Shown: positions 1-64,000 of the stretch, piece by piece
How the letters are laid out: every line of letters begins with the position of its first letter
Position numbering within the stretch: the first letter of the stretch is position 1
Assembly (NCBI GenBank): GCA_944389235.1
Contig: CALXLO010000003.1
Span: 1,223-65,222 of the forward strand
Source: an uncultured Alphaproteobacteria bacterium
Lineage (GTDB): Bacteria > Pseudomonadota > Alphaproteobacteria > Rs-D84
Length of the DNA: 64,000 nucleotides
Direction: 5' to 3'
Translations under genes and position numbers: made by a program
The notes under the pieces: generated by a model
Databases searched by the model: none
The model's input: only the letters and a program-made list of their open reading frames with translations
What the model was told of the DNA's origin: nothing

Positions 1-1717
1 GCCATTTTGAAAATATTGTTTTATCACCGCTATGATATTTTTTCCAAACTACATCGGGTATATCTGCCCCAGTTGCACGGGTCAAATCTATTGCTTGTTC
101 GTGCATTTTCTCGAACATTTTTTCACTTTGTTTCAAAAAGTCTTGACTGCTGACACGACCGTATACTTGGGTTGTCGGCGCAGTATTAATTGCGTCCATC
201 GGTGCAGCAGCACGCGCAACCATCATTTGTTTGTTCAAAGTCTGCATTGTATTCACAGCCTTGGCATAATCAGCCATCAAATCTATCATTTGTTGGCGCG
301 ATTGTCCGGCTAAATCTTCTAGTTTATTGGCTGAATCAGCCACCGATGTTGTAGATTCTGAAACAGTTTGTTTCATTAAATTAATTTTTTCATTTAATGA
401 TGCAACAATCTGCTGCAAGTTTTCACCGGTCGCCACAGAATCACGCGCCAAATCGGGCAGGGCAGAAAAATACTTTTCAATCAATTCAGACAACGGCTGT
501 AATTGCGCGGTCGTTTCAGCCGACATTTTTATCAAGTTTGCAGACTGACCAGACAATTGTGTATGTGCCGTATTCATTTCTATCAATGTTTCACGCACAC
601 CGGTTGCCATTGCTTTGACAGATTCTGAAAACGCCCCCGCCGCAGTCTTGGTATTTTCCAGTGTTGTATTTGCAACCCCAGACACCGTTTTTAATTCACT
701 GACAACGCCGGTTGCAAATTCTTTAATTTCACTGTTAAACCGATTGGTCAATGTCGCCAATTCATTTGATATCGCACGCACAGACGATTCTGTCGCTGTT
801 GCAGATGTCATAAGTGTTTCAACAGCATCGGTCAATTTACGCACCTGTTTTTCTATGGACGATTCTGCCAAGCGCACTTGACCACCAACAACATTTGCAG
901 TGTTGGTCAAAGTATTCATTTGATTTGTCAGATGCTTTTTTGCCTGGTTGCTGAAAGAGTCCACTTTTTCTATGTGTCCCGCCAGCAATTTATCATTTTT
1001 ATCCATCAGTTCTGCATAATCAGTTGCAGACTTTTTAACATTGTCAAAACCATCGGCAACAGATTTAGTCAATTCAGACAAACGCTGGTGCATGCCGTCA
1101 TATTCGGAATTAATACTTTTCATTTGTTCATCGCAAATATCAAATTCATTTTTTAATTGGTTTGACAACTTATCACCAGACGCAACCCATAAATCAATTA
1201 CATTTTGAATTTGTGAAACACGGTCTGTTGTGTCTTGGGAAACAGTATCAATTTTAGATAACAATTCATTGACATTTGCAGAAAATCTTTCTGTTGATGT
1301 CGCAACATCATTCCAGCTGACAGATTCAACAACACCCCGCAAATCAGATACAGTATTGTCCAGCCGTTGTGCCATAACCGCCATCTTTTTGGTCGCATCA
1401 TCAGCATTTGAAACCATCTGTGCATTTTGTTCGCCCAACATTTGCTTTAATTCATTTGCGGCGGCAATTTGCGCACTTAACGCATCACGCATAGTTTGAA
1501 AGCCAGATTCCAGTTTTGCCATTTCATCTGCCAGCATAGTATTTAATACACGCGTTGCATCTTGGACGCGGGCGCGTTCTGGCCGCATCATCAATGTAAT
1601 TAATGATTGCATTACCCGTTGAGATTTCCTTGACGAGAAAAACAACATCCCCAACGCAACCAGTAATAATCCACCCAATGTCCCACAAATTATCCAAAAA
1701 ATTTCTGACATTTCCAT
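1..1717 (-). CDS. Membrane-anchored alpha-helical/coiled-coil protein, 5' partial at window edge (at least 572 codons). Begins MEMSEIFWIICGTLGGLLLVALGMLFF (N-terminal TM helix). Then a long heptad-like helical region rich in A/E/K/L/Q/T/S.
   Basis: Manual translation of the minus strand from the ATG at 1717 gives an uninterrupted reading frame to position 1. Frame consistency was checked at positions 1717, 898, 358 and 67. It is absent from the ORF track only because no stop occurs inside the window. The plus-strand ORFs from 32 to 1499 are antisense artefacts. Confidence 0.6.
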   Translation of the reverse strand, partial: MEMSEIFWIICGTLGGLLLVALGMLFFSSRKSQRVMQSLITLMMRPERARVQDATRVLNTMLADEMAKLESGFQTMRDALSAQIAAANELKQMLGEQNAQMVSNADDATKKMAVMAQRLDNTVSDLRGVVESVSWNDVATSTERFSANVNELLSKIDTVSQDTTDRVSQIQNVIDLWVASGDKLSNQLKNEFDICDEQMKSINSEYDGMHQRLSELTKSVADGFDNVKKSATDYAELMDKNDKLLAGHIEKVDSFSNQAKKHLTNQMNTLTNTANVVGGQVRLAESSIEKQVRKLTDAVETLMTSATATESSVRAISNELATLTNRFNSEIKEFATGVVSELKTVSGVANTTLENTKTAAGAFSESVKAMATGVRETLIEMNTAHTQLSGQSANLIKMSAETTAQLQPLSELIEKYFSALPDLARDSVATGENLQQIVASLNEKINLMKQTVSESTTSVADSANKLEDLAGQSRQQMIDLMADYAKAVNTMQTLNKQMMVARAAAPMDAINTAPTTQVYGRVSSQDFLKQSEKMFEKMHEQAIDLTRATGADIPDVVWKKYHSGDKTIFSKW

Positions 1718-1770
1718 CCTGCAATCCCCCCGTTAATCAAAGCCCTGTGTGCTATTGCGACCGATATGCC

Positions 1771-1799
1771 TTGCACTTACCAGAAATATATACTAAAAT
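1771..1799 (+). promoter_or_regulatory. Candidate sigma70 promoter for addA. TTGCAC, then 17 nt, then TAAAAT.
   Basis: -35-like TTGCAC at 1771-1776 and -10-like TAAAAT at 1794-1799 with a 17-nt spacer. An AAGG SD lies just before the ATG at 1824. Confidence 0.35.
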
Positions 1800-1823
1800 C
1801 CTGCTGATAAAGCAAGGTATTAA

Positions 1824-4460
1824 ATGGCACAAAAATATATATTATCACCCGACCAAGATACAGCTGCAAACCCAACCGAAAATGTATGGGTCCAGGCAAA
1901 CGCCGGCACCGGCAAAACCAGTGTTTTGGTTCAACGATTATTAAGAATTTTATTTCGTACAGATGATTTAGATAATTGCGGAATTTTATGCCTGACATAC
2001 ACCAATGCAGCGGCGGGCGAAATGCGCAACAGAATTTTGGTTGCATTGCGTCAATGGGCAATGCTGAACGACCAAGAATTATCAGAATTATTAGATGGTG
2101 TCGCCATAGAAAAGCCGGTGTCCGCAGATGATTTATTGCACGCACGCAAAATCTTTTTCAAATATATCGATAACCCAGATATATTAAAAATTAAAACAAT
2201 TCATGGATTTTGCGAAGAAATATTGCGTCGATTTCCAATAGAAGCCGGCATATCGCCAGCATGGACATTGGCATCAGATGAAACGCAAAGAACATTATTA
2301 CAAGACGCGTTCAGCAAATTAATTAATACATCAAATAACGAACGCGTCAGTGATGCTTTTGCACATATTGTTGGTCGGGTATCTGAATATTACCTGGACG
2401 ATATGTTACAGATTTTAAGTGCACAATATAAAGATTTTTTCCGTATTGAAAATTATGACAACTATCGCAAATACTTCATTGATACAACGCGAAAATTTCT
2501 TGATTTAGATTCGCCAATACAAACGGAAGTTTCCGATGAAAAATTGGAAAATATTATAAAATCAGTCGCCACAGAAATAAACGATACAAATCAGCCGGCA
2601 AAATACTTGATAGATATTATTAATACAACAAAACAATATATTGATAAAACAATAGATTTTGAAAAATACAAGGGTTTGTATTTGCGGTCAGATGGTGGCA
2701 AAAAGCAAAATGTCGCCAAGAAAGACTATCTGGTCGCAGAACAAGAACGCGTCTATTTGTTAAATCAACGCAATGCAAATATAAATGTTTTTAATGACAC
2801 CGTTGCAATGTTTGATTTGTCTGCGGCGTTTGCAAAAATATATCGCGACATAAAAATCCAACATAATATGTTAGATTTTGAAGATTTAATTTTATATACA
2901 CGCAAATTATTTTCAAACCCAGAAACAATGGGATGGGTTTTGTCGCAATTAAATATCAGACTGGGGCATATTTTAGTTGACGAAGCGCAAGACACAGAAC
3001 CACTGCAATGGGACATTTTGCGCATGCTGTCTGGCGACTTTTTTACAGATGGCGACACTACAAAAACACCACACTCGTTGTTTGTTGTCGGCGACACAAA
3101 ACAATCTATTTATGGATTCCAAGGTGCAGACCCGCGCGCATTCATAGCCAGTCGCGAAATAATAAAACGGCAAATAAAACAAAACATGCGCACAATTCGC
3201 GAAATTCCGTTGGAACAAAGCTTTCGTTCATTGCCACCGATTTTGCGCACAACAGATATGTTTTTTAATGACCCATCTGTTATCGAAATGACAGATTTTG
3301 TTAATAACCCGCACCGCAGTTTTCGCAATGGTACAGATGGACTGGTGGAAATACATAAACTGATATCAAAGCAAACAGACGAACAATCATCTGATGATTA
3401 TTTACATAAAATTGCAGACGATATTCAACAGCTGTTAACCAGTGGTGAATTTTTACCGCACGACATAATGGTACTGGTTCAAAAGCGTGCGCCAATGGCA
3501 CCAAAGCTGGTCAAAGAATTAAAACGACGCAATATACCAGTTGCCGGCAGCGACAGAATTATTTTACCACAATTTCCGGCCATACGCGATCTGTTGAACT
3601 TGATTAGATTTTGCATAAATAATGCAGATGATTATAGTTTATGTTGCGTGTTAAAAAGTCCAATTTTCAGATTGACAGAACATGATATTTTTAATATTTG
3701 CAAAATTAAAAATGATGAAAATCGCATAAAAAAATCAGAAAATAATATTACAAATTTAACAACTGTGTTTGATGTCTTGCAAACTAATATGCCAGATATT
3801 TATAATCGCTTGGCGCAAATAAACCAGTGGTGCAAAACCATGGCACCATATTCATTTTTTACAAAAGTTTTGAACACAAATGATACACGCCGCAGCATGA
3901 TTGCTGCACTGGGGAATCAAATCATAGACCCACTGGAAGAATTTATGACAATATGTTTAGCATACGAACGAACACAAAGTGGAACTATGCAACATTTTTT
4001 GAAATGGTTTATAACCGGTGCCAGCGAAATAAAACGCGATATGGACGCATCATCAGGCGTACGCATTGCCACCATTCACGGCAGCAAAGGTCTGGAAGCA
4101 CGCGTGATATTTTTAATAGATACTGTAAAAGTTCCGTCTGGCGACAGTATACTGCCCATTCCGCCAGAATATTGTCATGCAGAATCAGAATATCCTGTGC
4201 CTTGGTTATGGTCGCCACGCAGTGATACATCTGCGCGTCGTGCAGATGCTGCCAACGCATTAAATCATACCAGAATTGCTGAATATTATCGATTGCTATA
4301 TGTTGCGATGACGCGTGCCCGCGACAGATTATATATATATGGATATACATCAACCAAAAACGCCCCAGAAATTTCATGGCACACACAATTATGGCGCGTA
4401 TTATCACAAAAAACAGGCACACCAAATGACGCAGAAACAATCAGGATTTCAGATGAATAA
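1824..4460 (+). CDS. addA: AddA-type ATP-dependent helicase, helicase portion (878 aa). The UvrD-like SF1 helicase motifs are present.
   Basis: N-terminus VWVQANAGTGKTSVLVQRLLRIL (Walker A; ANAGxGKT is typical of AddA). Also LCLTYTNAAAGEMRNRI, VDEAQDT, VVGDTKQSIYGFQGADP, IATIHGSKGLEARVIFLID and LLYVAMTRARDRLYIYG. Confidence 0.8.
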   Translation: MAQKYILSPDQDTAANPTENVWVQANAGTGKTSVLVQRLLRILFRTDDLDNCGILCLTYTNAAAGEMRNRILVALRQWAMLNDQELSELLDGVAIEKPVSADDLLHARKIFFKYIDNPDILKIKTIHGFCEEILRRFPIEAGISPAWTLASDETQRTLLQDAFSKLINTSNNERVSDAFAHIVGRVSEYYLDDMLQILSAQYKDFFRIENYDNYRKYFIDTTRKFLDLDSPIQTEVSDEKLENIIKSVATEINDTNQPAKYLIDIINTTKQYIDKTIDFEKYKGLYLRSDGGKKQNVAKKDYLVAEQERVYLLNQRNANINVFNDTVAMFDLSAAFAKIYRDIKIQHNMLDFEDLILYTRKLFSNPETMGWVLSQLNIRLGHILVDEAQDTEPLQWDILRMLSGDFFTDGDTTKTPHSLFVVGDTKQSIYGFQGADPRAFIASREIIKRQIKQNMRTIREIPLEQSFRSLPPILRTTDMFFNDPSVIEMTDFVNNPHRSFRNGTDGLVEIHKLISKQTDEQSSDDYLHKIADDIQQLLTSGEFLPHDIMVLVQKRAPMAPKLVKELKRRNIPVAGSDRIILPQFPAIRDLLNLIRFCINNADDYSLCCVLKSPIFRLTEHDIFNICKIKNDENRIKKSENNITNLTTVFDVLQTNMPDIYNRLAQINQWCKTMAPYSFFTKVLNTNDTRRSMIAALGNQIIDPLEEFMTICLAYERTQSGTMQHFLKWFITGASEIKRDMDASSGVRIATIHGSKGLEARVIFLIDTVKVPSGDSILPIPPEYCHAESEYPVPWLWSPRSDTSARRADAANALNHTRIAEYYRLLYVAMTRARDRLYIYGYTSTKNAPEISWHTQLWRVLSQKTGTPNDAETIRISDE

Positions 4461-4896
4461 TAAACTGGCAGATATATTAGCGAATATAACACAATCTAAA
4501 TATGCAACTGACACTGGTCGTCGCATACACCGGCAATTACAACATATTAAAAGTCTGGATGCGACCGCATTAGACAACGATTTGATTCGCAAAATTTCTG
4601 AAAATCCAGAAATTGCAGAATTTTTTACCGCGCAATCTATGACCGAAGTTCCAATCGCCGGCAATATTAATGGTCGCTTTGTCAGCCGTCGCATAGACCG
4701 CATATTAATAAATGATACAACACATGAAATAAAAATATTAGATTATAAAACAGATTCAAATACATCTGAACTGCGCGAAAAATACATCGCCCAAATTATG
4801 GAATATGTTGCATTGGTGCGCGACGCATATCCGGGCTATAATGTACATGGCTATGTACTATGGTTGCATGATTTCAGACTGGAACAAATATCATAA
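4453..4896 (+). CDS. addA: RecB-family PD-(D/E)XK nuclease domain, equivalent to the AddA C-terminal nuclease. It is a separate ORF in the +1 frame that overlaps the helicase stop.
   Basis: The ATG at 4453 overlaps the helicase stop (ATGAATAA, TAA at 4458-4460). The protein MNNKLADILAN...GRRIHRQLQHIK...GRFVSRRIDRILINDTTHEIKILDYKTD...AQIMEYVAL carries the His motif, the D / D-x-K triad and the QxxxY motif of RecB/AddA nucleases. Confidence 0.6.
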   Translation: MNNKLADILANITQSKYATDTGRRIHRQLQHIKSLDATALDNDLIRKISENPEIAEFFTAQSMTEVPIAGNINGRFVSRRIDRILINDTTHEIKILDYKTDSNTSELREKYIAQIMEYVALVRDAYPGYNVHGYVLWLHDFRLEQIS

Positions 4897-4937
4897 AAGC
4901 CTTGAAATATCGCACTATGTGCGGCTATAATCCAAAC

Positions 4938-6587
4938 ATGTTAACGCGTTTATCAATATCTAATATTGTTTTAATAGAAAAATTAAACCTGGAATTTGGG
5001 GCCGGGTTAAATGTGCTGACCGGTGAAACTGGTGCCGGTAAAAGTATATTAATGGATGCGTTGGCACTGGCATTGGGTGCCCGTTCAGATGCAGGACTGG
5101 TTCGTCATGGCTGCGACACGGCATCTGTTATTGCAGAATTTGACGCAACTGACGATAAAATACGCGCAATACTTGATGACAATGGACTGGATTGCGATGG
5201 TGAATTATTATTGCGCAGAACATTAACTGCGGATGGCAAAAGTCGCGCATGGATTAATGACATACCAATATCTGTAAAATTATTAAAACAAATCGGTGAT
5301 TGTTTAGTTGAAATTCACGGTCAGTTTGCAAATCACACACTGTTAAATCCAGCAACGCACCGCGATACTTTGGACGCGTTCGGCGTTGCGCATATTGCAA
5401 ACTATTCAGATATTTTAATGCGTGTAAATAAAACATATCGGCAATATCATGACGCGCAACAAAAACTGCAACAATTACAAGATATGCTGGCGCAATCTGC
5501 GGCTGAACGCGAATTTTTAGAACACAATGTTAATGAATTACGCAACTTGAATGTCGCTGTTGGCGAAGAAGATGATTTGGCTGCACAACGCACCGCAATG
5601 ATGAACGCAGAAAAAAATGCAGCGATTTTATCAGACGCAGTGGCGGCATTAAATCCAAACGGTGAAGCGTTAGATGCACAAATATTTTCTGTTGCCCATA
5701 TATTACAACGCATAAAAACAGACCCAAATCCATATTCTGAACAAATTGATACCCTGTATGATGCAGCACAAAAAATATCAGATGTTGCAGAAAAAATACA
5801 ACCGTCCGACCCAGATACAGATACACTGGATTCCATAGAAGAACGATTATTCGCAATTCGTGCCGCGGCACGCAAGCATCGCTGTACAGCAGATGAATTG
5901 CCACAAAAATTAGAGCAAATGTCGGCGCAATTAAATGCAATTGAAAATTCTGATACAGAATTACACCATGCAACCACGGTATGCACACAATGCCGTACAG
6001 AATATATGAACGCCGCCGCAGAATTAACGCTTGCACGCACAAATGCCGCAGAACAAATGCGTAATCAAATATTGGCAGAATTACCAGATTTGAAATTAGG
6101 AAACGCTGACTTTATGGTTTCGCGCACAGAAACCGCGGCGACATCGCACGGATGTGATGATATTGTATTCATGATAAAGACCAATCCTGGCATGCCATTT
6201 GCACCACTGCATCGTGCGGCATCTGGTGGGGAATTGGCGCGTTTTATGTTGGCGCTGCGTGTAGTACTTTCTGCCGATACGACACACACATTTATATTTG
6301 ACGAAATAGATACAGGAATCAGTGGTGCCACCGCCAGTGCGGTTGGAATGCGATTAAACAGATTGGCACAAACATCACAAGTCTTGGTAATTACTCATTC
6401 TGCCCAAGTTGCTGGATTTGCAGATAAACACTTTAAAATTTCAAAACAATCATCTGATGATAAAACGATAACTAATGTTGATGAAATTATCGGCGACGAC
6501 AGAATAAATGAAATTGCACGCATAATCAGTGGTGCAAAGATAACCCCGGAATCATTGGCAACTGCGCGCACATTAATAAAAAATTAA
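4938..6587 (+). CDS. recN: DNA repair protein RecN (SMC-like ATPase)
   Basis: MLTRLSISNIVLIEKLNLEFGAGLNVLTGETGAGKSILMDAL (Walker A), a coiled-coil middle region, and a C-terminal signature/Walker B (GGELARFMLAL...IFDEIDTGISG). TATAAT at 4926-4931 lies just upstream. Confidence 0.85.
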   Translation: MLTRLSISNIVLIEKLNLEFGAGLNVLTGETGAGKSILMDALALALGARSDAGLVRHGCDTASVIAEFDATDDKIRAILDDNGLDCDGELLLRRTLTADGKSRAWINDIPISVKLLKQIGDCLVEIHGQFANHTLLNPATHRDTLDAFGVAHIANYSDILMRVNKTYRQYHDAQQKLQQLQDMLAQSAAEREFLEHNVNELRNLNVAVGEEDDLAAQRTAMMNAEKNAAILSDAVAALNPNGEALDAQIFSVAHILQRIKTDPNPYSEQIDTLYDAAQKISDVAEKIQPSDPDTDTLDSIEERLFAIRAAARKHRCTADELPQKLEQMSAQLNAIENSDTELHHATTVCTQCRTEYMNAAAELTLARTNAAEQMRNQILAELPDLKLGNADFMVSRTETAATSHGCDDIVFMIKTNPGMPFAPLHRAASGGELARFMLALRVVLSADTTHTFIFDEIDTGISGATASAVGMRLNRLAQTSQVLVITHSAQVAGFADKHFKISKQSSDDKTITNVDEIIGDDRINEIARIISGAKITPESLATARTLIKN

Positions 6588-6648
6588 ATATATTGCAAAT
6601 TCAAATAATTTATCTGATAATAAAAAACGACATATTTAGTGGATTGGC

Positions 6649-6758
6649 TTAGAACACCAAAACATTGATTCGTTCTGCTGATATTGTCCCGACTGCGAAT
6701 GGTCGGGATGCTGCCGCATCGCAAGACCGGCGGGGTCATCAATGTTTGACTGTTCTAA
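6649..6758 (+). ncRNA. Candidate structured RNA element. A GC-rich, multi-stem region in an otherwise AT-rich intergenic stretch.
   Basis: Long-range inverted repeats TTAGAAC...CAAAACATTGAT (6649-6667) and ATCAATGTTTG...GTTCTAA (6740-6758). They enclose internal hairpins CCCGACtgcgaatgGTCGGG and CCGCatcgcaagaccgGCGG. A terminator follows directly. Confidence 0.2.
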
Positions 6759-6763
6759 CTCCC

Positions 6764-6792
6764 GACCACTGAAATATGTGGTCTTTTTTTTA
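6764..6792 (+). terminator. Rho-independent terminator after recN
   Basis: GACCACtgaaatatGTGGTC hairpin followed by TTTTTTTT. Confidence 0.6.
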
Positions 6793-6809
6793 ATCAAGGG
6801 ATAGGAATT

Positions 6810-7349
6810 ATGTCAAAACTTAGAACGTTTGCCATACTTTCCGTTGGGGCGACATTGACGCTTTCCAACAGCGCATTCGCTGGGCCATTCACAGACCCAA
6901 ATAAACTGGGCGATTTGATGATGGTTATGGCACCTGCATACGCATTGGGCATGACTGTAATGGAAAAAGATTGGGATGGCACAATCCAACTGGCAGAAAG
7001 CATTGTTGCTGCGCAGCTGCTGACCGAAGGTATAAAAATGCTGGAAATAGAACAACGCCCCAATGGCTCGGACTGGAAATCTTTGCCCAGTGGGCATTCT
7101 GCGGGTGTATTTAGTGGCGCAATGTTTGTGCACAAACGCTATGGCTGGAAACCCGCCTTAATTCCGTATGCAATGGCATTAACGACTGGATGGGCACGCG
7201 TTCATGTACGCGCACACTATTGGCACGATGTTTTAGCAGGCGCAGCAGTCAGCGCATTGTTTACTTGGTTATTAGTTGATAAATACCAAGGACTGGAAGT
7301 TTCCGCAGACCCTGAAAATTTCAGATTGGGATTTCGTATAAAATTTTGA
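6810..7349 (+). CDS. Secreted PAP2-superfamily phosphatase-like protein
   Basis: Signal peptide MSKLRTFAILSVGATLTLSNSAFA. PAP2-like motifs are present: K..EQRP, PSGHS, and R..H...D (VRAHYWHD). Confidence 0.55.
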   Translation: MSKLRTFAILSVGATLTLSNSAFAGPFTDPNKLGDLMMVMAPAYALGMTVMEKDWDGTIQLAESIVAAQLLTEGIKMLEIEQRPNGSDWKSLPSGHSAGVFSGAMFVHKRYGWKPALIPYAMALTTGWARVHVRAHYWHDVLAGAAVSALFTWLLVDKYQGLEVSADPENFRLGFRIKF

Positions 7350-7357
7350 TACGAATT

Positions 7358-8593
7358 TTACAAATGCACTATGCCGTCTGCAAATTCAATTGCTGCCGGC
7401 GTACCACTGTCAGTGCGACTGATGATTTTATTATCTGCGCCACGCACAATTGCATAACCGCGTTGTAAAACATTTTTATAACTAAGCGATGATAACATTT
7501 GCCCCAGATGTGAAACAGACTGGGTCAGTGTTATCATTTTGTTTTGCAAGATTGTTGAAAACTGTGATACAACCAGCATTTGTTGATGTGAATGTGTGAT
7601 TTTTCCATTGATAATAATATCCATTGTACGCCCGATGTCATCCAAACGCTGCATGCGTTCCATAACCATTTGCCGTGGACTTTTTATTACAATTGATTCC
7701 ATACGCGATTTTGCATTTACTAAACGCGTTGTGAAATTTCCTGATAATCTGTGCCATAGATTATCCAGTTCTTGAATCAGTGATAACTTTGTCGGCACAA
7801 CCATTTCTGCGGCACCGGTGGGGGTTGGCGCACGAACATCAGCCGCATAATCAATCAGCATCCAATCTGGTTCATGACCAACGCCCGATATTAAAGGTAT
7901 TTCACTGGCTGCCGCGGCACGAACAACAACCTCTTCGGAAAAGGGCAGCAAGTCTTCCAACGCGCCACCACCGCGTGCAACAATTATAACATCAACATTT
8001 TTTGCACGATTAAAATATTCTATACCCGCCGCCACTTCGGCCGCCGCAGTATTGCCTTGGACAGTTGCAGGATATAGCACAATTGTAACAGGGAAACGTT
8101 CACGCAAACGATTTTGAATGTCTTGGAATGCGGCACCTGTCGGACTGGTTACAACACCAATCCGCTGGGGCAGGCGTGGCAAAGGCTTTTTCCGCGCGGC
8201 ATCAAACAAACCTTCGGCGGCCAGTTTTCGTTTGCGTTCTTCCAGCATTTTCAAAATTGCGCCAACACCCGCCATTTCAATTTCATTTACAATAATTTGA
8301 TAATTACTGCGTGCAGGATATGTTGTAAAACGACCGGTAATTATAACCTCCATCCCGTCTTCCAATTTGAATGGTACGGGCGTACCACGCCAAATAATCA
8401 ATGAAATTGCCGCCCCGGCATCTTTGATTGTCATATATATATGCCCCGATGTCGCGCGTGTAATCTGGGACAATTCACCGCGCACGCGTATCTGGGGGAA
8501 AGCCGTTTCAACAACTTTTTTCAACAGTGCTGACGCATCAGAAACACTGAATATCATATCTGGTTGTACAAAAGGTTGTGGTTTTTCTATCAT
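7358..8593 (-). CDS. xseA: Exodeoxyribonuclease VII large subunit
   Basis: N-terminal OB-fold segment with the typical motif GELSQITRATSGHIYMTIKD. Length is 411 aa. Confidence 0.85.
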   Translation of the reverse strand: MIEKPQPFVQPDMIFSVSDASALLKKVVETAFPQIRVRGELSQITRATSGHIYMTIKDAGAAISLIIWRGTPVPFKLEDGMEVIITGRFTTYPARSNYQIIVNEIEMAGVGAILKMLEERKRKLAAEGLFDAARKKPLPRLPQRIGVVTSPTGAAFQDIQNRLRERFPVTIVLYPATVQGNTAAAEVAAGIEYFNRAKNVDVIIVARGGGALEDLLPFSEEVVVRAAAASEIPLISGVGHEPDWMLIDYAADVRAPTPTGAAEMVVPTKLSLIQELDNLWHRLSGNFTTRLVNAKSRMESIVIKSPRQMVMERMQRLDDIGRTMDIIINGKITHSHQQMLVVSQFSTILQNKMITLTQSVSHLGQMLSSLSYKNVLQRGYAIVRGADNKIISRTDSGTPAAIEFADGIVHL

Positions 8594-8596
8594 GAT

Positions 8597-9109
8597 TTAA
8601 CGATTATCCAATTCTTTTTTTATATCTGCAATAAATTGCGCTTTATTCGGCGTTTTCATATCGCGCATTCTTTTATTAATCGGTGTTCCCAATTCATACG
8701 GCACACGCAGCGGCATAAACTGGTCGCCGGTCGGGTCAAAGGGTATATCTAAAACATTATCGCGCAAAAACACAACCGGCGCATGTTCCCACGCCCCCAG
8801 TTTTATTGCAGACGGTGTCCACAATCCATCACCACCGTATAATTCATATACACATATTGTTGTCAGTGCACAAAAACCCTTGGTGTACGGAACAAAGCCG
8901 TTAAAAGGCAAATTACCAACATATTTTTTGCGAAATGCCGCATCTGCATATTTATTACGCAACACATAGGTTATATCGTGTAAACTATATTGTGCATCAA
9001 TTTTATCCAATACTGCATTATCTATTTGGCGTGCCAAATCCAGAACTTTTTTTGTTGCAGCATTATAATTTTTAATATAGTCATTCATGCTGAAAACTAT
9101 ATCACACAT
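8597..9109 (-). CDS. Hypothetical protein, paralog of the downstream gene (possible true start at 9088, MNDYIK)
   Basis: Shares a colinear pattern with 9128..9703: KKY..G..F..GFC...L..G..W...H...D..LD..FD...D.F...PY.LG. No family recognised. Confidence 0.45.
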   Translation of the reverse strand: MCDIVFSMNDYIKNYNAATKKVLDLARQIDNAVLDKIDAQYSLHDITYVLRNKYADAAFRKKYVGNLPFNGFVPYTKGFCALTTICVYELYGGDGLWTPSAIKLGAWEHAPVVFLRDNVLDIPFDPTGDQFMPLRVPYELGTPINKRMRDMKTPNKAQFIADIKKELDNR

Positions 9110-9127
9110 TTATCAAAATATCAATTT

Positions 9128-9703
9128 TTAATCACGCCCAGTATCAATATGTCTGGCAATATTTCCGCGCACTATATCAGGTAAATCTATATTCATATTC
9201 AAATATTCTGCAAACTTGTATGCGCGTTCAAATTCAAAATATTCATCTGCATCAATTCCTAAATCGTACGGTATTTCTACAAAAGTACCGTCTTCATCTA
9301 TTGACTGGTCAAATGCTAAATCTAGTATAGAACCATCAAATTTATTTTCCATCCACACATGGTCAGACAAACCATATCGTGTACGATTATTTTTATAATG
9401 CTTTATCCGCCATACTTCATCACCGTTTGGCATACGAAATAAATGCGACCAAGTATAACTGGCGATACCACAAAAACCGGCGGCAAAACGACCACTGGAA
9501 ATGCGTTCAGATTCATACTTTTTTGCCAATACCGCATGCCGTAATTCTGGTATTAAAAACGCAGAACGAAACTTATAAACAACATCTGACATATTATACA
9601 AAGGCTTAAATTCCGGCGGAATTTTCATAGTACTGACCCGTGTCATCAAGCGACGGGTGGCATCATCAAACGCGGCAATATGTTCTTGTTTCGTGCGTGG
9701 CAT
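9128..9703 (-). CDS. Hypothetical protein, tandem paralog of 8597..9109
   Basis: 191 aa. Conserved core GFCGIASYTW...GDEVW...DHVWMENKFDGSILDLAFD...GTFVEIPYDLGID mirrors the upstream paralog. Confidence 0.45.
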   Translation of the reverse strand: MPRTKQEHIAAFDDATRRLMTRVSTMKIPPEFKPLYNMSDVVYKFRSAFLIPELRHAVLAKKYESERISSGRFAAGFCGIASYTWSHLFRMPNGDEVWRIKHYKNNRTRYGLSDHVWMENKFDGSILDLAFDQSIDEDGTFVEIPYDLGIDADEYFEFERAYKFAEYLNMNIDLPDIVRGNIARHIDTGRD

Positions 9704-9726
9704 TTTATCACCTCTGTACGATTAAA

Positions 9727-10854
9727 TTACAATTCTGTCAGTGGCCAACGCGGACGCGGTGCAACCGGTTTTTTAACAACATTACCAATAATATAATTTT
9801 CTAAACCCGCCCATGCAATCATTGCGCCATTGTCTGTACACAAATTCATTGGCGGTGCTGCAAAAACAACATTGTGTTTTGCAGCCAATAATTCCATTGC
9901 TGAACGCACAGCAGAATTTTTTGCAACCCCACCAGCAACAACCAATGTTTTTGGTGCGGCATGAACAACACGCATATCACGCATTGCATTTTCTAAACGG
10001 TTAATTATGCAATCAACAACAGCCGCCTGGAATGATGCACAAAAATCGTTTATAAATTCATCGGAATAGGGCGCACACGCACGCGACAAAAATGTACGCG
10101 CAGCTGTCTTTATTCCACTGAAAGAAAAATCACATCCTGGCTTATCACACAATGGGCGCGGAAAATGAAACGCCGTTGGATTTCCAGACGCTGCGCGTTT
10201 ATCAACCACAGGACCACCCGGGTACCCCAATCCTAACATTTTTGCAACTTTATCAAAAGCTTCGCCAGCACTGTCGTCCAAAGTTTGACCAATCAATTCA
10301 TATTTACCAACCCCACGCACCAGCAATATCTGACAATGCCCGCCAGATGCCAGCATCAATAAATATGGAAATTCTACATCTGTTGCGCCATCGGTTCCAT
10401 TTGCGGCGGCGGCGCGTAAACGCGGGACCAGTGCATGACCTTCTAGATGATTAACCGCGACCAATGGTTTACCAGTTGATTGCGCAATACCAACTGCCGC
10501 CATCCAACCGACCAACACACCACCAATTAAACCCGGCCCAGCCGTTGCAGCAATAACATCCAGGTCTGCAACCGTCTTGCCTGCGGATTCCAAAGTTTGA
10601 CGCACCACTGTATCAATTGCCAATATATGCGCACGCGCCGCCAGTTCTGGAACAACCCCGCCATATTTTTGATGTTCTGGGATTTGCGAATATATTATAT
10701 GCGACAAAATATTACGATGCGAATCAACAATCGCCGCACTGGTTTCATCACACGATGATTCTATCCCCAGACATAAAATTGGGCGTTCAGAACTGTTATC
10801 TGAATTAGCATCAGACCGCCCCATATCAACACGAATTATATTATCTGTATTCAT
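9727..10854 (-). CDS. tsaD: tRNA N6-adenosine threonylcarbamoyltransferase TsaD (Kae1/YgjD family), with a short N-terminal extension
   Basis: LCLGIESSCDETSAAIV, HLEGHA and SGGHCQIL motifs. The C-terminus is typical of TsaD. Confidence 0.85.
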   Translation of the reverse strand: MNTDNIIRVDMGRSDANSDNSSERPILCLGIESSCDETSAAIVDSHRNILSHIIYSQIPEHQKYGGVVPELAARAHILAIDTVVRQTLESAGKTVADLDVIAATAGPGLIGGVLVGWMAAVGIAQSTGKPLVAVNHLEGHALVPRLRAAAANGTDGATDVEFPYLLMLASGGHCQILLVRGVGKYELIGQTLDDSAGEAFDKVAKMLGLGYPGGPVVDKRAASGNPTAFHFPRPLCDKPGCDFSFSGIKTAARTFLSRACAPYSDEFINDFCASFQAAVVDCIINRLENAMRDMRVVHAAPKTLVVAGGVAKNSAVRSAMELLAAKHNVVFAAPPMNLCTDNGAMIAWAGLENYIIGNVVKKPVAPRPRWPLTEL

Positions 10855-11540
10855 TTTATTCTTACCAATACTATTCCTAAATTATTTTTATCTTTGGCGC
10901 GCATATCGGCATATTTATAAAAATCTGTATCCATTACACGCCCATGCGCGGACGACGCATGCCGTAATATTCCATCTGGTAACAAGAATCCCACATGCAC
11001 GACCGCCAAGTCCGTTCCTATTGTATCACTTTTTCCCGATTTTCCAGTAATAAATAACACTATCATTGGTTCAGATATACTGATATCAGAAACATATTTA
11101 TATGGTATATATTGCAAATTAATTATTTCTGGTTCAAATTCAGCATCAATACCATGAACTGTTTTTAACCAATTTTGTTTATCAATAATAACACGACGCA
11201 CCAAGGTTGGCGCATATTGCATGCTGACATTTTCAACTAAATCACTGTTATTCGTCAGCCAATCAGATTCTATGAAATGATTACGATGCAGAAAATCAAC
11301 CACACCATCGCGATACCGAATTTTAGTTAACTTTTCAACATCTGCATCTGCCAAAACCGTTTCAACGAATGTGACACAATCAAATGCGTCTGTGCGTATT
11401 AACGGGTCTGTATCCGGCGGCATATTTTCACCCAAAGGGTCCGCAATATATTGTATTCCGATATATTCTGCACCAATATCTTTCGCCGTTGCATTTACGC
11501 ATCCGCATAACAATAATAGAATTAGTGCAAAGCGTTTCAT
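10851..11540 (-). CDS. Secreted protein of unknown function (possibly amidase-like / DUF1460-like)
   Basis: Signal peptide MKRFALILLLLCGCVNATA. Contains the conserved-looking segment RTDAFDCVTFVETVLA. Confidence 0.45.
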   Translation of the reverse strand: MKRFALILLLLCGCVNATAKDIGAEYIGIQYIADPLGENMPPDTDPLIRTDAFDCVTFVETVLADADVEKLTKIRYRDGVVDFLHRNHFIESDWLTNNSDLVENVSMQYAPTLVRRVIIDKQNWLKTVHGIDAEFEPEIINLQYIPYKYVSDISISEPMIVLFITGKSGKSDTIGTDLAVVHVGFLLPDGILRHASSAHGRVMDTDFYKYADMRAKDKNNLGIVLVRIK

Positions 11541-11547
11541 ATTATTT

Positions 11548-11853
11548 TTAATTATTTGCCTTTAATTGCATGCCTGTATAACACAAAGACATTGCATCAC
11601 GCACCGCCATTTCGCCAGATTCTGGCAACGATGCAATTTTATCAACGCACTTTACCAGCAATTCCAAATTTTCATCAGACGCTGATAAAATCTGTGCAGC
11701 GGCCATACGATTATCTAAATCTGCACTGCGCCATTTTTTCAAATTTCCGTTTTCTAAATCGCTGGTTTGCATCAACAGCAAAAACACAACGACAGCCATT
11801 ATCAAAACTGCAATACCAATAATAAATTTCAAATATTTTTTTATCAATTTCAT
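11548..11853 (-). CDS. Small membrane protein (N-terminal TM helix)
   Basis: 101 aa. KFIIGIAVLIMAVVVFLLLM hydrophobic helix. Confidence 0.4.
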   Translation of the reverse strand: MKLIKKYLKFIIGIAVLIMAVVVFLLLMQTSDLENGNLKKWRSADLDNRMAAAQILSASDENLELLVKCVDKIASLPESGEMAVRDAMSLCYTGMQLKANN

Positions 11854-11886
11854 AAGACTAATCCCCCCAGTATAATACGAAATAAA

Positions 11887-12240
11887 TTATTCACATGTAA
11901 CCAGCCATACATCATAATCCGCATCTTGCAGCGGATTATCACCAGGCTCATTAGCACTCATCCAATTACTGAACAACAACCCTTCGCCTTGTTCTGATAT
12001 TTCAATAAAAGCGAAATAATCTTCGGCATCAAAAGGGTCTGTTTGCTTGCACGACCGAACAATTAAATTTAATTTTTCAAATTGAATATTCTGTCCCACA
12101 GGCATAGAAACTGTTTGAACTTTACCGGCGGCCTTGTTCATTATACGAACAATCGCAGTATCGCGATTGACATAGGCATCCGCCGACATTGAATATAATA
12201 AAAACAGGGGGGTCAAAAATAAAACTTTCAAAAATTTCAT
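11887..12240 (-). CDS. Small secreted protein, DUF2155-like
   Basis: Signal peptide MKFLKVLFLTPLFLLYSMSADA, start at 12240 with an AGGGGGG SD. Pattern A.VRIMNKAAGKV....G....F..L.I....C...DPFDAEDYFAFIEI matches the alphaproteobacterial DUF2155 layout. Confidence 0.45.
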   Translation of the reverse strand: MKFLKVLFLTPLFLLYSMSADAYVNRDTAIVRIMNKAAGKVQTVSMPVGQNIQFEKLNLIVRSCKQTDPFDAEDYFAFIEISEQGEGLLFSNWMSANEPGDNPLQDADYDVWLVTCE

Positions 12241-12269
12241 CTTGGCCCCCCTGAATATCAATTACCAAA

Positions 12270-12665
12270 TTATTTTGATTCTGTTTCTTTATCCGCAGAT
12301 GCTGCAGACAAATCTTCCACAATGCGTGCTTTCTTGCCAGACAAACCGCGCAAGAAGAACAATTTTGCACGACGCACTTTACCAGTACGCACCTTTTCGA
12401 TTTTTTCAATCGCTGGGCTGTACAACGGGAATTTGCGTTCCACACCGACACCATAAGATTCACGACGCACTGTAAATGACGCGTTATTTCCTGTGCCACC
12501 ATCACGCGCAATAACGACACCTTCAAAAACTTGGATACGGAATTTATCACCATCCTTGATTTTTACATGCACTTTGACAGTATCCCCAGCCTTGAACGCA
12601 GGAATCTTTTTGTCGCCGCGCAGTTTTTCGATTTGCGCCTGTTCAATTTTTTTAATAATGCTCAT
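12270..12665 (-). CDS. rplS: 50S ribosomal protein L19
   Basis: [53 protein letters not shown]... Classic L19. Confidence 0.9.
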
Positions 12666-13348
12666 TTTTTATTTTCCTTTATTAAGTCCGGACGGCGTTT
12701 TTTTGTTATTTCGTCCGATTGTTGTTTCCGCCACCGTTCAATATTGCCGTGGTGGCCAGACAGCAGGACTTCTGGGACATTGTGTCCACGCCATGCCGAC
12801 GGGCGGGTATATAACGGCCATTCCAGCCCCCCGATTTCAAAACTTTCATTGGCAGTGGCATCTGCACCACCGCCCAGCACATTATCCATCACGCGAACGA
12901 TACTGTCAATAAAAACTTGCGCGGCAATTTCACCGCCCGACAGTATATAATCGCCAATAGATAATTCCATTATATCATATACTTCTATGATTCGTTGGTC
13001 AATTCCTTCGTACCGACCACACAGCAGAGTATAATTGGCATCTGGGTCATTGGCAAATTCACGAACCATTGTCTGATTTAACCGTGGTCCACGCGGTGAA
13101 AAATATATAATTTTTCCGCGATTTTTAATTGAATCAATCGCATCACCCAAGACATCAGGGCGCATAACTTGCCCCACGCCACCGCCGAATTGTTCATCGT
13201 CAACACTGCCGTATTTATCATGTGCAAAGTCGCGAATATTTATTGCATCATACGACCATGTTCCGTTATTCAACGCACGCCCAACCACCCCGCCACCCAG
13301 TGTACCAGGGAACATTTCTGGAAAAATGGTCAGTATATTAAAGTGCAT
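12662..13348 (-). CDS. trmD: tRNA (guanine37-N1)-methyltransferase TrmD (start taken at [13 protein letters not shown])
   Basis: [26 protein letters not shown]-like core ([11 protein letters not shown]), and a SPOUT knot region. Its 4-nt overlap with rplS is typical operon coupling. Confidence 0.85.
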
Positions 13349-13349
13349 T

Positions 13350-13619
13350 TTAACGCTGTCTGTGTTTGCAATTTTCACATAAATGGTTTGCAATATTTTT
13401 TACAGATTCTGTAATTTTACCAGTTGCCATTGGAACAATACGAATAACACGAATCTTGCACGGTTCTTGGTGCACAACAAAGTGTTCCATTTTGCACACA
13501 TCAACAAATTTTATTACCGGACATTTATTTGTTTCGCCACCACATGTTGCATTTATCGCATTACGCCCATATTCATCAAATCTGAAAAATACTTGCATAG
13601 TTGATTTTTTATCTGACAT
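13350..13619 (-). CDS. Small Cys-rich hypothetical protein (possible zinc ribbon) inserted between rimM and trmD
   Basis: 89 aa with six Cys: CGGETNKC, C42, C54 and CENCKH. Tightly coupled to the flanking genes. Confidence 0.35.
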   Translation of the reverse strand: MSDKKSTMQVFFRFDEYGRNAINATCGGETNKCPVIKFVDVCKMEHFVVHQEPCKIRVIRIVPMATGKITESVKNIANHLCENCKHRQR

Positions 13620-13986
13620 TTTGTTTCCTTTTTGCTAAATCTGCCATAATCATCTGGCGTTCCTGTTCTGGAATACCAATTTGCTTAACAGGGTCATATC
13701 CATACAACATCAATGCAATTTCACCATTCAAACAAATGCGTCTTCCATCGCATTGTACAGGTCGCCCCATCAATGGGGCAGCATGCGGGCACATCATAAA
13801 TTTAGGAATAATCCGACGACCATATTTATCCACATCATAATCCATAAATTGTGAACACACAAAAACACACGACGCATACCGTCTGCCGTCCTTGGAAACG
13901 ACCGGCGATTTCGGCACATACGCATATATAAATCTTTCGGATTCCAATATAAAAGTTCTGGGCAAACCCTGCATTTTGTTTTTCAT
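13609..13986 (-). CDS. Hypothetical protein (125 aa) translationally coupled to rimM
   Basis: Its start overlaps the rimM stop (ATGA-type junction at 13986-13989). Cys pairs at CVFVC and CPH...C...C. Confidence 0.4.
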   Translation of the reverse strand: MKNKMQGLPRTFILESERFIYAYVPKSPVVSKDGRRYASCVFVCSQFMDYDVDKYGRRIIPKFMMCPHAAPLMGRPVQCDGRRICLNGEIALMLYGYDPVKQIGIPEQERQMIMADLAKRKQNVR

Positions 13987-13988
13987 GT

Positions 13989-14456
13989 TCAGTCCCGAAT
14001 GTAAATCGTTTTATTTTCTAAATCCACATCAACACGGTTAAAGGCAATCAAATCGCCATTATCCAGTTCCAATATGTCCCCACCGCCATAGTTCTGGATA
14101 TTATCCACCACACCAACAGGCACCCCATCACGAACAACACGCGCACCAATCAAGTCAGTATGATAATATTCGCCATCAGGCAGGGCAGGTAAATCATCGC
14201 GATTAATAAACAAATCTGTACCACGCAGTAATTCTGCGGCATTGCGGTCATTTATCCCATCGATTCGCGCAACAACAACATTTGTTGACGGCACCACACG
14301 CACGAAATGAAACGCACCATCAGCAAACCGCGCAGACGAAATTTGTAAATCACGCATATCGCCCGGTGTTGCAGTGTATGTATTAACGCGCACTTCACCG
14401 CGTATTCCTTGGGGTGCGACAATTTTACCGACCAAGATTTTTTTATTATCTGCCAT
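13989..14456 (-). CDS. rimM: 16S rRNA processing protein RimM
   Basis: MADNKKILVGKIVAPQGIRGEVRV (RimM N-terminal domain), plus a PRC-barrel-like C-terminus. Confidence 0.85.
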   Translation of the reverse strand: MADNKKILVGKIVAPQGIRGEVRVNTYTATPGDMRDLQISSARFADGAFHFVRVVPSTNVVVARIDGINDRNAAELLRGTDLFINRDDLPALPDGEYYHTDLIGARVVRDGVPVGVVDNIQNYGGGDILELDNGDLIAFNRVDVDLENKTIYIRD

Positions 14457-14528
14457 TTGAACGATTCTTGTACTGTTGTAAATTATGCGTCAAATGTTCC
14501 ATATATCGCGCATATTTTTTGACACTTG

Positions 14529-14714
14529 TTATCTCTGATGCTGTTTTAATTTATTCAAGCGAATACAATATTCAGGCATTGCCGGACAATCAACATGTTC
14601 GTATGCAGAATATTTATAATTATGATGGGCAGCATAATCTATTTGACGGGCAGATTCTGCGGCACGCGAAATATAATCGCATTCAATATTTTTATTAATT
14701 GGACATTTTGGCAT
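14529..14714 (-). CDS. Small Cys-containing hypothetical protein (61 aa) between rpsP and rimM
   Basis: MPKCPINKNIECDY...VDCPAMPEYC. Four Cys arranged as two pairs. Confidence 0.3.
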   Translation of the reverse strand: MPKCPINKNIECDYISRAAESARQIDYAAHHNYKYSAYEHVDCPAMPEYCIRLNKLKQHQR

Positions 14715-14784
14715 TTTAACAAAATCCTTTAATTAACTGAAATTTTTGCCCGGGGCATACCCGGGCAAAACAAGTTAAGCAAAA

Positions 14785-15267
14785 TTATTCCGCCACCGGT
14801 GCAGATTCTTCTGCAACAGGTTCCGCGGCGGGTGCTTCGGCTGCATCTGGTGCGTTTTCTTCGGCGGGCGCTTCGGCTGCGGCCTTGGCTGCTGCTTCTG
14901 CGGCGGCTTGTTCTTCGGCTATTTTTGCCAATTTTTCTTGTTTATCTTTGATTTTCTGCAAAGTTTTTTCAGATTGCAGATTCTTTTTGGTCTGGTTCGG
15001 CACAACACGCGCCGCGACTAATCCGGCATTTGCCAAGAAACGATATACGCGGTCAGATGGTTTTGCACCCTTGGCCAACCAAGATTTAACTTCATCAATT
15101 TTTAATATAACGCGTTTTTCACTGTCGCGCGGCTGCATCGGGTCATATTTCCCAACGGTTGCCAAAATATTGCCAGAATTACGCGCATTGCGTGAATCTG
15201 TTACAACGACATGGTAATACGGACGCTTTTTTGCACCGAAACGCGCCAATCTGATAACAGTTGCCAT
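14785..15267 (-). CDS. rpsP: 30S ribosomal protein S16 with an Ala/Glu/Pro-rich C-terminal extension
   Basis: MATVIRLARFGAKKRPYYHVVVTDSRNARNSG... Tail is EQAAAEAAAKAAAEAPAEENAP... Confidence 0.9.
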   Translation of the reverse strand: MATVIRLARFGAKKRPYYHVVVTDSRNARNSGNILATVGKYDPMQPRDSEKRVILKIDEVKSWLAKGAKPSDRVYRFLANAGLVAARVVPNQTKKNLQSEKTLQKIKDKQEKLAKIAEEQAAAEAAAKAAAEAPAEENAPDAAEAPAAEPVAEESAPVAE

Positions 15268-15507
15268 AATTTTGCTCCTTGCTTAAAAATTAACTGTTTA
15301 TCCCATACAGACAACCACCCATCAAGGACGAACACTCGTCGGATGATGTACCATGCGCACCGCGCACTGGATTTACTGTAATGGCAATCTTTGGGATTTG
15401 CGTCAGAAATTATTACCTATAAAATAAAAAAAGTCAACATTTTATAAACATTTATGTTATAATACACTGTGCAAAGCGATTTTTAACAAACAACAAAGGG
15501 GAACGAA

Positions 15508-15927
15508 ATGAAAAAACTATCATTATTTGCATTAACCGCAGCAGTACTGGCGGCATGCGACACCACACCGACTGGGACAACACCGGCCGACTTTGATGCC
15601 ATAGAAACAGAAATTCAAAATGTTACAATATCGTCTGGGCAATTAACCATGCTGTCATTGGGTCCCCAGGGCGATTACATCATTCCTTTACCGGCAACAG
15701 ATGCTTTGTTAAAGATTGCCAGCAATGCTAAAAATGTTGCGTTCTTGTCTGTATCCGATGCTGCAAAATACGCTGCGGATGATATATGCTTGTTAAACAT
15801 TATCCCAGATAACACAATGCAAATGATGGGCACACCAGAAAACAAGTGTAATTTCCGTTTATTCTGTGGCACCGCAGATGATATAAACAACAATCAACTG
15901 TATGCGGTCGAGGTATGTTCAGAATAA
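15508..15927 (+). CDS. Lipoprotein of unknown function
   Basis: MKKLSLFALTAAVLAAC lipobox. AGGGGAA SD. TATAAT at 15458-15463. Confidence 0.55.
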   Translation: MKKLSLFALTAAVLAACDTTPTGTTPADFDAIETEIQNVTISSGQLTMLSLGPQGDYIIPLPATDALLKIASNAKNVAFLSVSDAAKYAADDICLLNIIPDNTMQMMGTPENKCNFRLFCGTADDINNNQLYAVEVCSE

Positions 15928-15944
15928 CAATTCATAACTGACCT

Positions 15945-15976
15945 AAAAAAAAATCCCCGATATCGGGGATTTTTTA
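15945..15976. terminator. Bidirectional rho-independent terminator (lipoprotein gene on + and gdhA on -)
   Basis: AAAAAAAA, then ATCCCCGATATCGGGGAT, then TTTTT. Confidence 0.6.
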
Positions 15977-15991
15977 TACATATATTTTTAA

Positions 15992-17245
15992 TCAATACCA
16001 ACCGCGCAACTTCATTGCTGCTGCGACGCGTTTGATAGAGTGCATATATGCCGCTTCGCGCATTGATACATTATATTCTTCTTTGATTTTATAAATTGCA
16101 TCAAATGCATTTTTCATGGCGATTTCTTCTTTTTCTTCTACTTCTTTTTCGCCCCAGTAATAACCATAGCGATTCTGGACCCATTCAAAGTAAGAAACTG
16201 TAACGCCACCGGCATTTGCCAAAATATCTGGTACGACTGTAACACCGTTTTTCAACAATATTTCTTCGCCATCCAGTGTTGTTGGACCATTTGCGCCTTC
16301 GACAACCAGTTTTGTTTTGATTAATGGTGCAGTATCTTTGTTAATTGTGTTTTCCATTGCGCATGGTGATAACACATCAACATCCAGCCCCCAAAATTCT
16401 TCTGCTGAAATTTCGGTTGCATCTGGGAATCCTTTGATGCTGCCTTGGTTGTCAGCCTTGAATTTCATCAACGCGTCGATATCCAATCCGTTTTCGTTAT
16501 ACAATGTTGTATTCCATTCAGCAATTGCAATGATTTTTGCACCCATATCATGACTGCATTTTGCAGTAAAACTGCCAACATTGCCAAAGCCCTGAATTGC
16601 GATACGCGCGCCGCGCATTTCTTTGCCTTGTTTGTTCAATGCCTGGGCAATAATTATAGATATGCCCAATCCTGTTGCAGCGTTGCGCCCCAGCGACCCC
16701 ATTAATTCCACAGGTTTACCAGTAAATGTACCAAACGAAGATTCACCAGATAACTTGATATATTCATCAATCATCCACGCCATAATTTGCCCATTGGTAT
16801 TAACATCTGGCGCTGGGACATCACGCTTTTCACCCAAAATCGGATAAATGGCATCAACATACCCACGGCACAACCGTTCCAGTTCGCCAGTTGACAGTTC
16901 TTTTGGATCAACAATAATTCCGCCTTTGCCACCGCCATACGGGATACCAGTTACAGAACACTTAAATGTCATCCATATTGACAAAGCGGCAACTTCATCG
17001 CGACTGACATTTGGGTGAAAGCGCACGCCGCCCTTGGACGGACCAACCGCTGTGTTATGTTGGGCGCGGAATCCAGTAAATACACGAATTGAACCATCGT
17101 CCATTTTAACAGGTATAGAAACTTCTATCATACGCTGTGGATTTTTCAGAATTTCATAAACTTCCGCCGGCATACCCAATTTTTCACATGCGACACGCAC
17201 GCGTTGCTGGGCACCGATTAACGGATTCATATTTTCATTTGCCAT
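15992..17245 (-). CDS. gdhA: Glutamate dehydrogenase (Glu/Leu/Phe/Val dehydrogenase family)
   Basis: KGGVRFHPNVSRDEVAALSIWMTFKCSVTGIPYGGGKGGI plus a Rossmann GFGNVG motif. Confidence 0.9.
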   Translation of the reverse strand: MANENMNPLIGAQQRVRVACEKLGMPAEVYEILKNPQRMIEVSIPVKMDDGSIRVFTGFRAQHNTAVGPSKGGVRFHPNVSRDEVAALSIWMTFKCSVTGIPYGGGKGGIIVDPKELSTGELERLCRGYVDAIYPILGEKRDVPAPDVNTNGQIMAWMIDEYIKLSGESSFGTFTGKPVELMGSLGRNAATGLGISIIIAQALNKQGKEMRGARIAIQGFGNVGSFTAKCSHDMGAKIIAIAEWNTTLYNENGLDIDALMKFKADNQGSIKGFPDATEISAEEFWGLDVDVLSPCAMENTINKDTAPLIKTKLVVEGANGPTTLDGEEILLKNGVTVVPDILANAGGVTVSYFEWVQNRYGYYWGEKEVEEKEEIAMKNAFDAIYKIKEEYNVSMREAAYMHSIKRVAAAMKLRGWY

Positions 17246-17327
17246 AATTAATCCCCCTTTATTGGTCTATATATACAGCAATAAGAAATCCTAGGACCAT
17301 AGTATAAAAAAATCAATAACAAAATCA

Positions 17328-18542
17328 TTACCGACGGTTTACCGCACGCAAAACTGGATTCAGCATCACAACCAATACAAATGCCAACGCAAAGAACAAA
17401 ACAATTGTTGGAACGACACCGAAATTATCCAGTATTGGCTTTAACAAAATCATTATTACGCCAGACACCCCACTGTTTATCATAGAACCAATTGAAATAA
17501 CTGTGCCGCGTTCATGCGATTTTGTGCGTTCATGAATAAAACCATTAAACACTAATTTTACCAAAGCCTGGGCAGCCGGCACAATTGTCATAATAACACA
17601 CAACACATAAACGATTGGCATATTACCTGTGGCCCAAATTGCGCCCAACGCCGCCCCAAAACCAACGAAAATCAATATGACCGACAACCACAGTGTTTTA
17701 TTATTGCCCAACCGTTCAATTGATTTATACGCAAATTTATAAAACAACATACGCGACACATTGTTTATTCCGACAATCACACCAAACAACGCCACCGGCA
17801 CCAACGCCGCAACCATAACAGGCTGCATCAACCACAGCAAAATTATAGTAAATGTTCCATACAATGCCGAATACAGCATCAGTTTTGGCAGCTCTGGATG
17901 CTTGGCGGTCATACTAACAATTTTCAAGCAATCCCGCAGTGGACTGGATTCTGGGGCAACCTTGCGTTTTACTTCTGTTATTTCTGGGATAAAGAACAGT
18001 ATTAAAAACATAATCAATGCCGCCATGGCATTTACTGTCAAAACCAAATTTTGACTGATTGCGAATAACGCGCCACCAACCAAAGTTCCAACCATTGTCC
18101 CAGCTGTGCCAATCGTATTAACTGAACCATTTTCGCGCAAGTAAGTCTTTTCTGCACCATCGCGTTTCAGCAAATCATATATGTATGCTTCTTTGGTTCC
18201 GCTGAACAGTGCGCTTGCCACGCCCAATCCAGATTCGCACAACAGCACCGCCCAAAAACCAGTTCCAAATAATAATATTGAAAAAGACAAAAACGACGCA
18301 AGCGCACCTAAAATCAATATTTTCCGCCGCGAAAAAACATCTGCCAAATACCCGCTGGGGATTTCAAACAAAAACGCAACAATGCGAAATATTCCCTGAA
18401 TCATAAAAAAATCGCCCAGTCCGACCCCTTTGTTTTGATAAATCAAAACGATAACAGGCAATATTGGCATAAACAGATGGAAAAATTCGGCCACTTTCAA
18501 AATCCATAATGCTGTTTTCGTTTCACGCGACAACATAGACAT
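17328..18542 (-). CDS. MFS transporter
   Basis: 404 aa with about 12 predicted TM helices. Has the MFS-like signature GYLADVFSRRKILILG. Confidence 0.7.
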   Translation of the reverse strand: MSMLSRETKTALWILKVAEFFHLFMPILPVIVLIYQNKGVGLGDFFMIQGIFRIVAFLFEIPSGYLADVFSRRKILILGALASFLSFSILLFGTGFWAVLLCESGLGVASALFSGTKEAYIYDLLKRDGAEKTYLRENGSVNTIGTAGTMVGTLVGGALFAISQNLVLTVNAMAALIMFLILFFIPEITEVKRKVAPESSPLRDCLKIVSMTAKHPELPKLMLYSALYGTFTIILLWLMQPVMVAALVPVALFGVIVGINNVSRMLFYKFAYKSIERLGNNKTLWLSVILIFVGFGAALGAIWATGNMPIVYVLCVIMTIVPAAQALVKLVFNGFIHERTKSHERGTVISIGSMINSGVSGVIMILLKPILDNFGVVPTIVLFFALAFVLVVMLNPVLRAVNRR

Positions 18543-18564
18543 CTTGTGGCCTTTTTATTTTTAT

Positions 18565-18638
18565 TGGTGCGGGCGAAGGGAATCGAACCCTCGTCTTCAG
18601 CTTGGGAAGCTGACGTGCTGCCATTATACCACGCCCGC
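18565..18638 (-). tRNA. tRNA-Gly (anticodon CCC)
   Basis: The reverse complement folds as a cloverleaf: acceptor GCGGGCG/CGCCCGC, U8, A14, GG in the D-loop, anticodon stem TCAGC/GCTGA with loop TTCCCAA, T-loop TTCGATT, discriminator A, CCA. Confidence 0.8.
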
Positions 18639-18697
18639 GCGTTGCGTGATTTTATAACACGCGCAAAAAAATGTCCAGTTTTTATTTATTGTGATGT

Positions 18698-19201
18698 TTA
18701 TTTTTTGAATTTTGGAAACAATAACGGTGTTCTTTTTTTATATTCGACATATTCGTCTTTGAAATCATTATACAATCTGGGTTCTTCATATTTTTTTACA
18801 TGCCATACCATATACAATATAAACACAATTGGAACAACCAACGCAGAATATGAATTAAACAAGAATGCTAATCCTATATAAAACACAAATGTACCAAATA
18901 ACATTGGATTCCGCGTGTATTTATATGGACCTTGTACCAGCAGTTTTTTAGTGCGTTCACCTAATGCGACATTAAATCCATCTGTTGGGCATCCGCGACC
19001 AATTTTTACCATGTCTATATTTGACCAAATCATAAAGAACGCGCCTATTAAGGCTAATATCCCGCCAATCACACCGACAACCAGTGAATCCACCGGCAAA
19101 ACAAAATTAACAGCAACAATATACATCAATGCCGGCACCAGCACCAAAAACATCGAAATACCGACAACATATCCAAAAATATTTTTCATAGCAATCACCA
19201 T
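18698..19201 (-). CDS. Membrane methyltransferase of the ICMT/PEMT family
   Basis: Multi-TM protein with a C-terminal GPYKYTRNPMLFG...EEPRLYNDFKDEYVEYKKRTP motif block typical of isoprenylcysteine carboxyl / phospholipid methyltransferases. Confidence 0.6.
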   Translation of the reverse strand: MVIAMKNIFGYVVGISMFLVLVPALMYIVAVNFVLPVDSLVVGVIGGILALIGAFFMIWSNIDMVKIGRGCPTDGFNVALGERTKKLLVQGPYKYTRNPMLFGTFVFYIGLAFLFNSYSALVVPIVFILYMVWHVKKYEEPRLYNDFKDEYVEYKKRTPLLFPKFKK

Positions 19202-19207
19202 AATTGG

Positions 19208-19462
19208 TTATAATATTTTTTGATTCAATTCGCGTTGTATTTTTTCCAGTTTATTTTCTGCGGCACGCAACAATTTTCTGTTTGGATTATTTTTTGCCAA
19301 TGTTTTGCGCAATTGTTCTAATTGTATTAACACCGCAACCGCACCAACATCGCGCGCACGCGAATATAACAGCCCCAACAAACTGTTTAATTCCGCCAAA
19401 CTGATTTCATGGTTTGACGCAAACTTTTCTTGCTGACGAATATATTTTTTATGTTCATTCAT
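19208..19462 (-). CDS. Small helical hypothetical protein
   Basis: 84-aa ORF with coiled-coil-like composition. No recognisable motif. Confidence 0.3.
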   Translation of the reverse strand: MNEHKKYIRQQEKFASNHEISLAELNSLLGLLYSRARDVGAVAVLIQLEQLRKTLAKNNPNRKLLRAAENKLEKIQRELNQKIL

Positions 19463-19525
19463 TGCTTGCCGTCTATATTATACAAGATAAACTAAATACG
19501 GGCTGTTTTCAAGCCCGTATCAAAT

Positions 19526-20503
19526 TTATTTCAATTTTTCGCAATCTGTCAACCACGCATCCAAAGTATCCATTTCTGTGGATTGTGTAATACCAGCATC
19601 ACACAAAGCATTATAAACATTATATAGATTATGTTTTAATGCAATTCCTGGTTTTACCACAGATTTTGCAATATCAACAACTTGTTCTGAATATAAATAG
19701 CACGGTATTTCAGATTCAAAATCTTTCATATAATCATGAACATTTCTTTCTTGTAATACAGTTGCATTTGTAAAGCCCAGCAAGAAATTTTCATTCCACA
19801 TCAATGGTTGCGCAATTAACCCCTTTAATATATCCGTAAATCTGAAACTGACCGTTGTTGGCAAATATAACAATTCAAACAGTTCGCGCCGATATGCTGT
19901 ATTTTGCGTATTAAACGGACAAACACATCCAGATTGTAAAACCAACGGTTCTTTGTCTTGGTCAAAATAACATGGTGTATTATCTGTTAATCTATAAATT
20001 GCATCAACATCTGGGTCGCCGTCTGCCAGTCCTTGCCACACACCGACATGTAAATTTTGATTTTTTATTTCATAAGATGTTTTTTTATTAATATAATTTA
20101 ATGGCAATCCCCGTGGCCAAATTTTGTGTTTCGTAAAAAACTGATATATATTTATAAAACCATCATCTGTTTTGATTAAATTAAAATTGTCATCAAATTC
20201 TGGGAACCCGAAATTATCGTATGGAATATTATCGTCATCAGTATCTATAATAATATCTGCCCCTGCACGCATAGCATATAAATATCCCAACATTTTTCTG
20301 GAATAATGATTAAACGGTAAAGTTTTTTCTAATTCAAATCCGTATGTTTTATCAGCAGATAAAAATATAACATTATCGCAATTGTAATTTTCCGGCGATT
20401 TTTTATCACCAACAACAATGACATTATAATCATTTATCCCAGAAAATTTTTTCACCGCAACAGTTGGTTCAAATATACTGGTTATAACAATGTATTTTTT
20501 CAT
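19526..20503 (-). CDS. Glycosyltransferase-like protein, resembles the DUF288 / STELLO-type GT domain
   Basis: N-terminus MKKYIVITSIFEPT...VIVVGDKKSP and an acidic DTDDDNIP (DxD-like) segment. No signal peptide. Confidence 0.45.
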   Translation of the reverse strand: MKKYIVITSIFEPTVAVKKFSGINDYNVIVVGDKKSPENYNCDNVIFLSADKTYGFELEKTLPFNHYSRKMLGYLYAMRAGADIIIDTDDDNIPYDNFGFPEFDDNFNLIKTDDGFINIYQFFTKHKIWPRGLPLNYINKKTSYEIKNQNLHVGVWQGLADGDPDVDAIYRLTDNTPCYFDQDKEPLVLQSGCVCPFNTQNTAYRRELFELLYLPTTVSFRFTDILKGLIAQPLMWNENFLLGFTNATVLQERNVHDYMKDFESEIPCYLYSEQVVDIAKSVVKPGIALKHNLYNVYNALCDAGITQSTEMDTLDAWLTDCEKLK

Positions 20504-20507
20504 TACT

Positions 20508-21518
20508 CTAACTCCATCTTGACAGTTTTAATGGGTGTATAAACAGCAAATTATCAGGCCAATTTTCCATTAAGTTTGACAGTTTATATTCATATTGTTT
20601 TGACATATCATCTGTCATATCAAAAATAGCATTGCCTGTTTGTCTGTGTTTATTCTTTTCAAATTTTAATTTATCTAATGTTAATAACATACATGTCGGC
20701 ATCGCAATTTCAACAAATACATTCATTGCTGCAAATATGCCTAATAAATTTGTAAAATCATCTATCTTATTATGCGGGACAACCAAGAAATCAGAAACTC
20801 CATACGCCAATGGATACAAAAAATCATCGTTTACCGGGCGACCGGCCCCAGAATTTATCAAACTATTCAACCGATGATTCAACCAATCTGTGTATGACCA
20901 TCCACGCAGTTTTTGATATATGAACCGATGCCAAGAATTACTATAACCACGCGGAAAGAATTTATAATAATTTGTATTATCTGGGGCAAAATATTTTTGC
21001 ATTTCAATAAAAACATTTTTATCTATATTTCTAGAACTGATGCCATGCGCGTCAAATGCACATCTGGCATAATTTATATCGGGTATAAAAGATTTGTATT
21101 CACACCCATTGCCACTTAATACCATTGACCGCAATGACATTATTGTCCACTCACTCCAATAAACTAATTCGCGATATGTTAATGCAGAAATACTGGGGAT
21201 ATAGCCTGTATTGTCATCTAAATTCAAAATTTCTGTTAAATTATATTGATTAATATTTGGATTTAATAATAAATCATCTGCTGCAAAACAGTAATGACTT
21301 GATTCATTGTTTTTATATGTACCCAGTCCTTGACGAATATAGTCATGAAACAAATATGAATTGCCGTATATTTTTGCGACATTTGATTTATGCCCTCTAT
21401 AAAAAGGCATCAAATGAAAAATTTTATCAAATCTGCCGGCATATAAAGATTCTATTCTATCTATATTTGATTCATAATTATGGTTATAAACCACAACCAA
21501 ACTAACTTTATGTTTCAT
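20508..21518 (-). CDS. Hypothetical protein, probable glycan-biosynthesis enzyme (GT-like)
   Basis: 336 aa. Co-oriented and tightly spaced (4-14 nt gaps) with the flanking GT genes. No family recognised. Confidence 0.4.
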   Translation of the reverse strand: MKHKVSLVVVYNHNYESNIDRIESLYAGRFDKIFHLMPFYRGHKSNVAKIYGNSYLFHDYIRQGLGTYKNNESSHYCFAADDLLLNPNINQYNLTEILNLDDNTGYIPSISALTYRELVYWSEWTIMSLRSMVLSGNGCEYKSFIPDINYARCAFDAHGISSRNIDKNVFIEMQKYFAPDNTNYYKFFPRGYSNSWHRFIYQKLRGWSYTDWLNHRLNSLINSGAGRPVNDDFLYPLAYGVSDFLVVPHNKIDDFTNLLGIFAAMNVFVEIAMPTCMLLTLDKLKFEKNKHRQTGNAIFDMTDDMSKQYEYKLSNLMENWPDNLLFIHPLKLSRWS

Positions 21519-21532
21519 GTAATAAAATCCTC

Positions 21533-23143
21533 TCAGACATTTTTAATGAAATTCATTATTTTATTTTTAGCAATTTTGATAGCACTGGTTTGAATTTTAT
21601 GTGTTCTTTCAACACTGCCAAAATCATAGTGTTTTGACAATTCACGCAAATCATATTTATTTACATTTTTACCTATGAGATTTGCAAAGTTTCGATTAGA
21701 CCGCAATGCTCTGAAACCAAATTTATCGTTATGTATTTTTGTCATAAATGTACCAATCATTTCAAATTCGGAAAAGCCACCATATATTAAATCATCATCA
21801 GATATCTGATTCAAAATTGCCCGCCAGAAATCTTTTTCTGATACAGAAAACCTGCCAGCAATCACAGACACCATTTCTTTCATATACGATGTATTCATCA
21901 TCATGTGTTCAACAATATATGTTGTATCCACATTACGCGGATACCCCAGCACTGCTTCCACTGTCTTGTTAAACACATCATCTTTCCAAATTCTGGAATT
22001 ATCATACAGTATCCGGTCGTTATCATCAAAAAAATCAATATGTCGCAGCATTAATGTATCTGCGTCCCAGACCAAATAATTATCAACATCACATTTATAA
22101 CAAAATGCAATTTTCAAGAACTGTTGCAGATACCAACCAATTCTGCTGGGTTTAACATTTCTGTTAATAAAATATTGTTTTATAGCATCATAATTTAATC
22201 CATCTAATAAATCTGATTCATTTATATAAACGATACCGGGCTTGTCAGGATTTTTATTTGATATAACATACAGATTACGATAATCGCAATGTTTCTTTAA
22301 TAAATCAATCGTCATATCCAGATTTTCAAAATCTTTACTGGCGACACATAAAACAACATCAAATACATGCTGTTTAATATTTGTATTTCCGCGCAGCCAT
22401 TCTATACCGCCATATTTTGGATTGTTTTTATCCCGTTGAATAATTTTTATATTATCTTTGAAATCTGGTAAATCCCAAGATTCCGGATATAAATAATTGC
22501 ATGGGATTATCAACGGATTTTTATCCAGCACATATTTATTCAAATGACTTTCATCGTGCCACAGTGCGACAACATTTTTATCTAAATCTGTTTTTATATT
22601 TTTTGAACATGCATGACACAATTTCAAATATGCGTCTGCTGTACCACCGTTCAAGCAACCCTGAACATAAAAACGCCCAGAATTATAGGGTATGTACGCT
22701 GTTGATTGGGGATTTCGGTCATAAGTAAAATCATTAATGTTTTTATTATAAAATCCCGGATGCAATCCCATTGCCAATTCATCATTTTTATCAGATGGCA
22801 GAATTTCTTGTCCAACAAAATCAACAAATTGCATATTTGCATTAAAAAAGAATATATAATCAAACTGCGCCAATTTATCTTCTTGGGTCAAGAACATATC
22901 AAACCGCATCAGTGTATCATACGGCCAGCCTAATTTATCTTGGTAAATTTTTATAACATTATTATCCGTATCGTGTTCTAATTTTTCGTTATCTGTAAAC
23001 AAAAAATAAGTCTTGGGGACATCCGGCAAAAAATATTTTTCAGCAGATTCATAAAAATCGCGCCAAAACACACCATATCTGCCCAGCGCTATATATAATA
23101 TTGCTATTTTTGTATTATTGGAAGCAGTCATAAAAAACCTCAT
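21533..23143 (-). CDS. Two-domain glycosyltransferase. N-terminal GT6 catalytic domain (ABO / alpha-1,3-Gal(NAc) transferase family, bacterial NxN variant), fused to a C-terminal ~290-aa DxD-containing domain.
   Basis: GT6 blocks match vertebrate ABO transferases. IAILYIALGRYGVFWRDFYESAEKYF...YFLFTD aligns with [26 protein letters not shown]...YYVFTD. LHPGFY...FTYDRNPQSTAYIP...GRFYVQGCLNGG...ALWHDESHLNKYVL aligns with LHPGFYGSS..FTYERRPQSQAYIP..GDFYYLGGFFGG..AVWHDESHLNKYLL. The DVD metal motif is replaced by NAN (FFFNANMQF). The C-terminal domain has WDADT and GWYLQQFLK. Confidence 0.8.
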   Translation of the reverse strand: MRFFMTASNNTKIAILYIALGRYGVFWRDFYESAEKYFLPDVPKTYFLFTDNEKLEHDTDNNVIKIYQDKLGWPYDTLMRFDMFLTQEDKLAQFDYIFFFNANMQFVDFVGQEILPSDKNDELAMGLHPGFYNKNINDFTYDRNPQSTAYIPYNSGRFYVQGCLNGGTADAYLKLCHACSKNIKTDLDKNVVALWHDESHLNKYVLDKNPLIIPCNYLYPESWDLPDFKDNIKIIQRDKNNPKYGGIEWLRGNTNIKQHVFDVVLCVASKDFENLDMTIDLLKKHCDYRNLYVISNKNPDKPGIVYINESDLLDGLNYDAIKQYFINRNVKPSRIGWYLQQFLKIAFCYKCDVDNYLVWDADTLMLRHIDFFDDNDRILYDNSRIWKDDVFNKTVEAVLGYPRNVDTTYIVEHMMMNTSYMKEMVSVIAGRFSVSEKDFWRAILNQISDDDLIYGGFSEFEMIGTFMTKIHNDKFGFRALRSNRNFANLIGKNVNKYDLRELSKHYDFGSVERTHKIQTSAIKIAKNKIMNFIKNV

Positions 23144-23190
23144 CTAAATAACAATAAAGATACTTACACAAACATGCCGAAAATTCAATA

Positions 23191-23216
23191 ACAAAAATCC
23201 CCGCACAGGGCGGGGC
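23191..23216 (-). terminator. Terminator after the LysM protein gene
   Basis: On the minus strand: CCCCGCCCTGTGCGGGG hairpin followed by ATTTTTGTTATT. Confidence 0.5.
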
Positions 23217-23220
23217 ATAG

Positions 23221-24417
23221 TTATTTTTCTATCTTACCAGACACAGGTATTTGCAATAACTGCTGGGGGAAAATCAAATCTGGATTTTCAATATTATTTT
23301 TTTCTGCGATGATGCTGAACAGTACCCCACGACGCAAAAAGTTCCGCGCAATAATCCACAAGCAATCACCACGACGAACAGTATAATATGTGTCATCATC
23401 GCCTGTCATTTCTGGCATCGTAAATGTATGTGCAACCTGGGCAACTGTGCGACCATCACCATCATGCAAACGCACCGTCAAATTATATTCACGACCCGGC
23501 ACTAAATCACCGACATCTGCCCCCAGTCCAAAATGCTTGTAATCCGATACACGCGCGACCCCCAGGTATTTATCATCCAGCGATAACGACACACGCAAAC
23601 GCGGCAACGCATCCCCGGATACAACAATTCGTCCGCTGTCTAAATAATCTATTTTTGACACGATTAAATCGTCATCTGACAACAAAGATGGTGCCTGTAA
23701 TAAAGTACTGCCATCATCTGTCATTAACAGTGATACAGAATTTTTATATCCGCGTGGTGAAATGTATATAAAAACATTTTCATTTGATTTAACATCTGGC
23801 GATGCGCCACGCAAAGAAATTGTATAATTACCTGGTTCCAGTGCACGATGTGGCGCATAAACAAATTCGCCGTTTGCATCTGTTCGCCCAGTGGCAACAA
23901 TCGCGCCATTTATTACAATAGAAATGTTTTTATCTGCCATCCAGCGTCCTGCGACAACGATTGTTCCAGCTGGTTCTATGCGCACAATATCAAATGTCGG
24001 CACAGTTATTTCGTCATTTGCATCAGACTTTGTTGCCACTGGTTGTACCACAGGTTCCGGCACAGGCGGCACAACCGCCGGCACTTGGATTGGTCGTGTT
24101 TGCACAAACATAACCCATATTGCGATTACAATAACAATAATTCCGCATAAAATCGGAAACCAATAAGACAAAATTCCGCCGCGACGACGCGTTTCACGCA
24201 CATTTGCATCTGGGGCAGGGACATTAATGTTTTGATTTTCCTGTTTCGGATTCGGGCGCGCAAAAATATTCAAAGATTTCAAAAAACGCCGCGCAAAGTT
24301 GCGTCGATTTTCCATCCATGCGTTTTGCTGGGCAACCGCGTCATTAATCAAATCATCTGTGGACCGTTTGGTTTTTCCAATAGTATTATTATTTGCCATA
24401 TTAATAATCTCCTGCAA
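23221..24417 (-). CDS. LysM peptidoglycan-binding domain protein. N-terminal cytoplasmic segment, one TM helix, a beta-rich periplasmic region, and a C-terminal LysM.
   Basis: TM helix ILSYWFPILCGIIVIVIAIWVMFV. C-terminal YTVRRGDCLWIIARNFLRRGVLFSIIAEKNNIENPDLIFPQQLLQIP is a LysM motif. Confidence 0.7.
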   Translation of the reverse strand: MQEIINMANNNTIGKTKRSTDDLINDAVAQQNAWMENRRNFARRFLKSLNIFARPNPKQENQNINVPAPDANVRETRRRGGILSYWFPILCGIIVIVIAIWVMFVQTRPIQVPAVVPPVPEPVVQPVATKSDANDEITVPTFDIVRIEPAGTIVVAGRWMADKNISIVINGAIVATGRTDANGEFVYAPHRALEPGNYTISLRGASPDVKSNENVFIYISPRGYKNSVSLLMTDDGSTLLQAPSLLSDDDLIVSKIDYLDSGRIVVSGDALPRLRVSLSLDDKYLGVARVSDYKHFGLGADVGDLVPGREYNLTVRLHDGDGRTVAQVAHTFTMPEMTGDDDTYYTVRRGDCLWIIARNFLRRGVLFSIIAEKNNIENPDLIFPQQLLQIPVSGKIEK

Positions 24418-24514
24418 GAACGGTTTAATCTTTGGACAAATTATTACAAAAATAAGTTCTTTGTCAACTTATTTATGATATAATTACATTAATAATACAC
24501 CAAGGATAATTATC

Positions 24515-25597
24515 ATGAAGAAAAGAATAGGCATAATGACGACCGGGGGCGACTGTTCTGGTCTGAACACATTAATAAACCGCATTGCGCGTGGTGCGAT
24601 GCTGCGCGGGTGGCAGATTGTTGGCATAATGGATGGCACAGATGGCCTGTGCACAACGCCGCCCAGCGTTATTGAATTTGACGCACAAACTTTACCGATT
24701 GAATGCGCGCGCATGGCAGGCAGTTTTCTGCACAACGGACGGGCAGGGGCATTAAATTTTGAAACAGCCGCAGAAACAGGGCAATTGGCGCACTTTAACA
24801 AAAAATTACAACAATCATTATCAGAACTGAAACTGAACGCATTAATTTTAATTGGTGGCAACGGCAGTATATCTTTGGCATGGTGCAATCGTGATATTTA
24901 TTCTGATATTCAGTTAATATGTATTCCAAAAACGATAGATATGGATATACCATTAACAGACCGCACAATTGGCTTTGATACTGCGGTGCAACAATTAACA
25001 TCATTTTGCGACCAATTAATGTTAACTGCGCGCAGTCATCATCGCTGGTTTGTTGTTCAAACTATGGGGCGCGATTGTGGTCAATTGGCACTGAATGCCG
25101 GCATTGCAATCGGCGCATCGGCAATATTAATTCCAGAAATTAAATTCGATATAGATTCATTGGTTAAACACATAAAATCATCACCGCGTGATTATGGCAT
25201 AATCTTGGTATCCGAAGGCATATCGTTGCGCGGACATTCTGGTCGACCCGCAGACATGATATCACGCAAATTAACTGCGTCTGGTATTGTAAACAGAACG
25301 GCATATCCAGAACACACCCAACGCGTTGGCGACACTGTTGCCACCGACAGAATTTTAGCGACGCGCATGGCAGATTGCGCATTGCACGCGATTGAAAATA
25401 ATGAAACTTATGTTATGACGGCGGTATCAAATTGCGAATGCAAGACGGTCAGTTTATCTGAATTTTTTAGTGCCGGCTATATATCTGCCGACCCGAACAT
25501 TCCAGAATTACAAACATCAGATGCCTATGTATCGCCCGACGACCCATTACTAGAAATCGCTGTTAATCTGGGGATTTACATAGGTGAACAAAAATAA
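24515..25597 (+). CDS. pfkA: 6-phosphofructokinase
   Basis: RIGIMTTGGDCSGLN, LILIGGNGS and MGRDCGQLAL motifs of the PFK family. Confidence 0.85.
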   Translation: MKKRIGIMTTGGDCSGLNTLINRIARGAMLRGWQIVGIMDGTDGLCTTPPSVIEFDAQTLPIECARMAGSFLHNGRAGALNFETAAETGQLAHFNKKLQQSLSELKLNALILIGGNGSISLAWCNRDIYSDIQLICIPKTIDMDIPLTDRTIGFDTAVQQLTSFCDQLMLTARSHHRWFVVQTMGRDCGQLALNAGIAIGASAILIPEIKFDIDSLVKHIKSSPRDYGIILVSEGISLRGHSGRPADMISRKLTASGIVNRTAYPEHTQRVGDTVATDRILATRMADCALHAIENNETYVMTAVSNCECKTVSLSEFFSAGYISADPNIPELQTSDAYVSPDDPLLEIAVNLGIYIGEQK

Positions 25598-25620
25598 ACA
25601 CCCCGCATCCAGCGGGGGCG
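25598..25620. terminator. Bidirectional terminator between pfkA and the Cys-rich protein gene
   Basis: CCCCGCatccagCGGGGG hairpin. The minus-strand reading is followed by TTTATTTTTG. Confidence 0.45.
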
Positions 25621-25621
25621 T

Positions 25622-26860
25622 TTAATGGCGATATATCTTTGCATTGTCGCGCCCCAACAAATCTCCTAATGTAAATTTACCTTCTTTACTATCTATAAAG
25701 TATGTCTTGGCAGACATATAACAATCTTGTATAGTGCTCTTACCTGCATCAGATGTTGAACCGCCGGGGCATGGATAGGCGGTATTATCATAACAATAAT
25801 ATCCAGCGGGGCAATCTTCATATTGCGCTGTTAATGTACGGTCTAATTCTTCTGTAAATTCAAAAACATCGTCTGCTTCGTATATTTTTCCAGCATCGCA
25901 TCCTGCTGTACATTCCCAGTGCTTAAATTTTTTACCTGCGGGTGTCCAACCTGTAATAATATCTATCACTTTTCTGTTAGTTGAGTTGGAATCATCCCCG
26001 ATATCAAATGTTTGACTTTTTGTATAACCGTTCGTATTTTTATATGTAATCTCAATCTCGTTAACCTTATACTGCGCATACAGCGTAGATGTGCCGCCTA
26101 TAAAAGCCTCTATTGTGTTGCCCTGATAGCTCTCGGATATTTTACCATCTGCATCAATGACTAAATCACCATCAGATGCTTTTGTATAATATCCTGTAAA
26201 TTCTAAATAGTTATGAGTGGGTTGTTTAAAATCGCTGCTTTCAACAGTTTTTGTACTCCAATTACTGCCATTTTTATATCCTGCTTCATATTTATAAGAA
26301 AGCTCTTTATTTATATATTTATCATAATCTGGCGCATGCGTATAAGGCATATTTTTATCTAGATTAATCGTATATGTTGCACCAGTGCAATAGATTCTGG
26401 GCGAAGTAGCCTCACAAGTATTCTTGCTACCTTCCCCCTCGCATTTGTAAGAGGCACCATTACCCACATAATGTTCGTCATAGCTGCCACATGATGCACA
26501 ACCGCTCCCGGCCCAATATTGACCTGTATCACAGGATATTTTCCAAGGACACTGGTCTCCTGTCTGGCCATCTTCTGTAAATGTTACATCAGGAAAATTG
26601 TTAGGTTGTGAACAATCGTATTTTTCACGATTATAACAATAGCTACCTATGGGACAAGTTTCACAATAGGTTATCATAAATTCATACCCATTGGGACACC
26701 CTTTGTCTTTATCATTACACAGGTCGTCATCAGTAATTTCCCGACAAATACCCTCACCATCAGCAGGAGCTCTATCAAAACAACATATATCTATCCTCTC
26801 GGCCATACAATCAGTTATACAACCAAAAACAAACAGAGCAACAAATAGTATTTTTTTCAT
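25622..26860 (-). CDS. Secreted cysteine-rich protein containing Listeria/Bacteroides (InlB B-type) repeats
   Basis: Signal peptide MKKILFVALFVFGCITDCMA. Cys-rich modules CPNGYEFMITYCETCPIGSYCY and CPAGYYCYDNTAYPCPGG. Two repeats end in TLYAQY / TLTAQY with a GWTPAGKKFKHWE core, which is the List_Bact repeat pattern. Confidence 0.6.
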   Translation of the reverse strand: MKKILFVALFVFGCITDCMAERIDICCFDRAPADGEGICREITDDDLCNDKDKGCPNGYEFMITYCETCPIGSYCYNREKYDCSQPNNFPDVTFTEDGQTGDQCPWKISCDTGQYWAGSGCASCGSYDEHYVGNGASYKCEGEGSKNTCEATSPRIYCTGATYTINLDKNMPYTHAPDYDKYINKELSYKYEAGYKNGSNWSTKTVESSDFKQPTHNYLEFTGYYTKASDGDLVIDADGKISESYQGNTIEAFIGGTSTLYAQYKVNEIEITYKNTNGYTKSQTFDIGDDSNSTNRKVIDIITGWTPAGKKFKHWECTAGCDAGKIYEADDVFEFTEELDRTLTAQYEDCPAGYYCYDNTAYPCPGGSTSDAGKSTIQDCYMSAKTYFIDSKEGKFTLGDLLGRDNAKIYRH

Positions 26861-26881
26861 CTCTCTAACTAATCCCAATAA

Positions 26882-27340
26882 CTATCGTTGATATTGTTTG
26901 TTTATTGTCCAGCCGTTTTGTACATACCACAAGCTATCTTCGGGCACCTTTGACGCTTCACCCAACATAAAATTAAAATCACCACGCCCCCGCATCTTGG
27001 AAGAATAATTTATAACTTTTTGAAACACCAGTTCACGATTAATAGATATTGCACTTTCTCGCCAATCTGACCAATCACCTTGTGTATATAAATAAACAGC
27101 TTGTATATCTGGATTTTCAACATAATATTGTATAATATCACTGACTACAAAATCATCTCCTTGCATTCTACCTAAAACATGTACATTATTTGCATCAAAT
27201 AATATATCTACTTCTGTTTTTACCGGTTTAGGCTCCGTGGGGGCAACTTTTTCACATGACGATACAACACTGGCACCCGCCAAACCCAGAATTGGTAAAA
27301 CATGTTTCATTTTATATGGAATAATTTTTTTGAATTTCAT
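26882..27340 (-). CDS. Lipoprotein, tandem paralog 1
   Basis: MKFKKIIPYKMKHVLPILGLAGASVVSSC lipobox. C-terminus WYVQNGWTINKQYQR. Confidence 0.55.
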   Translation of the reverse strand: MKFKKIIPYKMKHVLPILGLAGASVVSSCEKVAPTEPKPVKTEVDILFDANNVHVLGRMQGDDFVVSDIIQYYVENPDIQAVYLYTQGDWSDWRESAISINRELVFQKVINYSSKMRGRGDFNFMLGEASKVPEDSLWYVQNGWTINKQYQR

Positions 27341-27358
27341 TGTATTACCCCCTTTGTT

Positions 27359-27805
27359 TTAACGCTGTTGTTGATTTAATGTCCAACCATGTTTAACAAA
27401 CCATGTGCTGTCATCTGGCACTTTGGATGCTTCACCTGGCATAAACGAGAAATTGCCCCGCCCAAACACTTTTGGTGAATAATTTATTGCTGGTTCCAAA
27501 AATTGATTTCTTAATCTTTGAATATCTGATGAAGTACAAAAAATCCAAGAACCATAATCTGCATTCAGGTAAATTGTGTCTATATATTCTTGGTCTGCAA
27601 ACGATTGAATAAATGGTAATAATGTCGGTAAATATTTTTCAAAATTTTTACCATTGCTATGCAATATATACTCAACTGATGTTGTCGGCACATCAGGTTC
27701 CGTTGGACCGACTTTTTCACATGACGATACAACACCAAGCCCCGCCACGCCCAAAATTGGCAAGATACTCTTTAACTTATACGGCAATATTTTTTTGAAC
27801 TGCAT
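27359..27805 (-). CDS. Lipoprotein, tandem paralog 2
   Basis: MQFKKILPYKLKSILPILGVAGLGVVSSC. The N- and C-termini (WFVKHGWTLNQQQR) are near-identical to paralog 1, with colinear similarity throughout. Confidence 0.55.
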   Translation of the reverse strand: MQFKKILPYKLKSILPILGVAGLGVVSSCEKVGPTEPDVPTTSVEYILHSNGKNFEKYLPTLLPFIQSFADQEYIDTIYLNADYGSWIFCTSSDIQRLRNQFLEPAINYSPKVFGRGNFSFMPGEASKVPDDSTWFVKHGWTLNQQQR

Positions 27806-27971
27806 CGTTCACTCCTTTGTATAAGAAATAATCAATACACAAAAAAGAGTGGGCTTTTCCCGGCACAAACATGCCGGAAATTCCCACTCTTTATGTGTAT
27901 TTATCTTTGTTGTTATATCGGCACTGACCGATATTACTTTTCAATTATATGTACATTTTTTATAATTGGCA

Positions 27972-28003
27972 AGAAAAAACTGCCCATTAGGGCAGTTTTT
28001 TTA
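27972..28003. terminator. Bidirectional terminator downstream of dnaK
   Basis: AAAAAA, then ACTGCCCattagGGCAGT, then TTTTTTT. Confidence 0.55.
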
Positions 28004-28008
28004 TGCGA

Positions 28009-29901
28009 TTATTTCTTTTCAGAAAAATCTGCGTCGCGCGTACCATCATCATTCGGCTTTGACTCGTCAGACGCTGACGCGGCGGCTTCTTGGGATGCTT
28101 TATACACAGCTTCGCCCAATTTCATTGATTTTTCTGTCAACGCATCTGTCTTGGTTTTCAGACTGTCCGCTGTTGCGTCTGCCTTGGCTAATTCATCAGC
28201 CAATTCTTTCTTGGCATTTTCTATGGCTGATTTTTCATCTGCGCTGATTTTATCACCATGTTCTTTCAGTGCTTTTTCAACTGTAAATATAGCGGTTTCA
28301 GCGTTATTTTTCGCTTCGGCCAGTTCGCGTTTCTTTTTATCCGCGTCCGCATTAGCAGCCGCTTCATCAACCATGCGCTTGATTTCTTCTTCGGACAGAC
28401 CGCCATCTGACTTAATAGAAATCGCCTGTTCTTTACCGGTGCCTTTATCTTTGGCAGACACATGAACTATACCGTTTGCATCAATATCAAACGACACTTC
28501 TATTTGTGGCATGCCACGCGGGGCAGGCGCGATACCTTCCAGATTAAACTGACCCAACAGTTTATTATCTGCGGCCATATCGCGTTCACCCTGGAACACG
28601 CGAATCGTCACCGCGGACTGATTATCTTCGGCAGTGCTGAATACTTGGGATTTTTTGGTCGGAATTGTTGTATTACGGTCAATCAAACGCGTAAACACGC
28701 CACCCAAAGTTTCAATACCCAATGACAACGGCGTTACATCCAACAGCAAGACATCTTTGACATCGCCTTTTAACACGCCACCTTGAATTGCTGCACCTAA
28801 TGCAACGACTTCGTCTGGGTTAACACCTTTGTGTGGTTCACGACCAAAAAATTCTTTGACCGTTTCTTGCACTTTTGGCATACGGGTTTGACCACCAACC
28901 AATATAACTTCATTAATCTGACCTTTGTCTAATCCTGCATCTTTTAACGCCTTGCGACACGGTTCAATGGTTTTTTGAATTAAATCATCAACCAAGGATT
29001 CCAATTTTGCACGCGTTAATGTTGTATTAAAGTGTTTCGGACCAGACGCATCCGCCGTCAAGAACGGCAAGTTAATATCTGTTGATGTCTTGGATGACAA
29101 TTCAATTTTGGCTTTTTCTGCGGCTTCTTTCAGGCGTTGCAATGCCAATTTATCGCCCGACAAATCAATACCCGTTTGTGCCTTGAACTCGTCAATTAAA
29201 TATTTCAATACACGCGCATCAAAGTCAGAACCACCCAATGCAGTATCGCCATTTGTCGATTTAACTTCGAACACGCCATCAACGATTTCCAAAATAGAAA
29301 TATCAAATGTACCGCCACCTAAATCATATACAGCAATCGTACCGTTCTTGTTCTTGTCCAGACCATACGCCAGCGCCGCCGCAGTTGGTTCATTAACAAT
29401 ACGCAATACATTCAGCCCTGCGATACGACCAGCGTCCTTTGTCGCCTGGCGTTGAGAATCGTTAAAATATGCCGGCACAGTTATAACCGCATCAGAAATA
29501 GTTTCACCCAAATATGCTTCGGCATCTTTTTTTAATTTTGCCAAAATCATTGCAGAAATTTGTGATGGCGCATATTTTTTGCCGTCTATTTCAACCCACG
29601 CATCACCATTGTCGCCGGCAACAATTTTATACGGCACGCGCGCGGCAATTTCTTTGACCGCCGGACTGTCATAACGCAGCCCCATTAAACGCTTGATTTC
29701 ATAAATTGTATTTTCAGGATTTGTTACAGCCTGATTTTTAGCTGTGATACCGACCAACTGTTCCCCCCCAGATGTTATTGCAACGACCGATGGGGTTGTT
29801 CGTTGACCTTCGGAATTTTCGATAATTTTTGGTTCACTGCCGTCCATGAACGCCATGGCGGAATTAGTTGTACCCAAATCAATACCCAACACTTTTGCCA
29901 T
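28009..29901 (-). CDS. dnaK: Chaperone DnaK (Hsp70)
   Basis: [30 protein letters not shown] and [11 protein letters not shown], with a full-length 630-aa Hsp70 architecture. Confidence 0.9.
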
Positions 29902-29943
29902 TTTTTACTCCTTCAAACTGTTTTGTATTTTTGCTTAGTTGCT

Positions 29944-29972
29944 ATATAGTGAACACTAAATACCATTTCAAG
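29944..29972 (-). promoter_or_regulatory. Candidate sigma32 (heat-shock) promoter for dnaK
   Basis: The minus strand reads CTTGAAA, then 14 nt, then CACTATAT. This lies about 45 nt upstream of the dnaK ATG at 29901. Consensus is CTTGAAA-N13-15-CCCCATnT. Confidence 0.4.
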
Positions 29973-29990
29973 ACCACAGGAAAAAAATAA

Positions 29991-30021
29991 TAACAAAAAA
30001 AACCGTCCAAAATAGGACGGC
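29991..30021 (-). terminator. Terminator after rplY
   Basis: Minus strand: CCGTCCtattttGGACGG hairpin followed by TTTTTTTTT. Confidence 0.5.
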
Positions 30022-30043
30022 TTTATTTGCGATATATTGCGAA

Positions 30044-30694
30044 TTACTTTTTCGCTTCGTCTGTGGTTGTGGCCGCTGCAGCCGCCGCCGGCGCAGCTGT
30101 TGCTGCAACAGGCTTTTGATTATCTGTTTCATCTGCCATTTTACCACCGATTGTTGCAAATGCTAATTCTGCCTGGTGCAAACCCAATTGTACGCCATCT
30201 GGCAATACTAAATCAGAACCGTGTACAGAATCACCGATATTCAAGTTTGTCAAATCAATTGTGATTTTTTCAGGAATATCATGTACCAAACCACGCAATG
30301 CAACCTGGCGTACAGCAAAGTTCAACACACCGCCCATTTTCAGTCCCTTGGACACATCAGCGTTTATGACTTCTACCGGCACACTAACATTAACAGGCTT
30401 TTTAACATCAATGCGTTTGAAATCCACATGAATTACATTATCATTGACCGGATGATATTGAATATCCATCAACATTGCATCTTCTTGACCATTGGCGGTA
30501 TCAATTTCAAACAGTTTTGTCCGCAAACTTGGTGTTTGCAACAAAGCCTCAAAATCACGACCGTTTAATTCTATGGTTAACGGAGTCTTTTTTTCACCGT
30601 ATATCACCGCAGGAATATTTTTATTCTTGCGAATGCCACGCGCAGCCCCCTTGCCGACGCGTTCGCGAATTTCTGCTTTTAATTTAATAGCCAT
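30044..30694 (-). CDS. rplY: 50S ribosomal protein L25 / general stress protein Ctc form, with an Ala/Thr-rich tail
   Basis: MAIKLKAEIRERVGKGAARGIRKNKNIPAVIYG... Tail is VAATAAPAAAAAATTTDEAKK. Confidence 0.85.
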   Translation of the reverse strand: MAIKLKAEIRERVGKGAARGIRKNKNIPAVIYGEKKTPLTIELNGRDFEALLQTPSLRTKLFEIDTANGQEDAMLMDIQYHPVNDNVIHVDFKRIDVKKPVNVSVPVEVINADVSKGLKMGGVLNFAVRQVALRGLVHDIPEKITIDLTNLNIGDSVHGSDLVLPDGVQLGLHQAELAFATIGGKMADETDNQKPVAATAAPAAAAAATTTDEAKK

Positions 30695-30792
30695 TTTAAT
30701 TCCTTTTATTCAGATTTATTTGTTTATGCACGACCTCCAAGGGTGCCGTGCGGGGCATATTATTTACTAAAACTATTGAAAAATCAAGGTTT

Positions 30793-31356
30793 TTATTCGT
30801 CGCCACGCGTTAAAACAAAAAAACGCGCACGACCATAAGTTTTATCACGCAAAATGCGCCATTCAACCGGCGGCATCACAGACTGCGACAATTCTTGTTC
30901 CCAGATTAAAATCGCGCCATCTTTTATACGCGATGCCACACGATTTACAAATTCAGCGCCCTTGACCGCGCTATCATACGGCGGGTCAACAAATATAACA
31001 TCGGCACTCTGGGCATATTTATCTGCTGCAATAATGGCATCTGATTGCACAACGCTGGCCGCGGTTCCAATATTTAACAGCGATAAATTTTTTTGTACAG
31101 TACGCACAGATTCTGGGTCAATATCTGTAAATATAACGCGCGAATTTGGGTATCGCGATAAAAATTCTATGCCAAACGCGCCACTGCCGGCAAAGGCATC
31201 CCAAACACATAAATTATCACCAACATTAACTAATCCAGATGCCAGCATATTAAACAAGGCTGCGCGTGCACGATTCTGGGTTGGTCGGGCATTTGGTGGC
31301 AAATATAATTTACGACCATGAAAACGCCCTGAAATAATTTGCAATTTTGAATCCAT
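30793..31356 (-). CDS. rsmD: 16S rRNA (guanine966-N2)-methyltransferase RsmD
   Basis: RPTQNRARAALFNML, DAFAGSGAFGIEFLSR and DPPY motifs. Confidence 0.8.
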   Translation of the reverse strand: MDSKLQIISGRFHGRKLYLPPNARPTQNRARAALFNMLASGLVNVGDNLCVWDAFAGSGAFGIEFLSRYPNSRVIFTDIDPESVRTVQKNLSLLNIGTAASVVQSDAIIAADKYAQSADVIFVDPPYDSAVKGAEFVNRVASRIKDGAILIWEQELSQSVMPPVEWRILRDKTYGRARFFVLTRGDE

Positions 31357-31364
31357 AGTTTACA

Positions 31365-31820
31365 GTGTATACCATGATGTTTATGAAGCAAGCCTTAAAT
31401 TCTGCCCGCCGCGCATTATTGCATGATGATGTACCAATTGGTGCTGTTATTGTGCATGATGGCAAAATAATTGCCCGCGGCGAAAACCAAGTACAACAAA
31501 AACGCAATCCTGTATTACATGCAGAAATTATTGCGATACAACGCGCATGTAAAAAACTGGGGACCAAGTTCTTGGATGATTGTGATATATATATAACTTT
31601 GGAACCATGTGCCATGTGTGCAACCGCCATATCACTGGCGCGCATTCGCACAATATATTATGCCGCGCCCGATGACAAAGGCGGGGGCATTGCGCATAAC
31701 GCGCGCATATATGATACAGACCGCCACCTGTGGCACCCAAAAGTAATACAAACCCCAGAATATGCCGCAGAATCAGCATTAATGTTGCGTGATTTTTTCC
31801 GCGCCCGCCGCAAAAAATAA
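31365..31820 (+). CDS. tadA: tRNA-specific adenosine deaminase TadA (the true start may be an internal Met a few codons in)
   Basis: CMP/dCMP deaminase zinc motifs HAEIIAIQRA and TLEPCAMCATAI. Confidence 0.85.
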   Translation: MYTMMFMKQALNSARRALLHDDVPIGAVIVHDGKIIARGENQVQQKRNPVLHAEIIAIQRACKKLGTKFLDDCDIYITLEPCAMCATAISLARIRTIYYAAPDDKGGGIAHNARIYDTDRHLWHPKVIQTPEYAAESALMLRDFFRARRKK

Positions 31821-31830
31821 ATAAACCAAT

Positions 31831-31867
31831 AACAAAAACGCCCCAAACGGGGCGTTTTTGTTATTTT
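31831..31867. terminator. Bidirectional terminator between tadA and secA
   Basis: AACGCCCCaaacGGGGCGTT hairpin flanked by an A-run and a T-run. Confidence 0.55.
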
Positions 31868-34470
31868 AATTTGCCACAGCAATGTTTGTATTTTAACCCA
31901 GAACCACACGGGCAGGGTGCATTACGACGCGCATCACCGGCGGAATTCAGTGCCGCATCATGTTGGGCGCGTTCGCGTTCTGTGGCGGCAACATCTTCGT
32001 GTGTTAATTCCATGCGACAAATATACGATATTGACATAATCTTGAAATTATTAATCGTATTTTTGAACAGACCCAAGGCTTCGCGTTTATATTCATATAA
32101 TGGATTTTTCTGGGCATAACCGCGCAAGCCAATCGCTGTTTGCAGATAATCCATTTGTTGCAAGTGGCGTTTCCATACTGTGTCCAATGCCCCCAGCATC
32201 ATTTGACGCGATGCCATTTGCATCAATTCTGGACCATATTTATCCGCCTGGGCTTGATAGCGGCGCATTGCCAGATTATGCAGTATTTCATACGCGCGCC
32301 GTTCTGATATTGTTTCATCTGTTTTCCATTTATCAATATCGGTAATATCTAATGCAAACGCACGCATCATTGCATCATGTATGCCGCGCAAGTTCCAATC
32401 TGCTGGATGCGTCTTTTCCGGAATATTGTTTTCACAAATTATTTCAACAACATCGCCAATCATTTCGTGTGCCAATGGTGCTAAATCATCTGATACCATT
32501 AAATCATCGCGCTGCTTGTATACGACACCGCGTTGTTCATTCATAACATCGTCGTATTTCAGTAATTCTTTGCGTGATTCAAAATATCTGGCTTCTACGC
32601 GTTTTTGTGCTTTTTCCAGTGCCTTGGTTATCCACGGATGGGTAATTGCTTCGCCTGGTTTCAGCCCCAGCGTTGTCAGCATGCCATTCAAACGCGCTGC
32701 GCCAAATATGCGCATTAAATCGTCATCCAATGCCAAAAAGAATTTAGAATCCCCTGGGTCGCCTTGTCTGCCACTGCGGCCGCGTAATTGATTATCAATA
32801 CGACGCGATTCGTGGCGTTCTGTACCGATAACATACAAGCCGCCGGCATCCAAGACTTGTTTTTTATTTTTTTCTATGCGTTCATATATTTCTTGTTTCT
32901 TGGATTCATAATCCGCATCTTCGGGTGATAATTCTGCAATCAATTCTTCGGCATTACCACCCAGTTTAATATCTGTACCACGACCCGCCATATTTGTGGC
33001 AATTGTAACTGCCCCTGGGGCACCAGCTTGGGCGACAATTTTTGCCTCGGACTCATGATGTTTTGCATTCAAAACTGCGGGGTTAATCCCCAAACGCTGA
33101 CGCACAATTGCGGCCAGTTCTTCGGATTTTTCAATAGAAACTGTGCCAACCAGAACTGGCTGATTCCGCGACATACAATCAGAAATTTGTTTTATAATCG
33201 CATCGTATTTTTCCGCCTTGTTGCGATAGATTTCATCGTGGTGGTCAACACGCGCCACCGGACGATTCGTTGGAATAGAAACAACGCGCAGTTTATATAT
33301 TTCTTCAAATTCTGCTGCTTCGGTCATGGCGGTACCCGTCATGCCAGACAATGTTGGATATAACCGGAACAAGTTTTGATAAGATATGCTGGATACTGTC
33401 TGATTTTCTGGTTGTACTTTTACATGTTCTTTGGCTTCTATTGCTTGGTGCAACCCTTTGCCAAATCGCCGCCCCGTCATCACACGACCGGTAAATTCGT
33501 CTACGATTAAAATTTCGCCATTGCGAACAACATAATTGACATTTTTCTGATATAAATGATGCGCCAATAAAGATTGCTGAATGTGCATAACCAATGCAGC
33601 GTTTTCAGACGCATACAAATTATCACCAACTAACAAGCCTGCATCCTGCAACAATTTTGTTGCGGTATCAACGCCAGATTCTGTTAATGTTACATGACGG
33701 TCTTTTTCATCTTTTTTGTAATCATCCGGCCCCAGTTGCGCAACGACTGCATCGACTTTTTCATACAATTCGCTGGTATCTTCGGCTGGACCGGAAATAA
33801 TCAGCGGGGTGCGCGCTTCATCAATTAAAATACTGTCTACTTCGTCAACAATCGCAAAAAATAACGGACGCAAAACCTGCTGGGCTTTAGAGAACTTCAT
33901 ATTATCGCGCAGATAATCAAACCCCAGTTCAGAATTTGTTACATAAGTAATATCACACGCATACGCCGCACGCCGTTCATCGTCGGTCATATCGTGCTGA
34001 ATAACACCCACCGTCAAGCCCAAGAAACGATAAACTTGTCCCATCCAGTCCGCATCACGCGATGCCAAGTAATCATTAACGGTAATCAAATGCGCCCCAC
34101 GACCATGCAGTGCCTTTAAGTACAATGCCAATGTCGCGACCAATGTTTTACCTTCACCGGTTTTCATTTCTGCGATTTGACCGTTGTTTAACACCATTCC
34201 GCCAATTAATTGAACATTAAAATGACGCAACCCGATTGCCCGATTGGCCGCTTCGCGGACAAGCGCAAAAGCATCAGGCAAGATATCTTTTTCTTTATCA
34301 CCATTGGCCAAACGCTGGCGCAGCACATCTGTTTGTGCGCGCAAATCTTCGTCTGACATTGCATGATATTTTGGTTCTAAATCATTTATCAAAGAAACTG
34401 TTTTATCATAAGACTTAACAATTCTGTCATTGGCCGAGCCGAGTATTTTACCAATAAAATTTTTTAACAT
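31861..34470 (-). CDS. secA: Preprotein translocase ATPase SecA
   Basis: 869 aa. MLKNFIGKILGSANDRIVKSY start, DEAD-like motor motifs, and a C-terminal zinc-binding CPCGSGLKYKHCCG. Confidence 0.9.
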   Translation of the reverse strand: MLKNFIGKILGSANDRIVKSYDKTVSLINDLEPKYHAMSDEDLRAQTDVLRQRLANGDKEKDILPDAFALVREAANRAIGLRHFNVQLIGGMVLNNGQIAEMKTGEGKTLVATLALYLKALHGRGAHLITVNDYLASRDADWMGQVYRFLGLTVGVIQHDMTDDERRAAYACDITYVTNSELGFDYLRDNMKFSKAQQVLRPLFFAIVDEVDSILIDEARTPLIISGPAEDTSELYEKVDAVVAQLGPDDYKKDEKDRHVTLTESGVDTATKLLQDAGLLVGDNLYASENAALVMHIQQSLLAHHLYQKNVNYVVRNGEILIVDEFTGRVMTGRRFGKGLHQAIEAKEHVKVQPENQTVSSISYQNLFRLYPTLSGMTGTAMTEAAEFEEIYKLRVVSIPTNRPVARVDHHDEIYRNKAEKYDAIIKQISDCMSRNQPVLVGTVSIEKSEELAAIVRQRLGINPAVLNAKHHESEAKIVAQAGAPGAVTIATNMAGRGTDIKLGGNAEELIAELSPEDADYESKKQEIYERIEKNKKQVLDAGGLYVIGTERHESRRIDNQLRGRSGRQGDPGDSKFFLALDDDLMRIFGAARLNGMLTTLGLKPGEAITHPWITKALEKAQKRVEARYFESRKELLKYDDVMNEQRGVVYKQRDDLMVSDDLAPLAHEMIGDVVEIICENNIPEKTHPADWNLRGIHDAMMRAFALDITDIDKWKTDETISERRAYEILHNLAMRRYQAQADKYGPELMQMASRQMMLGALDTVWKRHLQQMDYLQTAIGLRGYAQKNPLYEYKREALGLFKNTINNFKIMSISYICRMELTHEDVAATERERAQHDAALNSAGDARRNAPCPCGSGLKYKHCCGKLK

Positions 34471-34610
34471 ACCGTTTTTCCTTGCTTTTTATCTATGATG
34501 GTATAGCAATTTTGTACCTTGCGGTCAAGATACTTTATGATATAATGCAAACCAAGAATTAAACAAGTATTTAATGTATAATTATTTTTATCCAGGGGGA
34601 CATAAATACC

Positions 34611-34832
34611 ATGCGTGAACCAGTATACAGATTAAGCGAATCTAATATAACCAGCGAACATTTTGTAATTGCGCCGACACAAATTGAATATATTTCACAA
34701 ATTTTTGCAGACAGCGTTGCAGACGCAATGAATATGCGCGCATTTGCGCAAAAAATTCGCCAAATTGCGGAACAGTCGCTGCGCACAGCCCTATCTGCGG
34801 CCCGCCACCAAGGCGAACATCGTATAAAATAG
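34611..34832 (+). CDS. Small hypothetical protein (73 aa) with its own promoter and strong SD
   Basis: Upstream TTGCGG, then 16 nt, then TGaTATAAT (extended -10) at about 34523-34550. AGGGGGA SD lies 9 nt before the ATG. The opposite-strand ORF 34571..34837 looks non-coding. Confidence 0.35.
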   Translation: MREPVYRLSESNITSEHFVIAPTQIEYISQIFADSVADAMNMRAFAQKIRQIAEQSLRTALSAARHQGEHRIK

Positions 34833-34851
34833 AACAAAAATCATAAATTTT

Positions 34852-36324
34852 TTATATCAAACTGTGGCCGGTCATATCAGATGGCTGGGGAATATTTAAC
34901 AGTTTCAAAATTGTTGGCGCAATATCAGACAAACCACCATCATGAACAGAATGTATATCTGGTGATACAACAATAAAATTCACGGGATTAGTTGTATGCG
35001 CTGTCCATGGTGAATTATGTTCATAGTCCCACATTGTTTCTGCATTTCCATGGTCCGCAGTTATCAACACCGTTCCACCCAGACCCAACACCGCCGGCAC
35101 TAATCGCGACAACTGGGCATCTAAAAATTCCATTGCATGAATTGCAGCATCCAGTTTTCCTGTGTGTCCAACCATATCACCATTTGCGTAATTCAAAATA
35201 ATAACATCGAATCGCGACAAATTTTCTAATAATTTGTCTGTTATTTCTGCTGCGGACATTTGCGGTGTTAAGTCAAAAGTTGCAACATCTGGCGATGGTA
35301 TTAAAATTTTTTCTTGGTTTGGGAAATCAATATTTCTTTCTGCATCAAAGAAATATGTAACATGATTATATTTTTCTGTTTCTGCGATACGCAATTGACG
35401 CACCCCGTATGCCGCCAGCACATCCCCCAAAGTATTTTCAACAGGCATGTCCGGCAACAGGGCGGGGCAAAATTCATCTAGACCTTCGCCATATTGCGAA
35501 AAGCACAATATATGCGCACCAGAATCTATAATTGCGCGCACAATTTGCCGTGCGCGGTCGCTGCGATAATTGCCAAAAATAAAACCATCATGCGATGTAA
35601 TTGGCACATCACCATCAATTACAGTTGGGTGTATAAATTCATCAGATTCGTCGCGTGCATACGCATCATTCAATGCTGATGTAATAGACGCAGCATGATA
35701 TTCTGATTTTGCATTTGCGATTGCGTCATACGCCAGTTTTGTTCTGTCCATATTTTTATTTCTGTCCATCGCATAATAGCGACCAGACAGCGTTCCAAAG
35801 AACGCACGACCATCTGCAAACCATTGCGCCAAAGATTCTTGTAATAATTCAATATATTTCATTGCGGACCGTGGCGGTGTATCACGACCATCTGCGATAA
35901 AATGGAAACAGACCTGTAAACCAGCATTTAATATATATCGCGCAATAACAATCATATCATTAATGTCAGAATGCACACGCCCATCAGACATTAATCCCGC
36001 GAAATGCACAATACCGCCATCGGCGCGTACAGCGTGTATAAAATCGTTCAACGGTTTATTTTGTTCCCAGTTTTCTATTTGAAATCTGCGCAAGAATTGA
36101 TTTACTATGCGACCAGAGCCAATTGTTATATGTCCAACCTCTGAATTACCCATAATACCATCTGGCAATCCGACTGCGGTGCCACTGGCGTTCAATTGTG
36201 AATGCGGATATTTTTTTATTAAATCATTAAAAAAGGGCATATTTGCCAACGCGACCGCGTTGTTTTCGCGCGATGCACTGATGCCGACCCCGTCCATTAT
36301 GCACAAAACAATTGGTTTAGTCAT
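34852..36324 (-). CDS. gpmI: 2,3-bisphosphoglycerate-independent phosphoglycerate mutase
   Basis: Start taken at MTKPIVLCIMDGVGIS (ATG at 36324). The 47-codon upstream extension in the ORF track is AT-rich junk. Metal-site motifs SDGGVHS-like (SDGRVHS) are present. Confidence 0.85.
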   Translation of the reverse strand: MTKPIVLCIMDGVGISASRENNAVALANMPFFNDLIKKYPHSQLNASGTAVGLPDGIMGNSEVGHITIGSGRIVNQFLRRFQIENWEQNKPLNDFIHAVRADGGIVHFAGLMSDGRVHSDINDMIVIARYILNAGLQVCFHFIADGRDTPPRSAMKYIELLQESLAQWFADGRAFFGTLSGRYYAMDRNKNMDRTKLAYDAIANAKSEYHAASITSALNDAYARDESDEFIHPTVIDGDVPITSHDGFIFGNYRSDRARQIVRAIIDSGAHILCFSQYGEGLDEFCPALLPDMPVENTLGDVLAAYGVRQLRIAETEKYNHVTYFFDAERNIDFPNQEKILIPSPDVATFDLTPQMSAAEITDKLLENLSRFDVIILNYANGDMVGHTGKLDAAIHAMEFLDAQLSRLVPAVLGLGGTVLITADHGNAETMWDYEHNSPWTAHTTNPVNFIVVSPDIHSVHDGGLSDIAPTILKLLNIPQPSDMTGHSLI

Positions 36325-36449
36325 TATTCCTTTCCCTGATATGATTGATAGATAATATTTAACGGGACAAATGTAGCACAGGGCTTTTTTAATTGCAAAA
36401 GAAAAAGAAAAAATGTATAACTGTATATATATAGAAAAAGAGATTAAGT

Positions 36450-36863
36450 ATGAGCAGACAGGCATTCAAACCAACCGCAGTTGATGAACATATTGGGCAA
36501 CGCGTACAATTGCGCCGCCAAATGATGGGTTTGTCGCAAAAAGACTTGGCAAAAATTTGTGGCGTTACATTTCAACAAATTCAAAAATATGAAAGCGCCG
36601 GCAATCGTATATCTGCATCACGATTATTTGAACTTAGCACGGCACTAGAAACCCCGGTATCTTTCTTTTTCCGTGGTTTGCCGGGCAACATGCCGGAACA
36701 GCCCCGTAATGGTCGCGTGCCGCATGTTTCTGAACAAACACAAAATGACCCGTTGTCCAAAAATGAATCGCTGGAATTAATAAAACTATATTGGAAATTA
36801 CCAAACGACGACCAGCGCGCAATGGTTATGAAAATGTTAAAAACATTAAATGGTGTTGATTAA
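36450..36863 (+). CDS. XRE-family helix-turn-helix transcriptional regulator with a C-terminal extension
   Basis: HIGQRVQLRRQMMGLSQKDLAKICGVTFQQIQKYESAGNRISASRLFELS is a canonical HTH_XRE. Confidence 0.75.
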   Translation: MSRQAFKPTAVDEHIGQRVQLRRQMMGLSQKDLAKICGVTFQQIQKYESAGNRISASRLFELSTALETPVSFFFRGLPGNMPEQPRNGRVPHVSEQTQNDPLSKNESLELIKLYWKLPNDDQRAMVMKMLKTLNGVD

Positions 36864-36873
36864 GAAAAAATTG

Positions 36874-36913
36874 TAAAAAAACAGGTGCTGTTTTATTAGC
36901 ACCTGTTTCTTTT
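36874..36913. terminator. Bidirectional terminator between the XRE regulator gene and the large secreted protein gene
   Basis: AAAAAA, then ACAGGTGCTgttttattAGCACCTGT, then TTCTTTT. Confidence 0.5.
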
Positions 36914-39800
36914 ATATTACTGACTGAGCAGCCGCATTATCCATTTCTTTACGCAATTCTTGATCAAAAGTGGATACTGTCGGCGGCTGCATAATAGAAC
37001 CAACAGAACCACCCCCGCCGCCAGAGCCGCCACCGCCACTGGAACCACCAGAACTGCCACCACTGGAATTACCACCACTGGAACCGCCGCCTGTGTCAGG
37101 CGATGGTTCTGGCAATGGGTCAGTAACAACAACCGGTTCGTCAAAATGTCCCACTACGCTGCCGGAACCAGAATCATTGGAACCACCACTATCACTGGCA
37201 CTGCCACCACGACCAAAGACGATATCACTTGTCGGGGCATAACAAACATTATTTTCATAATATCCACCCAATGCCTGTTCACATTGATACTCATACCATT
37301 GTTCCGAGAATGTACATCTGTCTGTGGCGATATCATACGATGTAAGTGTCGTACCATAAGAATCATTATAACTTAAACACTGGGTCATTGTGGTGTTTTC
37401 CAAGCATGTGCCCCATAGCTCTATCGTGTTGCCACCGTATACCTCGGTATAGAAAGGTAATAAATAATTGTCTTTTCCTGTTCGTTGGGCAATCAGATTA
37501 GTGTCGTTGCCCGAAGCACTTTGCCAATAACCATCATTTTCTTCGCATAAATTGCCCAATAATGTATCCATTTCTTCTTCTACATTATCCAAAATTTGTT
37601 CCAGTTGGTTCATTAATGTATCATCCAAATTATCCAAACCTGTTGAATTGGTACTGTTCAACATACAATTATTCTTTGCAAAATACAGCATATTAGATGC
37701 CAAACTTGAATCCATTTTTCCATCCGCGTTGTCAATAGTCATGTCCCTGATGTTCCCTAATGGTTTATTTCTGCAATTCCATGGATATCCATATTCACCG
37801 CTTGTCGGCGTACACAAATCAGCGACATAGTTATTTACTGCTTCGGCGCAACCTTCGGTAATGCGTGCAGTATCAACAGTATCAACAAAATTCAACAACG
37901 CTGTTAATCCACATCGTGCGGCGGCGGCATCACCTGTTGTGCCATCTGCGGTTTTAATATGGCCATTACCATCAAATTCACAACCGTCAGTATTACCATA
38001 CAATGTTGCACATGCGAGAACCTTTTCTTCACACATTTCACGGGCCGCCATCGCACTGACTGCGCCGCTATATTGTGATGTTGATGTATCAAAATTCTGC
38101 AATTGGCCACTTTGTGTATTATAACATTCCGCCATTGTACTGACGCAAGACATTCTGACTTCTTCTAATTTTTCATCTTGTGCCTGGGCAATTTCAATTA
38201 TTGCCTGGCGCTTAAATTCTGTCCAAACTTCTTCGGCAATATCGCGACATGAATCCAGCGCAGTTTCGGCAAACATACGACGCGAATCCAAGAAACTGTC
38301 AAAGGACGCATTATCACGCAATACATCGCCTGTTGCCCCGGTTGTATCGACCCCAGATAAAGATATCAAGTTTTCTAATTCAAACAATCGCGGTGAATAT
38401 ATTGGCTCGCCCGTTGATTGATTGATATATGCCCCTGTATAATCCAGGCATTTTTCATAATTTGGGCCGCACGCATTGTTTGTTAATATTGCACTGCGTA
38501 CATTTCCGATACATTCATTAACATCAGCGGAATTATGTGAACGATATTCGTCCAGACGCGCTTCGCGTAAATACTTTTCCGCAGTACGAATTGTTTGTTC
38601 CAATTTCTCTTTTTGTGAATTTATATTTTTTTCGTATGTATTGCAATCTTGGGTAATCAAAATACTGTACGCACTGCGTGCCATTGTCATAACCGCATCA
38701 TTTTGGCATGAATCCGCGACCAATTCCATACATTGACGACTGGCTTGATTATATAATTCTTCACCTTCCAGGGTGGATAAATCCGCGCCGCCACCGCCAC
38801 CAAAAATAGACGAAGACGAACCACCACCCCAAACATCGCCCAAATCAGATGTAAAATCAATTATCCCCAGCGACAGCGACATATTCGATGACGACGATGA
38901 CGAAGAAGATGATGAACCACTGCCCGACAGCAAATCGCCAATTTCTTCCAGCATTTGTGCCGCCGCACTGGTATCGCGTTTAATTGCTTCTTCGCCGGCG
39001 GTGGCTGTATACATCGCCGACACTTCGTCAGCAGTCATCCCAACAACCGCCAGATTATTATTTTCAAATTGTGCCAGCATATTTAATGCTTCACTGATAG
39101 TATTTTCTGTATTCCGAAATTCTGAATAACGCGCACTGCAAAAACAGCGTCGATATGTATCGTTTGCATTGGCACATAATTGGTCCATACATGTTGCATA
39201 CGCTTCGCGACATTCTGCGTACCCACCACCAATGGCGGAAATATCAGTAAATATTTCTGTTGGTCGTGCCATCGACGCGCGCGCCGAACCGACAACTGTA
39301 TTACGCGACGCACTGCGTGCCACACCCGTCGAATGCCCAGATGCACCCGTTGGCATCGTCGCACTGCGTACAACCGAACCAGATGTTGCCGCCCGCGATG
39401 TTGCCGCGCGTGAAACACCCGCCGCCGAACTGGAAACAGTTTGGCGATTTGTTGCACTGCGCCCGACAATAACATTTTGTGCCGCGGGCTGCATCGCCGC
39501 CGACCGCGAAACAGTAACAGATGGTCGTGATGTTGCCGCACGGGTTATATTACTGGCTGTATTACGCCCAGATTGAACAGTTGCCCCAGATGCAGATGTA
39601 TTCGTGCTTCCTGTATTCCGCACAACGCGTCCAGCGGTGCGCGGACTGGCCACAGCAGTGGCAGTTGCCACGGTGTTTTGTGTTGCGGTGCCGCCAGTGG
39701 CGCGTGGGTTTGGTGCCGGTTCTGCATACGCCGCACATGCCGCAAATAAAGCCGCTAAAAAAACAGAATTTTTACAAAAAATCCTAATACTAAATTTCAA
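36912..39800 (-). CDS. Large secreted Ser/Thr/Gly-rich, Cys-rich protein (962 aa), likely surface-exposed or exported
   Basis: Signal peptide MKFSIRIFCKNSVFLAALFAACAAYA. N-terminal T/S/A/R-rich low-complexity region (RAATSR repeats). Poly-Ser run SSSSSSSSSS. About 40 Cys in the central region. C-terminal tail GGGSSGGNSSGGSSGGSSGGGGSGGGGG. Confidence 0.7.
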   Translation of the reverse strand: MKFSIRIFCKNSVFLAALFAACAAYAEPAPNPRATGGTATQNTVATATAVASPRTAGRVVRNTGSTNTSASGATVQSGRNTASNITRAATSRPSVTVSRSAAMQPAAQNVIVGRSATNRQTVSSSAAGVSRAATSRAATSGSVVRSATMPTGASGHSTGVARSASRNTVVGSARASMARPTEIFTDISAIGGGYAECREAYATCMDQLCANANDTYRRCFCSARYSEFRNTENTISEALNMLAQFENNNLAVVGMTADEVSAMYTATAGEEAIKRDTSAAAQMLEEIGDLLSGSGSSSSSSSSSSNMSLSLGIIDFTSDLGDVWGGGSSSSIFGGGGGADLSTLEGEELYNQASRQCMELVADSCQNDAVMTMARSAYSILITQDCNTYEKNINSQKEKLEQTIRTAEKYLREARLDEYRSHNSADVNECIGNVRSAILTNNACGPNYEKCLDYTGAYINQSTGEPIYSPRLFELENLISLSGVDTTGATGDVLRDNASFDSFLDSRRMFAETALDSCRDIAEEVWTEFKRQAIIEIAQAQDEKLEEVRMSCVSTMAECYNTQSGQLQNFDTSTSQYSGAVSAMAAREMCEEKVLACATLYGNTDGCEFDGNGHIKTADGTTGDAAAARCGLTALLNFVDTVDTARITEGCAEAVNNYVADLCTPTSGEYGYPWNCRNKPLGNIRDMTIDNADGKMDSSLASNMLYFAKNNCMLNSTNSTGLDNLDDTLMNQLEQILDNVEEEMDTLLGNLCEENDGYWQSASGNDTNLIAQRTGKDNYLLPFYTEVYGGNTIELWGTCLENTTMTQCLSYNDSYGTTLTSYDIATDRCTFSEQWYEYQCEQALGGYYENNVCYAPTSDIVFGRGGSASDSGGSNDSGSGSVVGHFDEPVVVTDPLPEPSPDTGGGSSGGNSSGGSSGGSSGGGGSGGGGGSVGSIMQPPTVSTFDQELRKEMDNAAAQSVI

Positions 39801-39860
39801 ATCTTACATCTCTCTGGCTATATTTTATCATTTTTGCATGACTTTAATCAACAGTGAATT

Positions 39861-40499
39861 TTATTCTATGCAACAATTAACCGCGTTTTTAACCCAATCA
39901 CCCAGCCGACGAACCGCTGATTTAGATTCTTTGATGTTTGGTGCCGGTTCAGATTTTGCATTTTTTGACATTGGTGGCATTTCAGAATCTTTTATTGCGT
40001 GTTCATATACATCTGGGGCAATTTGTTGTACACCTGACAAATCAATCAAATCCATATTTATACCCCAAAACAATGAATACAATTCATACGATTTATTAAA
40101 TAAATCATACGCGTCGCGCGTATTCCCCGCAGACAATGCCTTGGTACCAACCTCCATCACGCGCATAGATGCCGCCAGCAAGTGTTTTGAAATACACCAT
40201 ACTTCACCATTTTCTGCGCTAGATTTTTTTACGATTCGCGACATTAATTCTTTGCGCATATCACGCACAGTATTAATTAAATCATAAAACCCTGTTTTTT
40301 GCGTTTTTGCACCGCTGAAAAAGAAATGTTCTTCCAATGATATTAAATTCATCAGTGCAATAGACAAATCTTGGTCAGATGATAAATCCAGCGGGTTGAC
40401 TTTTTTTGACGCGTCAACCTTGTTAATCATTTCCTGCATTGTCATTTTTTGTGATTTCTTGTCGGATTTTTTTACCGATGTTTTTTTCACAGATTTCAT
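39861..40499 (-). CDS. Hypothetical protein with a Lys-rich N-terminus
   Basis: 212 aa, MKSVKKTSVKKSDKKSQK... No family recognised. Confidence 0.4.
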   Translation of the reverse strand: MKSVKKTSVKKSDKKSQKMTMQEMINKVDASKKVNPLDLSSDQDLSIALMNLISLEEHFFFSGAKTQKTGFYDLINTVRDMRKELMSRIVKKSSAENGEVWCISKHLLAASMRVMEVGTKALSAGNTRDAYDLFNKSYELYSLFWGINMDLIDLSGVQQIAPDVYEHAIKDSEMPPMSKNAKSEPAPNIKESKSAVRRLGDWVKNAVNCCIE

Positions 40500-40524
40500 A
40501 ATTTCCCTTCCTTTTTTTAATTCA

Positions 40525-41037
40525 TCACATGGTTATCAACCAGAATATAACAGTTGCCACAATCAAGAAAGACAATGGTACAACAACTTTCTGAAATGCG
40601 AACTTGGCATGTCCACCATTATCGCGTTTTATCTTGGCATACCAACGCGCGCCTAAATAAAATGCAATCGTGCCAACAATAATCCCCAGCAAGAACTTAT
40701 CAATGCCCCACAATGTTGCCGCACCAAATGTCATGCCAGGTAATGCGTATACCGCCGCCAACAGTCCATAATAAACAATAAACGGAACCACAATCTGCCA
40801 AAAAACACTTTTTACACCATGCTTTTTTAACCACCCCGCCGTCCAAAAAAACAAAGACAAAGTCAATCCGCCGGCCCAAATCCCAGTAATAACATCATCA
40901 ACCCCCAGTAAACGCATTCCTTCCAGTCCGGCACCAACGGCAACAGTGCACACCGGACATACCGCCATCGCCGCCGGTAATGCCAATAACACAAAAATCC
41001 CAGAAAATGCGGTTATACCAAGAATTTTCTTAATCAT
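40525..41037 (-). CDS. Small polytopic membrane protein with an N-terminal CPVC motif
   Basis: Five predicted TM helices. CPVCTVAVGAG sits near the first helix. Confidence 0.5.
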   Translation of the reverse strand: MIKKILGITAFSGIFVLLALPAAMAVCPVCTVAVGAGLEGMRLLGVDDVITGIWAGGLTLSLFFWTAGWLKKHGVKSVFWQIVVPFIVYYGLLAAVYALPGMTFGAATLWGIDKFLLGIIVGTIAFYLGARWYAKIKRDNGGHAKFAFQKVVVPLSFLIVATVIFWLITM

Positions 41038-41092
41038 ATACTGTCCTTTGATTAATGAATATTCAAATATTACAAAAAATCATTTACTGCGG

Positions 41093-41956
41093 TCAATATG
41101 ATTTTATAACACCGCGTAAATGCGCACTGCGCGCACGGGGGTTTTGGGCAATTTCTGTATCTGTTGGGGTCAAAGTTTTTATTTGTACAAATTTTGCCTG
41201 GGCTTGTGTTGGAATGCGCGGGTCGCCTGGTTGTGTTGACCATTTACGAAAAGTCTGTTTAACAATTCTGTCTTCTGTTGAATGAAATGTTATACACAAG
41301 CATTTGCCACCGACATTTAATAACCCCGGCACAGAATCTAATGCGCGCACCAATTCGCCCATTTCATCATTTACCGCAATCCGCAGTGCCTGGAACACAG
41401 GCGCAATATCACGCGGATTATGGATTAAGTTTTTCAATGCAAATGTGGTCTGGGGTTCTGCACTTTTAATTGCACGCGCCAATATCCCAGCCTTTTTAAT
41501 ATCACCAAAATCACGCAATATTTTAGCTAAATCGTCCGATGACAATTCTGCAATTAATTCAGCAGCAGTTTTACCATCGCCCGACATTCGCATATCTAGC
41601 GGACCATCAGCACGAAAAGAAAACCCGCGCGATGGCACATCAATTTGCATAGATGATATACCTAAATCAAAAACGATTATATCAAACTTTCCGTCCAGTT
41701 TTGACATATACGAAAAAGGACGGGATATAAATTCAAATTGATTACCAAATTCAGACTTTATTTTTTCTGCATCTGCGGCAACATTTGGGTCGCGGTCAAA
41801 TGCAACAACCGACGCACCGGCATCTAAAAACGCCCGTGTATAGCCGCCTGCACCAAAAGTCGCATCAACAACATATTTGCCGCGCACATCACCCGCCGCA
41901 TTTATAACAGCATCCAGTAATACAGGTATATGTTTTGTATTGTTATTCAATTTCAA
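41093..41956 (-). CDS. rsmH: 16S rRNA (cytosine1402-N4)-methyltransferase RsmH (MraW)
   Basis: HIPVLLDAVINA, DATFGAGGYTRAFL and NDEMGEL-type motifs. The start overlaps the dnaE stop by 14 nt. Confidence 0.85.
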   Translation of the reverse strand: MKLNNNTKHIPVLLDAVINAAGDVRGKYVVDATFGAGGYTRAFLDAGASVVAFDRDPNVAADAEKIKSEFGNQFEFISRPFSYMSKLDGKFDIIVFDLGISSMQIDVPSRGFSFRADGPLDMRMSGDGKTAAELIAELSSDDLAKILRDFGDIKKAGILARAIKSAEPQTTFALKNLIHNPRDIAPVFQALRIAVNDEMGELVRALDSVPGLLNVGGKCLCITFHSTEDRIVKQTFRKWSTQPGDPRIPTQAQAKFVQIKTLTPTDTEIAQNPRARSAHLRGVIKSY

Positions 41957-44900
41957 CCCTGATTCCTAAATTTATAAAATCTGTGGCGGTTGTTGCCCCC
42001 AATGCAATTCCACCCGGCAACGCCATCGCCGCAACTTTATCCGTCGCATGCAGATTCAATATAACACGCGTTGGTCCATGGGGCAGGGCACTGACCGCTT
42101 TTTTAACATTTGGCAATACCGCCCGGTCATAAATATCCAATGTTATTTTTTTTGCAATTTTCGCAACCCATGTCGTCAAAGGCATAATAGAATCCACAAA
42201 CACAGAAACCCGGTCATCACGACAAGATGTTTTACCAGATATTAAAACCAAACTTTCATTTGATAACATCTGGGCAAAATCAGCCGCCGATTGTCCAAAC
42301 GCCACTGCATCAATATTACCAAAACTGTCAGATGCGTTAATTGTTATCATATCTTTACCTGATTTAGTACGACGGCGTGAAAAAGAACTGACTGTTGCGG
42401 CAATTTGTACCGATTTTCTGTCGCCCAATGTGGCCAGTGTTGCACTGGTTGCCAATTTTGCACGCGCAATTAAATGCTTGTACTGGTCCAGTGGATGTGC
42501 AGATATATAAAACCCCAGTGCAGACAATTCGTTTTCTAAACGCTGGGCAAAAGTCCAGGGTGCGACATGCGGTAAATTTTTTCTTAATCTGTCTTCGGCG
42601 ACATCGTCTTCTATGGTATTGGCGAACAAAGACAATAAATTTGCCCCATCGCGTGATTTTGATGCGTATGATAAAATTGCGTCTGCATTCATGAATATTG
42701 CGGCGCGATTTGGTTCCAAAGAATCCAAAACACCGACCTTGGCAAATGCCTCTAAGATTCTTTTATTTATAATTGGCGCACATCTTTTTGCAAAATCTGT
42801 CAGATTTTTGAATTTGCCGTTTGCACGCCGTTCAGCCACAATCGCATCAGTTGCACTGGTTCCAACGCCTTTGATAGCAGCCAAAGCATAGATTATTTTT
42901 CCGTCGCGTACGGTGAACAATGATTCACTTTGATTAATATCTGGCGCAACAATTTGTATTCCGAAATTTGCCTTGGCATCATCAACGAACAATGCTAATT
43001 GGTCTGTGTCGTTCAGATTACTGGACATAGATGCCGCCAAAAATTCTGGGGTATAATTTGCCTTTAAGTATGCGCATTGGTTCGCAACAATAGAATATGC
43101 GATTGCGTGCGATTTATTAAACGCATACTTTGCAAATTCTTTGAATTTTTCCCACAGTTCTTTTGCCTGTTCGCGATTCAGCGTTTGTTCTTTTTCGCAA
43201 CCTTCATAAAATTTACCTTCTAATTCGTCCAACATTTTGGCGATTTTTTTACCCATTGCCTTGCGCACATTGTCTGATTGCCCGCGGGTAAAGCCTGCCA
43301 ACACACGCGTCAGTTGCATAACCTGTTCTTGATAAACAATAATGCCGTATGTTTCTTTTAATATTGGTTCTGCGCGTGGGTGTACATATTCAACAGCTTC
43401 ATCACCATGCATACGCGCAATAAATTGTGGAATAAACGCAATTGGTCCGGGGCGATTCAGCGCATTTAACGCCGAAATTTCCAAGAAACTGGTCGGGTGC
43501 ATTTTGCGCAAAGTCTGCTGAACAAACGGGGCATCGAATTGGAATATACCTTCGGTCAGACCAGATTGCCATAATTTCATGGTTCTAGGGTCATCTGTTG
43601 GAATCTTGTCTAAATCTATATTGATTCCGCGTGTTTGTTGTATCAAATTTATTGCATACTTTAACACCGCCAGCGTTTCTAGCCCTAAAAAGTCGAACTT
43701 AATTAATCCGGCTGATTCCAAGTAATGCCCATCAAACTGACACGATGGCAGCGCGTTGGCTGGGTCGCGATATACTGGTGCGATTTTTGTTGTTGGGCGG
43801 TCGCCAATGACAACACCGCACGCATGCTGTCCCAGATTACGCAAAGAACCTTCCAATTCTTCGGCGATTGTAACAACTTTATTCATATCTTCGTCTGTTT
43901 GCAACACAGATTGAATTTCTGGCGACGCATCAACAGCGTCTTTTAGTGTTTTGGCATCTTGTGGAATTAATTTAGAAAACCGGTCAGATTTAGAATACGG
44001 TATTCCATACACACGACCAATATCACGAATTGCGCCACGGGCCTGTAAACTGCCGAATGTAATAATGCGGCACACCGAATCATGACCATATTTATCACAA
44101 ATATACGCCAACACGCGTTCTATGCCAGTTGGTTCAAAATCAACATCAAAATCAGGCATAGAAATACGGTCTGGATTCAAGAATCTTTCGAACAGCAAAC
44201 CATATTTTAACGGATTAACATGCGTAATCCCCAACGCCCACGCAACGATAGAACCTGCACCAGAACCACGACCCGGCCCGGTCAAAATATCATTGCGGCG
44301 ACACCAATCAATATAATCTGCAACAATCAAGAAATATCCTGGGAATCCCATATTAATAATGACCCCCAGTTCAAATTCCGCTTGTTCATAATATGGCGCG
44401 GTATCTGTGATTCCGTGCTGCGCTAATTTTTTCGCCAACCCTGACATAGTATGTTCGCGCAACATTTGGCATTCTTGTTCTAAATCATCACCGAATCGGG
44501 GCAACAAAGGCTTTTCGTGTACATTGACCATAAAACCGCAACGATTTGCAATCGCGACAGTGTTTTCTATGGCTTCTGGTAAATCGGAAAAAATTTCTGC
44601 CATTTCGTTTGCAGACTTAAAATATTGTTCCGACGATTTACGCGGTCGTTCTGGGTCAATAACCTTGGTCTGACCCAGTACACAACTAAGTGCGTCTTCG
44701 GCCTCATAATCTTTATTTGTGGCAAATTCAACATCATTTGTTGCGACAATCGGTATGTTTAATTCTGTGGCAATTTTCAAAAATTCTGGTTCTGTTTTGA
44801 TTTCATCTGCCAATCCATGTCGCTGAATTTCCATATAGAATCGGTCGCCAAAAATATCAACAAATTGTTTCGCATATTGCCGCGCCAACGCATCTTGGTT

Positions 44901-45353
44901 ATTTAACACCGCCATGCCAATTGGTCCAGTTTGCGCCCCGGACAAGCAAATTATACCATTATTATGCGCCGCCAGTTCGTCAAATGTTATATATGGTCCC
45001 AAATGATGGTTTTCTGACCGCATATACATAATACGGCTAAGTTCACACAGATTCAAATATCCATCATGATTTTGCGCCAACAAAACTATACGCGACAAAG
45101 CATTTTCCCGCAAGATTTTTGGGTCAGCATTATGTTGATTTAATGTTATTTCCGTGCCGATAATCGGTTGCAATTTGTTTTTTGGCATAACATCAGAAAA
45201 TTCGGCACATCCAGACATCAGATTCGTATCAGTCAACGCACACGCCGGCATATTATTTGCCCGACACAATTCTGGTATATCCTTGATTTTCAAGGTACCA
45301 GCACCGATTGAAAATCGCGAATGCGTACGAAGATGAATGAATTGATTTTCCAT
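41943..45353 (-). CDS. dnaE: DNA polymerase III alpha subunit (start taken at MENQFIHLRTHSRFS)
   Basis: N-terminal PHP domain (HLRTHSRFSIGAG), polymerase core motifs and a C-terminal OB fold. About 1136 aa. Confidence 0.9.
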   Translation of the reverse strand: MENQFIHLRTHSRFSIGAGTLKIKDIPELCRANNMPACALTDTNLMSGCAEFSDVMPKNKLQPIIGTEITLNQHNADPKILRENALSRIVLLAQNHDGYLNLCELSRIMYMRSENHHLGPYITFDELAAHNNGIICLSGAQTGPIGMAVLNNQDALARQYAKQFVDIFGDRFYMEIQRHGLADEIKTEPEFLKIATELNIPIVATNDVEFATNKDYEAEDALSCVLGQTKVIDPERPRKSSEQYFKSANEMAEIFSDLPEAIENTVAIANRCGFMVNVHEKPLLPRFGDDLEQECQMLREHTMSGLAKKLAQHGITDTAPYYEQAEFELGVIINMGFPGYFLIVADYIDWCRRNDILTGPGRGSGAGSIVAWALGITHVNPLKYGLLFERFLNPDRISMPDFDVDFEPTGIERVLAYICDKYGHDSVCRIITFGSLQARGAIRDIGRVYGIPYSKSDRFSKLIPQDAKTLKDAVDASPEIQSVLQTDEDMNKVVTIAEELEGSLRNLGQHACGVVIGDRPTTKIAPVYRDPANALPSCQFDGHYLESAGLIKFDFLGLETLAVLKYAINLIQQTRGINIDLDKIPTDDPRTMKLWQSGLTEGIFQFDAPFVQQTLRKMHPTSFLEISALNALNRPGPIAFIPQFIARMHGDEAVEYVHPRAEPILKETYGIIVYQEQVMQLTRVLAGFTRGQSDNVRKAMGKKIAKMLDELEGKFYEGCEKEQTLNREQAKELWEKFKEFAKYAFNKSHAIAYSIVANQCAYLKANYTPEFLAASMSSNLNDTDQLALFVDDAKANFGIQIVAPDINQSESLFTVRDGKIIYALAAIKGVGTSATDAIVAERRANGKFKNLTDFAKRCAPIINKRILEAFAKVGVLDSLEPNRAAIFMNADAILSYASKSRDGANLLSLFANTIEDDVAEDRLRKNLPHVAPWTFAQRLENELSALGFYISAHPLDQYKHLIARAKLATSATLATLGDRKSVQIAATVSSFSRRRTKSGKDMITINASDSFGNIDAVAFGQSAADFAQMLSNESLVLISGKTSCRDDRVSVFVDSIMPLTTWVAKIAKKITLDIYDRAVLPNVKKAVSALPHGPTRVILNLHATDKVAAMALPGGIALGATTATDFINLGIRVEIE

Positions 45354-45443
45354 GCCACGACAATAGCAAAAAATCACACCCCAGGGCAACCATATTATTT
45401 AATAAAAAAATTTATTAAAAAAAACACCTGTGTACAGGTGTTT

Positions 45444-46226
45444 CTACATAACCTTGCCTTGGGTTGGGTAAAAGGTCAGTTGAATTTTTTGCCATTTATC
45501 AAATTCATTTGGTGGCAACATCTTGAACGGCTGGCATGTATTTATTGCCGAACGAATTGTGTCCAACACATACGCAAACGCCGAATCTGTTTCGGCACGC
45601 GCCGCCGATTCAAACCATACATCACGCACTGTTCCATTACGACGCATTGTTAAATGTGCCACTGCGCGAATATCACCAATATCATTGCGCGTCGTATCAA
45701 TAACCCAACACCGCGTCATTGCAACACGCAACGCATCAACAACCGACACTGTTAATGTACGGTCCAGCGATACAACTTCGCGATTAACACGAACGACCGC
45801 TTTTTTCTTTTTTTGCGGCTGTTTTTGTTCAGTATTTTTTTGTTCGGTGGCATCTGATTCATCAGACTGTGCCGGCGTTTCTGATTCTGACGCAGTATCA
45901 TTAACCAAACTTGGGGTTTCCAGCGGTATTGGTTCTGATTCTGGCACAGGTGTTGGTTCTGGTTCTGGGGGTAAATCAGGTTGCGGTGCTGGGTCATCTG
46001 GGACATCTGATTCAACATCTGCATTTACATTATGCAATATCGTTTCATCGCCAGACACATGAACAGAATCTAAATCTATTTCCAATATTTCTATACGGTC
46101 TGGGGCGACTAATTTTGCACGGTCAACGACAATAACGAAAGATGTCAGCATTAACGCAATCAACACCATGTGTCCACAAACAGACATTAATAAATTTTCT
46201 GATGAAAACCGATTCCCAGTATTCAT
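45444..46226 (-). CDS. tolA: TolA/TonB-family protein. N-terminal TM anchor, Pro/Glu-rich spacer, C-terminal TonB-like domain.
   Basis: Sits in the tolA position after tolQ-tolR. Anchor is VCGHMVLIALMLTSFVIVV. Spacer is PDDPAPQPDLPPEPEPTPVPESEP. Confidence 0.55.
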   Translation of the reverse strand: MNTGNRFSSENLLMSVCGHMVLIALMLTSFVIVVDRAKLVAPDRIEILEIDLDSVHVSGDETILHNVNADVESDVPDDPAPQPDLPPEPEPTPVPESEPIPLETPSLVNDTASESETPAQSDESDATEQKNTEQKQPQKKKKAVVRVNREVVSLDRTLTVSVVDALRVAMTRCWVIDTTRNDIGDIRAVAHLTMRRNGTVRDVWFESAARAETDSAFAYVLDTIRSAINTCQPFKMLPPNEFDKWQKIQLTFYPTQGKVM

Positions 46227-46235
46227 ATTATCGTT

Positions 46236-46637
46236 TTACTTAATTTGTGTTCGCAGACCAACGCGTTGGAATCCTGCATCTTTTAATTGCCCCATCAATT
46301 CCATTACTGCGCCATAATCTGCGGCGGCATCGCCACTTATCATTATCGTCAACTGTGGATTTTCCCCACGCATTGCGATTACGCGTTGAACAGCGTCATC
46401 ACGCGATAATTCTGTTTTACCAACATAGTAATTACCATCGGCATCAACGCTGATTTGAATAGCATGGTCATTACCAGACAATACAGAATTTCCGGCGCGC
46501 GGCAAATCCAGGTCAATACCTGTGGTCATCATCGGGGTTGTTACCATAAACACCGCCAACAACACAGTCATAATATCTATCATCGGTGTCAGCGATATGC
46601 TGGCATCTGTTGCATTGCGATTTCTTCTGCGCGACAT
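46236..46637 (-). CDS. tolR: Biopolymer transport protein TolR/ExbD
   Basis: ISLTPMIDIMTVLLAVFMVT single TM, plus an ExbD/TolR periplasmic domain. Confidence 0.8.
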   Translation of the reverse strand: MSRRRNRNATDASISLTPMIDIMTVLLAVFMVTTPMMTTGIDLDLPRAGNSVLSGNDHAIQISVDADGNYYVGKTELSRDDAVQRVIAMRGENPQLTIMISGDAAADYGAVMELMGQLKDAGFQRVGLRTQIK

Positions 46638-46650
46638 TTTTTATTCCTGG

Positions 46651-47154
46651 TTATTTTTTAGACTTTACAGATTTTAATTCTTTGCATTCTTCGGTTAATT
46701 TGTCATACAAATCATCTGATTTGCGTATAAAATACTGATACGCAATGGCCGCCGGTACCGCCGCAATCAACCCCAGCGCAGTTGTTCCCAATGCAGTGGC
46801 CAAACCCGGCGCGATAACCCCAATTGATACCGACTGATTAATTCCGATTGATGAAAAAGAATCCATAACCCCCCATATTGTTCCAAACAACCCGATAAAT
46901 GGCGCAACATACGATACCATTGATAAAAACCATAAATTTTTATCAAACGGTCGTATTAATTTATCTGCAATCAATGACAGGTTATCACCATTTTTTACCT
47001 TTACTGGATTTTTCTTTTGATAATGCCACAAGCGTATTTTTTCAATAATTATTGCCCATGAAATAACACTGCCTAATACCAATACCAATGATATAAACAA
47101 TGTCATTAAATCGCCCGTGAATAAATTAACCAGCGAAAAACTGTTTGTAGCCAT
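46651..47154 (-). CDS. tolQ: TolQ/ExbB/MotA-family proton channel protein (compact, 167 aa)
   Basis: Three TM helices. Conserved segment GLFGTIWGVM...GVIAPGLATALGTTALGLIAAVPA. Confidence 0.75.
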   Translation of the reverse strand: MATNSFSLVNLFTGDLMTLFISLVLVLGSVISWAIIIEKIRLWHYQKKNPVKVKNGDNLSLIADKLIRPFDKNLWFLSMVSYVAPFIGLFGTIWGVMDSFSSIGINQSVSIGVIAPGLATALGTTALGLIAAVPAAIAYQYFIRKSDDLYDKLTEECKELKSVKSKK

Positions 47155-47192
47155 CTTTTAATTCCTTTCTTTACTGCGTTTAATACTTTGAA

Positions 47193-47573
47193 TTATTCCT
47201 TGATAAAAGGTGCCGCCACGGCATCTGGAATCCGCTTTGGTCGCATATCTGCGCCAATATATGCAGCATTACCATTTAGTATAGCACAAATTTCACCATC
47301 TTTCACGAATTTTTGTTCCACCGATAAAGATGCCGCACCAATCTTTGTAATAACCGTTTCAACCGTAATTGTTTCACCCAAGAACACAGGGTGTATATAT
47401 TTTATATTTAATTCACGAACGACAAATCCGACATCGCCATCTGGGAACCGAATGCCGCGCAACAAATCCATGCGGGCGCGTTCTGCGATTTCAATATAAC
47501 GACCATGATATACTATGCCGCCGGCATCAGTATCTGCGTACGCAATTGCAAACGGAAAACTATGCACTTTCAT
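47193..47573 (-). CDS. ybgC: Acyl-CoA thioester hydrolase YbgC (4HBT fold)
   Basis: FAIAYADTDAGGIVYHGRYIEIAERARMDLLR hot-dog fold thioesterase motif. Confidence 0.8.
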   Translation of the reverse strand: MKVHSFPFAIAYADTDAGGIVYHGRYIEIAERARMDLLRGIRFPDGDVGFVVRELNIKYIHPVFLGETITVETVITKIGAASLSVEQKFVKDGEICAILNGNAAYIGADMRPKRIPDAVAAPFIKE

Positions 47574-47576
47574 TTT

Positions 47577-48188
47577 TTATTTCCCCATAAAAACATTTGA
47601 ATCTATGCCAAGTTCGTTTTTTAATCGAACTGACACCCGCCGACAAATTTCATTAAAAACATCGCGCAAGACCGGTTCAAAATCGAACCCGTCTGCAAAT
47701 TTATCAGAAAAAAACAACTTCCAATAAAAATTGTTATCGTATTCGCCGACATAGGACAAATCGCGTGCGCATAAATGCTGAACAGCAGTATCCAGTCTAT
47801 CTAATGCTTTTACCAATTTTGATTCTGGTGATTTTCGTTCTTCATATTCTGACAAGACATTTTTTATTTCATCATCATTCAGCAATCCCAAAATTTTATT
47901 AATTGCATCAGATTCACGTTCATGCTTTTCTGTCATAACATCTGGGTTCTGCCTGTGCAGTGGGATATCATGTGTTATCGCCTCTGGCAAATCGTGCAAA
48001 GCGCACATTTTCATAACCCGTTCCATGTTTACCGGCGTTTTTAAGTATGGTCGTAAAGCAATCGCCATAATACACATATTCCATGAATGCGATGCCACAG
48101 ACTGACACATACCATCAGACATCCGTGTTGTTCTGTATTCGCATTCTAATTTTTCTGCGATTGTAAAGAAATCTGCTATCTTTTCCAT
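47577..48188 (-). CDS. HD-domain phosphohydrolase (YfbR-like)
   Basis: HSWNMCIMA...ALHDLPEAITHDIP (H...HD...D motif). Confidence 0.7.
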   Translation of the reverse strand: MEKIADFFTIAEKLECEYRTTRMSDGMCQSVASHSWNMCIMAIALRPYLKTPVNMERVMKMCALHDLPEAITHDIPLHRQNPDVMTEKHERESDAINKILGLLNDDEIKNVLSEYEERKSPESKLVKALDRLDTAVQHLCARDLSYVGEYDNNFYWKLFFSDKFADGFDFEPVLRDVFNEICRRVSVRLKNELGIDSNVFMGK

Positions 48189-48194
48189 TGTGAA

Positions 48195-49184
48195 TTATTT
48201 TTCCAGTCCCAGATGAGCATAGCCGGCATCTGTTATAATACGCCCCCGCGGCGTGCGTTGAACAAACCCCAACTGCATTAAATACGGTTCTATGACATCT
48301 TCGATGGTATCTGACGGTTCCGACAATGCCGCCGCCAGATTTTCAATACCAACCGGCCCGCCCGCATAATGCCGCACAATAGCGTTCATATACTCGCGGT
48401 CAATTTCATCCAACCCGCGTTCATCAATATGCAACTGGAATAAAGTTGTTTTTATTGTATCCGCAGAAATATTGTCATGTCCCATTGCCGTGGCAAAATC
48501 ACGCGCCCGCTTTAATAGTCTGTTTGCAATACGGGGCGTACCACGCGAACTGCGCGCCAACATACCTGCGCCATCAGCATCAATTTTTGTTCCCAATATA
48601 TTTGCACTGCGCATAATTATGCGCGCCAAATCATCTGGCGAATAGAACGACAGGCGCAAATCAATTCCGAATCTGTCCCGCAACGGATTAGACAACAGCC
48701 CTGTGCGCGTTGTTGCCCCAACCAGCGTAAACGGGGGCAGGTCAATCCGCACACTTTTCGCCGACGGACCTTCGCCCAGCATGATATCCAGTTTGAAATC
48801 TTCCATTGCGGAATACAAAACTTCTTCTATTGCAGTGGGCAAACGATGGATTTCATCAATAAACAAAACATCCATAGGTTCCAACGCTGTTAATATTGCT
48901 GCTAAATCGCCTTGCTTGGTCAGCATTGGTGCCGATGTCGCACGGAAATTTGTCCCCAATTCATTTGCAACAATATGTGCCAGCGTCGTTTTGCCCAGCC
49001 CCGGTGGCCCATACAGCAACACATGGTCCATTGCTTCACCACGCGCGCGCGCGCCAGAAATAAACACAGACAGATTCTGTTTCAAACTGTCATGCCCAAT
49101 AAAGTCCGCCAATGTACGCGGACGAATTGATGCCGCCATTTCGTCTGGAATATTTGGGTCTAAAAATCTATCAGTATTTTGCAT
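48195..49184 (-). CDS. ruvB: Holliday junction branch migration helicase RuvB
   Basis: [22 protein letters not shown] Walker A. AAA+ and winged-helix regions present. Confidence 0.9.
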
Positions 49185-49187
49185 ATT

Positions 49188-49847
49188 TTATAATAATTTG
49201 TTATCTGCATTTTCACGGCCGACATACGCCTTTAAGTCATTATACATTTGACGCAAATCCGCAGGCTGAGAATAATTTTCATCAGCATTTTTAATTCTGA
49301 TAGTTTCTAAATCAATTTGTGCCTGTTTTTTCAAAATTTGTGTTAAATGTGTTGCAAACGCCTTGGCATCATCAGATTCTGCCGCGCCTTGTAATAACAA
49401 TCCCCGATTTGGTCTTGGGGACAAAAACGCGAAATCAGACACCGCAGAATCCGGCGACACCAATGCAAAGCCCGATACTTCGGGTCTGCGCATCATCGCC
49501 TGTAAAACATACCATGCCCCCAATTGATGTCCTGCCAGCCATATACGGTCGCTGTCTTCATTACGATTTTGAATCCAATCAATAACCGTGGCAATATCCA
49601 ACATGTTTTCAGAAGTGGTACCTATGGCACCTTCGGAATAATTAACACCACGATAATTAAATCGCACAACAGAAAATCCAATATCCATAAACGCACGAAA
49701 CATTGCGTATGAAATACGGTCATTCATGTGGTATTTTTGCCGTGGATTCCCAGACAGAATCACCGCCAACGGTGCCGCCGGGGTATCAGATTTATGATAA
49801 ACCGCATGCAATTTGCCGGCTTCGCCGCTTATCATTATATCAACCAT
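49188..49847 (-). CDS. Alpha/beta-hydrolase-fold protein with an atypical nucleophile elbow
   Basis: The HGG-like segment and overall length fit an alpha/beta hydrolase. The elbow reads LAGHQLGAW (Gln where Ser is expected). Confidence 0.55.
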   Translation of the reverse strand: MVDIMISGEAGKLHAVYHKSDTPAAPLAVILSGNPRQKYHMNDRISYAMFRAFMDIGFSVVRFNYRGVNYSEGAIGTTSENMLDIATVIDWIQNRNEDSDRIWLAGHQLGAWYVLQAMMRRPEVSGFALVSPDSAVSDFAFLSPRPNRGLLLQGAAESDDAKAFATHLTQILKKQAQIDLETIRIKNADENYSQPADLRQMYNDLKAYVGRENADNKLL

Positions 49848-49983
49848 TTTAATTCGCCTTTTATAATAATTAATTTGTAATTACTTTATAGCCCAAACCA
49901 GATACATTTTTCAACAGAAATTTTTGCTTTGACAGGGCGGTCGCAAATGTTTTAAGATTTATCAGAGAGAAAAAGGCATTGAT

Positions 49984-50910
49984 ATGACAAGATTTGTTTT
50001 AATGGCGATTTTACCGGTTTTTATTATATTTGGTGCGCATGCTGCGACCGAAAATATCGTTTATGACAACTTTCAAACAATTTACACAGAAACACCTGTT
50101 CAGTCTTATTATGCATATCCAGATGACCCGAATTTCGTTCCAGAAACCGAATTTATGAACAGTGCAAACGGTTTGAATTATGACCTGAATATCGAAGAAG
50201 CCAGACAAATAGAATCCATGATGCACCCAGGTGTCGCATTCGCCGACCGGCCGATGGTTATATGCCGTAATTTTGGTTGCACACGCTTAAACGACCGCAT
50301 ATCGCGTACATTTTTGTTCAACAGTCTGGCAAACATATTTATGATGAATGCTTATTCACGGTTATATATATGTGAAGCGGACCCATTTTCGCGCGACTGT
50401 TTGCAATCTGGTATATCTTTCCCTGTACGCAGCGGAATTGCGAACGCGTTGGTCAAAATACCCAAGGCATCTATATCCCAAGTACACATGTCAACAGGTC
50501 TGTCCAAGGCAACAGTCAATATGACATATGAATTCTTGGTTAATGGAATCGACCGCCAATGCGAACCAACAATAACGGATATTGTTATCCCATCTAATAC
50601 CGAAGCAACATTGTCCAGTCGCGAATTTACATGCAATATGACCAGCGACGGGCTTAGCAATGTATCATTGCTGGTTAACATAGACTATATTGATTTAGAC
50701 TATGGTATATTGGGCGGTTATTATTCTGTCGGCATGCAGGGTCCAACCACCGGCGGCGGAACTGGGTACGCGTTATTCAAGACCGAATTTACAACTGGCG
50801 GAATGCAATTTCGTGCTGCGATAACCGGCGAAGAAGAAATGATGGGCGCACACAACGCCATGATGACAATTCAACCGGGCGAATATGCTGTTGAACCGCT
50901 GAAAAAATAA
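49984..50910 (+). CDS. Secreted hypothetical protein
   Basis: Signal peptide MTRFVLMAILPVFIIFGAHA. 308 aa. Sits upstream of, and co-oriented with, the two-component pair. Confidence 0.5.
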   Translation: MTRFVLMAILPVFIIFGAHAATENIVYDNFQTIYTETPVQSYYAYPDDPNFVPETEFMNSANGLNYDLNIEEARQIESMMHPGVAFADRPMVICRNFGCTRLNDRISRTFLFNSLANIFMMNAYSRLYICEADPFSRDCLQSGISFPVRSGIANALVKIPKASISQVHMSTGLSKATVNMTYEFLVNGIDRQCEPTITDIVIPSNTEATLSSREFTCNMTSDGLSNVSLLVNIDYIDLDYGILGGYYSVGMQGPTTGGGTGYALFKTEFTTGGMQFRAAITGEEEMMGAHNAMMTIQPGEYAVEPLKK

Positions 50911-50949
50911 ATCTGCACAAACCAAATATGCAGACAAATATATTTTTGC

Positions 50950-51618
50950 ATGAATAAAACTGTTTTAATTATTGACGACGACGACATGCTGCGCAATACA
51001 TTGGCACGCGGATTGCGTGATGCTGCTTTTAACACTGTTTGCGCCCCAGACGCAGAAACAGGCGATAAAATACTGGCGCGTATATCTGTTGATGCAATTG
51101 TACTTGACAGAATGCTGGGGGGAACAGACGGGCTTAGTTTTCTTAAACAACTGCGTGCCCGCGGTTGTACGACACCTGTTATAATGCTGACCGCAATGGC
51201 CGGACCAGAAAATGCAATTGACGGTTTATCATGTGGCGCAAATGACTATTTGGCTAAACCTTTTCAATTACGCGAATTAATATTGCGGTTAAATAATATC
51301 ATAAAAAATCATGACGATAATAACCACGAAATGCCAGATGGTCTAATTTTCACAGACAATGAATTTTTTATCGCCCCAATTAACGCAGCTGATGCGCCGC
51401 GTTTATTGGCACTGTCCGGCGAAGAAAAGCGTTTATTACAAAATCTGGTATCGCCAATTGGTAATACTGTTCCTGCGGCACCGATGGTTGCAAAACGCTT
51501 GCGCAATAAATTAAATGGTGTATTATCAGACATAGATATTATTACTGTCCGCGGGCGCGGATACCGATTGGTTCGCATTATTCGCCCAACGGAACGCACA
51601 AATGGTGAAACAGAATGA
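50950..51618 (+). CDS. OmpR-family response regulator
   Basis: Receiver domain with IIDDDDMLRN...D57-like LDRMLGGTDG...K. C-terminal winged helix ITVRGRGYRL. Confidence 0.8.
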   Translation: MNKTVLIIDDDDMLRNTLARGLRDAAFNTVCAPDAETGDKILARISVDAIVLDRMLGGTDGLSFLKQLRARGCTTPVIMLTAMAGPENAIDGLSCGANDYLAKPFQLRELILRLNNIIKNHDDNNHEMPDGLIFTDNEFFIAPINAADAPRLLALSGEEKRLLQNLVSPIGNTVPAAPMVAKRLRNKLNGVLSDIDIITVRGRGYRLVRIIRPTERTNGETE

Positions 51619-52895
51619 GATTGATACCACGCAGCTTTTTATGGCGCACAATTTTGATGATACTGATTCCACTGATTGTTGCATTGGTAATCATTGCCAA
51701 TGTATTCTTTGGTAATCACTGGTCGCGTGTTCATGCAACATTGGCACGCAGTTTGGCCGTTGACATCAGTACTATGATGAATTTTATGGATAACGGCGAC
51801 ATGGCAACCGCCCAAACAATGGCGCGGGATATGGGCATTAATATATCTATTAATCCTAAATTAAATCGCCCAAATAAAAACGACAACGCTTCACGCGAAG
51901 CAGGCTTGTTGGCAAACGAACTGGCAACCCGCCTGAATCGTCAATCCCAGATATATATTGATAAAGCCAAACGATTGGTATTTGTTGATATTCCGACAAA
52001 CAATGGGCAAATTGCGACATTTGGCACATCGCTGTATCGCATATATTCAACCAGTACCGAAGTATTTATAATCTGGCTGATTGGGTCAATATTAATTGTG
52101 TCAATACTAGTAACCCCATTTATCATAATGCACACCCGCAGCATTCGTCGCATTGCCAAGGCCGCCGGTCGATTTGGTCGTGGTCTGGACGCGCCAGGAT
52201 TTGTCCCAACTGGTTCCAAAGAAATCCGCGAAGCCGCTGCTGCAATGATTACAATGAAAGAACGGCTGGACCGCTATAACCGCACACGCACAGACATGTT
52301 AAATGCGGTCAGTCATGACCTGAAATCACCCCTGACACGCATGCGTTTAGGGATTGAAACAGATACAGCAACAAAATCTGATTTGTTGCATGATATCGAC
52401 CGCATGACAGAAATGGTCAACGGCTATTTAGCATTTGCCCGTGGCGAAATGCCAGAAATAGAACAAGCAACAGAATTGCCGGCAATGCTATTACGCATTG
52501 CACGCGATGCTGCACCGCAAAAAACTGTTGAAACAAATTTCCCAGATGAACCAGTGCAATTTTATGCGCGTCCGATGGCGCTTGCACGCGCATTTGCCAA
52601 TATAATTGAAAATGCTGCACGATATGCTAATAAAGTCATTCGCATAACCGAAAACGATTATCCGGACAAAGTCGAAATCATCATCGAAGACGACGGTCCA
52701 GGCATCCCAAATGATAAAAAACGCGATGCACTGCGGCCATTTGTTCGTCTGGATGACGCACGCAGTGAAAAAACTGGTGGCACAGGATTGGGATTATCCA
52801 TCGCACAAACTGCGATTGAAAATCATGGCGGTCAGCTGTTTTTGGAAAACAGTGAACTGGGCGGGTTAAAAGTTCGCATTGTATTACCCATATAG
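51615..52895 (+). CDS. Sensor histidine kinase (EnvZ-like)
   Basis: Two TM helices, a HisKA H-box (VSHDLKSPLTRMRL), and HATPase N/G boxes (DDGPGIP, GGTGLGLSI). Its start overlaps the RR stop by 4 nt. Confidence 0.8.
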   Translation: MRLIPRSFLWRTILMILIPLIVALVIIANVFFGNHWSRVHATLARSLAVDISTMMNFMDNGDMATAQTMARDMGINISINPKLNRPNKNDNASREAGLLANELATRLNRQSQIYIDKAKRLVFVDIPTNNGQIATFGTSLYRIYSTSTEVFIIWLIGSILIVSILVTPFIIMHTRSIRRIAKAAGRFGRGLDAPGFVPTGSKEIREAAAAMITMKERLDRYNRTRTDMLNAVSHDLKSPLTRMRLGIETDTATKSDLLHDIDRMTEMVNGYLAFARGEMPEIEQATELPAMLLRIARDAAPQKTVETNFPDEPVQFYARPMALARAFANIIENAARYANKVIRITENDYPDKVEIIIEDDGPGIPNDKKRDALRPFVRLDDARSEKTGGTGLGLSIAQTAIENHGGQLFLENSELGGLKVRIVLPI

Positions 52896-52916
52896 TAAAA
52901 TCCACAGGAAGAAAAA

Positions 52917-54632
52917 ATGAATTTGTACCAGTATGTTTCAGAATCTATTAACAAAAAACTGGGGTTTACTGTAAACCTGGAAACGCCACGCAATCGCGAA
53001 TTTGGCGACTTTTCAACAAACGCTGCAATGGTAATGGCAAAGTCTGCTGGGAAAAATCCACGCGCGTTGGCTGATGAAATATTACCAAAATTACGCGAAT
53101 TAGATTTTGTTGCCGACGCATCTGTTGCAGGCCCAGGTTTTATCAATATAAAATTGCGTGATGATTTTATCTGGCGCGCATCAGCAATGCCGCACGATAT
53201 TAAAACAGACACCCTCATGATTATTGATATGGATTATGGTTCATACAATGTTGCCAAATCATTGCACATTGGTCATCTGCGCACATCCATCGTTGGCGAT
53301 ACACTGAACCGCATTGCAAAATACTTGGGTCATCATACAATATCATATAACCATATTGGTGATTGGGGTCGTTCAATGGGACTGGTTATAGCATGGATTA
53401 AAAAGAATCACCCCGATTGGCCATTTTTTCAACCAGACTTTGACCCAGATGCAGATTACAGCAAATACGCAATGCCTGTGGCAGAACTGGATACATATTA
53501 TCCAGCCGCCGCAGCATTGGCAAAAACAGATGACAGTTTCATGGAACAAGCCCGCCAAATTACCGCAGAATTACAGCGTGGGCACCCAGGATATAACGCA
53601 TTATATAATGTATTTTTCCCAGTATCTATGAAGTCCATGATGGACACAGTAAGCCGGTTAAACATTATGCCATTTGACCGCAACTTGGGCGAACGAAACG
53701 CCGCCAAATATGTTGAACCTGTTGAAAAATTACTGCGTGAAAAAAATCTGTTGGTCAAAAGCGATGGTGCTGAAGTAATTGTTGTAAAGAAAGACACAGA
53801 CACCGCGCCAATGCCGCCGGTTATGTTCTATAATTCACACGGTGCTGTTCCGTATGATGCAACAGATATTATGGCATTATATTATCGTAAAATAACCGAT
53901 AACCCAGACAAAATTATATACTTAACAGACATTCGCCAAAAACTGCATTTTGAACAACTGTTTCGTGTTGCCGAATTAACCGGGCTGTTCCCCGCCAAAG
54001 ACATGGAACACATCGGATACGGCACAATCAATGGGTCAGACGGCAAACCATTCAAAACACGCGACGGTAATGCCGCCGGACTGAATGACATAATTGAAAT
54101 GATAACAGATGCGGTAAAACAACGCGTCGCAGCCAGTGGCAAAAATCTGTCCAGCGAAACAATTGATGCAATTGCATTGGCGGCATTAAAATTCAATGAT
54201 TTAATACATGACCTGCGTTCAGATTATATATTTGACCCAGAATCCGTCACCAGTTTCGAAGGACGCACCGGTCCATACATACTGTATACGGCTGTTCGCC
54301 TGAACAGTATTTTACGCAAGGCGGACGATGCAACATCTATATCAACCGATTCTGCGGTACTGTCTGATGACGAACGCAATTTGCTGATTGCGACACTGGA
54401 TTTTGAACGCACGGCGCAAAGTGCATTTGATAATCGTGCCACAGATATGATTGCAAATTATGCGTATGATTTGTGTCAACTGGCAAACACTTTTTATCAC
54501 AATTGCCCAATTTTGCGCGAAGACATAGATGCCACAACCCGTGCCCAACGGCTGCAAATCGCCAGAATTGCACGCGACACATTGGCACAAACAATTGATT
54601 TAATGGGGCTGATAATTCCAGACGAAATGTAA
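52917..54632 (+). CDS. argS: Arginine--tRNA ligase
   Basis: N-terminal Arg-tRNA-binding domain, HIGH-like SLHIGHLRTS, and a DALR anticodon-binding C-terminus. Confidence 0.9.
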   Translation: MNLYQYVSESINKKLGFTVNLETPRNREFGDFSTNAAMVMAKSAGKNPRALADEILPKLRELDFVADASVAGPGFINIKLRDDFIWRASAMPHDIKTDTLMIIDMDYGSYNVAKSLHIGHLRTSIVGDTLNRIAKYLGHHTISYNHIGDWGRSMGLVIAWIKKNHPDWPFFQPDFDPDADYSKYAMPVAELDTYYPAAAALAKTDDSFMEQARQITAELQRGHPGYNALYNVFFPVSMKSMMDTVSRLNIMPFDRNLGERNAAKYVEPVEKLLREKNLLVKSDGAEVIVVKKDTDTAPMPPVMFYNSHGAVPYDATDIMALYYRKITDNPDKIIYLTDIRQKLHFEQLFRVAELTGLFPAKDMEHIGYGTINGSDGKPFKTRDGNAAGLNDIIEMITDAVKQRVAASGKNLSSETIDAIALAALKFNDLIHDLRSDYIFDPESVTSFEGRTGPYILYTAVRLNSILRKADDATSISTDSAVLSDDERNLLIATLDFERTAQSAFDNRATDMIANYAYDLCQLANTFYHNCPILREDIDATTRAQRLQIARIARDTLAQTIDLMGLIIPDEM

Positions 54633-54742
54633 ATCTGGTCGCGCAAAATTCATACGGTACAATAATACCGCAACGAAAATTCTTGACTTTTCCGGTGGGG
54701 TGGGGCATAATGTGCCGGCTAAATTTAATAAAAGGTAAAAAT

Positions 54743-55216
54743 ATGGCAGCGACAAAATCGTTAAAAAAATGCGAATTAGATGCCAAATGGTATCTGATTG
54801 ACGCAACAGATTGCACACTGGGTCGTTTGGCGGCATATACTGCGAACATCCTGCGTGGCAAGCATAAACCAACATGGACACCCAATATGGACTGTGGCGA
54901 CCATGTTATAATTATTAATGCAGACAAAGTTGCACTGTCTGGCAAAAAGGCTGACAAAACAAAATTCTTTTGGCATTCATTGTGGACAGGCAGCATCAAA
55001 GAACGCACATTGGGTCAAATGCGCAGCGAAAAACCAGAAAAATTGGTCTATAACGCAGTAAAGCGCATGATGGGTCGTCGCACCGCGGTCGCATTGGCGA
55101 ACAAGCGTTTAACCAAACTGCACATCTATGCTGGTGCAGAACACAAACACGCGGCACAAAACCCAATTGTTATTAACTTTGCCGAAATTAATCGTAAAAA
55201 TAAAAGGGGCGAATAA
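54743..55216 (+). CDS. rplM: 50S ribosomal protein L13 (start at MAATKSL; the upstream 20 codons in the ORF track are unlikely to be translated)
   Basis: [47 protein letters not shown]. Confidence 0.9.
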
Positions 55217-55707
55217 TGACAGAAACAAAAAAGACTGCAAAAAAACCAGCAGCAAAAACAACAAAAAAGGCGGCCCCAGCAAAAACAACGGCCAAAAAAG
55301 CAGTTGCTGATGTCAAATTAGCAAATGCAACATACGCCACCGGCAAACGCAAAGATTCCGTTGCACGCGTATATCTGATTGCTGGCAAGGGTCAAATCAT
55401 CATCAACGGTACCCCAATGACAGAATATTTCCGTCGTCCGGTATTGCAAATGATTATTGCCCAACCGTTCGGCATTACAAAGCGTGAAACAGCATACGAT
55501 GTACACGCCATTGTTGCAGGTGGCGGCTTGTCCGGCCAGGCAGGTGCCGTAAAACACGGTATATCCAAGGCATTGGAAAAAGCAGAACCGGATTTACGTA
55601 AAGTGTTAAAAGCGGCTGGATTCTTGACACGCGACAGCCGTGTTGTTGAACGCAAACACTTTGGTCATCACAAAGCGCGTCGTTCAACCCAGTTTAGCAA
55701 GCGTTAA
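55216..55707 (+). CDS. rpsI: 30S ribosomal protein S9 with a Lys/Ala-rich N-terminal extension
   Basis: C-terminus [17 protein letters not shown] is the S9 signature. Confidence 0.9.
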
Positions 55708-55720
55708 ACCATGGGGGACG

Positions 55721-55752
55721 AAAAAAAATCCGCCACATGGCGGATTTTTTAC
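55721..55752 (+). terminator. Rho-independent terminator after rplM-rpsI
   Basis: ATCCGCCacatGGCGGAT followed by TTTTTT. Confidence 0.6.
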
Positions 55753-55832
55753 AATGATGAAAAAGTGTATTGCGTTTATAAAAAAAACTTGTATAATCAT
55801 TCGGCAATTCACTATCTTATACGAGGAAAAAC

Positions 55833-57143
55833 ATGTTCAAAAAAGAAAAAATCAAAGATTTACACTATTCTGTCAACGGGCTGATTACAGCCGATGAAAT
55901 TCAGGCCGCGGCCGATGAAATTCTGACCGAATATGGTGCCAAGGCAAAAATGCCGGGGTTTCGTCCGGGTCATATTCCATTATCAATTCTGCGCCAGAAA
56001 TATAACGCATCTGCAATTTCCGAAGCAATTGATAAACTGATGAACCAGGATTTGAATAAATATATCGCAGATAAAAAAATTCGTTTGGCCGCCGCACCCA
56101 AGGCTGATTTATCCAAATGGGAAATCGGTCAAGATGCAGAATATTCACTGGAATTTGATATTCTGCCAACATTACCAGCAATTGATTTAGACAAATTCAC
56201 AATAACAAAAAAGACCGCTAAACTAGACGAAAGCGAAGTTGAAAAATCGCTGGAAAACATCCGCAAATCACGCAGTATTGCCGAAAAACAGTCCGACGAT
56301 TATGCTGCACAAAATGGCGATACCGCTGTAATTGATTTTACAGGATTTATTGGCGATACCGCATTTGACGGGGGTGCCGCTGAAAAACACCCGTTAATAT
56401 TGGGCTCTGGCGCGTTTATTCCAGGATTCGAAGAACAAATTATCGGTCATAAATCTGGCGATGAATTTGATGTAAATGTAAAATTCCCATCTGACTATCA
56501 TGCCGAAAACTTGGCTGGTCAAGACGCGCGTTTTGCAGTTAAAGTTCACGAAGTTCGCAAACATAAATTACCAGAATTAAATGACGAATTGGCAAAAGCG
56601 GTTGGTCATGAATCTGTTGAAAAACTGCGCGAACATATCCGTAATATTTTAACAGAACAATATGACGAAGCATCAAAACGCGAAATGCGTAATGAATTGT
56701 TAGACATATTGGCCGATAAAGTAAAATTGGACTTGCCAGAATCATTGGTTGACCAAGAACTGAACATGGCAAAACAAGAACACGACCGCGAACATGCAAA
56801 ATGTGATGGCGATTGTGGCAAAGACCATAAATGGGACGACAAGAAAGAACGCAAAGACGCAGAACGCCGTGTTAAACTGGGGCTGATTTTGGCAGAATGG
56901 GGTACACAAAACAAGGTAGAGGTCACACGCGATGACCTGCAACAAGCCGTCTGGGCCGAAGCATCCCGTTATCCAAACCCACAACAAGTGTTTGAATTTT
57001 ATAACAAAAACCAAAATGCGGTTGCGATGCTGCGCGGTATGATTTTCGAACGCAAAGCACTGGATGCAATGTTAACACATGTTAAAACCAAGGAAAAATC
57101 TGTTAAACCAACAGAATTATTCCAACAGGCTGATGTGCGTTAA
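55833..57143 (+). CDS. tig: Trigger factor
   Basis: N-terminal ribosome-binding domain GFRPGHIP. FKBP-like middle domain. C-terminal arm. Confidence 0.85.
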   Translation: MFKKEKIKDLHYSVNGLITADEIQAAADEILTEYGAKAKMPGFRPGHIPLSILRQKYNASAISEAIDKLMNQDLNKYIADKKIRLAAAPKADLSKWEIGQDAEYSLEFDILPTLPAIDLDKFTITKKTAKLDESEVEKSLENIRKSRSIAEKQSDDYAAQNGDTAVIDFTGFIGDTAFDGGAAEKHPLILGSGAFIPGFEEQIIGHKSGDEFDVNVKFPSDYHAENLAGQDARFAVKVHEVRKHKLPELNDELAKAVGHESVEKLREHIRNILTEQYDEASKREMRNELLDILADKVKLDLPESLVDQELNMAKQEHDREHAKCDGDCGKDHKWDDKKERKDAERRVKLGLILAEWGTQNKVEVTRDDLQQAVWAEASRYPNPQQVFEFYNKNQNAVAMLRGMIFERKALDAMLTHVKTKEKSVKPTELFQQADVR

Positions 57144-57154
57144 AAATACATGAA

Positions 57155-57185
57155 ATACGCGCCATATGGCGCGTATCGCATTTAA
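57155..57185 (+). terminator. Terminator-like hairpin after tig
   Basis: ATACGCGCCatatGGCGCGTAT hairpin. Only a weak T tract (CGCATTT). Confidence 0.4.
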
Positions 57186-57211
57186 TATATGAATAACCAA
57201 GGGTATAAATT

Positions 57212-58165
57212 ATGCAAGCATATTTAGATATTTTAGATAATATTCTGCGAGAAGGTAAAAACATTCGTAATAATCGCACCGGCATTCCAGATATTGGATT
57301 GTCATCAGGTGCAGTATTTGAACACGATATGTCAATGGGCTTTCCATTATTAACAACAAAGAAAATGGGATTAAAAAACATTGCAACAGAACTAGAATTT
57401 TTTATTCGCGGTCTGACCGATAAAAAATGGCTGCAAGACAGAAACTGCCACATTTGGGACGAATGGGCAAACCCGATACGGGTCGAAGAAAAATATAATT
57501 TAATATCCCGAAATTATAATTTAACACCAGCGCAGCAAAAAAGTCTGCGAAATAGAATTATGGACGAAGAAACTGATTTAGGACCGATTTACGGTTTTCA
57601 ATGGCGGCACTTTGGTGGCGAATACAAGTGGGACTTTATCCGTATTGCCAAAGACCCGTCTAATAACTATAACCATCGCAAACCGGGCATTGACCAAGTT
57701 AAAATTGCCATAGATAAATTAAAAAATAATCCAAATGACCGTCGCATAGTGGTCAGTGCATGGAATCCTGTTGATATTCCACAAATGGCATTACCACCAT
57801 GTCATGTTATGCACCAGTTAATTGTGCGCGATGGTAAACTGTCATTAATATGGACCCAGCGTTCATGCGATATGTTCTTGGGCGTTCCGTATAACATTGC
57901 CAGTTATGCACTGTTATTATTGTTATACGCAAAAGAATCTGGACTGACCCCGGGTACATTAAAAGGCGAATTACATGACGCGCATATTTATACAAATCAT
58001 ATTCCCCAGGTCAAACAGCAACTAAAACGCGCACCGTATAAATTACCAACGGTCGAAATTCCCGATGAAAATTGGCGCGGCATGCTGAATTGGTCTGCAG
58101 ACCAAGGATTCAAACTAAAAGATTATATATGTCATGAAAAACTGCGCGGCGATGTCGCCAGATAG
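57212..58165 (+). CDS. thyA: Thymidylate synthase (ThyA, long form with an internal insertion)
   Basis: RTGIPDIGL, LPPCHVMHQLIV (catalytic Cys) and HIYTNH motifs. 317 aa. Confidence 0.85.
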   Translation: MQAYLDILDNILREGKNIRNNRTGIPDIGLSSGAVFEHDMSMGFPLLTTKKMGLKNIATELEFFIRGLTDKKWLQDRNCHIWDEWANPIRVEEKYNLISRNYNLTPAQQKSLRNRIMDEETDLGPIYGFQWRHFGGEYKWDFIRIAKDPSNNYNHRKPGIDQVKIAIDKLKNNPNDRRIVVSAWNPVDIPQMALPPCHVMHQLIVRDGKLSLIWTQRSCDMFLGVPYNIASYALLLLLYAKESGLTPGTLKGELHDAHIYTNHIPQVKQQLKRAPYKLPTVEIPDENWRGMLNWSADQGFKLKDYICHEKLRGDVAR

Positions 58166-58169
58166 GAAC

Positions 58170-58194
58170 AAACGCCCAAATGGGCGTTTTTTTC
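58170..58194 (+). terminator. Terminator after thyA
   Basis: AACGCCCaaatGGGCGTT followed by TTTTTT. Confidence 0.55.
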
Positions 58195-58280
58195 TTGCCA
58201 AACAGGATTATATACCACATAATAAAAGTGTGTCGGGGATTTTCCTTGGGCATATACTATCTACTATGAAAGGAGAAAGC

Positions 58281-58907
58281 ATGAAAAAATATTTATTAAC
58301 TTCTTTATTAGCAGTTTTCGCAGTATCATCCGCAAACGCTGCAATGGAATTTAACCCGTATGCATCTGTTCGCGTTGGGTATGATATTCAAACAAAAATA
58401 GAACCGGCAAATGTACCAGCTGGTACATCTGATGAATCCCTAGATGCAATGACCGCCACAGAAGACGGTTTCTTGGGTGGGGCATCACTGGGTGCGACAT
58501 TATTTGAAAATGAATATTTTGGTGCACGCGGCGAATTAGAATACATCTTTACAAATTTGAGCGGCGACAATAATGCCGACATTCAAAATCACACCGCTTT
58601 GTTCAACTTGGCGGCAGATATCAAAACAGGCACCGCATTAACACCATATATTACCGCTGGTATTGGTTATGGCTGGACATTCATTGACGAAGATAATTCA
58701 ACCATGGATACCAACGCATTGGCATGGCAGGTTGGTGCCGGTATATCCTATGCGTTAAATGATGCATTCTCGCTGGATTTAGGGTACAGATACCTGGACA
58801 GCGGCACATTATCATTAGACATACCATTGTCTGCAACCTATACCGCAACATTAGACGAAGATGTGGCATCACATCAAATCTATCTGGGTGCCAGATACGC
58901 TTTCTAA
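58281..58907 (+). CDS. Outer-membrane beta-barrel protein (OmpA-like/OmpW-like 8-strand barrel family)
   Basis: AGGAGAAAG SD. Signal peptide MKKYLLTSLLAVFAVSSANA. Alternating amphipathic beta strands. C-terminal ...LGARYAF (terminal Phe). Confidence 0.65.
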   Translation: MKKYLLTSLLAVFAVSSANAAMEFNPYASVRVGYDIQTKIEPANVPAGTSDESLDAMTATEDGFLGGASLGATLFENEYFGARGELEYIFTNLSGDNNADIQNHTALFNLAADIKTGTALTPYITAGIGYGWTFIDEDNSTMDTNALAWQVGAGISYALNDAFSLDLGYRYLDSGTLSLDIPLSATYTATLDEDVASHQIYLGARYAF

Positions 58908-58929
58908 ACGCATTATTATGCAAAAACAA

Positions 58930-58956
58930 AAACACCCCGTTCGGGGTGTTTTTTAA
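58930..58956 (+). terminator. Terminator after the OMP gene
   Basis: ACACCCCGttCGGGGTGT followed by TTTTT. Confidence 0.6.
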
Positions 58957-59021
58957 TATTGACCGTTGGCGTTCATGGTGCTATAACAAATTCGGCAACA
59001 TTAAATTTATGGGGGTATATT

Positions 59022-59498
59022 ATGGAAACCAAATTGATGCCTATATTTGAATTGCGGGCGGCATGTTTGCAAAATCTAAGCCCAAAATATTATGCACAAA
59101 ACGCTGATTTGATTCGTCGCACATCATTGGCGGCCCAAGACTATGTTATATCTGGCAACATATATGAATATAACAATATAAATGGTGCAATATCTTTTGA
59201 TAAACTGCCGGAATACATAAATGTACATGCAAAATATAATTTACCGTTCAATGCATTTGCGCGCCCATTTGAACAAAACGGCTTAAATCCAGGACTGGTA
59301 ATGGACTTGGCCCAGGCATTAAAATCAGACGAATTAAATAACATTATTGATACACGCGGCAACATTATAAATACAAACAAACTGTTTTCTTCAAAAGTGC
59401 TGCGCATATATCATAATTCGCCGATGTTGTCTGGTATTCCACTGTTTGCATTGCGCAAAGTGTTAACAAACACGCGCACGATGCAAGTATCACGATAA
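59022..59498 (+). CDS. Hypothetical protein (158 aa)
   Basis: ORF starts METKLMPIFEL. No recognisable motif. Co-oriented with its neighbours. Confidence 0.4.
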   Translation: METKLMPIFELRAACLQNLSPKYYAQNADLIRRTSLAAQDYVISGNIYEYNNINGAISFDKLPEYINVHAKYNLPFNAFARPFEQNGLNPGLVMDLAQALKSDELNNIIDTRGNIINTNKLFSSKVLRIYHNSPMLSGIPLFALRKVLTNTRTMQVSR

Positions 59499-59522
59499 CA
59501 CCACACAGGCGGGGGAAATCAA

Positions 59523-59984
59523 ATGAAAAAGGCATTATTAATATTACTGGTTGCAATGGGTCTGGCGGCATGCGGGGCAAATCTGAACAATGACAGATAT
59601 GAAACATCTGGTACCGGCACCGTTAATACCGTCAGCGAAGGCGTAATCATAAATGTTCGTCGGGTAACAATTGCAGACCAAGATGGCGAAGTTGGTCAAC
59701 TGGCGGGCGGTCTGGTTGGCGCAGTTGCCGGTGGTATGTTGGGCGATGATAATAAAATAACCCAAACAATCGGTGCGGTTGGCGGTGCTGTTTTGGGCGG
59801 ATATGTCGGCGGAAAAATGGAAGAGGGCCTGTCCAGCCAAGGCGGCATAGAATATATAGTTAAATTAGATTCCGGTCGCGCAATTACATTAACCCAAGGC
59901 GACGATGTTGAATTTACTGTGGGTCAATCTGTATATGTACTAGACGCAGATTATGGCGAACGCGCCCGCATAATTGCAAAATAA
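59523..59984 (+). CDS. Outer-membrane lipoprotein with a glycine-zipper domain (SlyB/Pcp-like)
   Basis: Lipobox LAAC. Glycine zipper LAGGLVGAVAGGMLG...IGAVGGAVLGGYVGG. Confidence 0.6.
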   Translation: MKKALLILLVAMGLAACGANLNNDRYETSGTGTVNTVSEGVIINVRRVTIADQDGEVGQLAGGLVGAVAGGMLGDDNKITQTIGAVGGAVLGGYVGGKMEEGLSSQGGIEYIVKLDSGRAITLTQGDDVEFTVGQSVYVLDADYGERARIIAK

Positions 59985-60013
59985 AAAAAGGCACAAAATT
60001 GGTGCCTTTTTTA
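59985..60013 (+). terminator. Terminator after the lipoprotein gene
   Basis: AGGCACaaaattGGTGCCT followed by TTTTT. Confidence 0.55.
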
Positions 60014-60173
60014 ACGGTCAATCATAAATGTTTATAATTACTTGCGTTTTCAAAAAAATTTATATATAATTGCCGTAATTCTGCGGGTGGGCGCAGGATT
60101 AATCCGATTAACCCCACAAGACCTCGTCCGTATTCAAAATTATGACGATGGCAAACTTTGTATAAAATTCTGT

Positions 60174-61862
60174 ATGAAAGATTTATCCAAAGATTTATAT
60201 AATCCGGTATCTGGCGAAGATTTTGTCCAGATGTTTAACAACGACTATGGCACCCAAGAAACCCTGCAAGGCTATGCCACCAAGGGTACAGTCAAAGACA
60301 TTCGTGGCGATTTCGCGATTGTTGATGTTGGTCTGAAATCCGAAGGGCGCATTCCACTAAAAGAATTTGGCGCATCGGTCCCAGCAGTCGGCGACATCAT
60401 TGATGTTTTTGTTGAAAGATACGAATCCCGCGAAGGTACCGCTGTACTGTCTTATACCAAGGCGCGTGCAGAAAAAGCATGGAAAGAATTGGAAAAGACT
60501 GTTGCCGAAGGTATTGACCCCGAAGGTACAATTATTGATGTCGTACGCGGTGGGTACACTGTTGACATCAATGGCGTATTTGCATTTATGCCATCATCCC
60601 AGGTTGACCATAAACCTGTGCGTGATGCAAAATCGCTGATTGGGTTAAAAGATAAATTCCGTGTATTGAAAATGGATGCGCTGCGCACAAATGCAATTGT
60701 TTCACGCCGCGCGATTCAGGCTGATTCTATTGCGGCGGCACAGAAAGAAGCGATGAAAAATATTTCATTGGGCGCAGTTATCGAAGGTACAGTCAAAAAC
60801 ATTACTGATTATGGTGTGTTTGTTGACTTGGGTGGAATTGACGGTTTGCTGCATGTGACAGACTTGTCGTGGAAACGCGTTAACCATCCACGCGAACTGG
60901 TACATGTCGGCGAAAAAATAAAGGTCAAGGTCATACAATTTGACCCAGAATCACACCGTATTTCACTGGGTGCAAAACAATTGGAAGAAGACCCATGGGA
61001 AAACGCGTCCCGTGCATTCAATGTCGGCGACACAGTATCTGGCAAAGTTTCGTCTTTGACCGATTATGGTGCATTTATTGACCTGGGTAATAATATCGAA
61101 GGTCTGGTTCACATGTCTGAACTGTCATGGACAAATAAAAACATCCACCCCAGCAAAGTTTTGCAAGTGGGTCAAGATGTTAATGTCGTCGTTCTGGGCA
61201 TTGACCAAGAAAAACGCCGCATATCATTGGGCTATAAACAATTGCAACCAAACCCATGGAAGCAATTTGCTGAAAACCACAATGTCGGCGATGTTATTAC
61301 CGGTCCAATCAAAAACACGACTGAATTCGGTCTGTTTATTGCATTAACACCTGAACTGGACGGTATGGTTCATATTTCCGACCTGTCTTGGAACAAATTA
61401 GACGAAGAAGAACTGAAAAAGTTTGTTCGCGGTCAAGAAGTCACAGCCAAGATTTTGGATATCAATCCGGAAAAAGAACGCATTACTTTGGGTATCAAAC
61501 AGTTAACCGAAGGTGCCGACAGCAACAGCGCATCACTGAAAAAGGGCGCAGTTGTTTCCGGAACAGTATCGGAAATTACACCAGACGAATTAATTTTGGC
61601 ATTGCCAAACGATATCCGTGGTGTTATCCGTCGCACAGACCTGTCGCGCGAAAAGTCAGAACAAGATACCAGCAAATTTAATGTTGGTGATACAGTCGAA
61701 GCATCTGTTGTTTCTGTGGACAACAATGTTGTTAAACTGTCTATCCGCGCATTACAGGTAACGCTGGAAAAGCAAGCAGTCAAAGAATACGCAAACCAGG
61801 CCGACAGTGGTTCTGTGTTGGGCGATATTTTGGGCGCTGCAATTGAAAACAGCAAAAAATAA
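60174..61862 (+). CDS. rpsA: 30S ribosomal protein S1
   Basis: Six S1 repeats (GTVKDIRGDFAIVDVGLKSEGRIP, GTVKNITDYGVFVDLGGIDGLLH and others). Start taken at the ATG at 60174. The TTG-initiated upstream extension is unlikely. Confidence 0.85.
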   Translation: MKDLSKDLYNPVSGEDFVQMFNNDYGTQETLQGYATKGTVKDIRGDFAIVDVGLKSEGRIPLKEFGASVPAVGDIIDVFVERYESREGTAVLSYTKARAEKAWKELEKTVAEGIDPEGTIIDVVRGGYTVDINGVFAFMPSSQVDHKPVRDAKSLIGLKDKFRVLKMDALRTNAIVSRRAIQADSIAAAQKEAMKNISLGAVIEGTVKNITDYGVFVDLGGIDGLLHVTDLSWKRVNHPRELVHVGEKIKVKVIQFDPESHRISLGAKQLEEDPWENASRAFNVGDTVSGKVSSLTDYGAFIDLGNNIEGLVHMSELSWTNKNIHPSKVLQVGQDVNVVVLGIDQEKRRISLGYKQLQPNPWKQFAENHNVGDVITGPIKNTTEFGLFIALTPELDGMVHISDLSWNKLDEEELKKFVRGQEVTAKILDINPEKERITLGIKQLTEGADSNSASLKKGAVVSGTVSEITPDELILALPNDIRGVIRRTDLSREKSEQDTSKFNVGDTVEASVVSVDNNVVKLSIRALQVTLEKQAVKEYANQADSGSVLGDILGAAIENSKK

Positions 61863-61890
61863 GATAAAATTATTTATCTGAAATATGATG

Positions 61891-61920
61891 CCCCCGGCAC
61901 TTGCCGGGGGTCGTTTTTTG
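61891..61920 (+). terminator. Terminator after rpsA
   Basis: CCCCCGGCacttGCCGGGGG followed by TCGTTTTTT. Confidence 0.55.
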
Positions 61921-61936
61921 TGGTATAATCCCAATC

Positions 61937-62497
61937 ATGAAAAAAATAATTGTTTTAATGGGCGGTCAAGGCGTAGGCAAGGGGACTTTTTCCCGCATGC
62001 TGCGTGAACGCCACGATTATAAATATATTGAAACAGGCGACATGTTGCGTAATGCCGCAAAAACTAATCCAGATATTGCCACCATAATGGCGCGTGGTGA
62101 ATTATTGCCATTTGAAATGCTGGTTAATTTGGTTGCGAACTGTATCAATGATAATAATGACCAAGATATTTTGATGGATGGTTTTCCACGCACATTAGAC
62201 CAAGCACAATGGCTGGTTGATAACTATGCTGATAAATTTGATATACATGTATTATATCTGAATGTGCCCGAAGAAATAATGATTAAGCGCATTCAAAAGC
62301 GTATCCGCGAAGGTGCCGGTCGCGCAGATGATTCTGATGCTAACGCGATTCGCCGCCGACTGGACATATTTTGGAATACAACCATACCGGCAATCAATTG
62401 GTTAAAAACGGCACATAATATACACTTTGCCGATGTTGAGGTCAGTGGTGATGTCAACGACAACTTTGCCAATATTTTACGCGCATTGGGTGAATAA
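61937..62497 (+). CDS. adk: Adenylate kinase (short form without the long LID insertion)
   Basis: IVLMGGQGVGKGTFSRML P-loop, IETGDMLR NMP-binding, DGFPRTLDQAQ, and the arginine-rich R..R...R..DD segment. Confidence 0.7.
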   Translation: MKKIIVLMGGQGVGKGTFSRMLRERHDYKYIETGDMLRNAAKTNPDIATIMARGELLPFEMLVNLVANCINDNNDQDILMDGFPRTLDQAQWLVDNYADKFDIHVLYLNVPEEIMIKRIQKRIREGAGRADDSDANAIRRRLDIFWNTTIPAINWLKTAHNIHFADVEVSGDVNDNFANILRALGE

Positions 62498-62501
62498 AAA
62501 A

Positions 62502-62578
62502 TGGTCGGGGCGACAGGAATCGAACCTGCGACCCCTTGCACCCCATGCAAGTACTCTACCAGGCTGAGCTACGCCCCG
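62502..62578 (-). tRNA. tRNA-Pro (anticodon GGG)
   Basis: Reverse complement CGGGGCG...CGCCCCG-A-CCA. C1:G72 as in tRNA-Pro. D-loop AGCCTGGTA. Anticodon stem CTTGC/GCAAG with loop ATGGGGT. T-loop TTCGATT. Confidence 0.75.
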
Positions 62579-62701
62579 ACATGCACATATTTATACAATT
62601 ACATATAATCAAATGCAAGTGTATATTTTATGCTTGCACGAATCGGAAAAAAGTTATTAGTATCTTTTATCAGATAAACCATACTTGGGGGAGGCACATC
62701 C

Positions 62702-63079
62702 ATGATATTGGGCATCGGAATTGACATGGTTGAATGCGGACGCTTTCTTGATTGGTCTGCATTCAAAAAACAAAGAATCTTTACAAAAAAAGAACTGGAA
62801 TATGCAGATGCAGATAATGCAAATGCCGAAAAACATCTGGCAAACTTTTGGGCGGCACGCGAAGCATGCCTGAAAGCACTGGGAACCGGATTTGGCGATG
62901 ATATCGCATTTTCTGATGTATCTGTAATTCATAATGATGCCGGTCGACCAGAATTATTACTGGCGGGTGGCGCACGCGCAGCATTAAAAGAACTGGCGGG
63001 CGGGGATGCAGTTGTTCATCTGTCTATTACTGACCAAGACGATTATTCTGCCGCCGTTGTTATTGTTGAAAAATTATAA
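62702..63079 (+). CDS. acpS: Holo-[acyl-carrier-protein] synthase
   Basis: MILGIGIDMVECGRF...WAAREACLKALGTG (4'-phosphopantetheinyl transferase motifs). GGGGGAGG SD. Confidence 0.8.
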   Translation: MILGIGIDMVECGRFLDWSAFKKQRIFTKKELEYADADNANAEKHLANFWAAREACLKALGTGFGDDIAFSDVSVIHNDAGRPELLLAGGARAALKELAGGDAVVHLSITDQDDYSAAVVIVEKL

Positions 63080-63080
63080 T

Positions 63081-63106
63081 AAACCGCCGTTTGGCGGTTT
63101 TTTTAT
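63081..63106 (+). terminator. Terminator after acpS
   Basis: AACCGCCgttTGGCGGTT followed by TTTTTT. Confidence 0.55.
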
Positions 63107-63419
63107 ACAACAACAAACGGCATATCCAAATTCTGCTGATATCTTGAAATGATTACACATCAAATACCAAACATTATTCAATTTGGTAATCAAGTGGAAT
63201 CCAAGAACTATCAACAGAAACACATCGCGCGTCTTAATAATATAACATATTTAATCTGCACACACGCTTTTTGGATATGCCGTACACTTTTCATCGTAAT
63301 AATAAAATGATTACGACGCTGTTGCAGGGTTCTCACACCCCATCGGGTATTTCTATGCCCCGACATAAATATGATATAACGCGTATATAAAATTTGCAAG
63401 TTGCATATTAACGATAAAA

Positions 63420-63445
63420 AACCGTCATAAAAATGACGGTTTTTA
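63420..63445. terminator. Bidirectional terminator at the end of the right-edge minus-strand gene
   Basis: AACCGTCAtaaaaaTGACGGTT flanked by an A-run and a T-run. Confidence 0.5.
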
Positions 63446-63447
63446 TC

Positions 63448-64000
63448 TTAGAACAATGGCGGGAAACAATCACCCCCTGTTTCTGGGCAACAATTAAACC
63501 CGGCGGCACCCATATCGGTATATATTTCACCAGCGCAACAACCATTTGCATCTGGTGCCAAACCATCTGGACAAGTTGGCGTTTCAGCAACCGCAGTATT
63601 TAATGTTTCTGTATCATATTGTGGGTCTGCAACAAACATTTTTTCATTTTGTGAAACATTATATGCTGGCTTGCTGGCCAAAATTTCTTCTTCGGTTTCA
63701 ACAGTTATACTGGTGTCCGGAACAACAGGTTCTGGTTCTGCCGGCACCATTGGTTCAACAACAGGTTCCGGCACGGTTTCAGCAACTGATGTCGTATCAA
63801 TCACATCATTTGTAATTGATGTATCTTCAACAGGTTCTATTACTGCCACCGGTGCAGCTGGTTCTATTAATGGTTCTGGTTCTGGCATGACAACCGGTTC
63901 CGGTTCTGTAATTTGTTCGACAGTTGTTATGTCTGTTTCTGTTATTTCAACTTGTTCTGGTTCTGCTGGCATTGGTATTTCTGGAATAATTGGACTGTCC
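63448..64000 (-). CDS. Pro/Glu/Val-rich repetitive secreted or surface protein with a Cys-rich C-terminal tail. 5' partial: continues past the window end.
   Basis: Repeats of the PEPEPV / VPEPVVEP type. The reading frame stays open upstream of the first Met at 63972. C-terminus TCPDGLAPDANGCCAGEIYTDMGAAGFNCCPETGGDCFPPLF. Confidence 0.6.
   Translation of the reverse strand, partial: DSPIIPEIPMPAEPEQVEITETDITTVEQITEPEPVVMPEPEPLIEPAAPVAVIEPVEDTSITNDVIDTTSVAETVPEPVVEPMVPAEPEPVVPDTSITVETEEEILASKPAYNVSQNEKMFVADPQYDTETLNTAVAETPTCPDGLAPDANGCCAGEIYTDMGAAGFNCCPETGGDCFPPLF

Follow-up and report, generated by a model that had tools for sequence, protein, structure and literature searches.

A lineage-specific three-gene glycosylation cassette set among resident genes of an uncultured gut alphaproteobacterium

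A run of co-oriented genes beside a tRNA gene, several of them resembling glycosyltransferases, raises the question of which genes were acquired, whether the tRNA gene had a part in their arrival, and what kind of glycan they might build. We examined such a locus in a window of 64 kb (the whole stretch of DNA that was analysed). Its source is an uncultured alphaproteobacterium that lives in animal guts and belongs to the Candidatus Enterousia clade (order Rs-D84; genomes of ~0.9 Mb). A sequence-only reading had described six co-oriented genes next to tRNA-Gly(CCC), three of them tightly packed and glycosyltransferase-like, and this layout was borne out by six minus-strand ORFs at 18.7-24.4 kb with glycosylation-gene spacings of 14 nt and 4 nt. 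The same reading placed the genes downstream of the tRNA gene; they do adjoin it, but in the direction of transcription they lie upstream, on its 5' side. The features are as follows, all on the minus strand.

18565..18638, minus strand: tRNA-Gly(CCC), adjoining the locus (ARAGORN and Rfam)
18698..19201, minus strand: PEMT/ICMT-family membrane methyltransferase, 167 aa, resident (Pfam PEMT, 49 bits)
19208..19462, minus strand: h84, an 84-aa helical protein, resident (no Pfam or NCBIfam match)
19495..19521, minus strand: downstream insert boundary, a 10-bp hairpin (terminator scan and sequence)
19526..20503, minus strand: "STELLO-like" protein, 325 aa, a GT75 mutase homologue by sequence (Pfam STELLO, 26.9 bits)
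20508..21518, minus strand: protein of an unnamed family, 336 aa, predicted GT-A fold (no Pfam or NCBIfam match)
21533..23143, minus strand: GT6 and DUF6492 fusion, putatively bifunctional (Pfam Glyco_transf_6, 135 bits; DUF6492, 27.9 bits)
23199..23215, minus strand: upstream insert boundary, a GC-rich hairpin with a T-run (terminator scan and sequence)
23221..24417, minus strand: core gene beside the insert, encoding a LysM-domain membrane protein (Pfam LysM, 37 bits)

The AT-richness ascribed to the region was found at 19-23 kb, where GC is 0.31-0.35 compared to ~0.42 in the flanks, but it does not reach the LysM gene (0.432). The three glycosylation genes are the lowest-GC ORFs among the 61 in the window (0.314-0.320; z -3.2 to -3.4). 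PEMT is also poor in GC (0.347), a trait common to the orthologous region in relatives, where h84 is GC-poor too. Taken alone, low GC is weak evidence of transfer, since surface-glycan genes often show it. From the comparison with 80 related species, the supposed island proved to be a composite in which only the three glycosylation genes (19526-23143; insert ~19495-23200) are lineage-specific, with LysM, h84 and PEMT outside the acquisition. The backbone of pfkA, LysM, tRNA-Gly and gdhA is kept in the 80 species, and LysM adjoins pfkA in every one of them (63-74% identity). h84 directly follows LysM in ~20 related species (30-50% identity; tblastn), with the LysM stop codon overlapping the h84 start codon in L028 and L013, while PEMT is 74-84% identical and in the same position in L012, L013, L016, L023, L024, L028 and L046. 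h84 and PEMT are older residents, and the nearest relatives keep a translationally coupled LysM-h84-PEMT operon that the insert splits.

Two hairpin terminators bracket the three glycosylation genes. The first lies directly 3' of the LysM stop codon and reads CCCCGC-CCTGT-GCGGGG followed by ATTTTTGTT; the second lies directly 3' of the STELLO-like stop codon, just before the h84 start. DNA homology with the closest relatives ends at ~23240 and picks up again at ~19280 (about 19277-19183). The synteny comparison that had been proposed as a check agreed with the idea of a foreign block, which is absent from the syntenic site in 80/80 species and present in 10/10 conspecific contigs at 97-100% identity. 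None of the four cassette domains was detected among the 80 (tblastn E<=1e-5; profile HMMs E<=1e-3) in a search of the syntenic site and its flanks, ~+/-10 kb per related genome and 1.36 Mb in total; for the rest of those genomes, it is the protein-database searches that speak, indirectly, against a divergent copy. Among 5.8 billion proteins, no homologue of the cassette proteins exceeding 66% identity was found outside the species.

We then considered what the three proteins might do. It had been suggested that the glycosyltransferase families are eukaryote-like, which was overstated: the GT6 domain is nearest to a Bacteroides enzyme, and the STELLO-like family counts >7,500 bacterial members (55-66% identity to the window protein; mean column identity 66%). 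The STELLO-like protein scores just below the Pfam gathering score of 27.8, while its close homologues reach 35-52 bits (PF03385, formerly DUF288), above that score. Its resemblance to plant STELLO1/2 lies in the last ~100 residues, which align to no more of the 387-position profile than positions 1-105. Unlike the soluble bacterial protein, those of plants reside in the Golgi membrane (PMC4906169).

A second homology was found to MtdL (PDB 7YUA/7XPR; E 3e-18 with a single sequence, 3.6e-29 with a profile), extending over residues 60-278. MtdL/Hyg20 and the plant UDP-arabinopyranose mutases constitute CAZy GT75, the Mn-dependent NDP-pyranose mutases (PMC9937993). The MtdL-equivalent residues D89-D90-D91-N92 (the DDDN motif), R131, D165, Q200, R221, D224, R253 and H256 are kept, so that equivalents of MtdL Arg159 (nucleophile), Asp260 (base), Asp195, Gln229, Arg257, Arg289 and His292 are all present. 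On these alignments the protein is a GT75 NDP-pyranose mutase homologue with the catalytic Arg and Asp conserved, and we propose that it either acts as a mutase on a donor sugar or glycosylates itself. One cassette gene thus looks like an unrecognised enzyme that reshapes a donor sugar rather than one that transfers it. Mutase activity is not assured, since an invariant Gln (Q251) occupies the position of the Mn ligand His287 and two sugar or base contacts differ (Asp87 is Y67 and Ser86 is H66). Also unlike GT75 enzymes, the protein has no Pfam RGP match, Pfam files its family under STELLO, and its gene belongs to polysaccharide loci, not to antibiotic clusters; the mutase role is a predicted one.

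The annotated alternative, by which this protein would transfer sugars like any common glycosyltransferase instead of acting as a nucleotide-sugar mutase, giving the cassette four transferases, has perhaps one chance in three. Both Pfam and NCBI label the family "STELLO glycosyltransferase", the protein has a GT-A DxD core, GT75 enzymes also glycosylate (on their own arginine), and the substituted Mn ligand and contacts would suit a transferase. Against this, the mutase nucleophile Arg, base Asp, helper Asp and phosphate-binding Arg are invariant in the family, and the STELLO-like proteins retain 58-66% identity across phyla compared to 27-41% for the partner protein in the same genomes; such high conservation usually marks enzymes of donor synthesis and not acceptor-specific transferases.

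That partner is the 336-aa protein, whose gene lies immediately upstream of that for the STELLO-like protein in L094, L095 and L176. Of 54 metagenome loci, at least 23 (about half) show the pairing, and the two families are adjacent on the A. brasilense Sp7 plasmid p5. The remaining STELLO-like loci are polysaccharide loci, judged by their GT4, GT2, Wzy-like and DegT genes. D81-D82 is invariant among the 58 homologues of the 336-aa family. The AF2 model (pLDDT 85.6, pTM 0.86) was matched by Foldseek to GT-A enzymes, namely B3GNT2 (E 5e-4, TM 0.41), GNPTAB, GfsA and K4CP, and on these fold matches, weak at TM ~0.41, we predict a putative GT-A-fold glycosyltransferase.

The fusion protein measures 536 aa from the first ATG, or 532 aa from the ATG at 23131 that the conspecific gene calls use. 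It joins a GT6 domain (~residues 12-252) to a DxD GT-A domain of the DUF6492 family (~245-536). The GT6 domain scores 307 bits against NCBIfam NF041524 in addition to its Pfam match, and it is more similar to BoGT6a of Bacteroides ovatus (PDB 4AYJ/4AYL/4CJ8; ~55% of 240 residues identical, and E 4e-68 against 4AYJ) than to the human ABO enzymes (~1e-31). It carries N101-A102-N103 in place of DXD, the catalytic E198 (in WHDES) and the acceptor residues H128, G130, T140, Y159 and W195, features shared with BoGT6a, which is likewise cytoplasmic, without a membrane anchor and of gut-bacterial origin. The domain belongs to the large bacterial metal-independent branch, and was assigned as a BoGT6a-like retaining enzyme of alpha-1,3-Gal/GalNAc type, NXN class, in a Q-G-C-triad subclade. 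WbnI of E. coli O86 and BgtA of Helicobacter mustelae are further bacterial metal-independent GT6 enzymes. At the triad that determines the donor, Q161-G162-C163 stands where BoGT6a has A-G-G, and at the A7 position Gln takes the place of Ile; a Q-G-C triad does not reveal which donor is used. The cassette GT6, whose activity is predicted, also differs in its fused second GT-A domain and in having no GT11 partner.

The DUF6492 match lies above the gathering score of 22.9, and the DxD motif is invariant. Its AF2 model (pLDDT 94.9) was best matched by the Stealth hexose-1-phosphate transferases M. tuberculosis CpsY (PDB 8J2N) and the GlcNAc-1-phosphotransferase GNPTAB (PDB 7S6N) (Foldseek; E 1e-8, TM 0.53-0.58), and after them by GT6 enzymes. 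On the model, the domain is a DxD GT-A with a Stealth/GT6-like fold. No sequence-level match to a solved structure and no Stealth Pfam motif was found for it, and because GT6 and GT8 retaining transferases match almost equally well, phosphotransferase chemistry is no more than a possibility. GT6-DUF6492 fusions elsewhere occur in small low-GC glycosyltransferase operons among housekeeping genes, also without export genes, and a GT11 accompanies the same fusion in 2/5 other contig contexts recovered.

It had also been suggested that the locus serves host-glycan mimicry or modification. In the specific form of mimicry, which we regard as unlikely though possible, GT6 would complete an ABO-like (A, B or alpha-Gal) epitope on a fucosylated Gal acceptor for display to the host. 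BoGT6a is a proven A-antigen synthase, the acceptor contacts that make room for a 2'-fucose (H128, G130 and, in place of a Trp, Q236) follow the GTA/BoGT6a pattern, GT11 fucosyltransferases occur alongside close homologues as well as the fusion, and the organism is a gut resident. Counting against blood-group mimicry, neither the cassette nor the rest of the window has a GT11 or any other fucosyltransferase. The Q-G-C triad is also neither A type (L/A-G-G) nor B type (M-G-A), and its subclade has no characterised enzyme. The partners of the GT6 domain are instead a mutase-like enzyme and a pair of uncharacterised GT-A domains, a combination that suggests a non-mammalian glycan, possibly with a furanose or phosphodiester linkage.

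The reading that we favour, with moderate confidence, is a horizontally acquired, cytoplasmic cassette for surface-glycan decoration. It encodes four catalytic domains (GT6, the DUF6492 GT-A, the 336-aa GT-A and the GT75/STELLO-superfamily enzyme), and no signal peptide or credible membrane helix was found in its three proteins. As to donors, acceptor, order of steps and surface location, we infer the following scheme. The GT75/STELLO-superfamily enzyme would convert an NDP-pyranose to an NDP-furanose or, alternatively, prime itself on an arginine; the adjacent 336-aa partner would transfer the sugar so supplied; and the fusion protein would add two more residues, the final one an alpha-linked Gal-type cap. 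Assembly may take place at the cytoplasmic face on a lipid-linked or lipid A-core-type acceptor, with flipping and export by machinery encoded elsewhere and a species-specific surface-glycan decoration as the end product. Export machinery located elsewhere would explain why the locus has no wzx/wzy or ABC genes. The earlier reading was right to set the locus apart from standard O-antigen loci: neither the region nor the Pfam families of the remaining window include wzx/wzy, wza, ABC-transporter or sugar-nucleotide genes, and the 64 kb showed no initiating phosphoglycosyltransferase, flippase or ligase. Glycosyltransferase islets of LOS or outer-core type are known from host-associated Gram-negatives such as Haemophilus, Neisseria and Helicobacter. 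These too are small, GC-poor operons of soluble glycosyltransferases that are lineage-specific, sit among housekeeping genes and carry neither wzx/wzy nor ABC export genes; the cassette differs in its mutase-like enzyme, and no phase-variation repeats were seen.

The observations on synteny support horizontal acquisition of the 3.7-kb three-gene cassette between LysM and h84 in one species, and acquiring such a sugar-gene block is an ordinary kind of event. The earlier proposal of transfer therefore stands for the three glycosylation genes, which are absent in 80 relatives and split an operon, but not for LysM, h84 and PEMT. A point against transfer is that no mobility genes, repeats or identifiable donor were found for the cassette. 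It seems improbable that the block is instead an ancient surface-glycan locus passed down vertically, which the other sampled species have lost and whose GC fell under relaxed or diversifying selection. Such a history would fit the fixation of the block in all conspecific contigs without mobility genes or repeats, the GC-poor PEMT/h84 region of relatives and the variability of the LysM-tRNA gap, a variable spot genus-wide. It requires independent loss in 80/80 species, the closest included, with exact restoration of the LysM/h84 start-stop overlap, and the nearest homologues of the parts, at <=66% identity, lie in unrelated contexts and organisms.

A classical tRNA-targeted integrative island, which a nearby tRNA-Gly, a composition shift and a block confined to this species would bring to mind, is scarcely credible and already contradicted: there is no integrase or recombinase ORF, the direct repeat of the tRNA-Gly 3' end that the proposed check would seek near 23.2-24.5 kb occurs nowhere in the 64 kb, the insert lies 857 nt away on the 5' side with two resident genes between, plasmid matches number 0, and phage matches are only 63-71-nt GT6 coding stretches against cyanophage genes. 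The adjacency of tRNA-Gly(CCC) had been taken, with the composition shift, as a hint of horizontal acquisition, but the tRNA gene is an incidental neighbour and not the integration site of the cassette; its 5' side faces the cassette and its 3' end an MFS gene, and its orientation varies among relatives.

Six co-oriented minus-strand ORFs (18698-24417) lie at higher coordinates than tRNA-Gly(CCC), as the sequence-only reading had described. On one side the locus adjoins an MFS transporter gene and gdhA, and on the other it adjoins pfkA, which is encoded on the opposite strand. Its features are as follows.

Features of the tRNA-Gly/LysM locus
18565-18638, minus strand: tRNA-Gly(CCC), called by ARAGORN and Rfam
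18698-19201, minus strand: PEMT/ICMT-family methyltransferase ORF (PEMT), 167 aa, 49 bits
19208-19462, minus strand: 84-aa ORF (h84), no family match
19526-20503, minus strand: STELLO-like ORF, 325 aa, Pfam STELLO 26.9 bits (cut-off 27.8)
20508-21518, minus strand: 336-aa ORF, no family match
21533-23143, minus strand: GT6-DUF6492 fusion ORF, 536 aa, Glyco_transf_6 135 bits, NCBIfam family-6 307 bits, DUF6492 27.9 bits
23221-24417, minus strand: LysM ORF, 398 aa, LysM

The three glycosylation genes in the middle (the cassette) are separated by only 14 nt and 4 nt. It was noted that GC content falls to 0.31-0.35 at 19-23 kb compared to ~0.42 elsewhere, and that these three genes have the lowest GC of the 61 ORFs in the window (0.314-0.320; z ~-3.3). 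PEMT has a GC content of 0.347 and LysM a normal 0.432, so the AT-richness proposed for the whole region holds for the 19-23 kb dip but does not extend to LysM. The remainder of the window consists of housekeeping genes, including DnaK, SecA, DnaE, ThyA, RpsA, RuvB, ArgRS, ribosomal proteins and the rpsP-rimM-trmD-rplS cluster, and Rfam detected two tRNAs in the window and no further RNA element.

The conservation of this block was compared within the species and among its relatives. An exact-sequence search with GdhA recovered 10 conspecific contigs from different metagenomes as well as the MAG GCA_964329355.1; exact-sequence matches were found neither for the GT6 fusion nor for pfkA. The three-gene block was present in all 10 conspecific contigs in identical order, with 97-100% protein identity. 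Scanning for the LysM protein in one genome per species yielded 80 related loci, with ~20 kb covered per genome. Every one of them belongs to an uncultured alphaproteobacterium of the gut, under the label Candidatus Enterousia or as an "uncultured Rickettsiales" UMGS bin, and one locus lies on a circular chromosome of 958 kb. Enterousia (order Rs-D84) has been described as a group of gut bacteria with reduced genomes of ~0.75-1.0 Mb, and LPS or surface glycans are not treated in that description. The pfkA/LysM/tRNA-Gly/gdhA backbone was kept across the 80 species, and the GT6 fusion, the 336-aa gene and the STELLO-like gene were found in none of them (tblastn, E<=1e-5, ~20 kb per genome). Profile HMMs for the four cassette domains likewise gave no match at E<=1e-3 in 1.36 Mb from these species. 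By tblastn, h84 was located directly 3' of LysM in ~20 species, seven of which also carry PEMT (74-84% identity), among them L013, L016, L024 and L028, which belong to the closest relatives by gdhA and pfkA identity. The horizontal acquisition proposed earlier is therefore real and lineage-specific, but it covers three genes of bacterial origin and not six; LysM, h84 and PEMT are resident.

DNA homology to the relatives runs from pfkA and LysM to ~23240 and resumes only at ~19280-19180, inside h84/PEMT. A GC-rich hairpin with a T-run lies directly 3' of the LysM stop codon (23215-23199), and a second hairpin lies 3' of the STELLO-like stop codon (19521-19495). The homology gap and the two hairpins together define an acquired unit of ~3.7 kb (19495-23200) with three genes. 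In L028 and L013 the LysM stop and h84 start codons overlap (TAATG and ATGA), and LysM-h84-PEMT is thus a translationally coupled operon in these relatives. We determined that the cassette insertion split this resident operon. The low GC of h84 and PEMT in the window is no mark of recent transfer, because the orthologous stretch of the relatives is GC-poor too.

In 69 species, LysM and tRNA-Gly were between 42 nt and 4.9 kb apart. This gap was noted to be a variable spot throughout the genus (L011-L090), with cargo unrelated between species: radical SAM gene pairs (with a 576-aa unknown protein), an HNH nuclease, a phosphoglucomutase, a hexapeptide transferase, and proteins of 600-926 aa lacking a Pfam match. 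The cargo of the relatives was accordingly rejected as a set of glycosylation genes.

Adjacency to the tRNA had been read as a sign of horizontal acquisition, but the acquisition was not tRNA-mediated. The 3' end of the tRNA points to the MFS gene, and the cassette is separated from its 5' side by 857 nt that include PEMT and h84. No integrase or recombinase was found among the ORFs and Pfam matches at 15-28 kb. The tRNA-Gly 3' end, whose direct repeat had been proposed as a check (searched as 26 nt and 16 nt), did not recur anywhere else in the 64 kb at <=3 mismatches, and direct and inverted repeats at 17-26 kb were limited to short chance matches, none of them at the cassette boundaries or the tRNA. 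A tRNA-targeted integrative island was rejected on these grounds, and the tRNA is incidental. A mobile-element origin was likewise rejected, as no plasmid DNA matched the cassette and the phage DNA matches were confined to GT6 coding stretches of 63-71 nt in cyanophage genes. Considered as an island, the locus is an ordinary small glycosyltransferase cassette gained by one host-associated species.

The orientation of tRNA-Gly was also noted to vary among lineages, the window copy being inverted compared to most relatives. An MFS gene lies 22 nt from the tRNA-Gly 3' end only in the window species and two others (94% protein identity; window 17328-18638, L041 12063-13534, L053 4687-6158). DNA identity to these two loci is 87% on the tRNA-MFS-gdhA side compared to 74% over pfkA-LysM. 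This contrast, together with the shared MFS/tRNA arrangement, suggests a mosaic origin through recombination between lineages.

We then considered the enzymes themselves. The fusion consists of a GT6 domain (residues 12-252) and a C-terminal DUF6492 domain (residues 245-536). The former scored 135.3 bits against Pfam PF03414 (cut-off 25) and 307.1 bits against NCBIfam NF041524 (cut-off 250). Its sequence places it in CAZy family GT6, within the bacterial metal-independent branch, whose hallmark is the replacement of the DXD motif by N101-A102-N103, equivalent to N95-A96-N97 of BoGT6a, the A-antigen synthase of Bacteroides ovatus. The W195-H196-D197-E198 motif is present, with catalytic E198 corresponding to BoGT6a E192 and to E303 of the human A transferase GTA, and the acceptor contacts described for BoGT6a are kept (H128, G130, T140, Y159 and W195). 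The eukaryote-like character earlier attributed to these genes was contradicted by the comparison: the domain matched BoGT6a at E 4e-68 (~55% identity) compared to ~1e-31 for the human ABO transferases, and among the matches listed all GT6 homologues with a source name were bacterial. Many of the listed homologues were fused to GT11, GT10, GT8, GT2 or GT32 domains.

The donor-determining positions of this family are L266/G268 in GTA, M266/A268 in the human B transferase GTB, and A155/G157 in BoGT6a. The window domain carries Q161-G162-C163 at this triad, which reads L-G-G in GTA, M-G-A in GTB and A-G-G in BoGT6a. The Q-G-C signature was found in 13 of 120 GT6 homologues, a subclade that is uncharacterised throughout and takes in every full-length fusion homologue alignable at the triad.

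For the DUF6492 domain (PF20102; 27.9 bits, gathering threshold 22.9), 1,592 representative homologues were found, most of them proteins of ~300 aa that consist of this domain alone, and its W-D-x-D-T motif is invariant; elsewhere it is fused to GT6 in reverse order, to GT11 and GT2, or to GT4. A sequence search against solved structures in the PDB gave no link. Its AlphaFold model (pLDDT 94.9) was matched best by Foldseek to the Stealth hexose-1-phosphate transferases CpsY and GNPTAB (E 1e-8, TM 0.53-0.58), followed by GT6 enzymes and glycogenin. No Stealth Pfam match (CR1-CR4) appeared at E<=0.1, so the likeness is one of fold only. We read the domain as a probable GT-A enzyme with a DxD motif, acting either as a retaining transferase or as a phosphotransferase. 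Literature searches on DUF6492 returned nothing relevant.

Full-length fusions at 58-62% identity were found in only five other protein clusters. Elsewhere the fusion sits in small low-GC glycosyltransferase operons with GT2, hexapeptide acetyltransferase, GT32 and RgpF genes, and in two of these (contigs L091 and L178) a GT11 gene adjoins it. The 336-aa and STELLO-like families were absent from fusion loci L091-L093 by profile search, and the gene calls of L177 and L178 list no STELLO match. Several minor features of these loci were also recorded. RNase J and YbaK, both housekeeping genes, flank the operon in L091 (6726-11587) and L092, and RNase E/G is found upstream of it in L093; export genes were not found in the operons of L091, L177, L178 and L093. 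Two in-frame ATGs 12 nt apart mark the start of the window fusion (23131-23143). Because conspecific gene calls take the second (532 aa), the 536-aa ORF is probably four residues too long at its N-terminus.

The 336-aa protein had no Pfam, NCBIfam or PDB sequence match. Its family comprises 58 homologues in which D81-D82 is invariant. All significant Foldseek matches of its model (pLDDT 85.6, pTM 0.86) were GT-A folds, with B3GNT2/GT31 the best (E 5e-4, TM 0.41) and GNPTAB, the fungal galactofuranosyltransferase GfsA and K4CP among the others. On this modest fold evidence, the protein is predicted to be a transferase with a GT-A fold, and its family is unnamed. Whether the three uncharacterised families share an origin was examined with hhalign, and the idea was rejected, as no significant relation was obtained; the sole hint was a 33-column alignment of a helix and the DxD strand at 2% probability.

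The STELLO-like protein has a family of >7,500 bacterial homologues, with identities of 55-66% and many members from Bacteroidota; the mean column identity across 30 aligned members is 66%. Its Pfam STELLO match (PF03385) covers the last ~100 residues, at profile positions 1-105 of 387, and lies just below the gathering threshold (26.9 against 27.8 bits); homologues at 56-66% identity scored 35.6-51.9. The PDB matches (7YUA, 7XPR, 7XPU and 8HL8) are all MtdL, the first GT75 Mn-dependent NDP-pyranose mutase with a solved structure (PMC9937993), and 7YUA/7XPR were matched at E 3.2e-18 by the single sequence and at 3.6e-29 by the family profile. The published functional residues of MtdL were carried to the window protein through sequence alignment.

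MtdL functional residues and their equivalents in the STELLO-like protein
D109-D110-D111-N112, DXD motif: D89-D90-D91-N92, conserved
R159, nucleophile: R131, conserved
D195, helper Asp: D165, conserved
Q229, ligand contact: Q200, conserved
R257, phosphate binding: R221, conserved
D260, base: D224, conserved
R289, ligand contact: R253, conserved
H292, ligand contact: H256, conserved
H287, Mn ligand: Q251, changed (Gln invariant in the family)
D87, sugar contact: Y67, changed
S86, base contact: H66, changed

All conserved positions are invariant in the 30-member alignment. The 336-aa and STELLO-like genes are adjacent and co-directional on contigs L094 and L095, adjacent on plasmid p5 of Azospirillum brasilense Sp7 (L176), and adjacent in at least 23 of the 54 metagenome loci having enough upstream sequence. 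Other STELLO-like loci contain GT4-like, GT2, Wzy-like, DegT and HAD genes, which identifies them as polysaccharide loci. Identity to the window proteins in L094/L095 was 61-66% for the STELLO-like protein compared to 40-41% for its partner, and in A. brasilense 40% compared to 27%. Given the conserved mutase residues and this higher conservation, the most economical reading is that of a predicted donor-sugar mutase converting pyranose to furanose, a reading that stays uncertain because Gln replaces the Mn-ligand His. Searches of the literature on bacterial STELLO/DUF288 proteins returned nothing relevant.

On p5 (NZ_CP012919.1, 71219-75128), glycosyltransferase, methyltransferase, 336-aa-family and STELLO-family genes stand in a row, and the order of the last three is shared with metagenome locus L094. 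The A. brasilense Sp7 homologue of the STELLO-like protein is AMK58_RS30180. STELLO-like homologues (32-43% identity) also occur in cyanophages, with Synechococcus phages S-T4, Sf-CH5 and Sf-CH8 among the named records, and in a 735-kb uncultured phage (LR756501.1, 311620-312585); GT6 genes are likewise found in Synechococcus phages.

The cassette is chimeric and joins two modules that occur apart at other loci, the fusion of GT6 with DUF6492 and the pair of 336-aa and STELLO-like genes. We tentatively put forward a broader proposal, which we consider somewhat unlikely as it stands: that the bacterial "STELLO glycosyltransferase family" (mostly Bacteroidota and Proteobacteria) consists of FAD-independent GT75-type pyranose-furanose mutases, forming with the upstream 336-aa family a portable two-gene module for making and transferring a furanose. 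If true, the module would give bacteria a widespread but hitherto unrecognised way of making furanosyl sugars alongside the flavoenzyme UGM, and would here be joined to the fusion in a chimeric cassette. Confirmation of the mutase reading would change thousands of annotations and make a new source of furanosyl donors for bacterial polysaccharides testable, with the A. brasilense p5 gene pair as a culturable, tractable model. The cassette exposes three large bacterial enzyme families, each without a characterised member.

The three cassette proteins have no signal peptide or credible membrane helix, and their chemistry is therefore expected to be cytoplasmic. The absence of export partners noted earlier was confirmed: no polysaccharide export genes, whether wzx/wzy, wza or ABC transporter, and no sugar-nucleotide genes were seen within +/-10 kb or among the best 25 of 74 Pfam families of the window. 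Nor were genes found over the same scope for an initiating phosphoglycosyltransferase, for a transporter of the flippase or ABC kind, or for a polymerase or ligase, in agreement with the view that this is not a standard Wzx/Wzy- or ABC-dependent O-antigen locus. In the pathway that we propose, the GT75-like enzyme would prepare an unusual NDP-sugar, which the 336-aa GT-A protein would transfer; the two fusion domains would add two residues, with an alpha-linked Gal-type sugar last. Assembly of the oligosaccharide would take place on an acceptor of the lipid-linked or lipid A-core type, and export would depend on machinery encoded at other sites, which would explain the missing export genes.

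The BoGT6a-type acceptor pocket makes the host-glycan mimicry suggested earlier possible in a blood-group-like form, but gene content does not support it, because no GT11, the partner that would supply an H-type (Fuc-alpha-1,2-Gal) acceptor, was found in the cassette or among the best 25 of 74 Pfam families of the window, and A- or B-type donor specificity cannot be read from the Q-G-C triad. Even with its small genome (~0.9 Mb) and minimal metabolism, this Enterousia species has acquired and fixed four glycan-building domains, which argues for strong surface selection in the gut, whether by host immunity, phages or neighbouring bacteria.

Beyond pfkA, it was noted that a 418-aa Cys-rich protein with a signal peptide is encoded on the minus strand (25622-26878). 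Among conspecific contigs this protein is hypervariable (31-89% identity, compared to 99-100% for pfkA and LysM), and the 80 related species yielded one weak match, at 34% identity in L028. Together with the next two small genes (26882-27340 and 27359-27805), the 418-aa gene forms a second low-GC patch with a GC content of 0.35-0.38.

Follow-up and report, generated by a model that had tools for sequence, protein, structure and literature searches.

The window analysed here, a 64,000-nucleotide stretch of DNA from an uncultured alphaproteobacterium, carries a gene whose product joins a GT6 glycosyltransferase domain to a DUF6492 domain; all of the coordinates given below refer to the minus strand. 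The fusion gene (21533..23131) encodes 532 aa from an ATG at 23131, and an upstream ATG at 23143 extends the same ORF to 536 aa (21533..23143). A GAGG lies 6 nt upstream of the second ATG, and 532 aa is the length called for this gene in every database copy (12 other assemblies); residue numbers follow the 536-aa version throughout. The GT6 catalytic domain, of the metal-independent N-x-N type, occupies aa 8-252 (22388..23122), and the DUF6492 module, with a GT-A fold, aa 260-520 (21584..22366). Between them is the 7-residue linker NTNIKQH (22367..22387), GT6 homology ending at aa 252 and β-strand 1 of DUF6492 starting at aa 260-261. No TM segment was found in the fusion protein.

Judged by the sequence of the region, a three-gene operon of low GC content begins with the fusion gene; the gaps between its genes are 14 and 4 nt, and its GC content is 26-37% against a background of about 42%. 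Terminator-like hairpins lie at its boundaries, after the upstream LysM gene on the 5′ side (23199..23215) and 5 nt after gene 3 on the 3′ side (19495..19521). Gene 2 (20508..21518) encodes a 336-aa protein with an invariant D81-D82, from a family without a Pfam model, and its GT-A fold is nearest to the inverting GT31/GT14 β-glycosyltransferases. Gene 3 (19526..20503) encodes a 325-aa GT-A protein that matches Pfam STELLO at 26.9 bits, under the cutoff of 27.8, and MtdL (7xpr/7yua) with an E value of 3e-18. In an alignment to 7yua, it keeps the DDD metal motif, the nucleophilic Arg159, and Asp195, Arg257, and Asp260 of MtdL, and departs from it at the Mn-coordinating His287, which is replaced by Gln, and at the sugar-site Asp87, replaced by Tyr (residue roles from PMC9937993). 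The inactive plant paralogue AtRGP5 has Tyr at the Asp87 position and has lost His287, and the S91Y mutation, at the sugar site as well, abolished mutase activity (PMC9937993). Because these two residues match AtRGP5, gene 3 is classed as GT75/STELLO-like only, and its candidacy as a furanose-forming mutase supplying a donor was downgraded. None of the genes near the fusion encodes a flippase, polymerase, ABC transporter, or initiating transferase.

The original prediction, made from the sequence of this stretch, described a GT6 domain fused to a second, DxD-bearing domain, a reading that would fall if a frameshift or the joining of two genes during assembly had produced the fusion. The intact 532-aa gene is found in the same gene context in at least 10 independent assemblies, and two further samples also carry it, giving a total of 12 from different samples and pipelines. 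Its two halves are in frame across the junction, with no stop. Orthologues of the fusion at 58-62% identity keep the two-domain architecture in other contexts, with similar identities of 61-64% for the GT6 half and 54-61% for the DUF6492 half; the four diverged orthologues P0002-P0005 retain the fusion in differing gene contexts. The uninterrupted reading frame in 12 assemblies, the short in-frame linker, and the retention of the fusion elsewhere leave a negligible probability of a frameshift or of an artificial join of two adjacent genes, and from these sequence comparisons the fusion is real and under selection. The stand-alone GT6 in L023 terminates in the homologous WLRGLTDKKQ. A PADLOC search gave no defence-system match and a PHROGs search recovered the GT6 domain only (phrog_3317), so that a role in defence or as a phage moron was dropped from consideration. 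One relative, P0006, on a 2.4-kb contig, resembles an assembly artefact.

All of the motifs quoted in the original prediction are present: AEKYF, YFLFTD, LHPGFY, FTYDRNPQSTAYIP, GRFYVQGCLNGG, ALWHDESHLNKYVL, and FFFNANMQF in the N-terminal half, WDADT and GWYLQQFLK in the C-terminal half. The proposal that the N-terminal half is an ABO-like GT6 was borne out by profile searches, with matches to Pfam PF03414 (135.3 bits, E=2.6e-39, cutoff 25, aa 8-241) and NCBIfam NF041524 (307.1 bits, cutoff 250). This half matches Bacteroides ovatus BoGT6a (4ayj) with an E value of 4e-68 and 48.8% identity over the whole catalytic domain, human ABO with about 1e-31, and bovine α3GT with 1e-24. The replacement of the metal-binding DVD by NAN, from which membership of the metal-independent bacterial subfamily had been proposed, likewise holds: N101-A-N103 (22835..22843) stands in place of the DxD and aligns with BoGT6a Asn95-Ala-Asn97, a motif whose role is described in PMC3961637. 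W195-H-D-E198 (22550..22561) aligns with the segment that provides donor and acceptor contacts and the catalytic Glu, which is common to all GT6 enzymes (BoGT6a E192, GTA E303, α3GT E317; PMC3516806). In the C-terminal GT6 lid (22391..22429), K239, which sits within R-D-K, and R251 align with the diphosphate-contacting K231 and R243 of BoGT6a; the Lys is kept in all GT6 proteins (BoGT6a K231, α3GT K359) and stabilises the UDP leaving group (PMC3961637). The residues kept relative to BoGT6a, with roles described in PMC3516806 and PMC3961637, comprise Y23, R80, N101-A-N103, H128, G130, T140, Y159, W195-H-D-E198, K239, and R251. As far as alignment can define it, the N-terminal half is a metal-independent GT6 enzyme with its catalytic residues intact.

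The donor-selectivity tetrad of the fusion protein is Q161-G-C-L (22652..22663), equivalent to human residues 266-269 (LGGF in GTA, MGAF in GTB) and to AGGL in BoGT6a. The QGC motif is kept across the closest clade (P0001-P0010), including the closest GT6 relatives P0007, P0009, and P0010 (63-66% identity). In the human A-transferase scaffold, QGC scored '-' for A and '+++++' for B activity (PMC5377540, Table 2), and it was counted among the bacterial 'B genes' in the same study, in which one bacterial motif misbehaved in the human scaffold (PMC5377540). Since QGC gave pure B (galactose) activity in this published mutagenesis, the donor is predicted to be UDP-Gal and not UDP-GalNAc, by a rule derived from the human enzyme and not from any bacterial N-x-N protein. 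As a family, GT6 enzymes carry out a retaining α-1,3 transfer of Gal or GalNAc onto a β-Gal/GalNAc acceptor. The original prediction had left the transferred sugar as α-1,3-linked Gal or GalNAc; the Gal part agrees with the predicted donor and the GalNAc part does not.

The comparison of specificity residues with BoGT6a and GTA/GTB that had been proposed also extends to the acceptor site. H128-P-G130 (22754..22762) contains the His and Gly found in GTA, GTB, and BoGT6a, characteristic of 2′-fucosyl acceptors, where α3GT has Gln and Trp. At acceptor position A7, the fusion has Gln236, compared with Ile in BoGT6a, Ala in GTA and GTB, and Trp in α3GT. The acceptor pocket would thus be of the 2′-fucosyl-galactose (H-antigen) type, which would make the product blood-group-B-like, or α-Gal-like if the acceptor is not fucosylated. 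A tblastn search of the 64-kb window with GT11-containing relatives gave no significant match to a GT11 fucosyltransferase, and a fucosylated acceptor in this organism is therefore a candidate only.

Among characterised enzymes, BoGT6a (PDB 4AYJ, 4CJ8) shares with the fusion the N-A-N motif, the catalytic Glu, the lid Lys and Arg, the acceptor-site His and Gly, and the minimal domain size. It differs in its tetrad, AGGL instead of QGCL, in its use of UDP-GalNAc instead of the predicted UDP-Gal, and at three further positions (T10 to L, N69 to D, and I228 to Q, from BoGT6a to the fusion). Human GTB and Escherichia coli O86 WbnI, a bacterial B-antigen α-1,3-GalT, have the same family, fold, and catalytic Glu, in a nearly identical W-H-D-E-S-H-L-N-K-Y segment, and carry out the reaction that is predicted for the fusion from sequence alone, α-1,3 transfer from UDP-Gal to Fuc-α-1,2-Gal-β-R. 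However, GTB requires a metal (DVD) and is a stem-bearing type II membrane protein of the Golgi, and WbnI has one domain and a length of 234 aa (PMC5377540), whereas the fusion is metal-independent by motif and joined to DUF6492.

The C-terminal domain, which had been taken to belong to no recognised family, is Pfam DUF6492 (PF20102), with a score of 27.9 bits when the complete protein is searched and 29.4 bits for the domain alone (cutoff 22.9). At E<=1e-3 the family comprises 1,568 representative clusters, and it also includes stand-alone members of about 290 aa. We found nothing published on DUF6492, and no PDB chain matched its profile in sequence at E<=10, so that solved relatives were reached through fold comparison only. 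The GT-A fold of the module is confident from the predicted model and fold comparison. Family-invariant residues are E309, G336-WYLQQFLK344, W359-D360-A-D362-T, E412-H413-M, F457-S-E-F-E461, R484, and E512, and both Asp residues of the DxD motif (W-D360-A-D362-T; 22055..22069) are present in 85 of 85 members.

N-x-N bacterial GT6 proteins normally end in a membrane-binding basic-hydrophobic-basic (BHB) C-terminal tail (PMC3516806). Where BoGT6a has this lipid-binding tail, the fusion has a whole second module directly after the catalytic domain, and it is the fusion itself that ends in a basic helix (AIKIAKNKIMNFIKNV; 21536..21583; helix 262-276 of the model), with a net charge of +4 over the last 19 aa and a helical μH of 0.41. 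By analogy with the BHB tail (PMC3516806), this helix is a possible membrane-association element. The same replacement could mean that the C-terminal domain has no catalytic role of its own and, as a degenerate GT-A module, provides acceptor binding, oligomerisation, or membrane targeting, and the sub-clade does deviate at four nearly invariant family positions (E385 to I, Y390 to V, T462 to M, and Y463 to I). We regard this as very unlikely, because the putative catalytic and invariant residues E309, Q341, F342, D360, D362, F457, E461, R484, and E512 are all kept, the domain stands alone in glycan clusters, and its identity among orthologues is similar to that of the GT6 half.

DUF6492 and GT6 are coupled in three genomic arrangements. 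Fusions in the order GT6 then DUF6492 are found in six clusters; the reverse order is found in P0259, where the GT6 belongs to another lineage with an MGA tetrad; and in L023 the two are separate genes in one operon, the DUF6492 protein being 50% identical to the C-terminal half of our fusion. The occurrence of both fusion orders and of separate genes in one operon indicates that GT6 and DUF6492 work together. In every context examined, the fusion adjoins other glycosyltransferases. DUF6492 is fused elsewhere to GT4, to GT11+GT2, and to FkbM methyltransferases, and in an O-antigen/capsule cluster, one stand-alone DUF6492 gene has wzx on one side and a wzy-like gene on the other. The expectation that GT6 usually stands alone does not apply to this branch: among the 120 nearest GT6 clusters, 65 have proteins of more than 400 aa. 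The partners in precomputed Pfam domains include GT11, GT8, GT2, GT32, GT10, GT9, and methyltransferase families. In other bacterial fusions (GT6+GT11, GT8+GT6, GT32+GT6, GT2+GT6+GT11, GT6+GT10+GT11), GT6 is joined to an enzyme of a neighbouring step, as here, but the partner is a classified glycosyltransferase with a predictable linkage, for example GT11, which makes the H-antigen acceptor, and not DUF6492. From its invariant motifs, its fold, and its genomic settings, module 2 is best read as an enzyme of glycan assembly, and with the genomic coupling of the modules and their similar conservation, the bifunctional glycan-building enzyme originally proposed is still the best reading of the whole protein.

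The closest solved relatives of the DUF6492 module, by two methods, are hexose-1-phosphate transferases and not glycosyltransferases, and the second domain may therefore differ from a plain glycosyltransferase. Foldseek ranks Mycobacterium tuberculosis CpsY (E=1.3e-8, TM 0.60) ahead of GT6 (4e-6, TM about 0.5), and the module has the Stealth-type variant of the GT-A fold. In hhalign, a comparison with a four-sequence Stealth alignment gave P=1e-3 over 185 co-linear columns, at a probability of only 22%, whereas a control profile of 41 GT6 sequences gave a spurious match (P=0.03, 18 columns); on the latter result, an origin of DUF6492 as a diverged GT6 duplicate was rejected. A DxD at the metal-site position is common to most GT-A enzymes. 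In the hhalign register, D360-A-D362 is matched to the Stealth metal motif N-D-D (D407/D408 in the GlcNAc-1-phosphotransferase GNPTAB, N322/D324 in CpsY; catalytic roles in PMC9388126 and PMC10668966), and H413, in E-H-M, to the strictly conserved general base (GNPTAB His956). DUF6492 also offers a conserved candidate for each Stealth role (D362, E412/H413, R484, and E512), R484 being 99% conserved (R or K in 85 of 85 members) and E512 98%. Stealth_CR2 is the only glycan-related family that recurs among the weak Pfam matches, in two of the 85 members (E=0.022).

These matches raise a genuine, if doubtful, possibility that module 2 is a Stealth-like hexose-1-phosphate transferase, which would attack the β-phosphate of a UDP-sugar, release UMP, and link a sugar-1-phosphate. 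Its product would be a galactose-containing phosphoglycan with α-1,3-Gal next to a phosphodiester-linked sugar, and DUF6492 would be a second large sugar-phosphate transferase family. The broader proposition, that DUF6492 is a second, previously unrecognised sugar-1-phosphate (phosphoglycosyl) transferase superfamily related to Stealth and the fusion the first GT6 galactosyltransferase hard-wired to one, we consider rather unlikely. Besides the low hhalign probability, Stealth_CR1-CR4 had no Pfam match in the fusion protein at E<=1, and the strictly conserved, essential Stealth Arg at the β-phosphate (GNPTAB Arg986, CpsY R419) has no in-register match, its segment falling in a 12-residue alignment gap. 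The equivalent loop carries Arg in only 29 of 85 DUF6492 members, and R484 is located elsewhere in the sequence. The position of H413 is His in 68 of 85 members (80%) and Asn in 10 (12%). The hallmarks Q341, F342, K344, F457, and E461 have no Stealth counterpart, the motifs GWYxQQFLK and FSExE differ from those of Stealth, and identity to Stealth proteins (CpsY, GNPTAB, and the Neisseria meningitidis capsule polymerases) is 11-12%. Stealth polymerases are described as single-domain (PMC5974469), whereas DUF6492 is fused here. Within the GT-A superfamily, moreover, chemistry is not fixed by fold neighbourhood. The invariant acidic F-S-E-x-E, about 100 residues after the DUF6492 DxD, appears to match the position of the GT6 W-H-D-E and the Stealth F-R-S-D. 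In these alignments, the unmatched Stealth Arg, the variable aligned His, and the invariant F-S-E-x-E would favour sugar transfer over phosphotransfer.

With either chemistry of module 2, the two modules could alternate as a polymerase to build a chain of [Gal-X]n or [Gal-X-P]n, in the manner of two-domain polymerases for capsule and O-antigen, instead of each adding a single residue to a repeat unit. There is precedent for polymerases with two modules in the GT-A/TagF-like CslB, Cps1B, and Ccs2 (PMC5974469), which like the fusion combine a GT-A glycosyltransferase and a second transferase in one polypeptide, the second working on the same polymer, and in some cases have products containing α-Gal-1-phosphate (PMC5974469). 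WbbM and the chondroitin polymerase K4CP are among the fold matches, the 7-residue linker ties module 2 to the GT6 lid, and fusions of DUF6492 with additional GT modules are frequent. CslB, Cps1B, and Ccs2 nevertheless differ from the fusion in that their second domain is TagF-like (GT-B-like) and not GT-A/Stealth-like, and in their size (850-1250 aa), TPR domains, and group 2 capsule loci, and none has a GT6. Polymerisation appears improbable: neither here nor in the contexts of relatives are there ABC transporter or kps-type export genes near the gene, several further single GTs surround the genes of the relatives, as expected if a repeat unit is assembled step by step, and the stand-alone DUF6492 is in a Wzx/Wzy-type cluster, where Wzy polymerises.

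We propose instead that the fusion is a cytoplasmic, probably membrane-peripheral, two-module enzyme that would extend a single lipid-linked surface glycan (LOS, O-antigen, or capsule) by two adjacent residues, in a presumed order of action. Between them, the modules probably produce a surface sugar of host-like structure. Module 1 (aa 8-252) would be a retaining, metal-independent transferase of Gal from UDP-Gal in α-1,3 linkage onto a β-galactoside. Module 2 (aa 260-520) would be a metal-dependent (D360-x-D362) GT-A-fold transferase using a nucleotide sugar, preferably as a glycosyltransferase adding the adjoining sugar, with sugar-1-phosphate transfer as the main rival. The low-GC operon with the fusion gene at its head would have been acquired horizontally, and its GT31/GT14-like and GT75/STELLO-like products would take over additional steps in building that glycan. 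Taken as a whole, this explanation, with a B-type GT6 and a DUF6492 glycosyltransferase acting on one lipid-linked glycan, seems to us evenly poised between right and wrong.

Blood-group A/B-like and possibly α-Gal-like epitopes are products of bacterial GT6 enzymes, and they are thought to influence the natural antibodies against A, B, and Gal as well as tolerance between host and microbe. With a predicted B-type (galactose) GT6 in a gut alphaproteobacterium, the possible origins of these antigens extend to an uncultured lineage of commensals. DUF6492 gains a first functional handle, with a DxD-containing GT-A fold nearest to Stealth and three genomic arrangements with GT6. If module 2 transfers a sugar, CAZy would have in DUF6492 a candidate for a new GT family, and if it transfers a sugar-phosphate, the result would be a new class of phosphoglycan-building enzymes. 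Were the superfamily reading of DUF6492 true, Stealth-type chemistry would be far wider than recognised (about 1,500 representative clusters), extending to multidomain enzymes, and a gut commensal would carry a host-mimicking Gal epitope on, or interrupted by, a phosphodiester-linked sugar.

The fusion gene is an uninterrupted open reading frame on the minus strand (21533..23143) that encodes 536 amino acids from the first ATG, and residues are numbered here from this version. An alternative start, an ATG at 23131, has GAGG upstream with a 6-nt spacer, and all database copies of the fusion are called from it, giving 532 aa. Every sequence motif quoted in the original prediction was found in the fusion protein, and a profile search bore out the N-terminal half as GT6: Pfam Glyco_transf_6 matched aa 8-241 with 135.3 bits (E=2.6e-39; cutoff 25 bits) and NCBIfam NF041524 gave 307 bits (cutoff 250). 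BoGT6a, the metal-independent GT6 of Bacteroides ovatus, matched with E=4e-68 and 48.8% identity across 246 residues, followed by human ABO transferases (~1e-31) and bovine alpha3GT (1e-24). By sequence comparison the assignment to GT6 is secure, and this half adds a member to a clade that is already known and structurally characterised.

The fusion is one real gene rather than a frameshift or an assembly join, as the intact 532-aa gene is present in 12 other assemblies, comprising two Logan assemblies and ten further ENA/NCBI assemblies retrieved via the flanking PEMT gene, all with the same neighbours. Its cluster (P0001, 98% identical) has 55 members. The orthologues P0002-P0005 (58-62% identity) share this architecture in gene contexts that differ, with similar conservation in the GT6 half (61-64%) and the C-terminal half (54-61%). 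A linker of seven residues, NTNIKQH, joins the halves, and the preceding YGGIEWLRG is homologous to YGGVDWLRG… at the C-terminus of one stand-alone GT6; a complete GT6 lid is therefore tethered straight to beta-1 of the C-terminal domain. For this branch, the expectation that GT6 usually stands alone did not hold: of the best 120 GT6 clusters, 65 exceed 400 aa and 54 reach 500 aa or more, and the Pfam domains precomputed for these clusters cover GT11, GT8, GT2, GT32 (PF04488/PF05704), GT10, and GT9, as well as methyltransferases and Wzx-like domains. Fusion is common in this branch of GT6, and what is rare is DUF6492 as the partner. GT6 followed by DUF6492 was found in six clusters, every one from metagenomes. 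The P0006 protein, encoded on a 2.4-kb ENA contig, is circularly permuted (GT6 C-terminal half, DUF6492, GT6 N-terminal half), which is best explained as an artefact of assembling a short contig across a repeat or a circularised read set.

Residue roles described with the BoGT6a structures (PMC3516806, PMC3961637) were transferred to the fusion through a HMMER alignment. As predicted, the metal-binding DxD is replaced, with N101-A-N103 (N-x-N) standing at its position in the alignment to BoGT6a. Y23, W73, R80, H128, G130, T140, and Y159 are kept, as is W195-H-D-E198, which contains the catalytic Glu. The C-terminal lid retains both of its cationic residues, K239 and R251, whose BoGT6a counterparts contact the diphosphate. 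Three positions differ from BoGT6a: T10 is L20, N69 is D76, and I228 is Q236. The donor tetrad is Q161-G-C163-L, compared with AGGL in BoGT6a, LGGF in human GTA, MGAF in GTB, and HAAI in alpha3GT. Yamamoto et al. drew up an experimental code table for residues 266-268, in which the human A-transferase scaffold carrying QGC had maximal B activity and none of the A type; bacterial 'B genes' in their list include QGC (PMC5377540). QGC(L/F/I) is kept throughout the closest clade, P0001-P0010, regardless of fusion partner. Because QGC gave B activity in the human scaffold and is conserved in the clade, UDP-Gal is the predicted donor; of the proposed alpha-1,3-Gal/GalNAc transfer, Gal is thus favoured over GalNAc. 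The acceptor residues His128/Gly130 are of the type that takes 2'-fucosylated acceptors, whereas alpha3GT has Gln and Trp (PMC3516806). The third acceptor determinant, Gln236, is of intermediate size, and no GT11 fucosyltransferase was detectable within the 64-kb window. The product could be either B-like or alpha-Gal-like.

The C-terminal half, originally described as of unrecognised family, matches Pfam DUF6492 above threshold. An exhaustive HMMER search recovered 1,568 representative clusters of this family at E<=1e-3 and 678 at E<=1e-10, mainly stand-alone proteins of ~300 aa. A literature search found no mention of DUF6492, and its profile matched no PDB sequence. In an alignment of 85 sequences, E309 and both Asp of the DxD motif W359-D360-A-D362-T363 are 100% conserved; E412 (98%) is followed by H413 (80%, Asn in 12%) and then M; R484 (99%) and E512 (98%) are nearly invariant; and G336-W-Y-x-Q-Q341-F342-L-K344 and the acidic F457-S-E459-x-E461 are sharply conserved. 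All of these motifs are kept in the fusion. The AlphaFold2 model from the same alignment is very confident (pLDDT 96.7, pTM 0.93). The proposal of a bifunctional glycan-building enzyme is the favoured reading of the pair, the second domain having a DxD motif and a modelled GT-A fold.

Foldseek against the PDB ranked Stealth hexose-1-phosphate transferases (CpsY, E=1.3e-8, TM 0.60; GNPTAB, about 1e-7) ahead of the best glycosyltransferases (GT6, 4e-6, TM about 0.5; GT8 similar), as would be expected if DUF6492 transfers sugar-1-phosphate. Pointing the same way, profile-profile comparison with a Stealth set (aligned deposited PDB sequences of human and zebrafish GNPTAB constructs, Drosophila GNPT, and CpsY) gave 185 co-linear columns (P=1e-3, probability 22%), pairing the Stealth Mg-site N-D-D with D360-A-D362 and the proposed general base His956 with H413, whereas the control against a 41-sequence GT6 profile gave a spurious 18 columns (P=0.03). 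However, H413 is not invariant in DUF6492, and the strictly conserved, essential Stealth Arg986 (CpsY R419) (PMC9388126, PMC10668966) falls within a gap of the alignment, with an Arg in the equivalent loop of only 29 of the 85 members. No match to the Stealth regions CR1-CR4 was found in the fusion protein, and weak Stealth_CR2 matches occur in 2/85 family members. About 100 residues past the DxD, our comparison places F-S-E-x-E in DUF6492, W-H-D-E in GT6, and F-R-S-D in Stealth. The missing CR1-CR4 match, the gapped Arg986, the variable H413, and the acidic F-S-E-x-E place DUF6492 outside Stealth, as a sister GT-A family that could transfer either a sugar or a sugar-phosphate. We regard transfer of a sugar as about an even prospect and transfer of sugar-1-phosphate as a tentative alternative, with other possibilities taking up the remainder.

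Several arrangements provide evidence that the GT6 and DUF6492 modules work together. P0259 has the reverse order (DUF6492 at aa 4-281, GT6 at aa 283-526), and its GT6 (43% identity, MGA tetrad) is of a different lineage and therefore represents an independent fusion event. The closest stand-alone DUF6492, P0241, is 50% identical to the C-terminal half of the fusion and shares an operon with a stand-alone 263-aa GT6 two genes upstream (N-G-N motif, QAC tetrad, 44% identity). The split system (L023, 4339-7922) comprises a stand-alone GT6, a 276-aa protein, DUF6492, and a 346-aa protein without assignment; the 276-aa protein, between GT6 and DUF6492, is GT-A-like with a DHD motif and belongs to no family. 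GT6 partners of DUF6492 carry the tetrads QGC (fusion clade), MGA (P0259), or QAC (L023), of which QGC and MGA are galactose (B) motifs in the code table and QAC is absent from it (PMC5377540). No A-type tetrad (AGG/CGG) was seen in the fusions and operon examined. These partner tetrads hint that DUF6492 is specifically tied to galactose-adding GT6. Further fusions join DUF6492 to GT4, GT11+GT2, and FkbM methyltransferase modules, and one stand-alone member is flanked by wzx and a wzy-like gene in an O-antigen/capsule cluster of the classical type that also holds GT2, GT4, GT10, and a WecA-like initiating enzyme. Orthologues of the fusion are always next to other glycan genes: hexapeptide acyltransferase, GT2+GT11, and GT32 in one context; GT2, RgpF, and GT2 in a second; and GT2 and hexapeptide acyltransferase in a third.

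The fusion opens a run of three minus-strand genes with gaps of 14 and 4 nt, bracketed by terminator-like hairpins (23215-23199 and 19521-19495). Gene 2 (20508-21518, minus strand) belongs to a family with 58 homologues that neither Pfam nor NCBIfam models and in which no protein has a name. It is predicted to fold as GT-A, most like the inverting beta-glycosyltransferases of GT31/GT14, and the DD motif is invariant; the family is a candidate new glycosyltransferase family. Gene 3 (19526-20503, minus strand; 325 aa) is GT75/STELLO-like, with Pfam STELLO slightly under threshold and a match to MtdL at E=3e-18. It shares with MtdL the DDD motif, the nucleophilic Arg, Asp195, Arg257, and Asp260, but Tyr replaces Asp87 and Gln replaces the Mn-binding His287. 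As Tyr at Asp87 and loss of His287 have been tied to the inactive plant AtRGP5 (PMC9937993), NDP-pyranose mutase activity of gene 3 is doubtful. In the unrelated contig L020, which carries no GT6, homologues of gene 3 (3769-4752) and gene 2 are again neighbours, 4 nt apart (65% and 41% identity).

The operon lies in a low-GC block (about 18,650-23,250; 26-37% GC versus about 42% elsewhere) that also contains a PEMT-like methyltransferase gene (18698-19201) and an 84-aa ORF (19208-19462). It adjoins tRNA-Gly(CCC) (18565-18638), and the low GC beside a tRNA makes it look like an old horizontally acquired island; it is present in 12/12 assemblies examined. The surrounding genes are housekeeping (PFK, GDH, MFS, S16/RimM/TrmD, L25, DnaK). 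Judged by the names on 90% clusters of the neighbouring proteins, the host belongs with gut Alphaproteobacteria close to Candidatus Enterousia. Upstream of the operon, and parted from it by a strong hairpin, is a gene (23221-24417, minus strand) for a 392/398-aa protein with a C-terminal LysM domain, one strongly hydrophobic segment (KD19 2.97, ~aa 87), and a Pro/Val-rich stretch; it is probably membrane-anchored and peptidoglycan-binding. At 25622-27805 (minus strand), a 418-aa Cys-rich protein is encoded with two small proteins of 152 and 148 aa upstream, none of the three with a Pfam match. The Cys-rich protein has a signal-peptide-like N-terminus and ranges in length over 399-422 aa among assemblies of this species, suggesting a surface or secreted protein that varies.

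None of the three operon proteins has a signal peptide-like N-terminus, and no segment of the fusion reaches TM grade (maximum KD19 = 1.01). The last 19 residues of the fusion form a predicted helix that is moderately amphipathic and carries a net charge of +4, and a C-terminal membrane-binding BHB domain has been described in bacterial N-x-N GT6 (PMC3516806). By analogy, we infer that the fusion would sit peripherally on the cytoplasmic membrane face, where lipid-linked glycans get built.

Multi-module glycosyltransferases are already well known. Stealth polymerases have been regarded as single-domain, and the known bifunctional glycosyltransferase/hexose-phosphate polymerases have a TagF-like second domain (PMC5974469), whereas here it is DUF6492. 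What is new is the pairing of GT6 with DUF6492, their three-way genomic coupling as fusions in either order and as separate genes of one operon, and the model-based structural placement of DUF6492 beside Stealth. If DUF6492 does transfer sugar-phosphate, it could represent a second large family of such transferases.

What the first reader, a model, noticed from the sequence alone, without database searches (positions are those of the whole stretch)
36912..41037. 962-aa Ser/Gly/Thr-rich, Cys-rich secreted protein plus two uncharacterised neighbours
A signal peptide is followed by, in order:
- a T/S/A/R-rich repeat region
- a poly-Ser run
- a large central region with about 40 cysteines
- a Gly/Ser-rich tail (GGSSGGNSSGGSSGGSSGGGGSGGGGG)

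The architecture suggests an extended surface or extracellular protein with disulfide-stabilised domains. This is unusual for a cytoplasm-dwelling bacterium, but is seen in host-interaction or cell-envelope proteins.

It is followed by a Lys-rich 212-aa unknown and a small 5-TM protein carrying CPVC. Both are also unrecognised.
Basis: seen in the sequence. Interest (0 to 1): 0.55.

Follow-up and report, generated by a model that had tools for sequence, protein, structure and literature searches.

The report
Conserved cysteine-rich exported protein, gut Alphaproteobacteria
The 962-residue gene is real and belongs to a large undescribed family of exported, cysteine-rich helical proteins kept by hundreds of tiny-genome gut bacteria (Candidatus Enterousia, order Rs-D84); it resembles no known family or solved fold, and its function is unknown, most likely a cell-surface or envelope structure.

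Summary
The three ORFs are real, on the minus strand, transcribed 170 aa, 212 aa, then 962 aa, downstream of dnaE-rsmH.

**Corrections to the finding.** The large protein has 30 Cys, 28 in the mature core, not about 40. The Gly/Ser tail is found only in this strain lineage, not across the family.

**Organism.** An uncultured gut alphaproteobacterium, Ca. Enterousia (order Rs-D84), with a genome under 1 Mb.

**Family.**
- More than 900 homologues; relatives in 461 reference species; same gene order in all 80 loci examined.
- No Pfam, NCBIfam, PDB, phage or plasmid match.
- Members share a signal peptide, an Arg-rich Lys-free disordered tail (pI 12) and an acidic core with 28 Cys invariant among close relatives.
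- The AlphaFold model is almost all helix (pLDDT 83), with no fold match at E below 0.1.
- C607 and C630 appear or vanish together in 122 of 123 members, which suggests a disulfide.
- The first two thirds of the core are conserved. The last third varies, and strain differences cluster in variable loops.

**Best reading (inferred).** A disulfide-stapled surface or envelope protein, held by its Arg tail to an anionic polymer, with an exposed variable end.

**Neighbours.** Both are unknown and dispensable. The 5-TM protein has an invariant CPVC; the other is probably a cytoplasmic four-helix bundle.

New family, function untested.

The parts
36912..39800 (-). 962-aa ORF (TTG start) encoding the exported Cys-rich protein
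   Evidence: ORF. N-terminus aligns with homologues from the same start. More than 900 homologues. dN/dS 0.17.
39723..39800 (-). Signal peptide, residues 1-26 (MKFSIRIFCK + hydrophobic stretch + AYA|EP)
   Evidence: Read from the sequence. The n-h-c layout and the A-x-A site followed by (Q/P)APNPR are conserved in alignment A1. Cys22 is not conserved, so this is not a lipobox. No signal-peptide predictor was available.
39249..39722 (-). Arg-rich, Lys-free, S/T/A/G-rich low-complexity tail (residues 27-184) with repeated V-S-R-S/A-A-T motifs
   Evidence: pI 12.0, 17 Arg, 0 Lys, 2 acidic residues. In 117 homologues the medians are 147 aa, 16 Arg, 0 Lys and 6 R[SAT]A motifs. Nine Arg positions are invariant in A1.
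37233..39248 (-). Acidic Cys-rich core (residues 185-856), 28 Cys, almost all alpha-helical
   Evidence: pI 4.1, 28 Cys. All 28 are invariant in 14 sequences. AlphaFold2 pLDDT 83.3, pTM 0.60, helices up to 55 residues. No PDB or BFVD fold match at E below 0.1.
38784..38927 (-). Ser/Gly-rich loop inside the core (residues 292-339) carrying conserved DF..D..W / S.F / D...L.G residues
   Evidence: pLDDT below 50 at model residues 114-152. D315, F316, D322, W324, S331, F333, D340, L344 and G346 are invariant.
37911..37982 (-). Loop bounded by C607 and C630, a cysteine pair gained and lost together
   Evidence: Both present in 59, both absent in 63, discordant in 1 of 123 family members.
37233..37760 (-). 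Variable C-terminal third of the core (residues 681-856): Cys scaffold kept, loops hypervariable
   Evidence: Identity to the window per 20-residue block is 0.11-0.51 here, against 0.55-0.91 for most blocks of residues 181-680. Distant relatives align only over about the first 420 core residues. Six of the 11 strain-level substitutions fall here, five of them in residues 764-777.
36912..37232 (-). Lineage-specific Gly/Ser-rich C-terminal extension (residues 857-962 plus stop)
   Evidence: Shared only with P0001 and L090. Short codon repeats and an 8-residue indel between strains.
36875..36912 (.). Hairpin with T-runs on both strands between the convergent stop codons: bidirectional terminator-like site
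   Evidence: 15-pair stem on the minus strand, 12-pair stem on the plus strand. Consensus match only.
39822..39851 (-). Promoter-like site (TTGATT-18-TAAAAT with TG) in the 60-bp gap upstream of the large gene
   Evidence: The number of such sites in the region is no higher than in shuffles, so this is weak.
39861..40499 (-). 212-aa protein: Lys-rich N-terminus, invariant KKVNPLDLSSDQDL motif, four-helix core, C-terminal NCCIE; no signal peptide
   Evidence: All 8000 scored candidates were homologues. AlphaFold2 pLDDT 65.8, four long helices. No fold or sequence match. Present in 68 of 80 loci in long or short form.
40525..41037 (-). 170-aa membrane protein with about 5 hydrophobic segments; conserved CPVC (residues 27-30, window 40948..40959) just after the first segment; conserved NGGHA.F.FQ
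   Evidence: both Cys in at least 95% of 59 sequences. 632 homologues, all unnamed. One homologue is labelled DUF3429 by UniRef, but Pfam gives no hit. Present in 58 of 80 loci.
41093..41956 (-). rsmH (16S rRNA methyltransferase), upstream on the same strand; context
   Evidence: Methyltransf_5 in the sister locus. Adjacent in 74 of 80 loci.
36450..36863 (+). Convergent XRE/HTH_3 regulator gene; context
   Evidence: PF01381, E 3.5e-12. Conserved downstream in 62 of 80 loci.

Best explanation
The 962-aa gene encodes a member of an undescribed protein family that is specific to, and near-universal in, the reduced-genome gut Alphaproteobacteria of order Rs-D84 (Ca. Enterousia).

The protein is exported through the Sec pathway. 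Its mature form has two parts:
- A disordered tail of about 150 residues, rich in arginine and lacking lysine.
- An acidic rod-like body of about 670 residues, built from long helices and probably stapled by up to 14 disulfides.

I infer that it is a structural component of the cell envelope or cell surface. The arginine tail would hold the protein on an anionic polymer: the cell's own LPS or peptidoglycan, the acidic bodies of neighbouring copies, or host or partner polyanions. The conserved first two thirds of the body would form the scaffold. The variable, cysteine-framed last third would be the exposed end that meets the environment (partner cell, host mucus, phage, antibody).

Shown: the gene is real, the family exists and is under purifying selection, the domain layout, the helical model, one co-varying cysteine pair, and the conserved-base and variable-end pattern.

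Inferred: export, disulfides at the other 26 cysteines, location, the anchoring role of the tail, and the function.

The two upstream genes are probably co-transcribed neighbours rather than parts of one machine.
For: **Real gene, conserved family**
- 934 hits, the best 120 at 55-99% identity over the full core.
- 461 relatives in species-representative genomes, all 80 listed being gut Alphaproteobacteria or Ca. Enterousia MAGs.
- 685 clusters at 50% identity.
- The order dnaE-rsmH-...-large gene is kept in 80 of 80 loci.
- dN/dS is 0.17.

**Export**
- The n-h-c signal sequence and A-x-A site are conserved.

**Tail**
- pI 12, 17 Arg, 0 Lys. The same bias holds in 117 close and 68 distant members, despite a 42% GC genome.

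**Body**
- 28 Cys are invariant among 14 homologues of 54-99% identity.
- 22 of them are kept in at least 93% of 123 members that reach down to 27% identity.
- C607 and C630 are concordant in 122 of 123 members.
- The model has pLDDT 83.3 and is almost all helix.

**Conserved base, variable end**
- The conservation profile shows it.
- Distant members share only the first 420 or so core residues and carry other Cys-rich C-terminal modules.
- Eight of 11 strain-level substitutions lie in two variable loops.

**Envelope context**
- Distant members sit next to porin-like outer-membrane genes (PF17251, DUF3078) or next to paralogues and other secreted Cys-rich proteins.
- In 67 of 80 Enterousia loci a second secreted Cys-rich gene follows directly.

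**Biology of the host lineage**
- Genomes under 1 Mb, no biosynthesis, and a suspected partner-dependent life with unexplained envelope proteins (PMC12306168).
Against: - There is no experimental or homology-based evidence for location or function.
- No route across the outer membrane was identified: no C-terminal barrel and no secretion-system genes nearby. The protein may stay in the periplasm.
- The organism is a strict anaerobe without respiration, and no Dsb or VKOR gene is in the window, so how 14 disulfides would form is unexplained.
- The cysteines could instead bind metal.
- Core sequence divergence is close to that of rsmH, which fits a housekeeping scaffold as well as a surface protein.
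- The signal peptide was judged by eye and by conservation only.
Confidence: 0.42

Rival explanations
1. Periplasmic envelope scaffold. The protein stays between the two membranes and forms a disulfide cross-linked or electrostatically assembled network (basic tail on acidic body) that stiffens the envelope. This would work like the cysteine-rich OmcB/OmcA complex of Chlamydia.
For: - Sec signal but no recognisable outer-membrane translocation feature.
- Strong conservation, comparable with rsmH.
- Opposite charges of tail and body.
- Outer-membrane gene neighbours in distant lineages.
Against: - These bacteria keep peptidoglycan, MreB and RodA (amidase and LysM genes in the window), so a peptidoglycan substitute is not needed.
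- Hypervariable loops and strain-level changes clustered in them are less expected for a buried scaffold.
- There is no sequence or fold relation to OmcB.
Confidence: 0.2
2. Released host- or partner-binding factor, or toxin. The protein leaves the cell, and its arginine tail binds sulfated or phosphorylated polymers of host mucus or of another microbe.
For: - Many disulfides suit a protease-rich gut lumen.
- Arg-only basic tail.
- Modular variable C-terminal parts in relatives, some with motifs that look like eukaryotic Cys-rich repeats (CxxCxxGYYCPGG in P0190; not recognised by Pfam).
- The lineage is thought to depend on other cells.
Against: - No secretion system or known effector domain was found.
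- Very high conservation of two thirds of the body across hundreds of species is unusual for effectors.
- The gene sits in a fixed housekeeping position, not an island, and has no phage or plasmid relatives.
Confidence: 0.15
3. The cysteines are metal or cluster ligands rather than disulfides, and the protein is a periplasmic metal-binding or redox protein suited to an anoxic gut.
For: - The organism is anaerobic and non-respiring.
- No Dsb-type gene was seen in the 64-kb window.
- A tight N-terminal cluster C-x6-C-x4-C-x9-C-x-C.
Against: - The mature body has an even number of cysteines (28).
- One pair is gained and lost together.
- Cysteines are spread singly along long helices rather than in CxxC-type clusters.
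- There is no match to any metal-binding family.
Confidence: 0.08
4. The three genes form one functional module. The CPVC membrane protein would oxidise or handle the cysteines of the large protein, and the 212-aa protein would act as its cytoplasmic chaperone or regulator.
For: - Same strand, gaps of 25-60 bp.
- Both CPVC cysteines are kept in at least 95% of 59 homologues, and the motif is predicted to lie at the outer face of the membrane.
- All three genes co-occur in most loci.
Against: - The large gene is present in 80 of 80 loci, the 170-aa gene in 58 and the 212-aa gene in 68. Three loci have neither.
- Loci without the 170-aa gene still carry both Cys-rich genes.
- The 170-aa protein has only two cysteines, whereas DsbB and VKOR need four.
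- The 212-aa family appears much larger than the large-protein family: all 8000 scored candidates hit, a capped count, against 934 of 8000.
Confidence: 0.1
5. The ORF is a low-complexity or antisense artefact.
For: TTG start, and long low-complexity stretches at both ends.
Against: - Hundreds of full-length homologues with invariant cysteines.
- Purifying selection.
- A confident structure model.
- The overlapping plus-strand ORFs are mirror images of the low-complexity parts.
Confidence: 0.01

Closest known systems
Chlamydial 60-kDa cysteine-rich outer-membrane-complex protein OmcB (Pfam Chlam_OMP6, PF03504)
   Same: Layout (from my own knowledge of OmcB): a Sec signal peptide, then a basic N-terminal stretch that binds polyanions (heparan sulfate in OmcB), then a large body with more than 20 conserved cysteines. 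Both are lineage-defining envelope proteins of host-dependent bacteria with small genomes.
   Different: No sequence match. The body here is almost all helix, whereas OmcB is built from beta-rich repeats. The tail here is about 150 residues and Arg-only. Enterousia keeps normal peptidoglycan genes.
Variant surface proteins of protists (trypanosome VSG; Giardia VSP and other Cys-rich surface proteins)
   Same: Long helices or cysteine frameworks carrying hypervariable exposed loops on a conserved scaffold. Some distant family members end in CxxC...GYYCPGG-type motifs that look like such repeats.
   Different: No fold match in the PDB and no Pfam match. This is a single conserved gene in a fixed housekeeping locus, not a large switching gene family. 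The host is bacterial.
Periplasm-spanning helical tethers (Braun lipoprotein Lpp, TolA domain II)
   Same: Elongated helical proteins of the Gram-negative envelope with a separate anchoring segment.
   Different: No lipobox (Cys22 is not conserved) and no transmembrane anchor. The protein is much larger, cysteine-rich and acidic. No sequence or fold similarity.
DsbB / VKOR membrane thiol oxidoreductases (compared with the 170-aa neighbour only)
   Same: Small multi-pass membrane protein with a conserved CxxC near the outer face, encoded next to a cysteine-rich exported protein.
   Different: Only two cysteines and no second loop pair. No Pfam or NCBIfam match. Absent from 22 of 80 loci that keep the large gene.

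Membership tests
Autotransporter / type V secreted adhesins | C-terminal beta-barrel translocator domain (e.g. PF03797) | tested here: not met
   No Pfam or NCBIfam hit. The model is almost all helix with only short strands. Most homologues end at ...GGYYEN.VCYV.
Known adhesin and repeat families (RTX, Big, cadherin-like, YadA, EGF, GCC2_GCC3) | Significant match to the family profile | tested here: not met
   Zero Pfam families at E up to 1 for the window protein. Zero confident hits in nine distant members at E up to 0.01.
Chlamydial OmcB (Chlam_OMP6) | Match to PF03504 and a beta-rich repeat fold | tested here: not met
   No Pfam hit. Helical model. No PDB sequence or fold hit.
Bacterial lipoproteins | Conserved lipobox L-[ASTVI]-[GAS]-C at the end of the signal peptide | tested here: not met
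   The window has FAAC at residues 19-22, but that Cys is absent from most homologues, which instead keep an A-x-A site followed by QAPNPR.
Sec-exported proteins (signal peptidase I substrates) | Positively charged n-region, hydrophobic h-region, A-x-A cleavage site | tested here: met
   MKFSIRIFCK / NSVFLAALFAACA / AYA|EP, conserved in layout across A1. Judged by inspection; no predictor was available.
Disulfide-bonded extracytoplasmic proteins | Cysteines paired as disulfides | tested here: inconclusive
   Even count (28), invariance among close homologues, and one pair co-varying in 122 of 123 members.
DsbB / VKOR (170-aa neighbour) | Two cysteine pairs in separate outer loops, plus a profile match | tested here: not met
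   Only C27 and C30. No Pfam or NCBIfam match.
DUF3429 (170-aa neighbour; label given by UniRef to homologue P0275) | Match to the Pfam DUF3429 profile | tested here: not met
   UniRef name. hmmscan of the window protein and of P0275 against Pfam gives no hit at E up to 1.
O-glycosylated S/T-rich surface proteins linked to the nearby glycosyltransferase island | Glycan on Ser/Thr tracts; genetic linkage to the transferases | not testable with these tools
   The GT6 and STELLO-like genes lie at 19526..23143, 14 kb away behind secA, dnaK and others. They are not within 8 kb of the gene in related loci. Glycosylation itself cannot be tested here.

The most novel reading that the evidence does not exclude
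The family is the main building block of a so far unseen disulfide-stapled surface structure that lets Rs-D84 cells attach to, and live off, partner cells or the host mucus layer. The Arg tail would act as a polyanion anchor, the variable C-terminal third as the recognition end, the downstream Cys-rich protein as a fast-evolving partner subunit, and the CPVC membrane protein as a quinone-independent thiol oxidase that makes disulfides in a non-respiring anaerobe.
Probability: 0.08. Interest if true: 0.8.

Novelty: new variant of a known kind. Interest (0 to 1): 0.5.

Why it matters
Rs-D84 (Ca. Enterousia) bacteria are widespread in human, livestock, bird and termite guts. Their genomes are under 1 Mb, they lack most biosynthesis, and nobody knows how they live (PMC12306168).

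A 2.5-2.9 kb gene kept at one chromosomal position in every genome examined, under purifying selection, is a large investment for such a genome. It is therefore a good candidate for the lineage's key envelope or contact structure.

It also gives three practical leads:
- A protein of about 670 residues with a confident model and no fold relative.
- A test case for how a non-respiring anaerobe could form many disulfides.
- A specific marker and antigen for finding these cells and their partners in samples.

Tried and rejected
- **Family profiles.** Pfam and NCBIfam scans of all three proteins, nine distant relatives, the downstream Cys-rich proteins and the paralogues found nothing.
- **Solved structures.** PDB sequence searches, with a family profile for the large protein, found nothing.
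- **Fold searches.** Foldseek of the core model against PDB and BFVD, and of the 212-aa model against PDB, gave only chance helical matches.
- **Mobile elements.** tblastn of the core against phage and plasmid collections found no match, so a mobile-element origin is rejected.
- **RNA.** An Rfam scan of 36000..42000 found nothing.
- **Repeats.** The repeat scans show only codon-level repeats of the G/S tail and the RSAT motif.
- **Tail as a remnant of the lost downstream gene.** I tested whether the strain-specific G/S tail is what remains of the Cys-rich gene that follows in other genomes. Protein similarity to some of those tails is low-complexity only. DNA homology to the closest locus stops at the end of the core and resumes at the terminator and HTH gene. 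Left open, not supported.
- **Lipoprotein reading.** Rejected; the Cys is not conserved.
- **Three-gene module.** Weakened by presence and absence patterns.
- **Technical limits.**
  - One structure job was lost and rerun.
  - Model coordinates are not exposed, so disulfide geometry could not be checked.
  - The Begmatov 2023 Enterousia paper is not held.

Full report
**1. What is in the sequence**

Three ORFs lie on the minus strand:

| ORF | Window coordinates | Note |
|---|---|---|
| 170 aa | 41037..40525 | first in transcription order |
| 212 aa | 40499..39861 | second |
| 962 aa | 39800..36912 | TTG start, last |

- They follow dnaE (45389..41943) and rsmH (41956..41093), with gaps of 55, 25 and 60 bp.
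- So the two small genes precede the large one; they do not follow it.
- A convergent XRE/HTH_3 gene (36450..36863) ends 48 bp from the large gene's stop. A hairpin with T-runs on both strands lies between them (36875..36912).
- The cysteine count is 30: 2 in the signal peptide and 28 between residues 197 and 853, not about 40.
- No Rfam family matches and there are no notable DNA repeats. The plus-strand ORFs that overlap are mirror images of the low-complexity stretches.

**2. The gene is real and belongs to a large unnamed family**

- A search with the core (residues 185-870) found 934 proteins at E up to 0.001. The best 120 are 55-99% identical over 93-100% of the query (98% or more for nearly all), mostly 760-880 aa, with no Pfam domain and no name.
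- An exhaustive search of cluster representatives found 685 clusters, 258 of them at E up to 1e-30.
- A scan of one genome per species found 461 loci encoding a relative. All 80 loci returned come from uncultured gut Alphaproteobacteria, many named Candidatus Enterousia. One is a circular 958-kb chromosome.
- In all 80 loci the gene keeps its place downstream of dnaE-rsmH. In most it lies upstream of the convergent HTH gene and gpmI.
- An independent assembly of a sister strain (L090) has the same arrangement. Against it the gene has dN/dS 0.17. For comparison, dnaE gives 0.04, and secA has no amino-acid changes.
- There are no relatives in the phage or plasmid collections.
- The artefact reading is excluded.

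**3. The organism**

- The window is about 42% GC. Besides housekeeping genes, it carries an outer-membrane beta-barrel gene, a TolQ-type gene, an amidase-like gene and a LysM gene.
- The only functional description of the lineage (PMC12306168) makes these points:
  - Order Rs-D84 has genomes mostly under 1 Mb.
  - It is strictly fermentative, with no respiratory chain.
  - It lacks most biosynthetic pathways.
  - It has MreB, RodA and peptidoglycan synthesis, and no flagella.
  - It is suspected to live as an obligate symbiont or parasite of other cells.
  - It has many unexplained envelope proteins.

**4. Anatomy of the protein**

| Residues | Feature | Evidence |
|---|---|---|
| 1-26 | Signal peptide, cleavage AYA\|EP, followed by a conserved (Q/P)APNPR. 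Cys22 is not conserved, so not a lipoprotein. | |
| 27-184 | Low-complexity tail: pI 12.0, 17 Arg, 0 Lys, 2 acidic residues, repeated V-S-R-S/A-A-T motifs | |
| 185-856 | Acidic core: pI 4.1, 28 Cys | |
| 857-962 | Gly/Ser-rich extension, found only in this strain lineage | |

*The tail*
- It is a family feature, although its sequence drifts.
- In 117 close homologues the medians are 147 residues, 16 Arg and 0 Lys.
- In 68 distant members the medians are 14 Arg and 2 Lys.
- Nine Arg positions are invariant in a 14-sequence alignment.
- An Arg-only bias in an AT-rich genome argues for selection on the guanidinium group. That points to contacts with phosphate, sulfate or carboxylate groups (inference).

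*The core*
- All 28 Cys are invariant among 14 sequences of 54-99% identity.
- Across 123 members reaching down to 27% identity, 22 Cys are kept in at least 93%.
- C607 and C630 are present together in 59 members, absent together in 63, and discordant in 1. This is the expected signature of a disulfide pair.

*The C-terminal extension*
- It contains short codon repeats and differs by an 8-residue indel between the two strains.

**5. Structure**

- AlphaFold2 on residues 181-870, with 123 aligned family members, gave mean pLDDT 83.3 and pTM 0.60.
- The model is almost entirely helical, with helices of 55, 52 and 32 residues and a few short strands near the C-terminus.
- The Ser/Gly-rich segment (residues 292-339) is the only long low-confidence stretch. 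It still contains invariant Asp, Phe and Trp residues.
- Foldseek found nothing at E below 0.1 in the PDB or in BFVD. A family profile finds no PDB sequence.
- Within the libraries available here, the fold has no known relative.

**6. Conserved base, variable end**

- Identity to the window per 20-residue block is 0.55-0.91 for most of residues 181-680. The exceptions are the Ser/Gly-rich loop (0.46-0.54) and a dip at residues 481-500 (0.41).
- It falls to 0.11-0.51 for residues 681-856, although the cysteines there persist.
- Distant members (27-37% identity, 600-1176 aa) keep the signal peptide, the Arg tail and about the first 420 core residues. They carry other cysteine-rich C-terminal parts.
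- Between the window and its sister strain, 8 of 11 substitutions fall in two variable loops, residues 485-489 and 764-777.
- A conserved scaffold with a diversifying end is what one expects of a protein with one exposed face.

**7. Neighbourhood in relatives**

- In 67 of 80 Enterousia loci a second secreted cysteine-rich gene follows the large gene directly. It is 380-550 aa with 18-30 Cys and an EGF-like CxWLCxPGYxGxxC motif.
  - It evolves much faster, at 26-50% identity.
  - It is missing from the window and from L090.
- I tested whether the window's extra tail is a remnant of that gene. The only similarity is low-complexity, and DNA homology to the closest locus does not cover the tail. 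The idea stays open.
- In more distant lineages (termite and other gut metagenomes), family members occur as three paralogues flanking infA-secG. They share the C..Y..CMD.FC...RC.CS motif and 23-24% identity over about 260-410 residues.
- Other distant members are transcribed divergently from a cluster of porin-like outer-membrane genes (PF17251 Pom, DUF3078).
- The window holds another secreted cysteine-rich ORF (25622..26878, 24 Cys) with no Pfam match.
- These bacteria therefore encode a whole set of unrecognised cysteine-rich exported proteins. The large protein is the conserved member of that set.

**8. The two neighbours**

*The 170-aa protein*
- It has about five hydrophobic segments.
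- The VCPVCTVAVGAG motif just after the first segment and an NGGHA.F.FQ motif are largely conserved in 59 sequences, with both Cys in at least 95%.
- It has 632 homologues, all unnamed.
- UniRef labels one homologue DUF3429, but Pfam does not confirm this.

*The 212-aa protein*
- It has no signal peptide, a Lys-rich N-terminus, an invariant KKVNPLDLSSDQDL stretch and, in its long form, a C-terminal NCCIE.
- All 8000 scored candidates were homologues, so its family appears much larger than that of the large protein.
- A medium-confidence model shows a four-helix core (pLDDT 65.8) with no informative fold match.

*Presence in the 80 loci*
- The large gene is present in all 80, the 212-aa gene in 68 (long form, or a short form of 120-142 aa) and the 170-aa gene in 58. 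Three loci have neither.
- Loci without the 170-aa gene still carry both cysteine-rich genes.
- The neighbours are therefore conserved companions in part of the lineage, not required partners.
- A role for the CPVC protein in thiol chemistry is only a lead.

**9. Most likely mechanism, and rivals**

- Best reading (confidence about 0.4): a Sec-exported, disulfide-stapled helical protein of the cell surface or envelope.
  - The Arg tail would anchor it to an anionic polymer.
  - The variable C-terminal third would be exposed.
- Main rival: a purely periplasmic scaffold that works like chlamydial OmcB.
- Other rivals:
  - A released binding factor.
  - Cysteines acting as metal ligands, given the anaerobic, non-respiring host and no Dsb gene in the window.
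- Shown:
  - The family exists.
  - The domain layout.
  - Purifying selection.
  - The helical model.
  - One co-varying Cys pair.
  - The pattern of conservation.
- Inferred: export, the other disulfides, location, anchoring and function.

**10. Comparison with known families**

- *OmcB.* It works most like OmcB in layout: signal peptide, basic polyanion-binding N-terminus, many-cysteine body, in a host-dependent bacterium. It fails every membership test for OmcB.
- *Other families.* It also fails for autotransporters, known adhesin repeats and lipoproteins.
- *Glycosylation.* The suggested link to the glycosyltransferase island (GT6 and STELLO-like genes at 19526..23143, low GC) has no support from position or synteny and cannot be tested here.

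**11. Verdict**

- The feature is a genuine member of an undescribed, lineage-defining protein family with no known fold relative, in an uncultured and poorly understood gut lineage.
- The general kind (an exported cysteine-rich envelope or surface protein with a disordered anchor) is known, so I rate it a new variant of a known kind.
- Interest is moderate (0.5): a strong candidate for experiments, but nothing here reveals a new mechanism.

Noticed in passing
window 25622..26878 (-): Another secreted cysteine-rich ORF: 418 aa, 24 Cys, signal-peptide-like start, and CPIGSYC / CPAGYYCYDNTAYPCPGG motifs that look like eukaryotic Cys-rich repeats. It has no Pfam match and no relation to the large protein or to the downstream Cys-rich gene of related loci.
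   Followed up: partly
L001 10573..12000; L036 10449..11996; 67 of 80 related loci: A second secreted Cys-rich gene (380-550 aa, EGF-like CxWLCxPGYxGxxC motif) follows the large gene in most Enterousia genomes and evolves fast (26-50% identity). It is absent from the window and from the sister-strain assembly L090, where the large gene abuts the HTH gene.
   Followed up: yes
window 19526..23143 (-): Low-GC (about 31%) island with a GT6-family glycosyltransferase (PF03414, E 2.6e-39, fused to a DUF6492-like part) and a STELLO-like transferase. From my own knowledge, bacterial GT6 enzymes usually make blood-group-like glycans. This could be host mimicry by a gut symbiont.
   Followed up: no
L083 1588..11432; L087 8001..17460: In termite-gut and other metagenome contigs, three paralogues of the family (700-1143 aa) flank infA-secG, together with a 236-252-aa secreted Cys-rich protein. 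Two of the paralogues end in a conserved ...VCEDI(N/P)M.
   Followed up: partly
L081 3288..7703; L088 4836..7859: Distant family members are transcribed divergently from a cluster of outer-membrane genes (Pom porin PF17251, a DUF3078-like barrel, a 27-Cys secreted protein), next to the alpha-2-macroglobulin and PbpC pair.
   Followed up: no
window 39861..39875 (C-terminus of the 212-aa protein): The long form of the 212-aa protein always ends in NCCIE. The short form (120-142 aa) in other sublineages lacks this end, and nearly all loci with the short form also lack the 170-aa gene. The meaning of the double Cys is unknown.
   Followed up: partly
window 41943..41956: The dnaE stop region overlaps the rsmH start by 14 bp. 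There is no mraZ, and none of the usual cell-division and cell-wall genes follow rsmH. rsmH has been separated from the dcw cluster in this lineage.
   Followed up: no
window 34852..36465 (-): The mechanical ORF for gpmI (537 aa) starts too far upstream and overlaps the HTH gene start. The sister-strain gene call is 490 aa, so the true start is probably near MTKPIV (about 36327).
   Followed up: partly
window 45444..46226 (-), 49984..50910 (+), 20508..21518 (-), 8597..9703 (-): Several further ORFs of 170-336 aa have no Pfam match. The 260-aa one lies downstream of a TolQ-type gene and may be a divergent TolA-like protein (a guess from position only).
   Followed up: no
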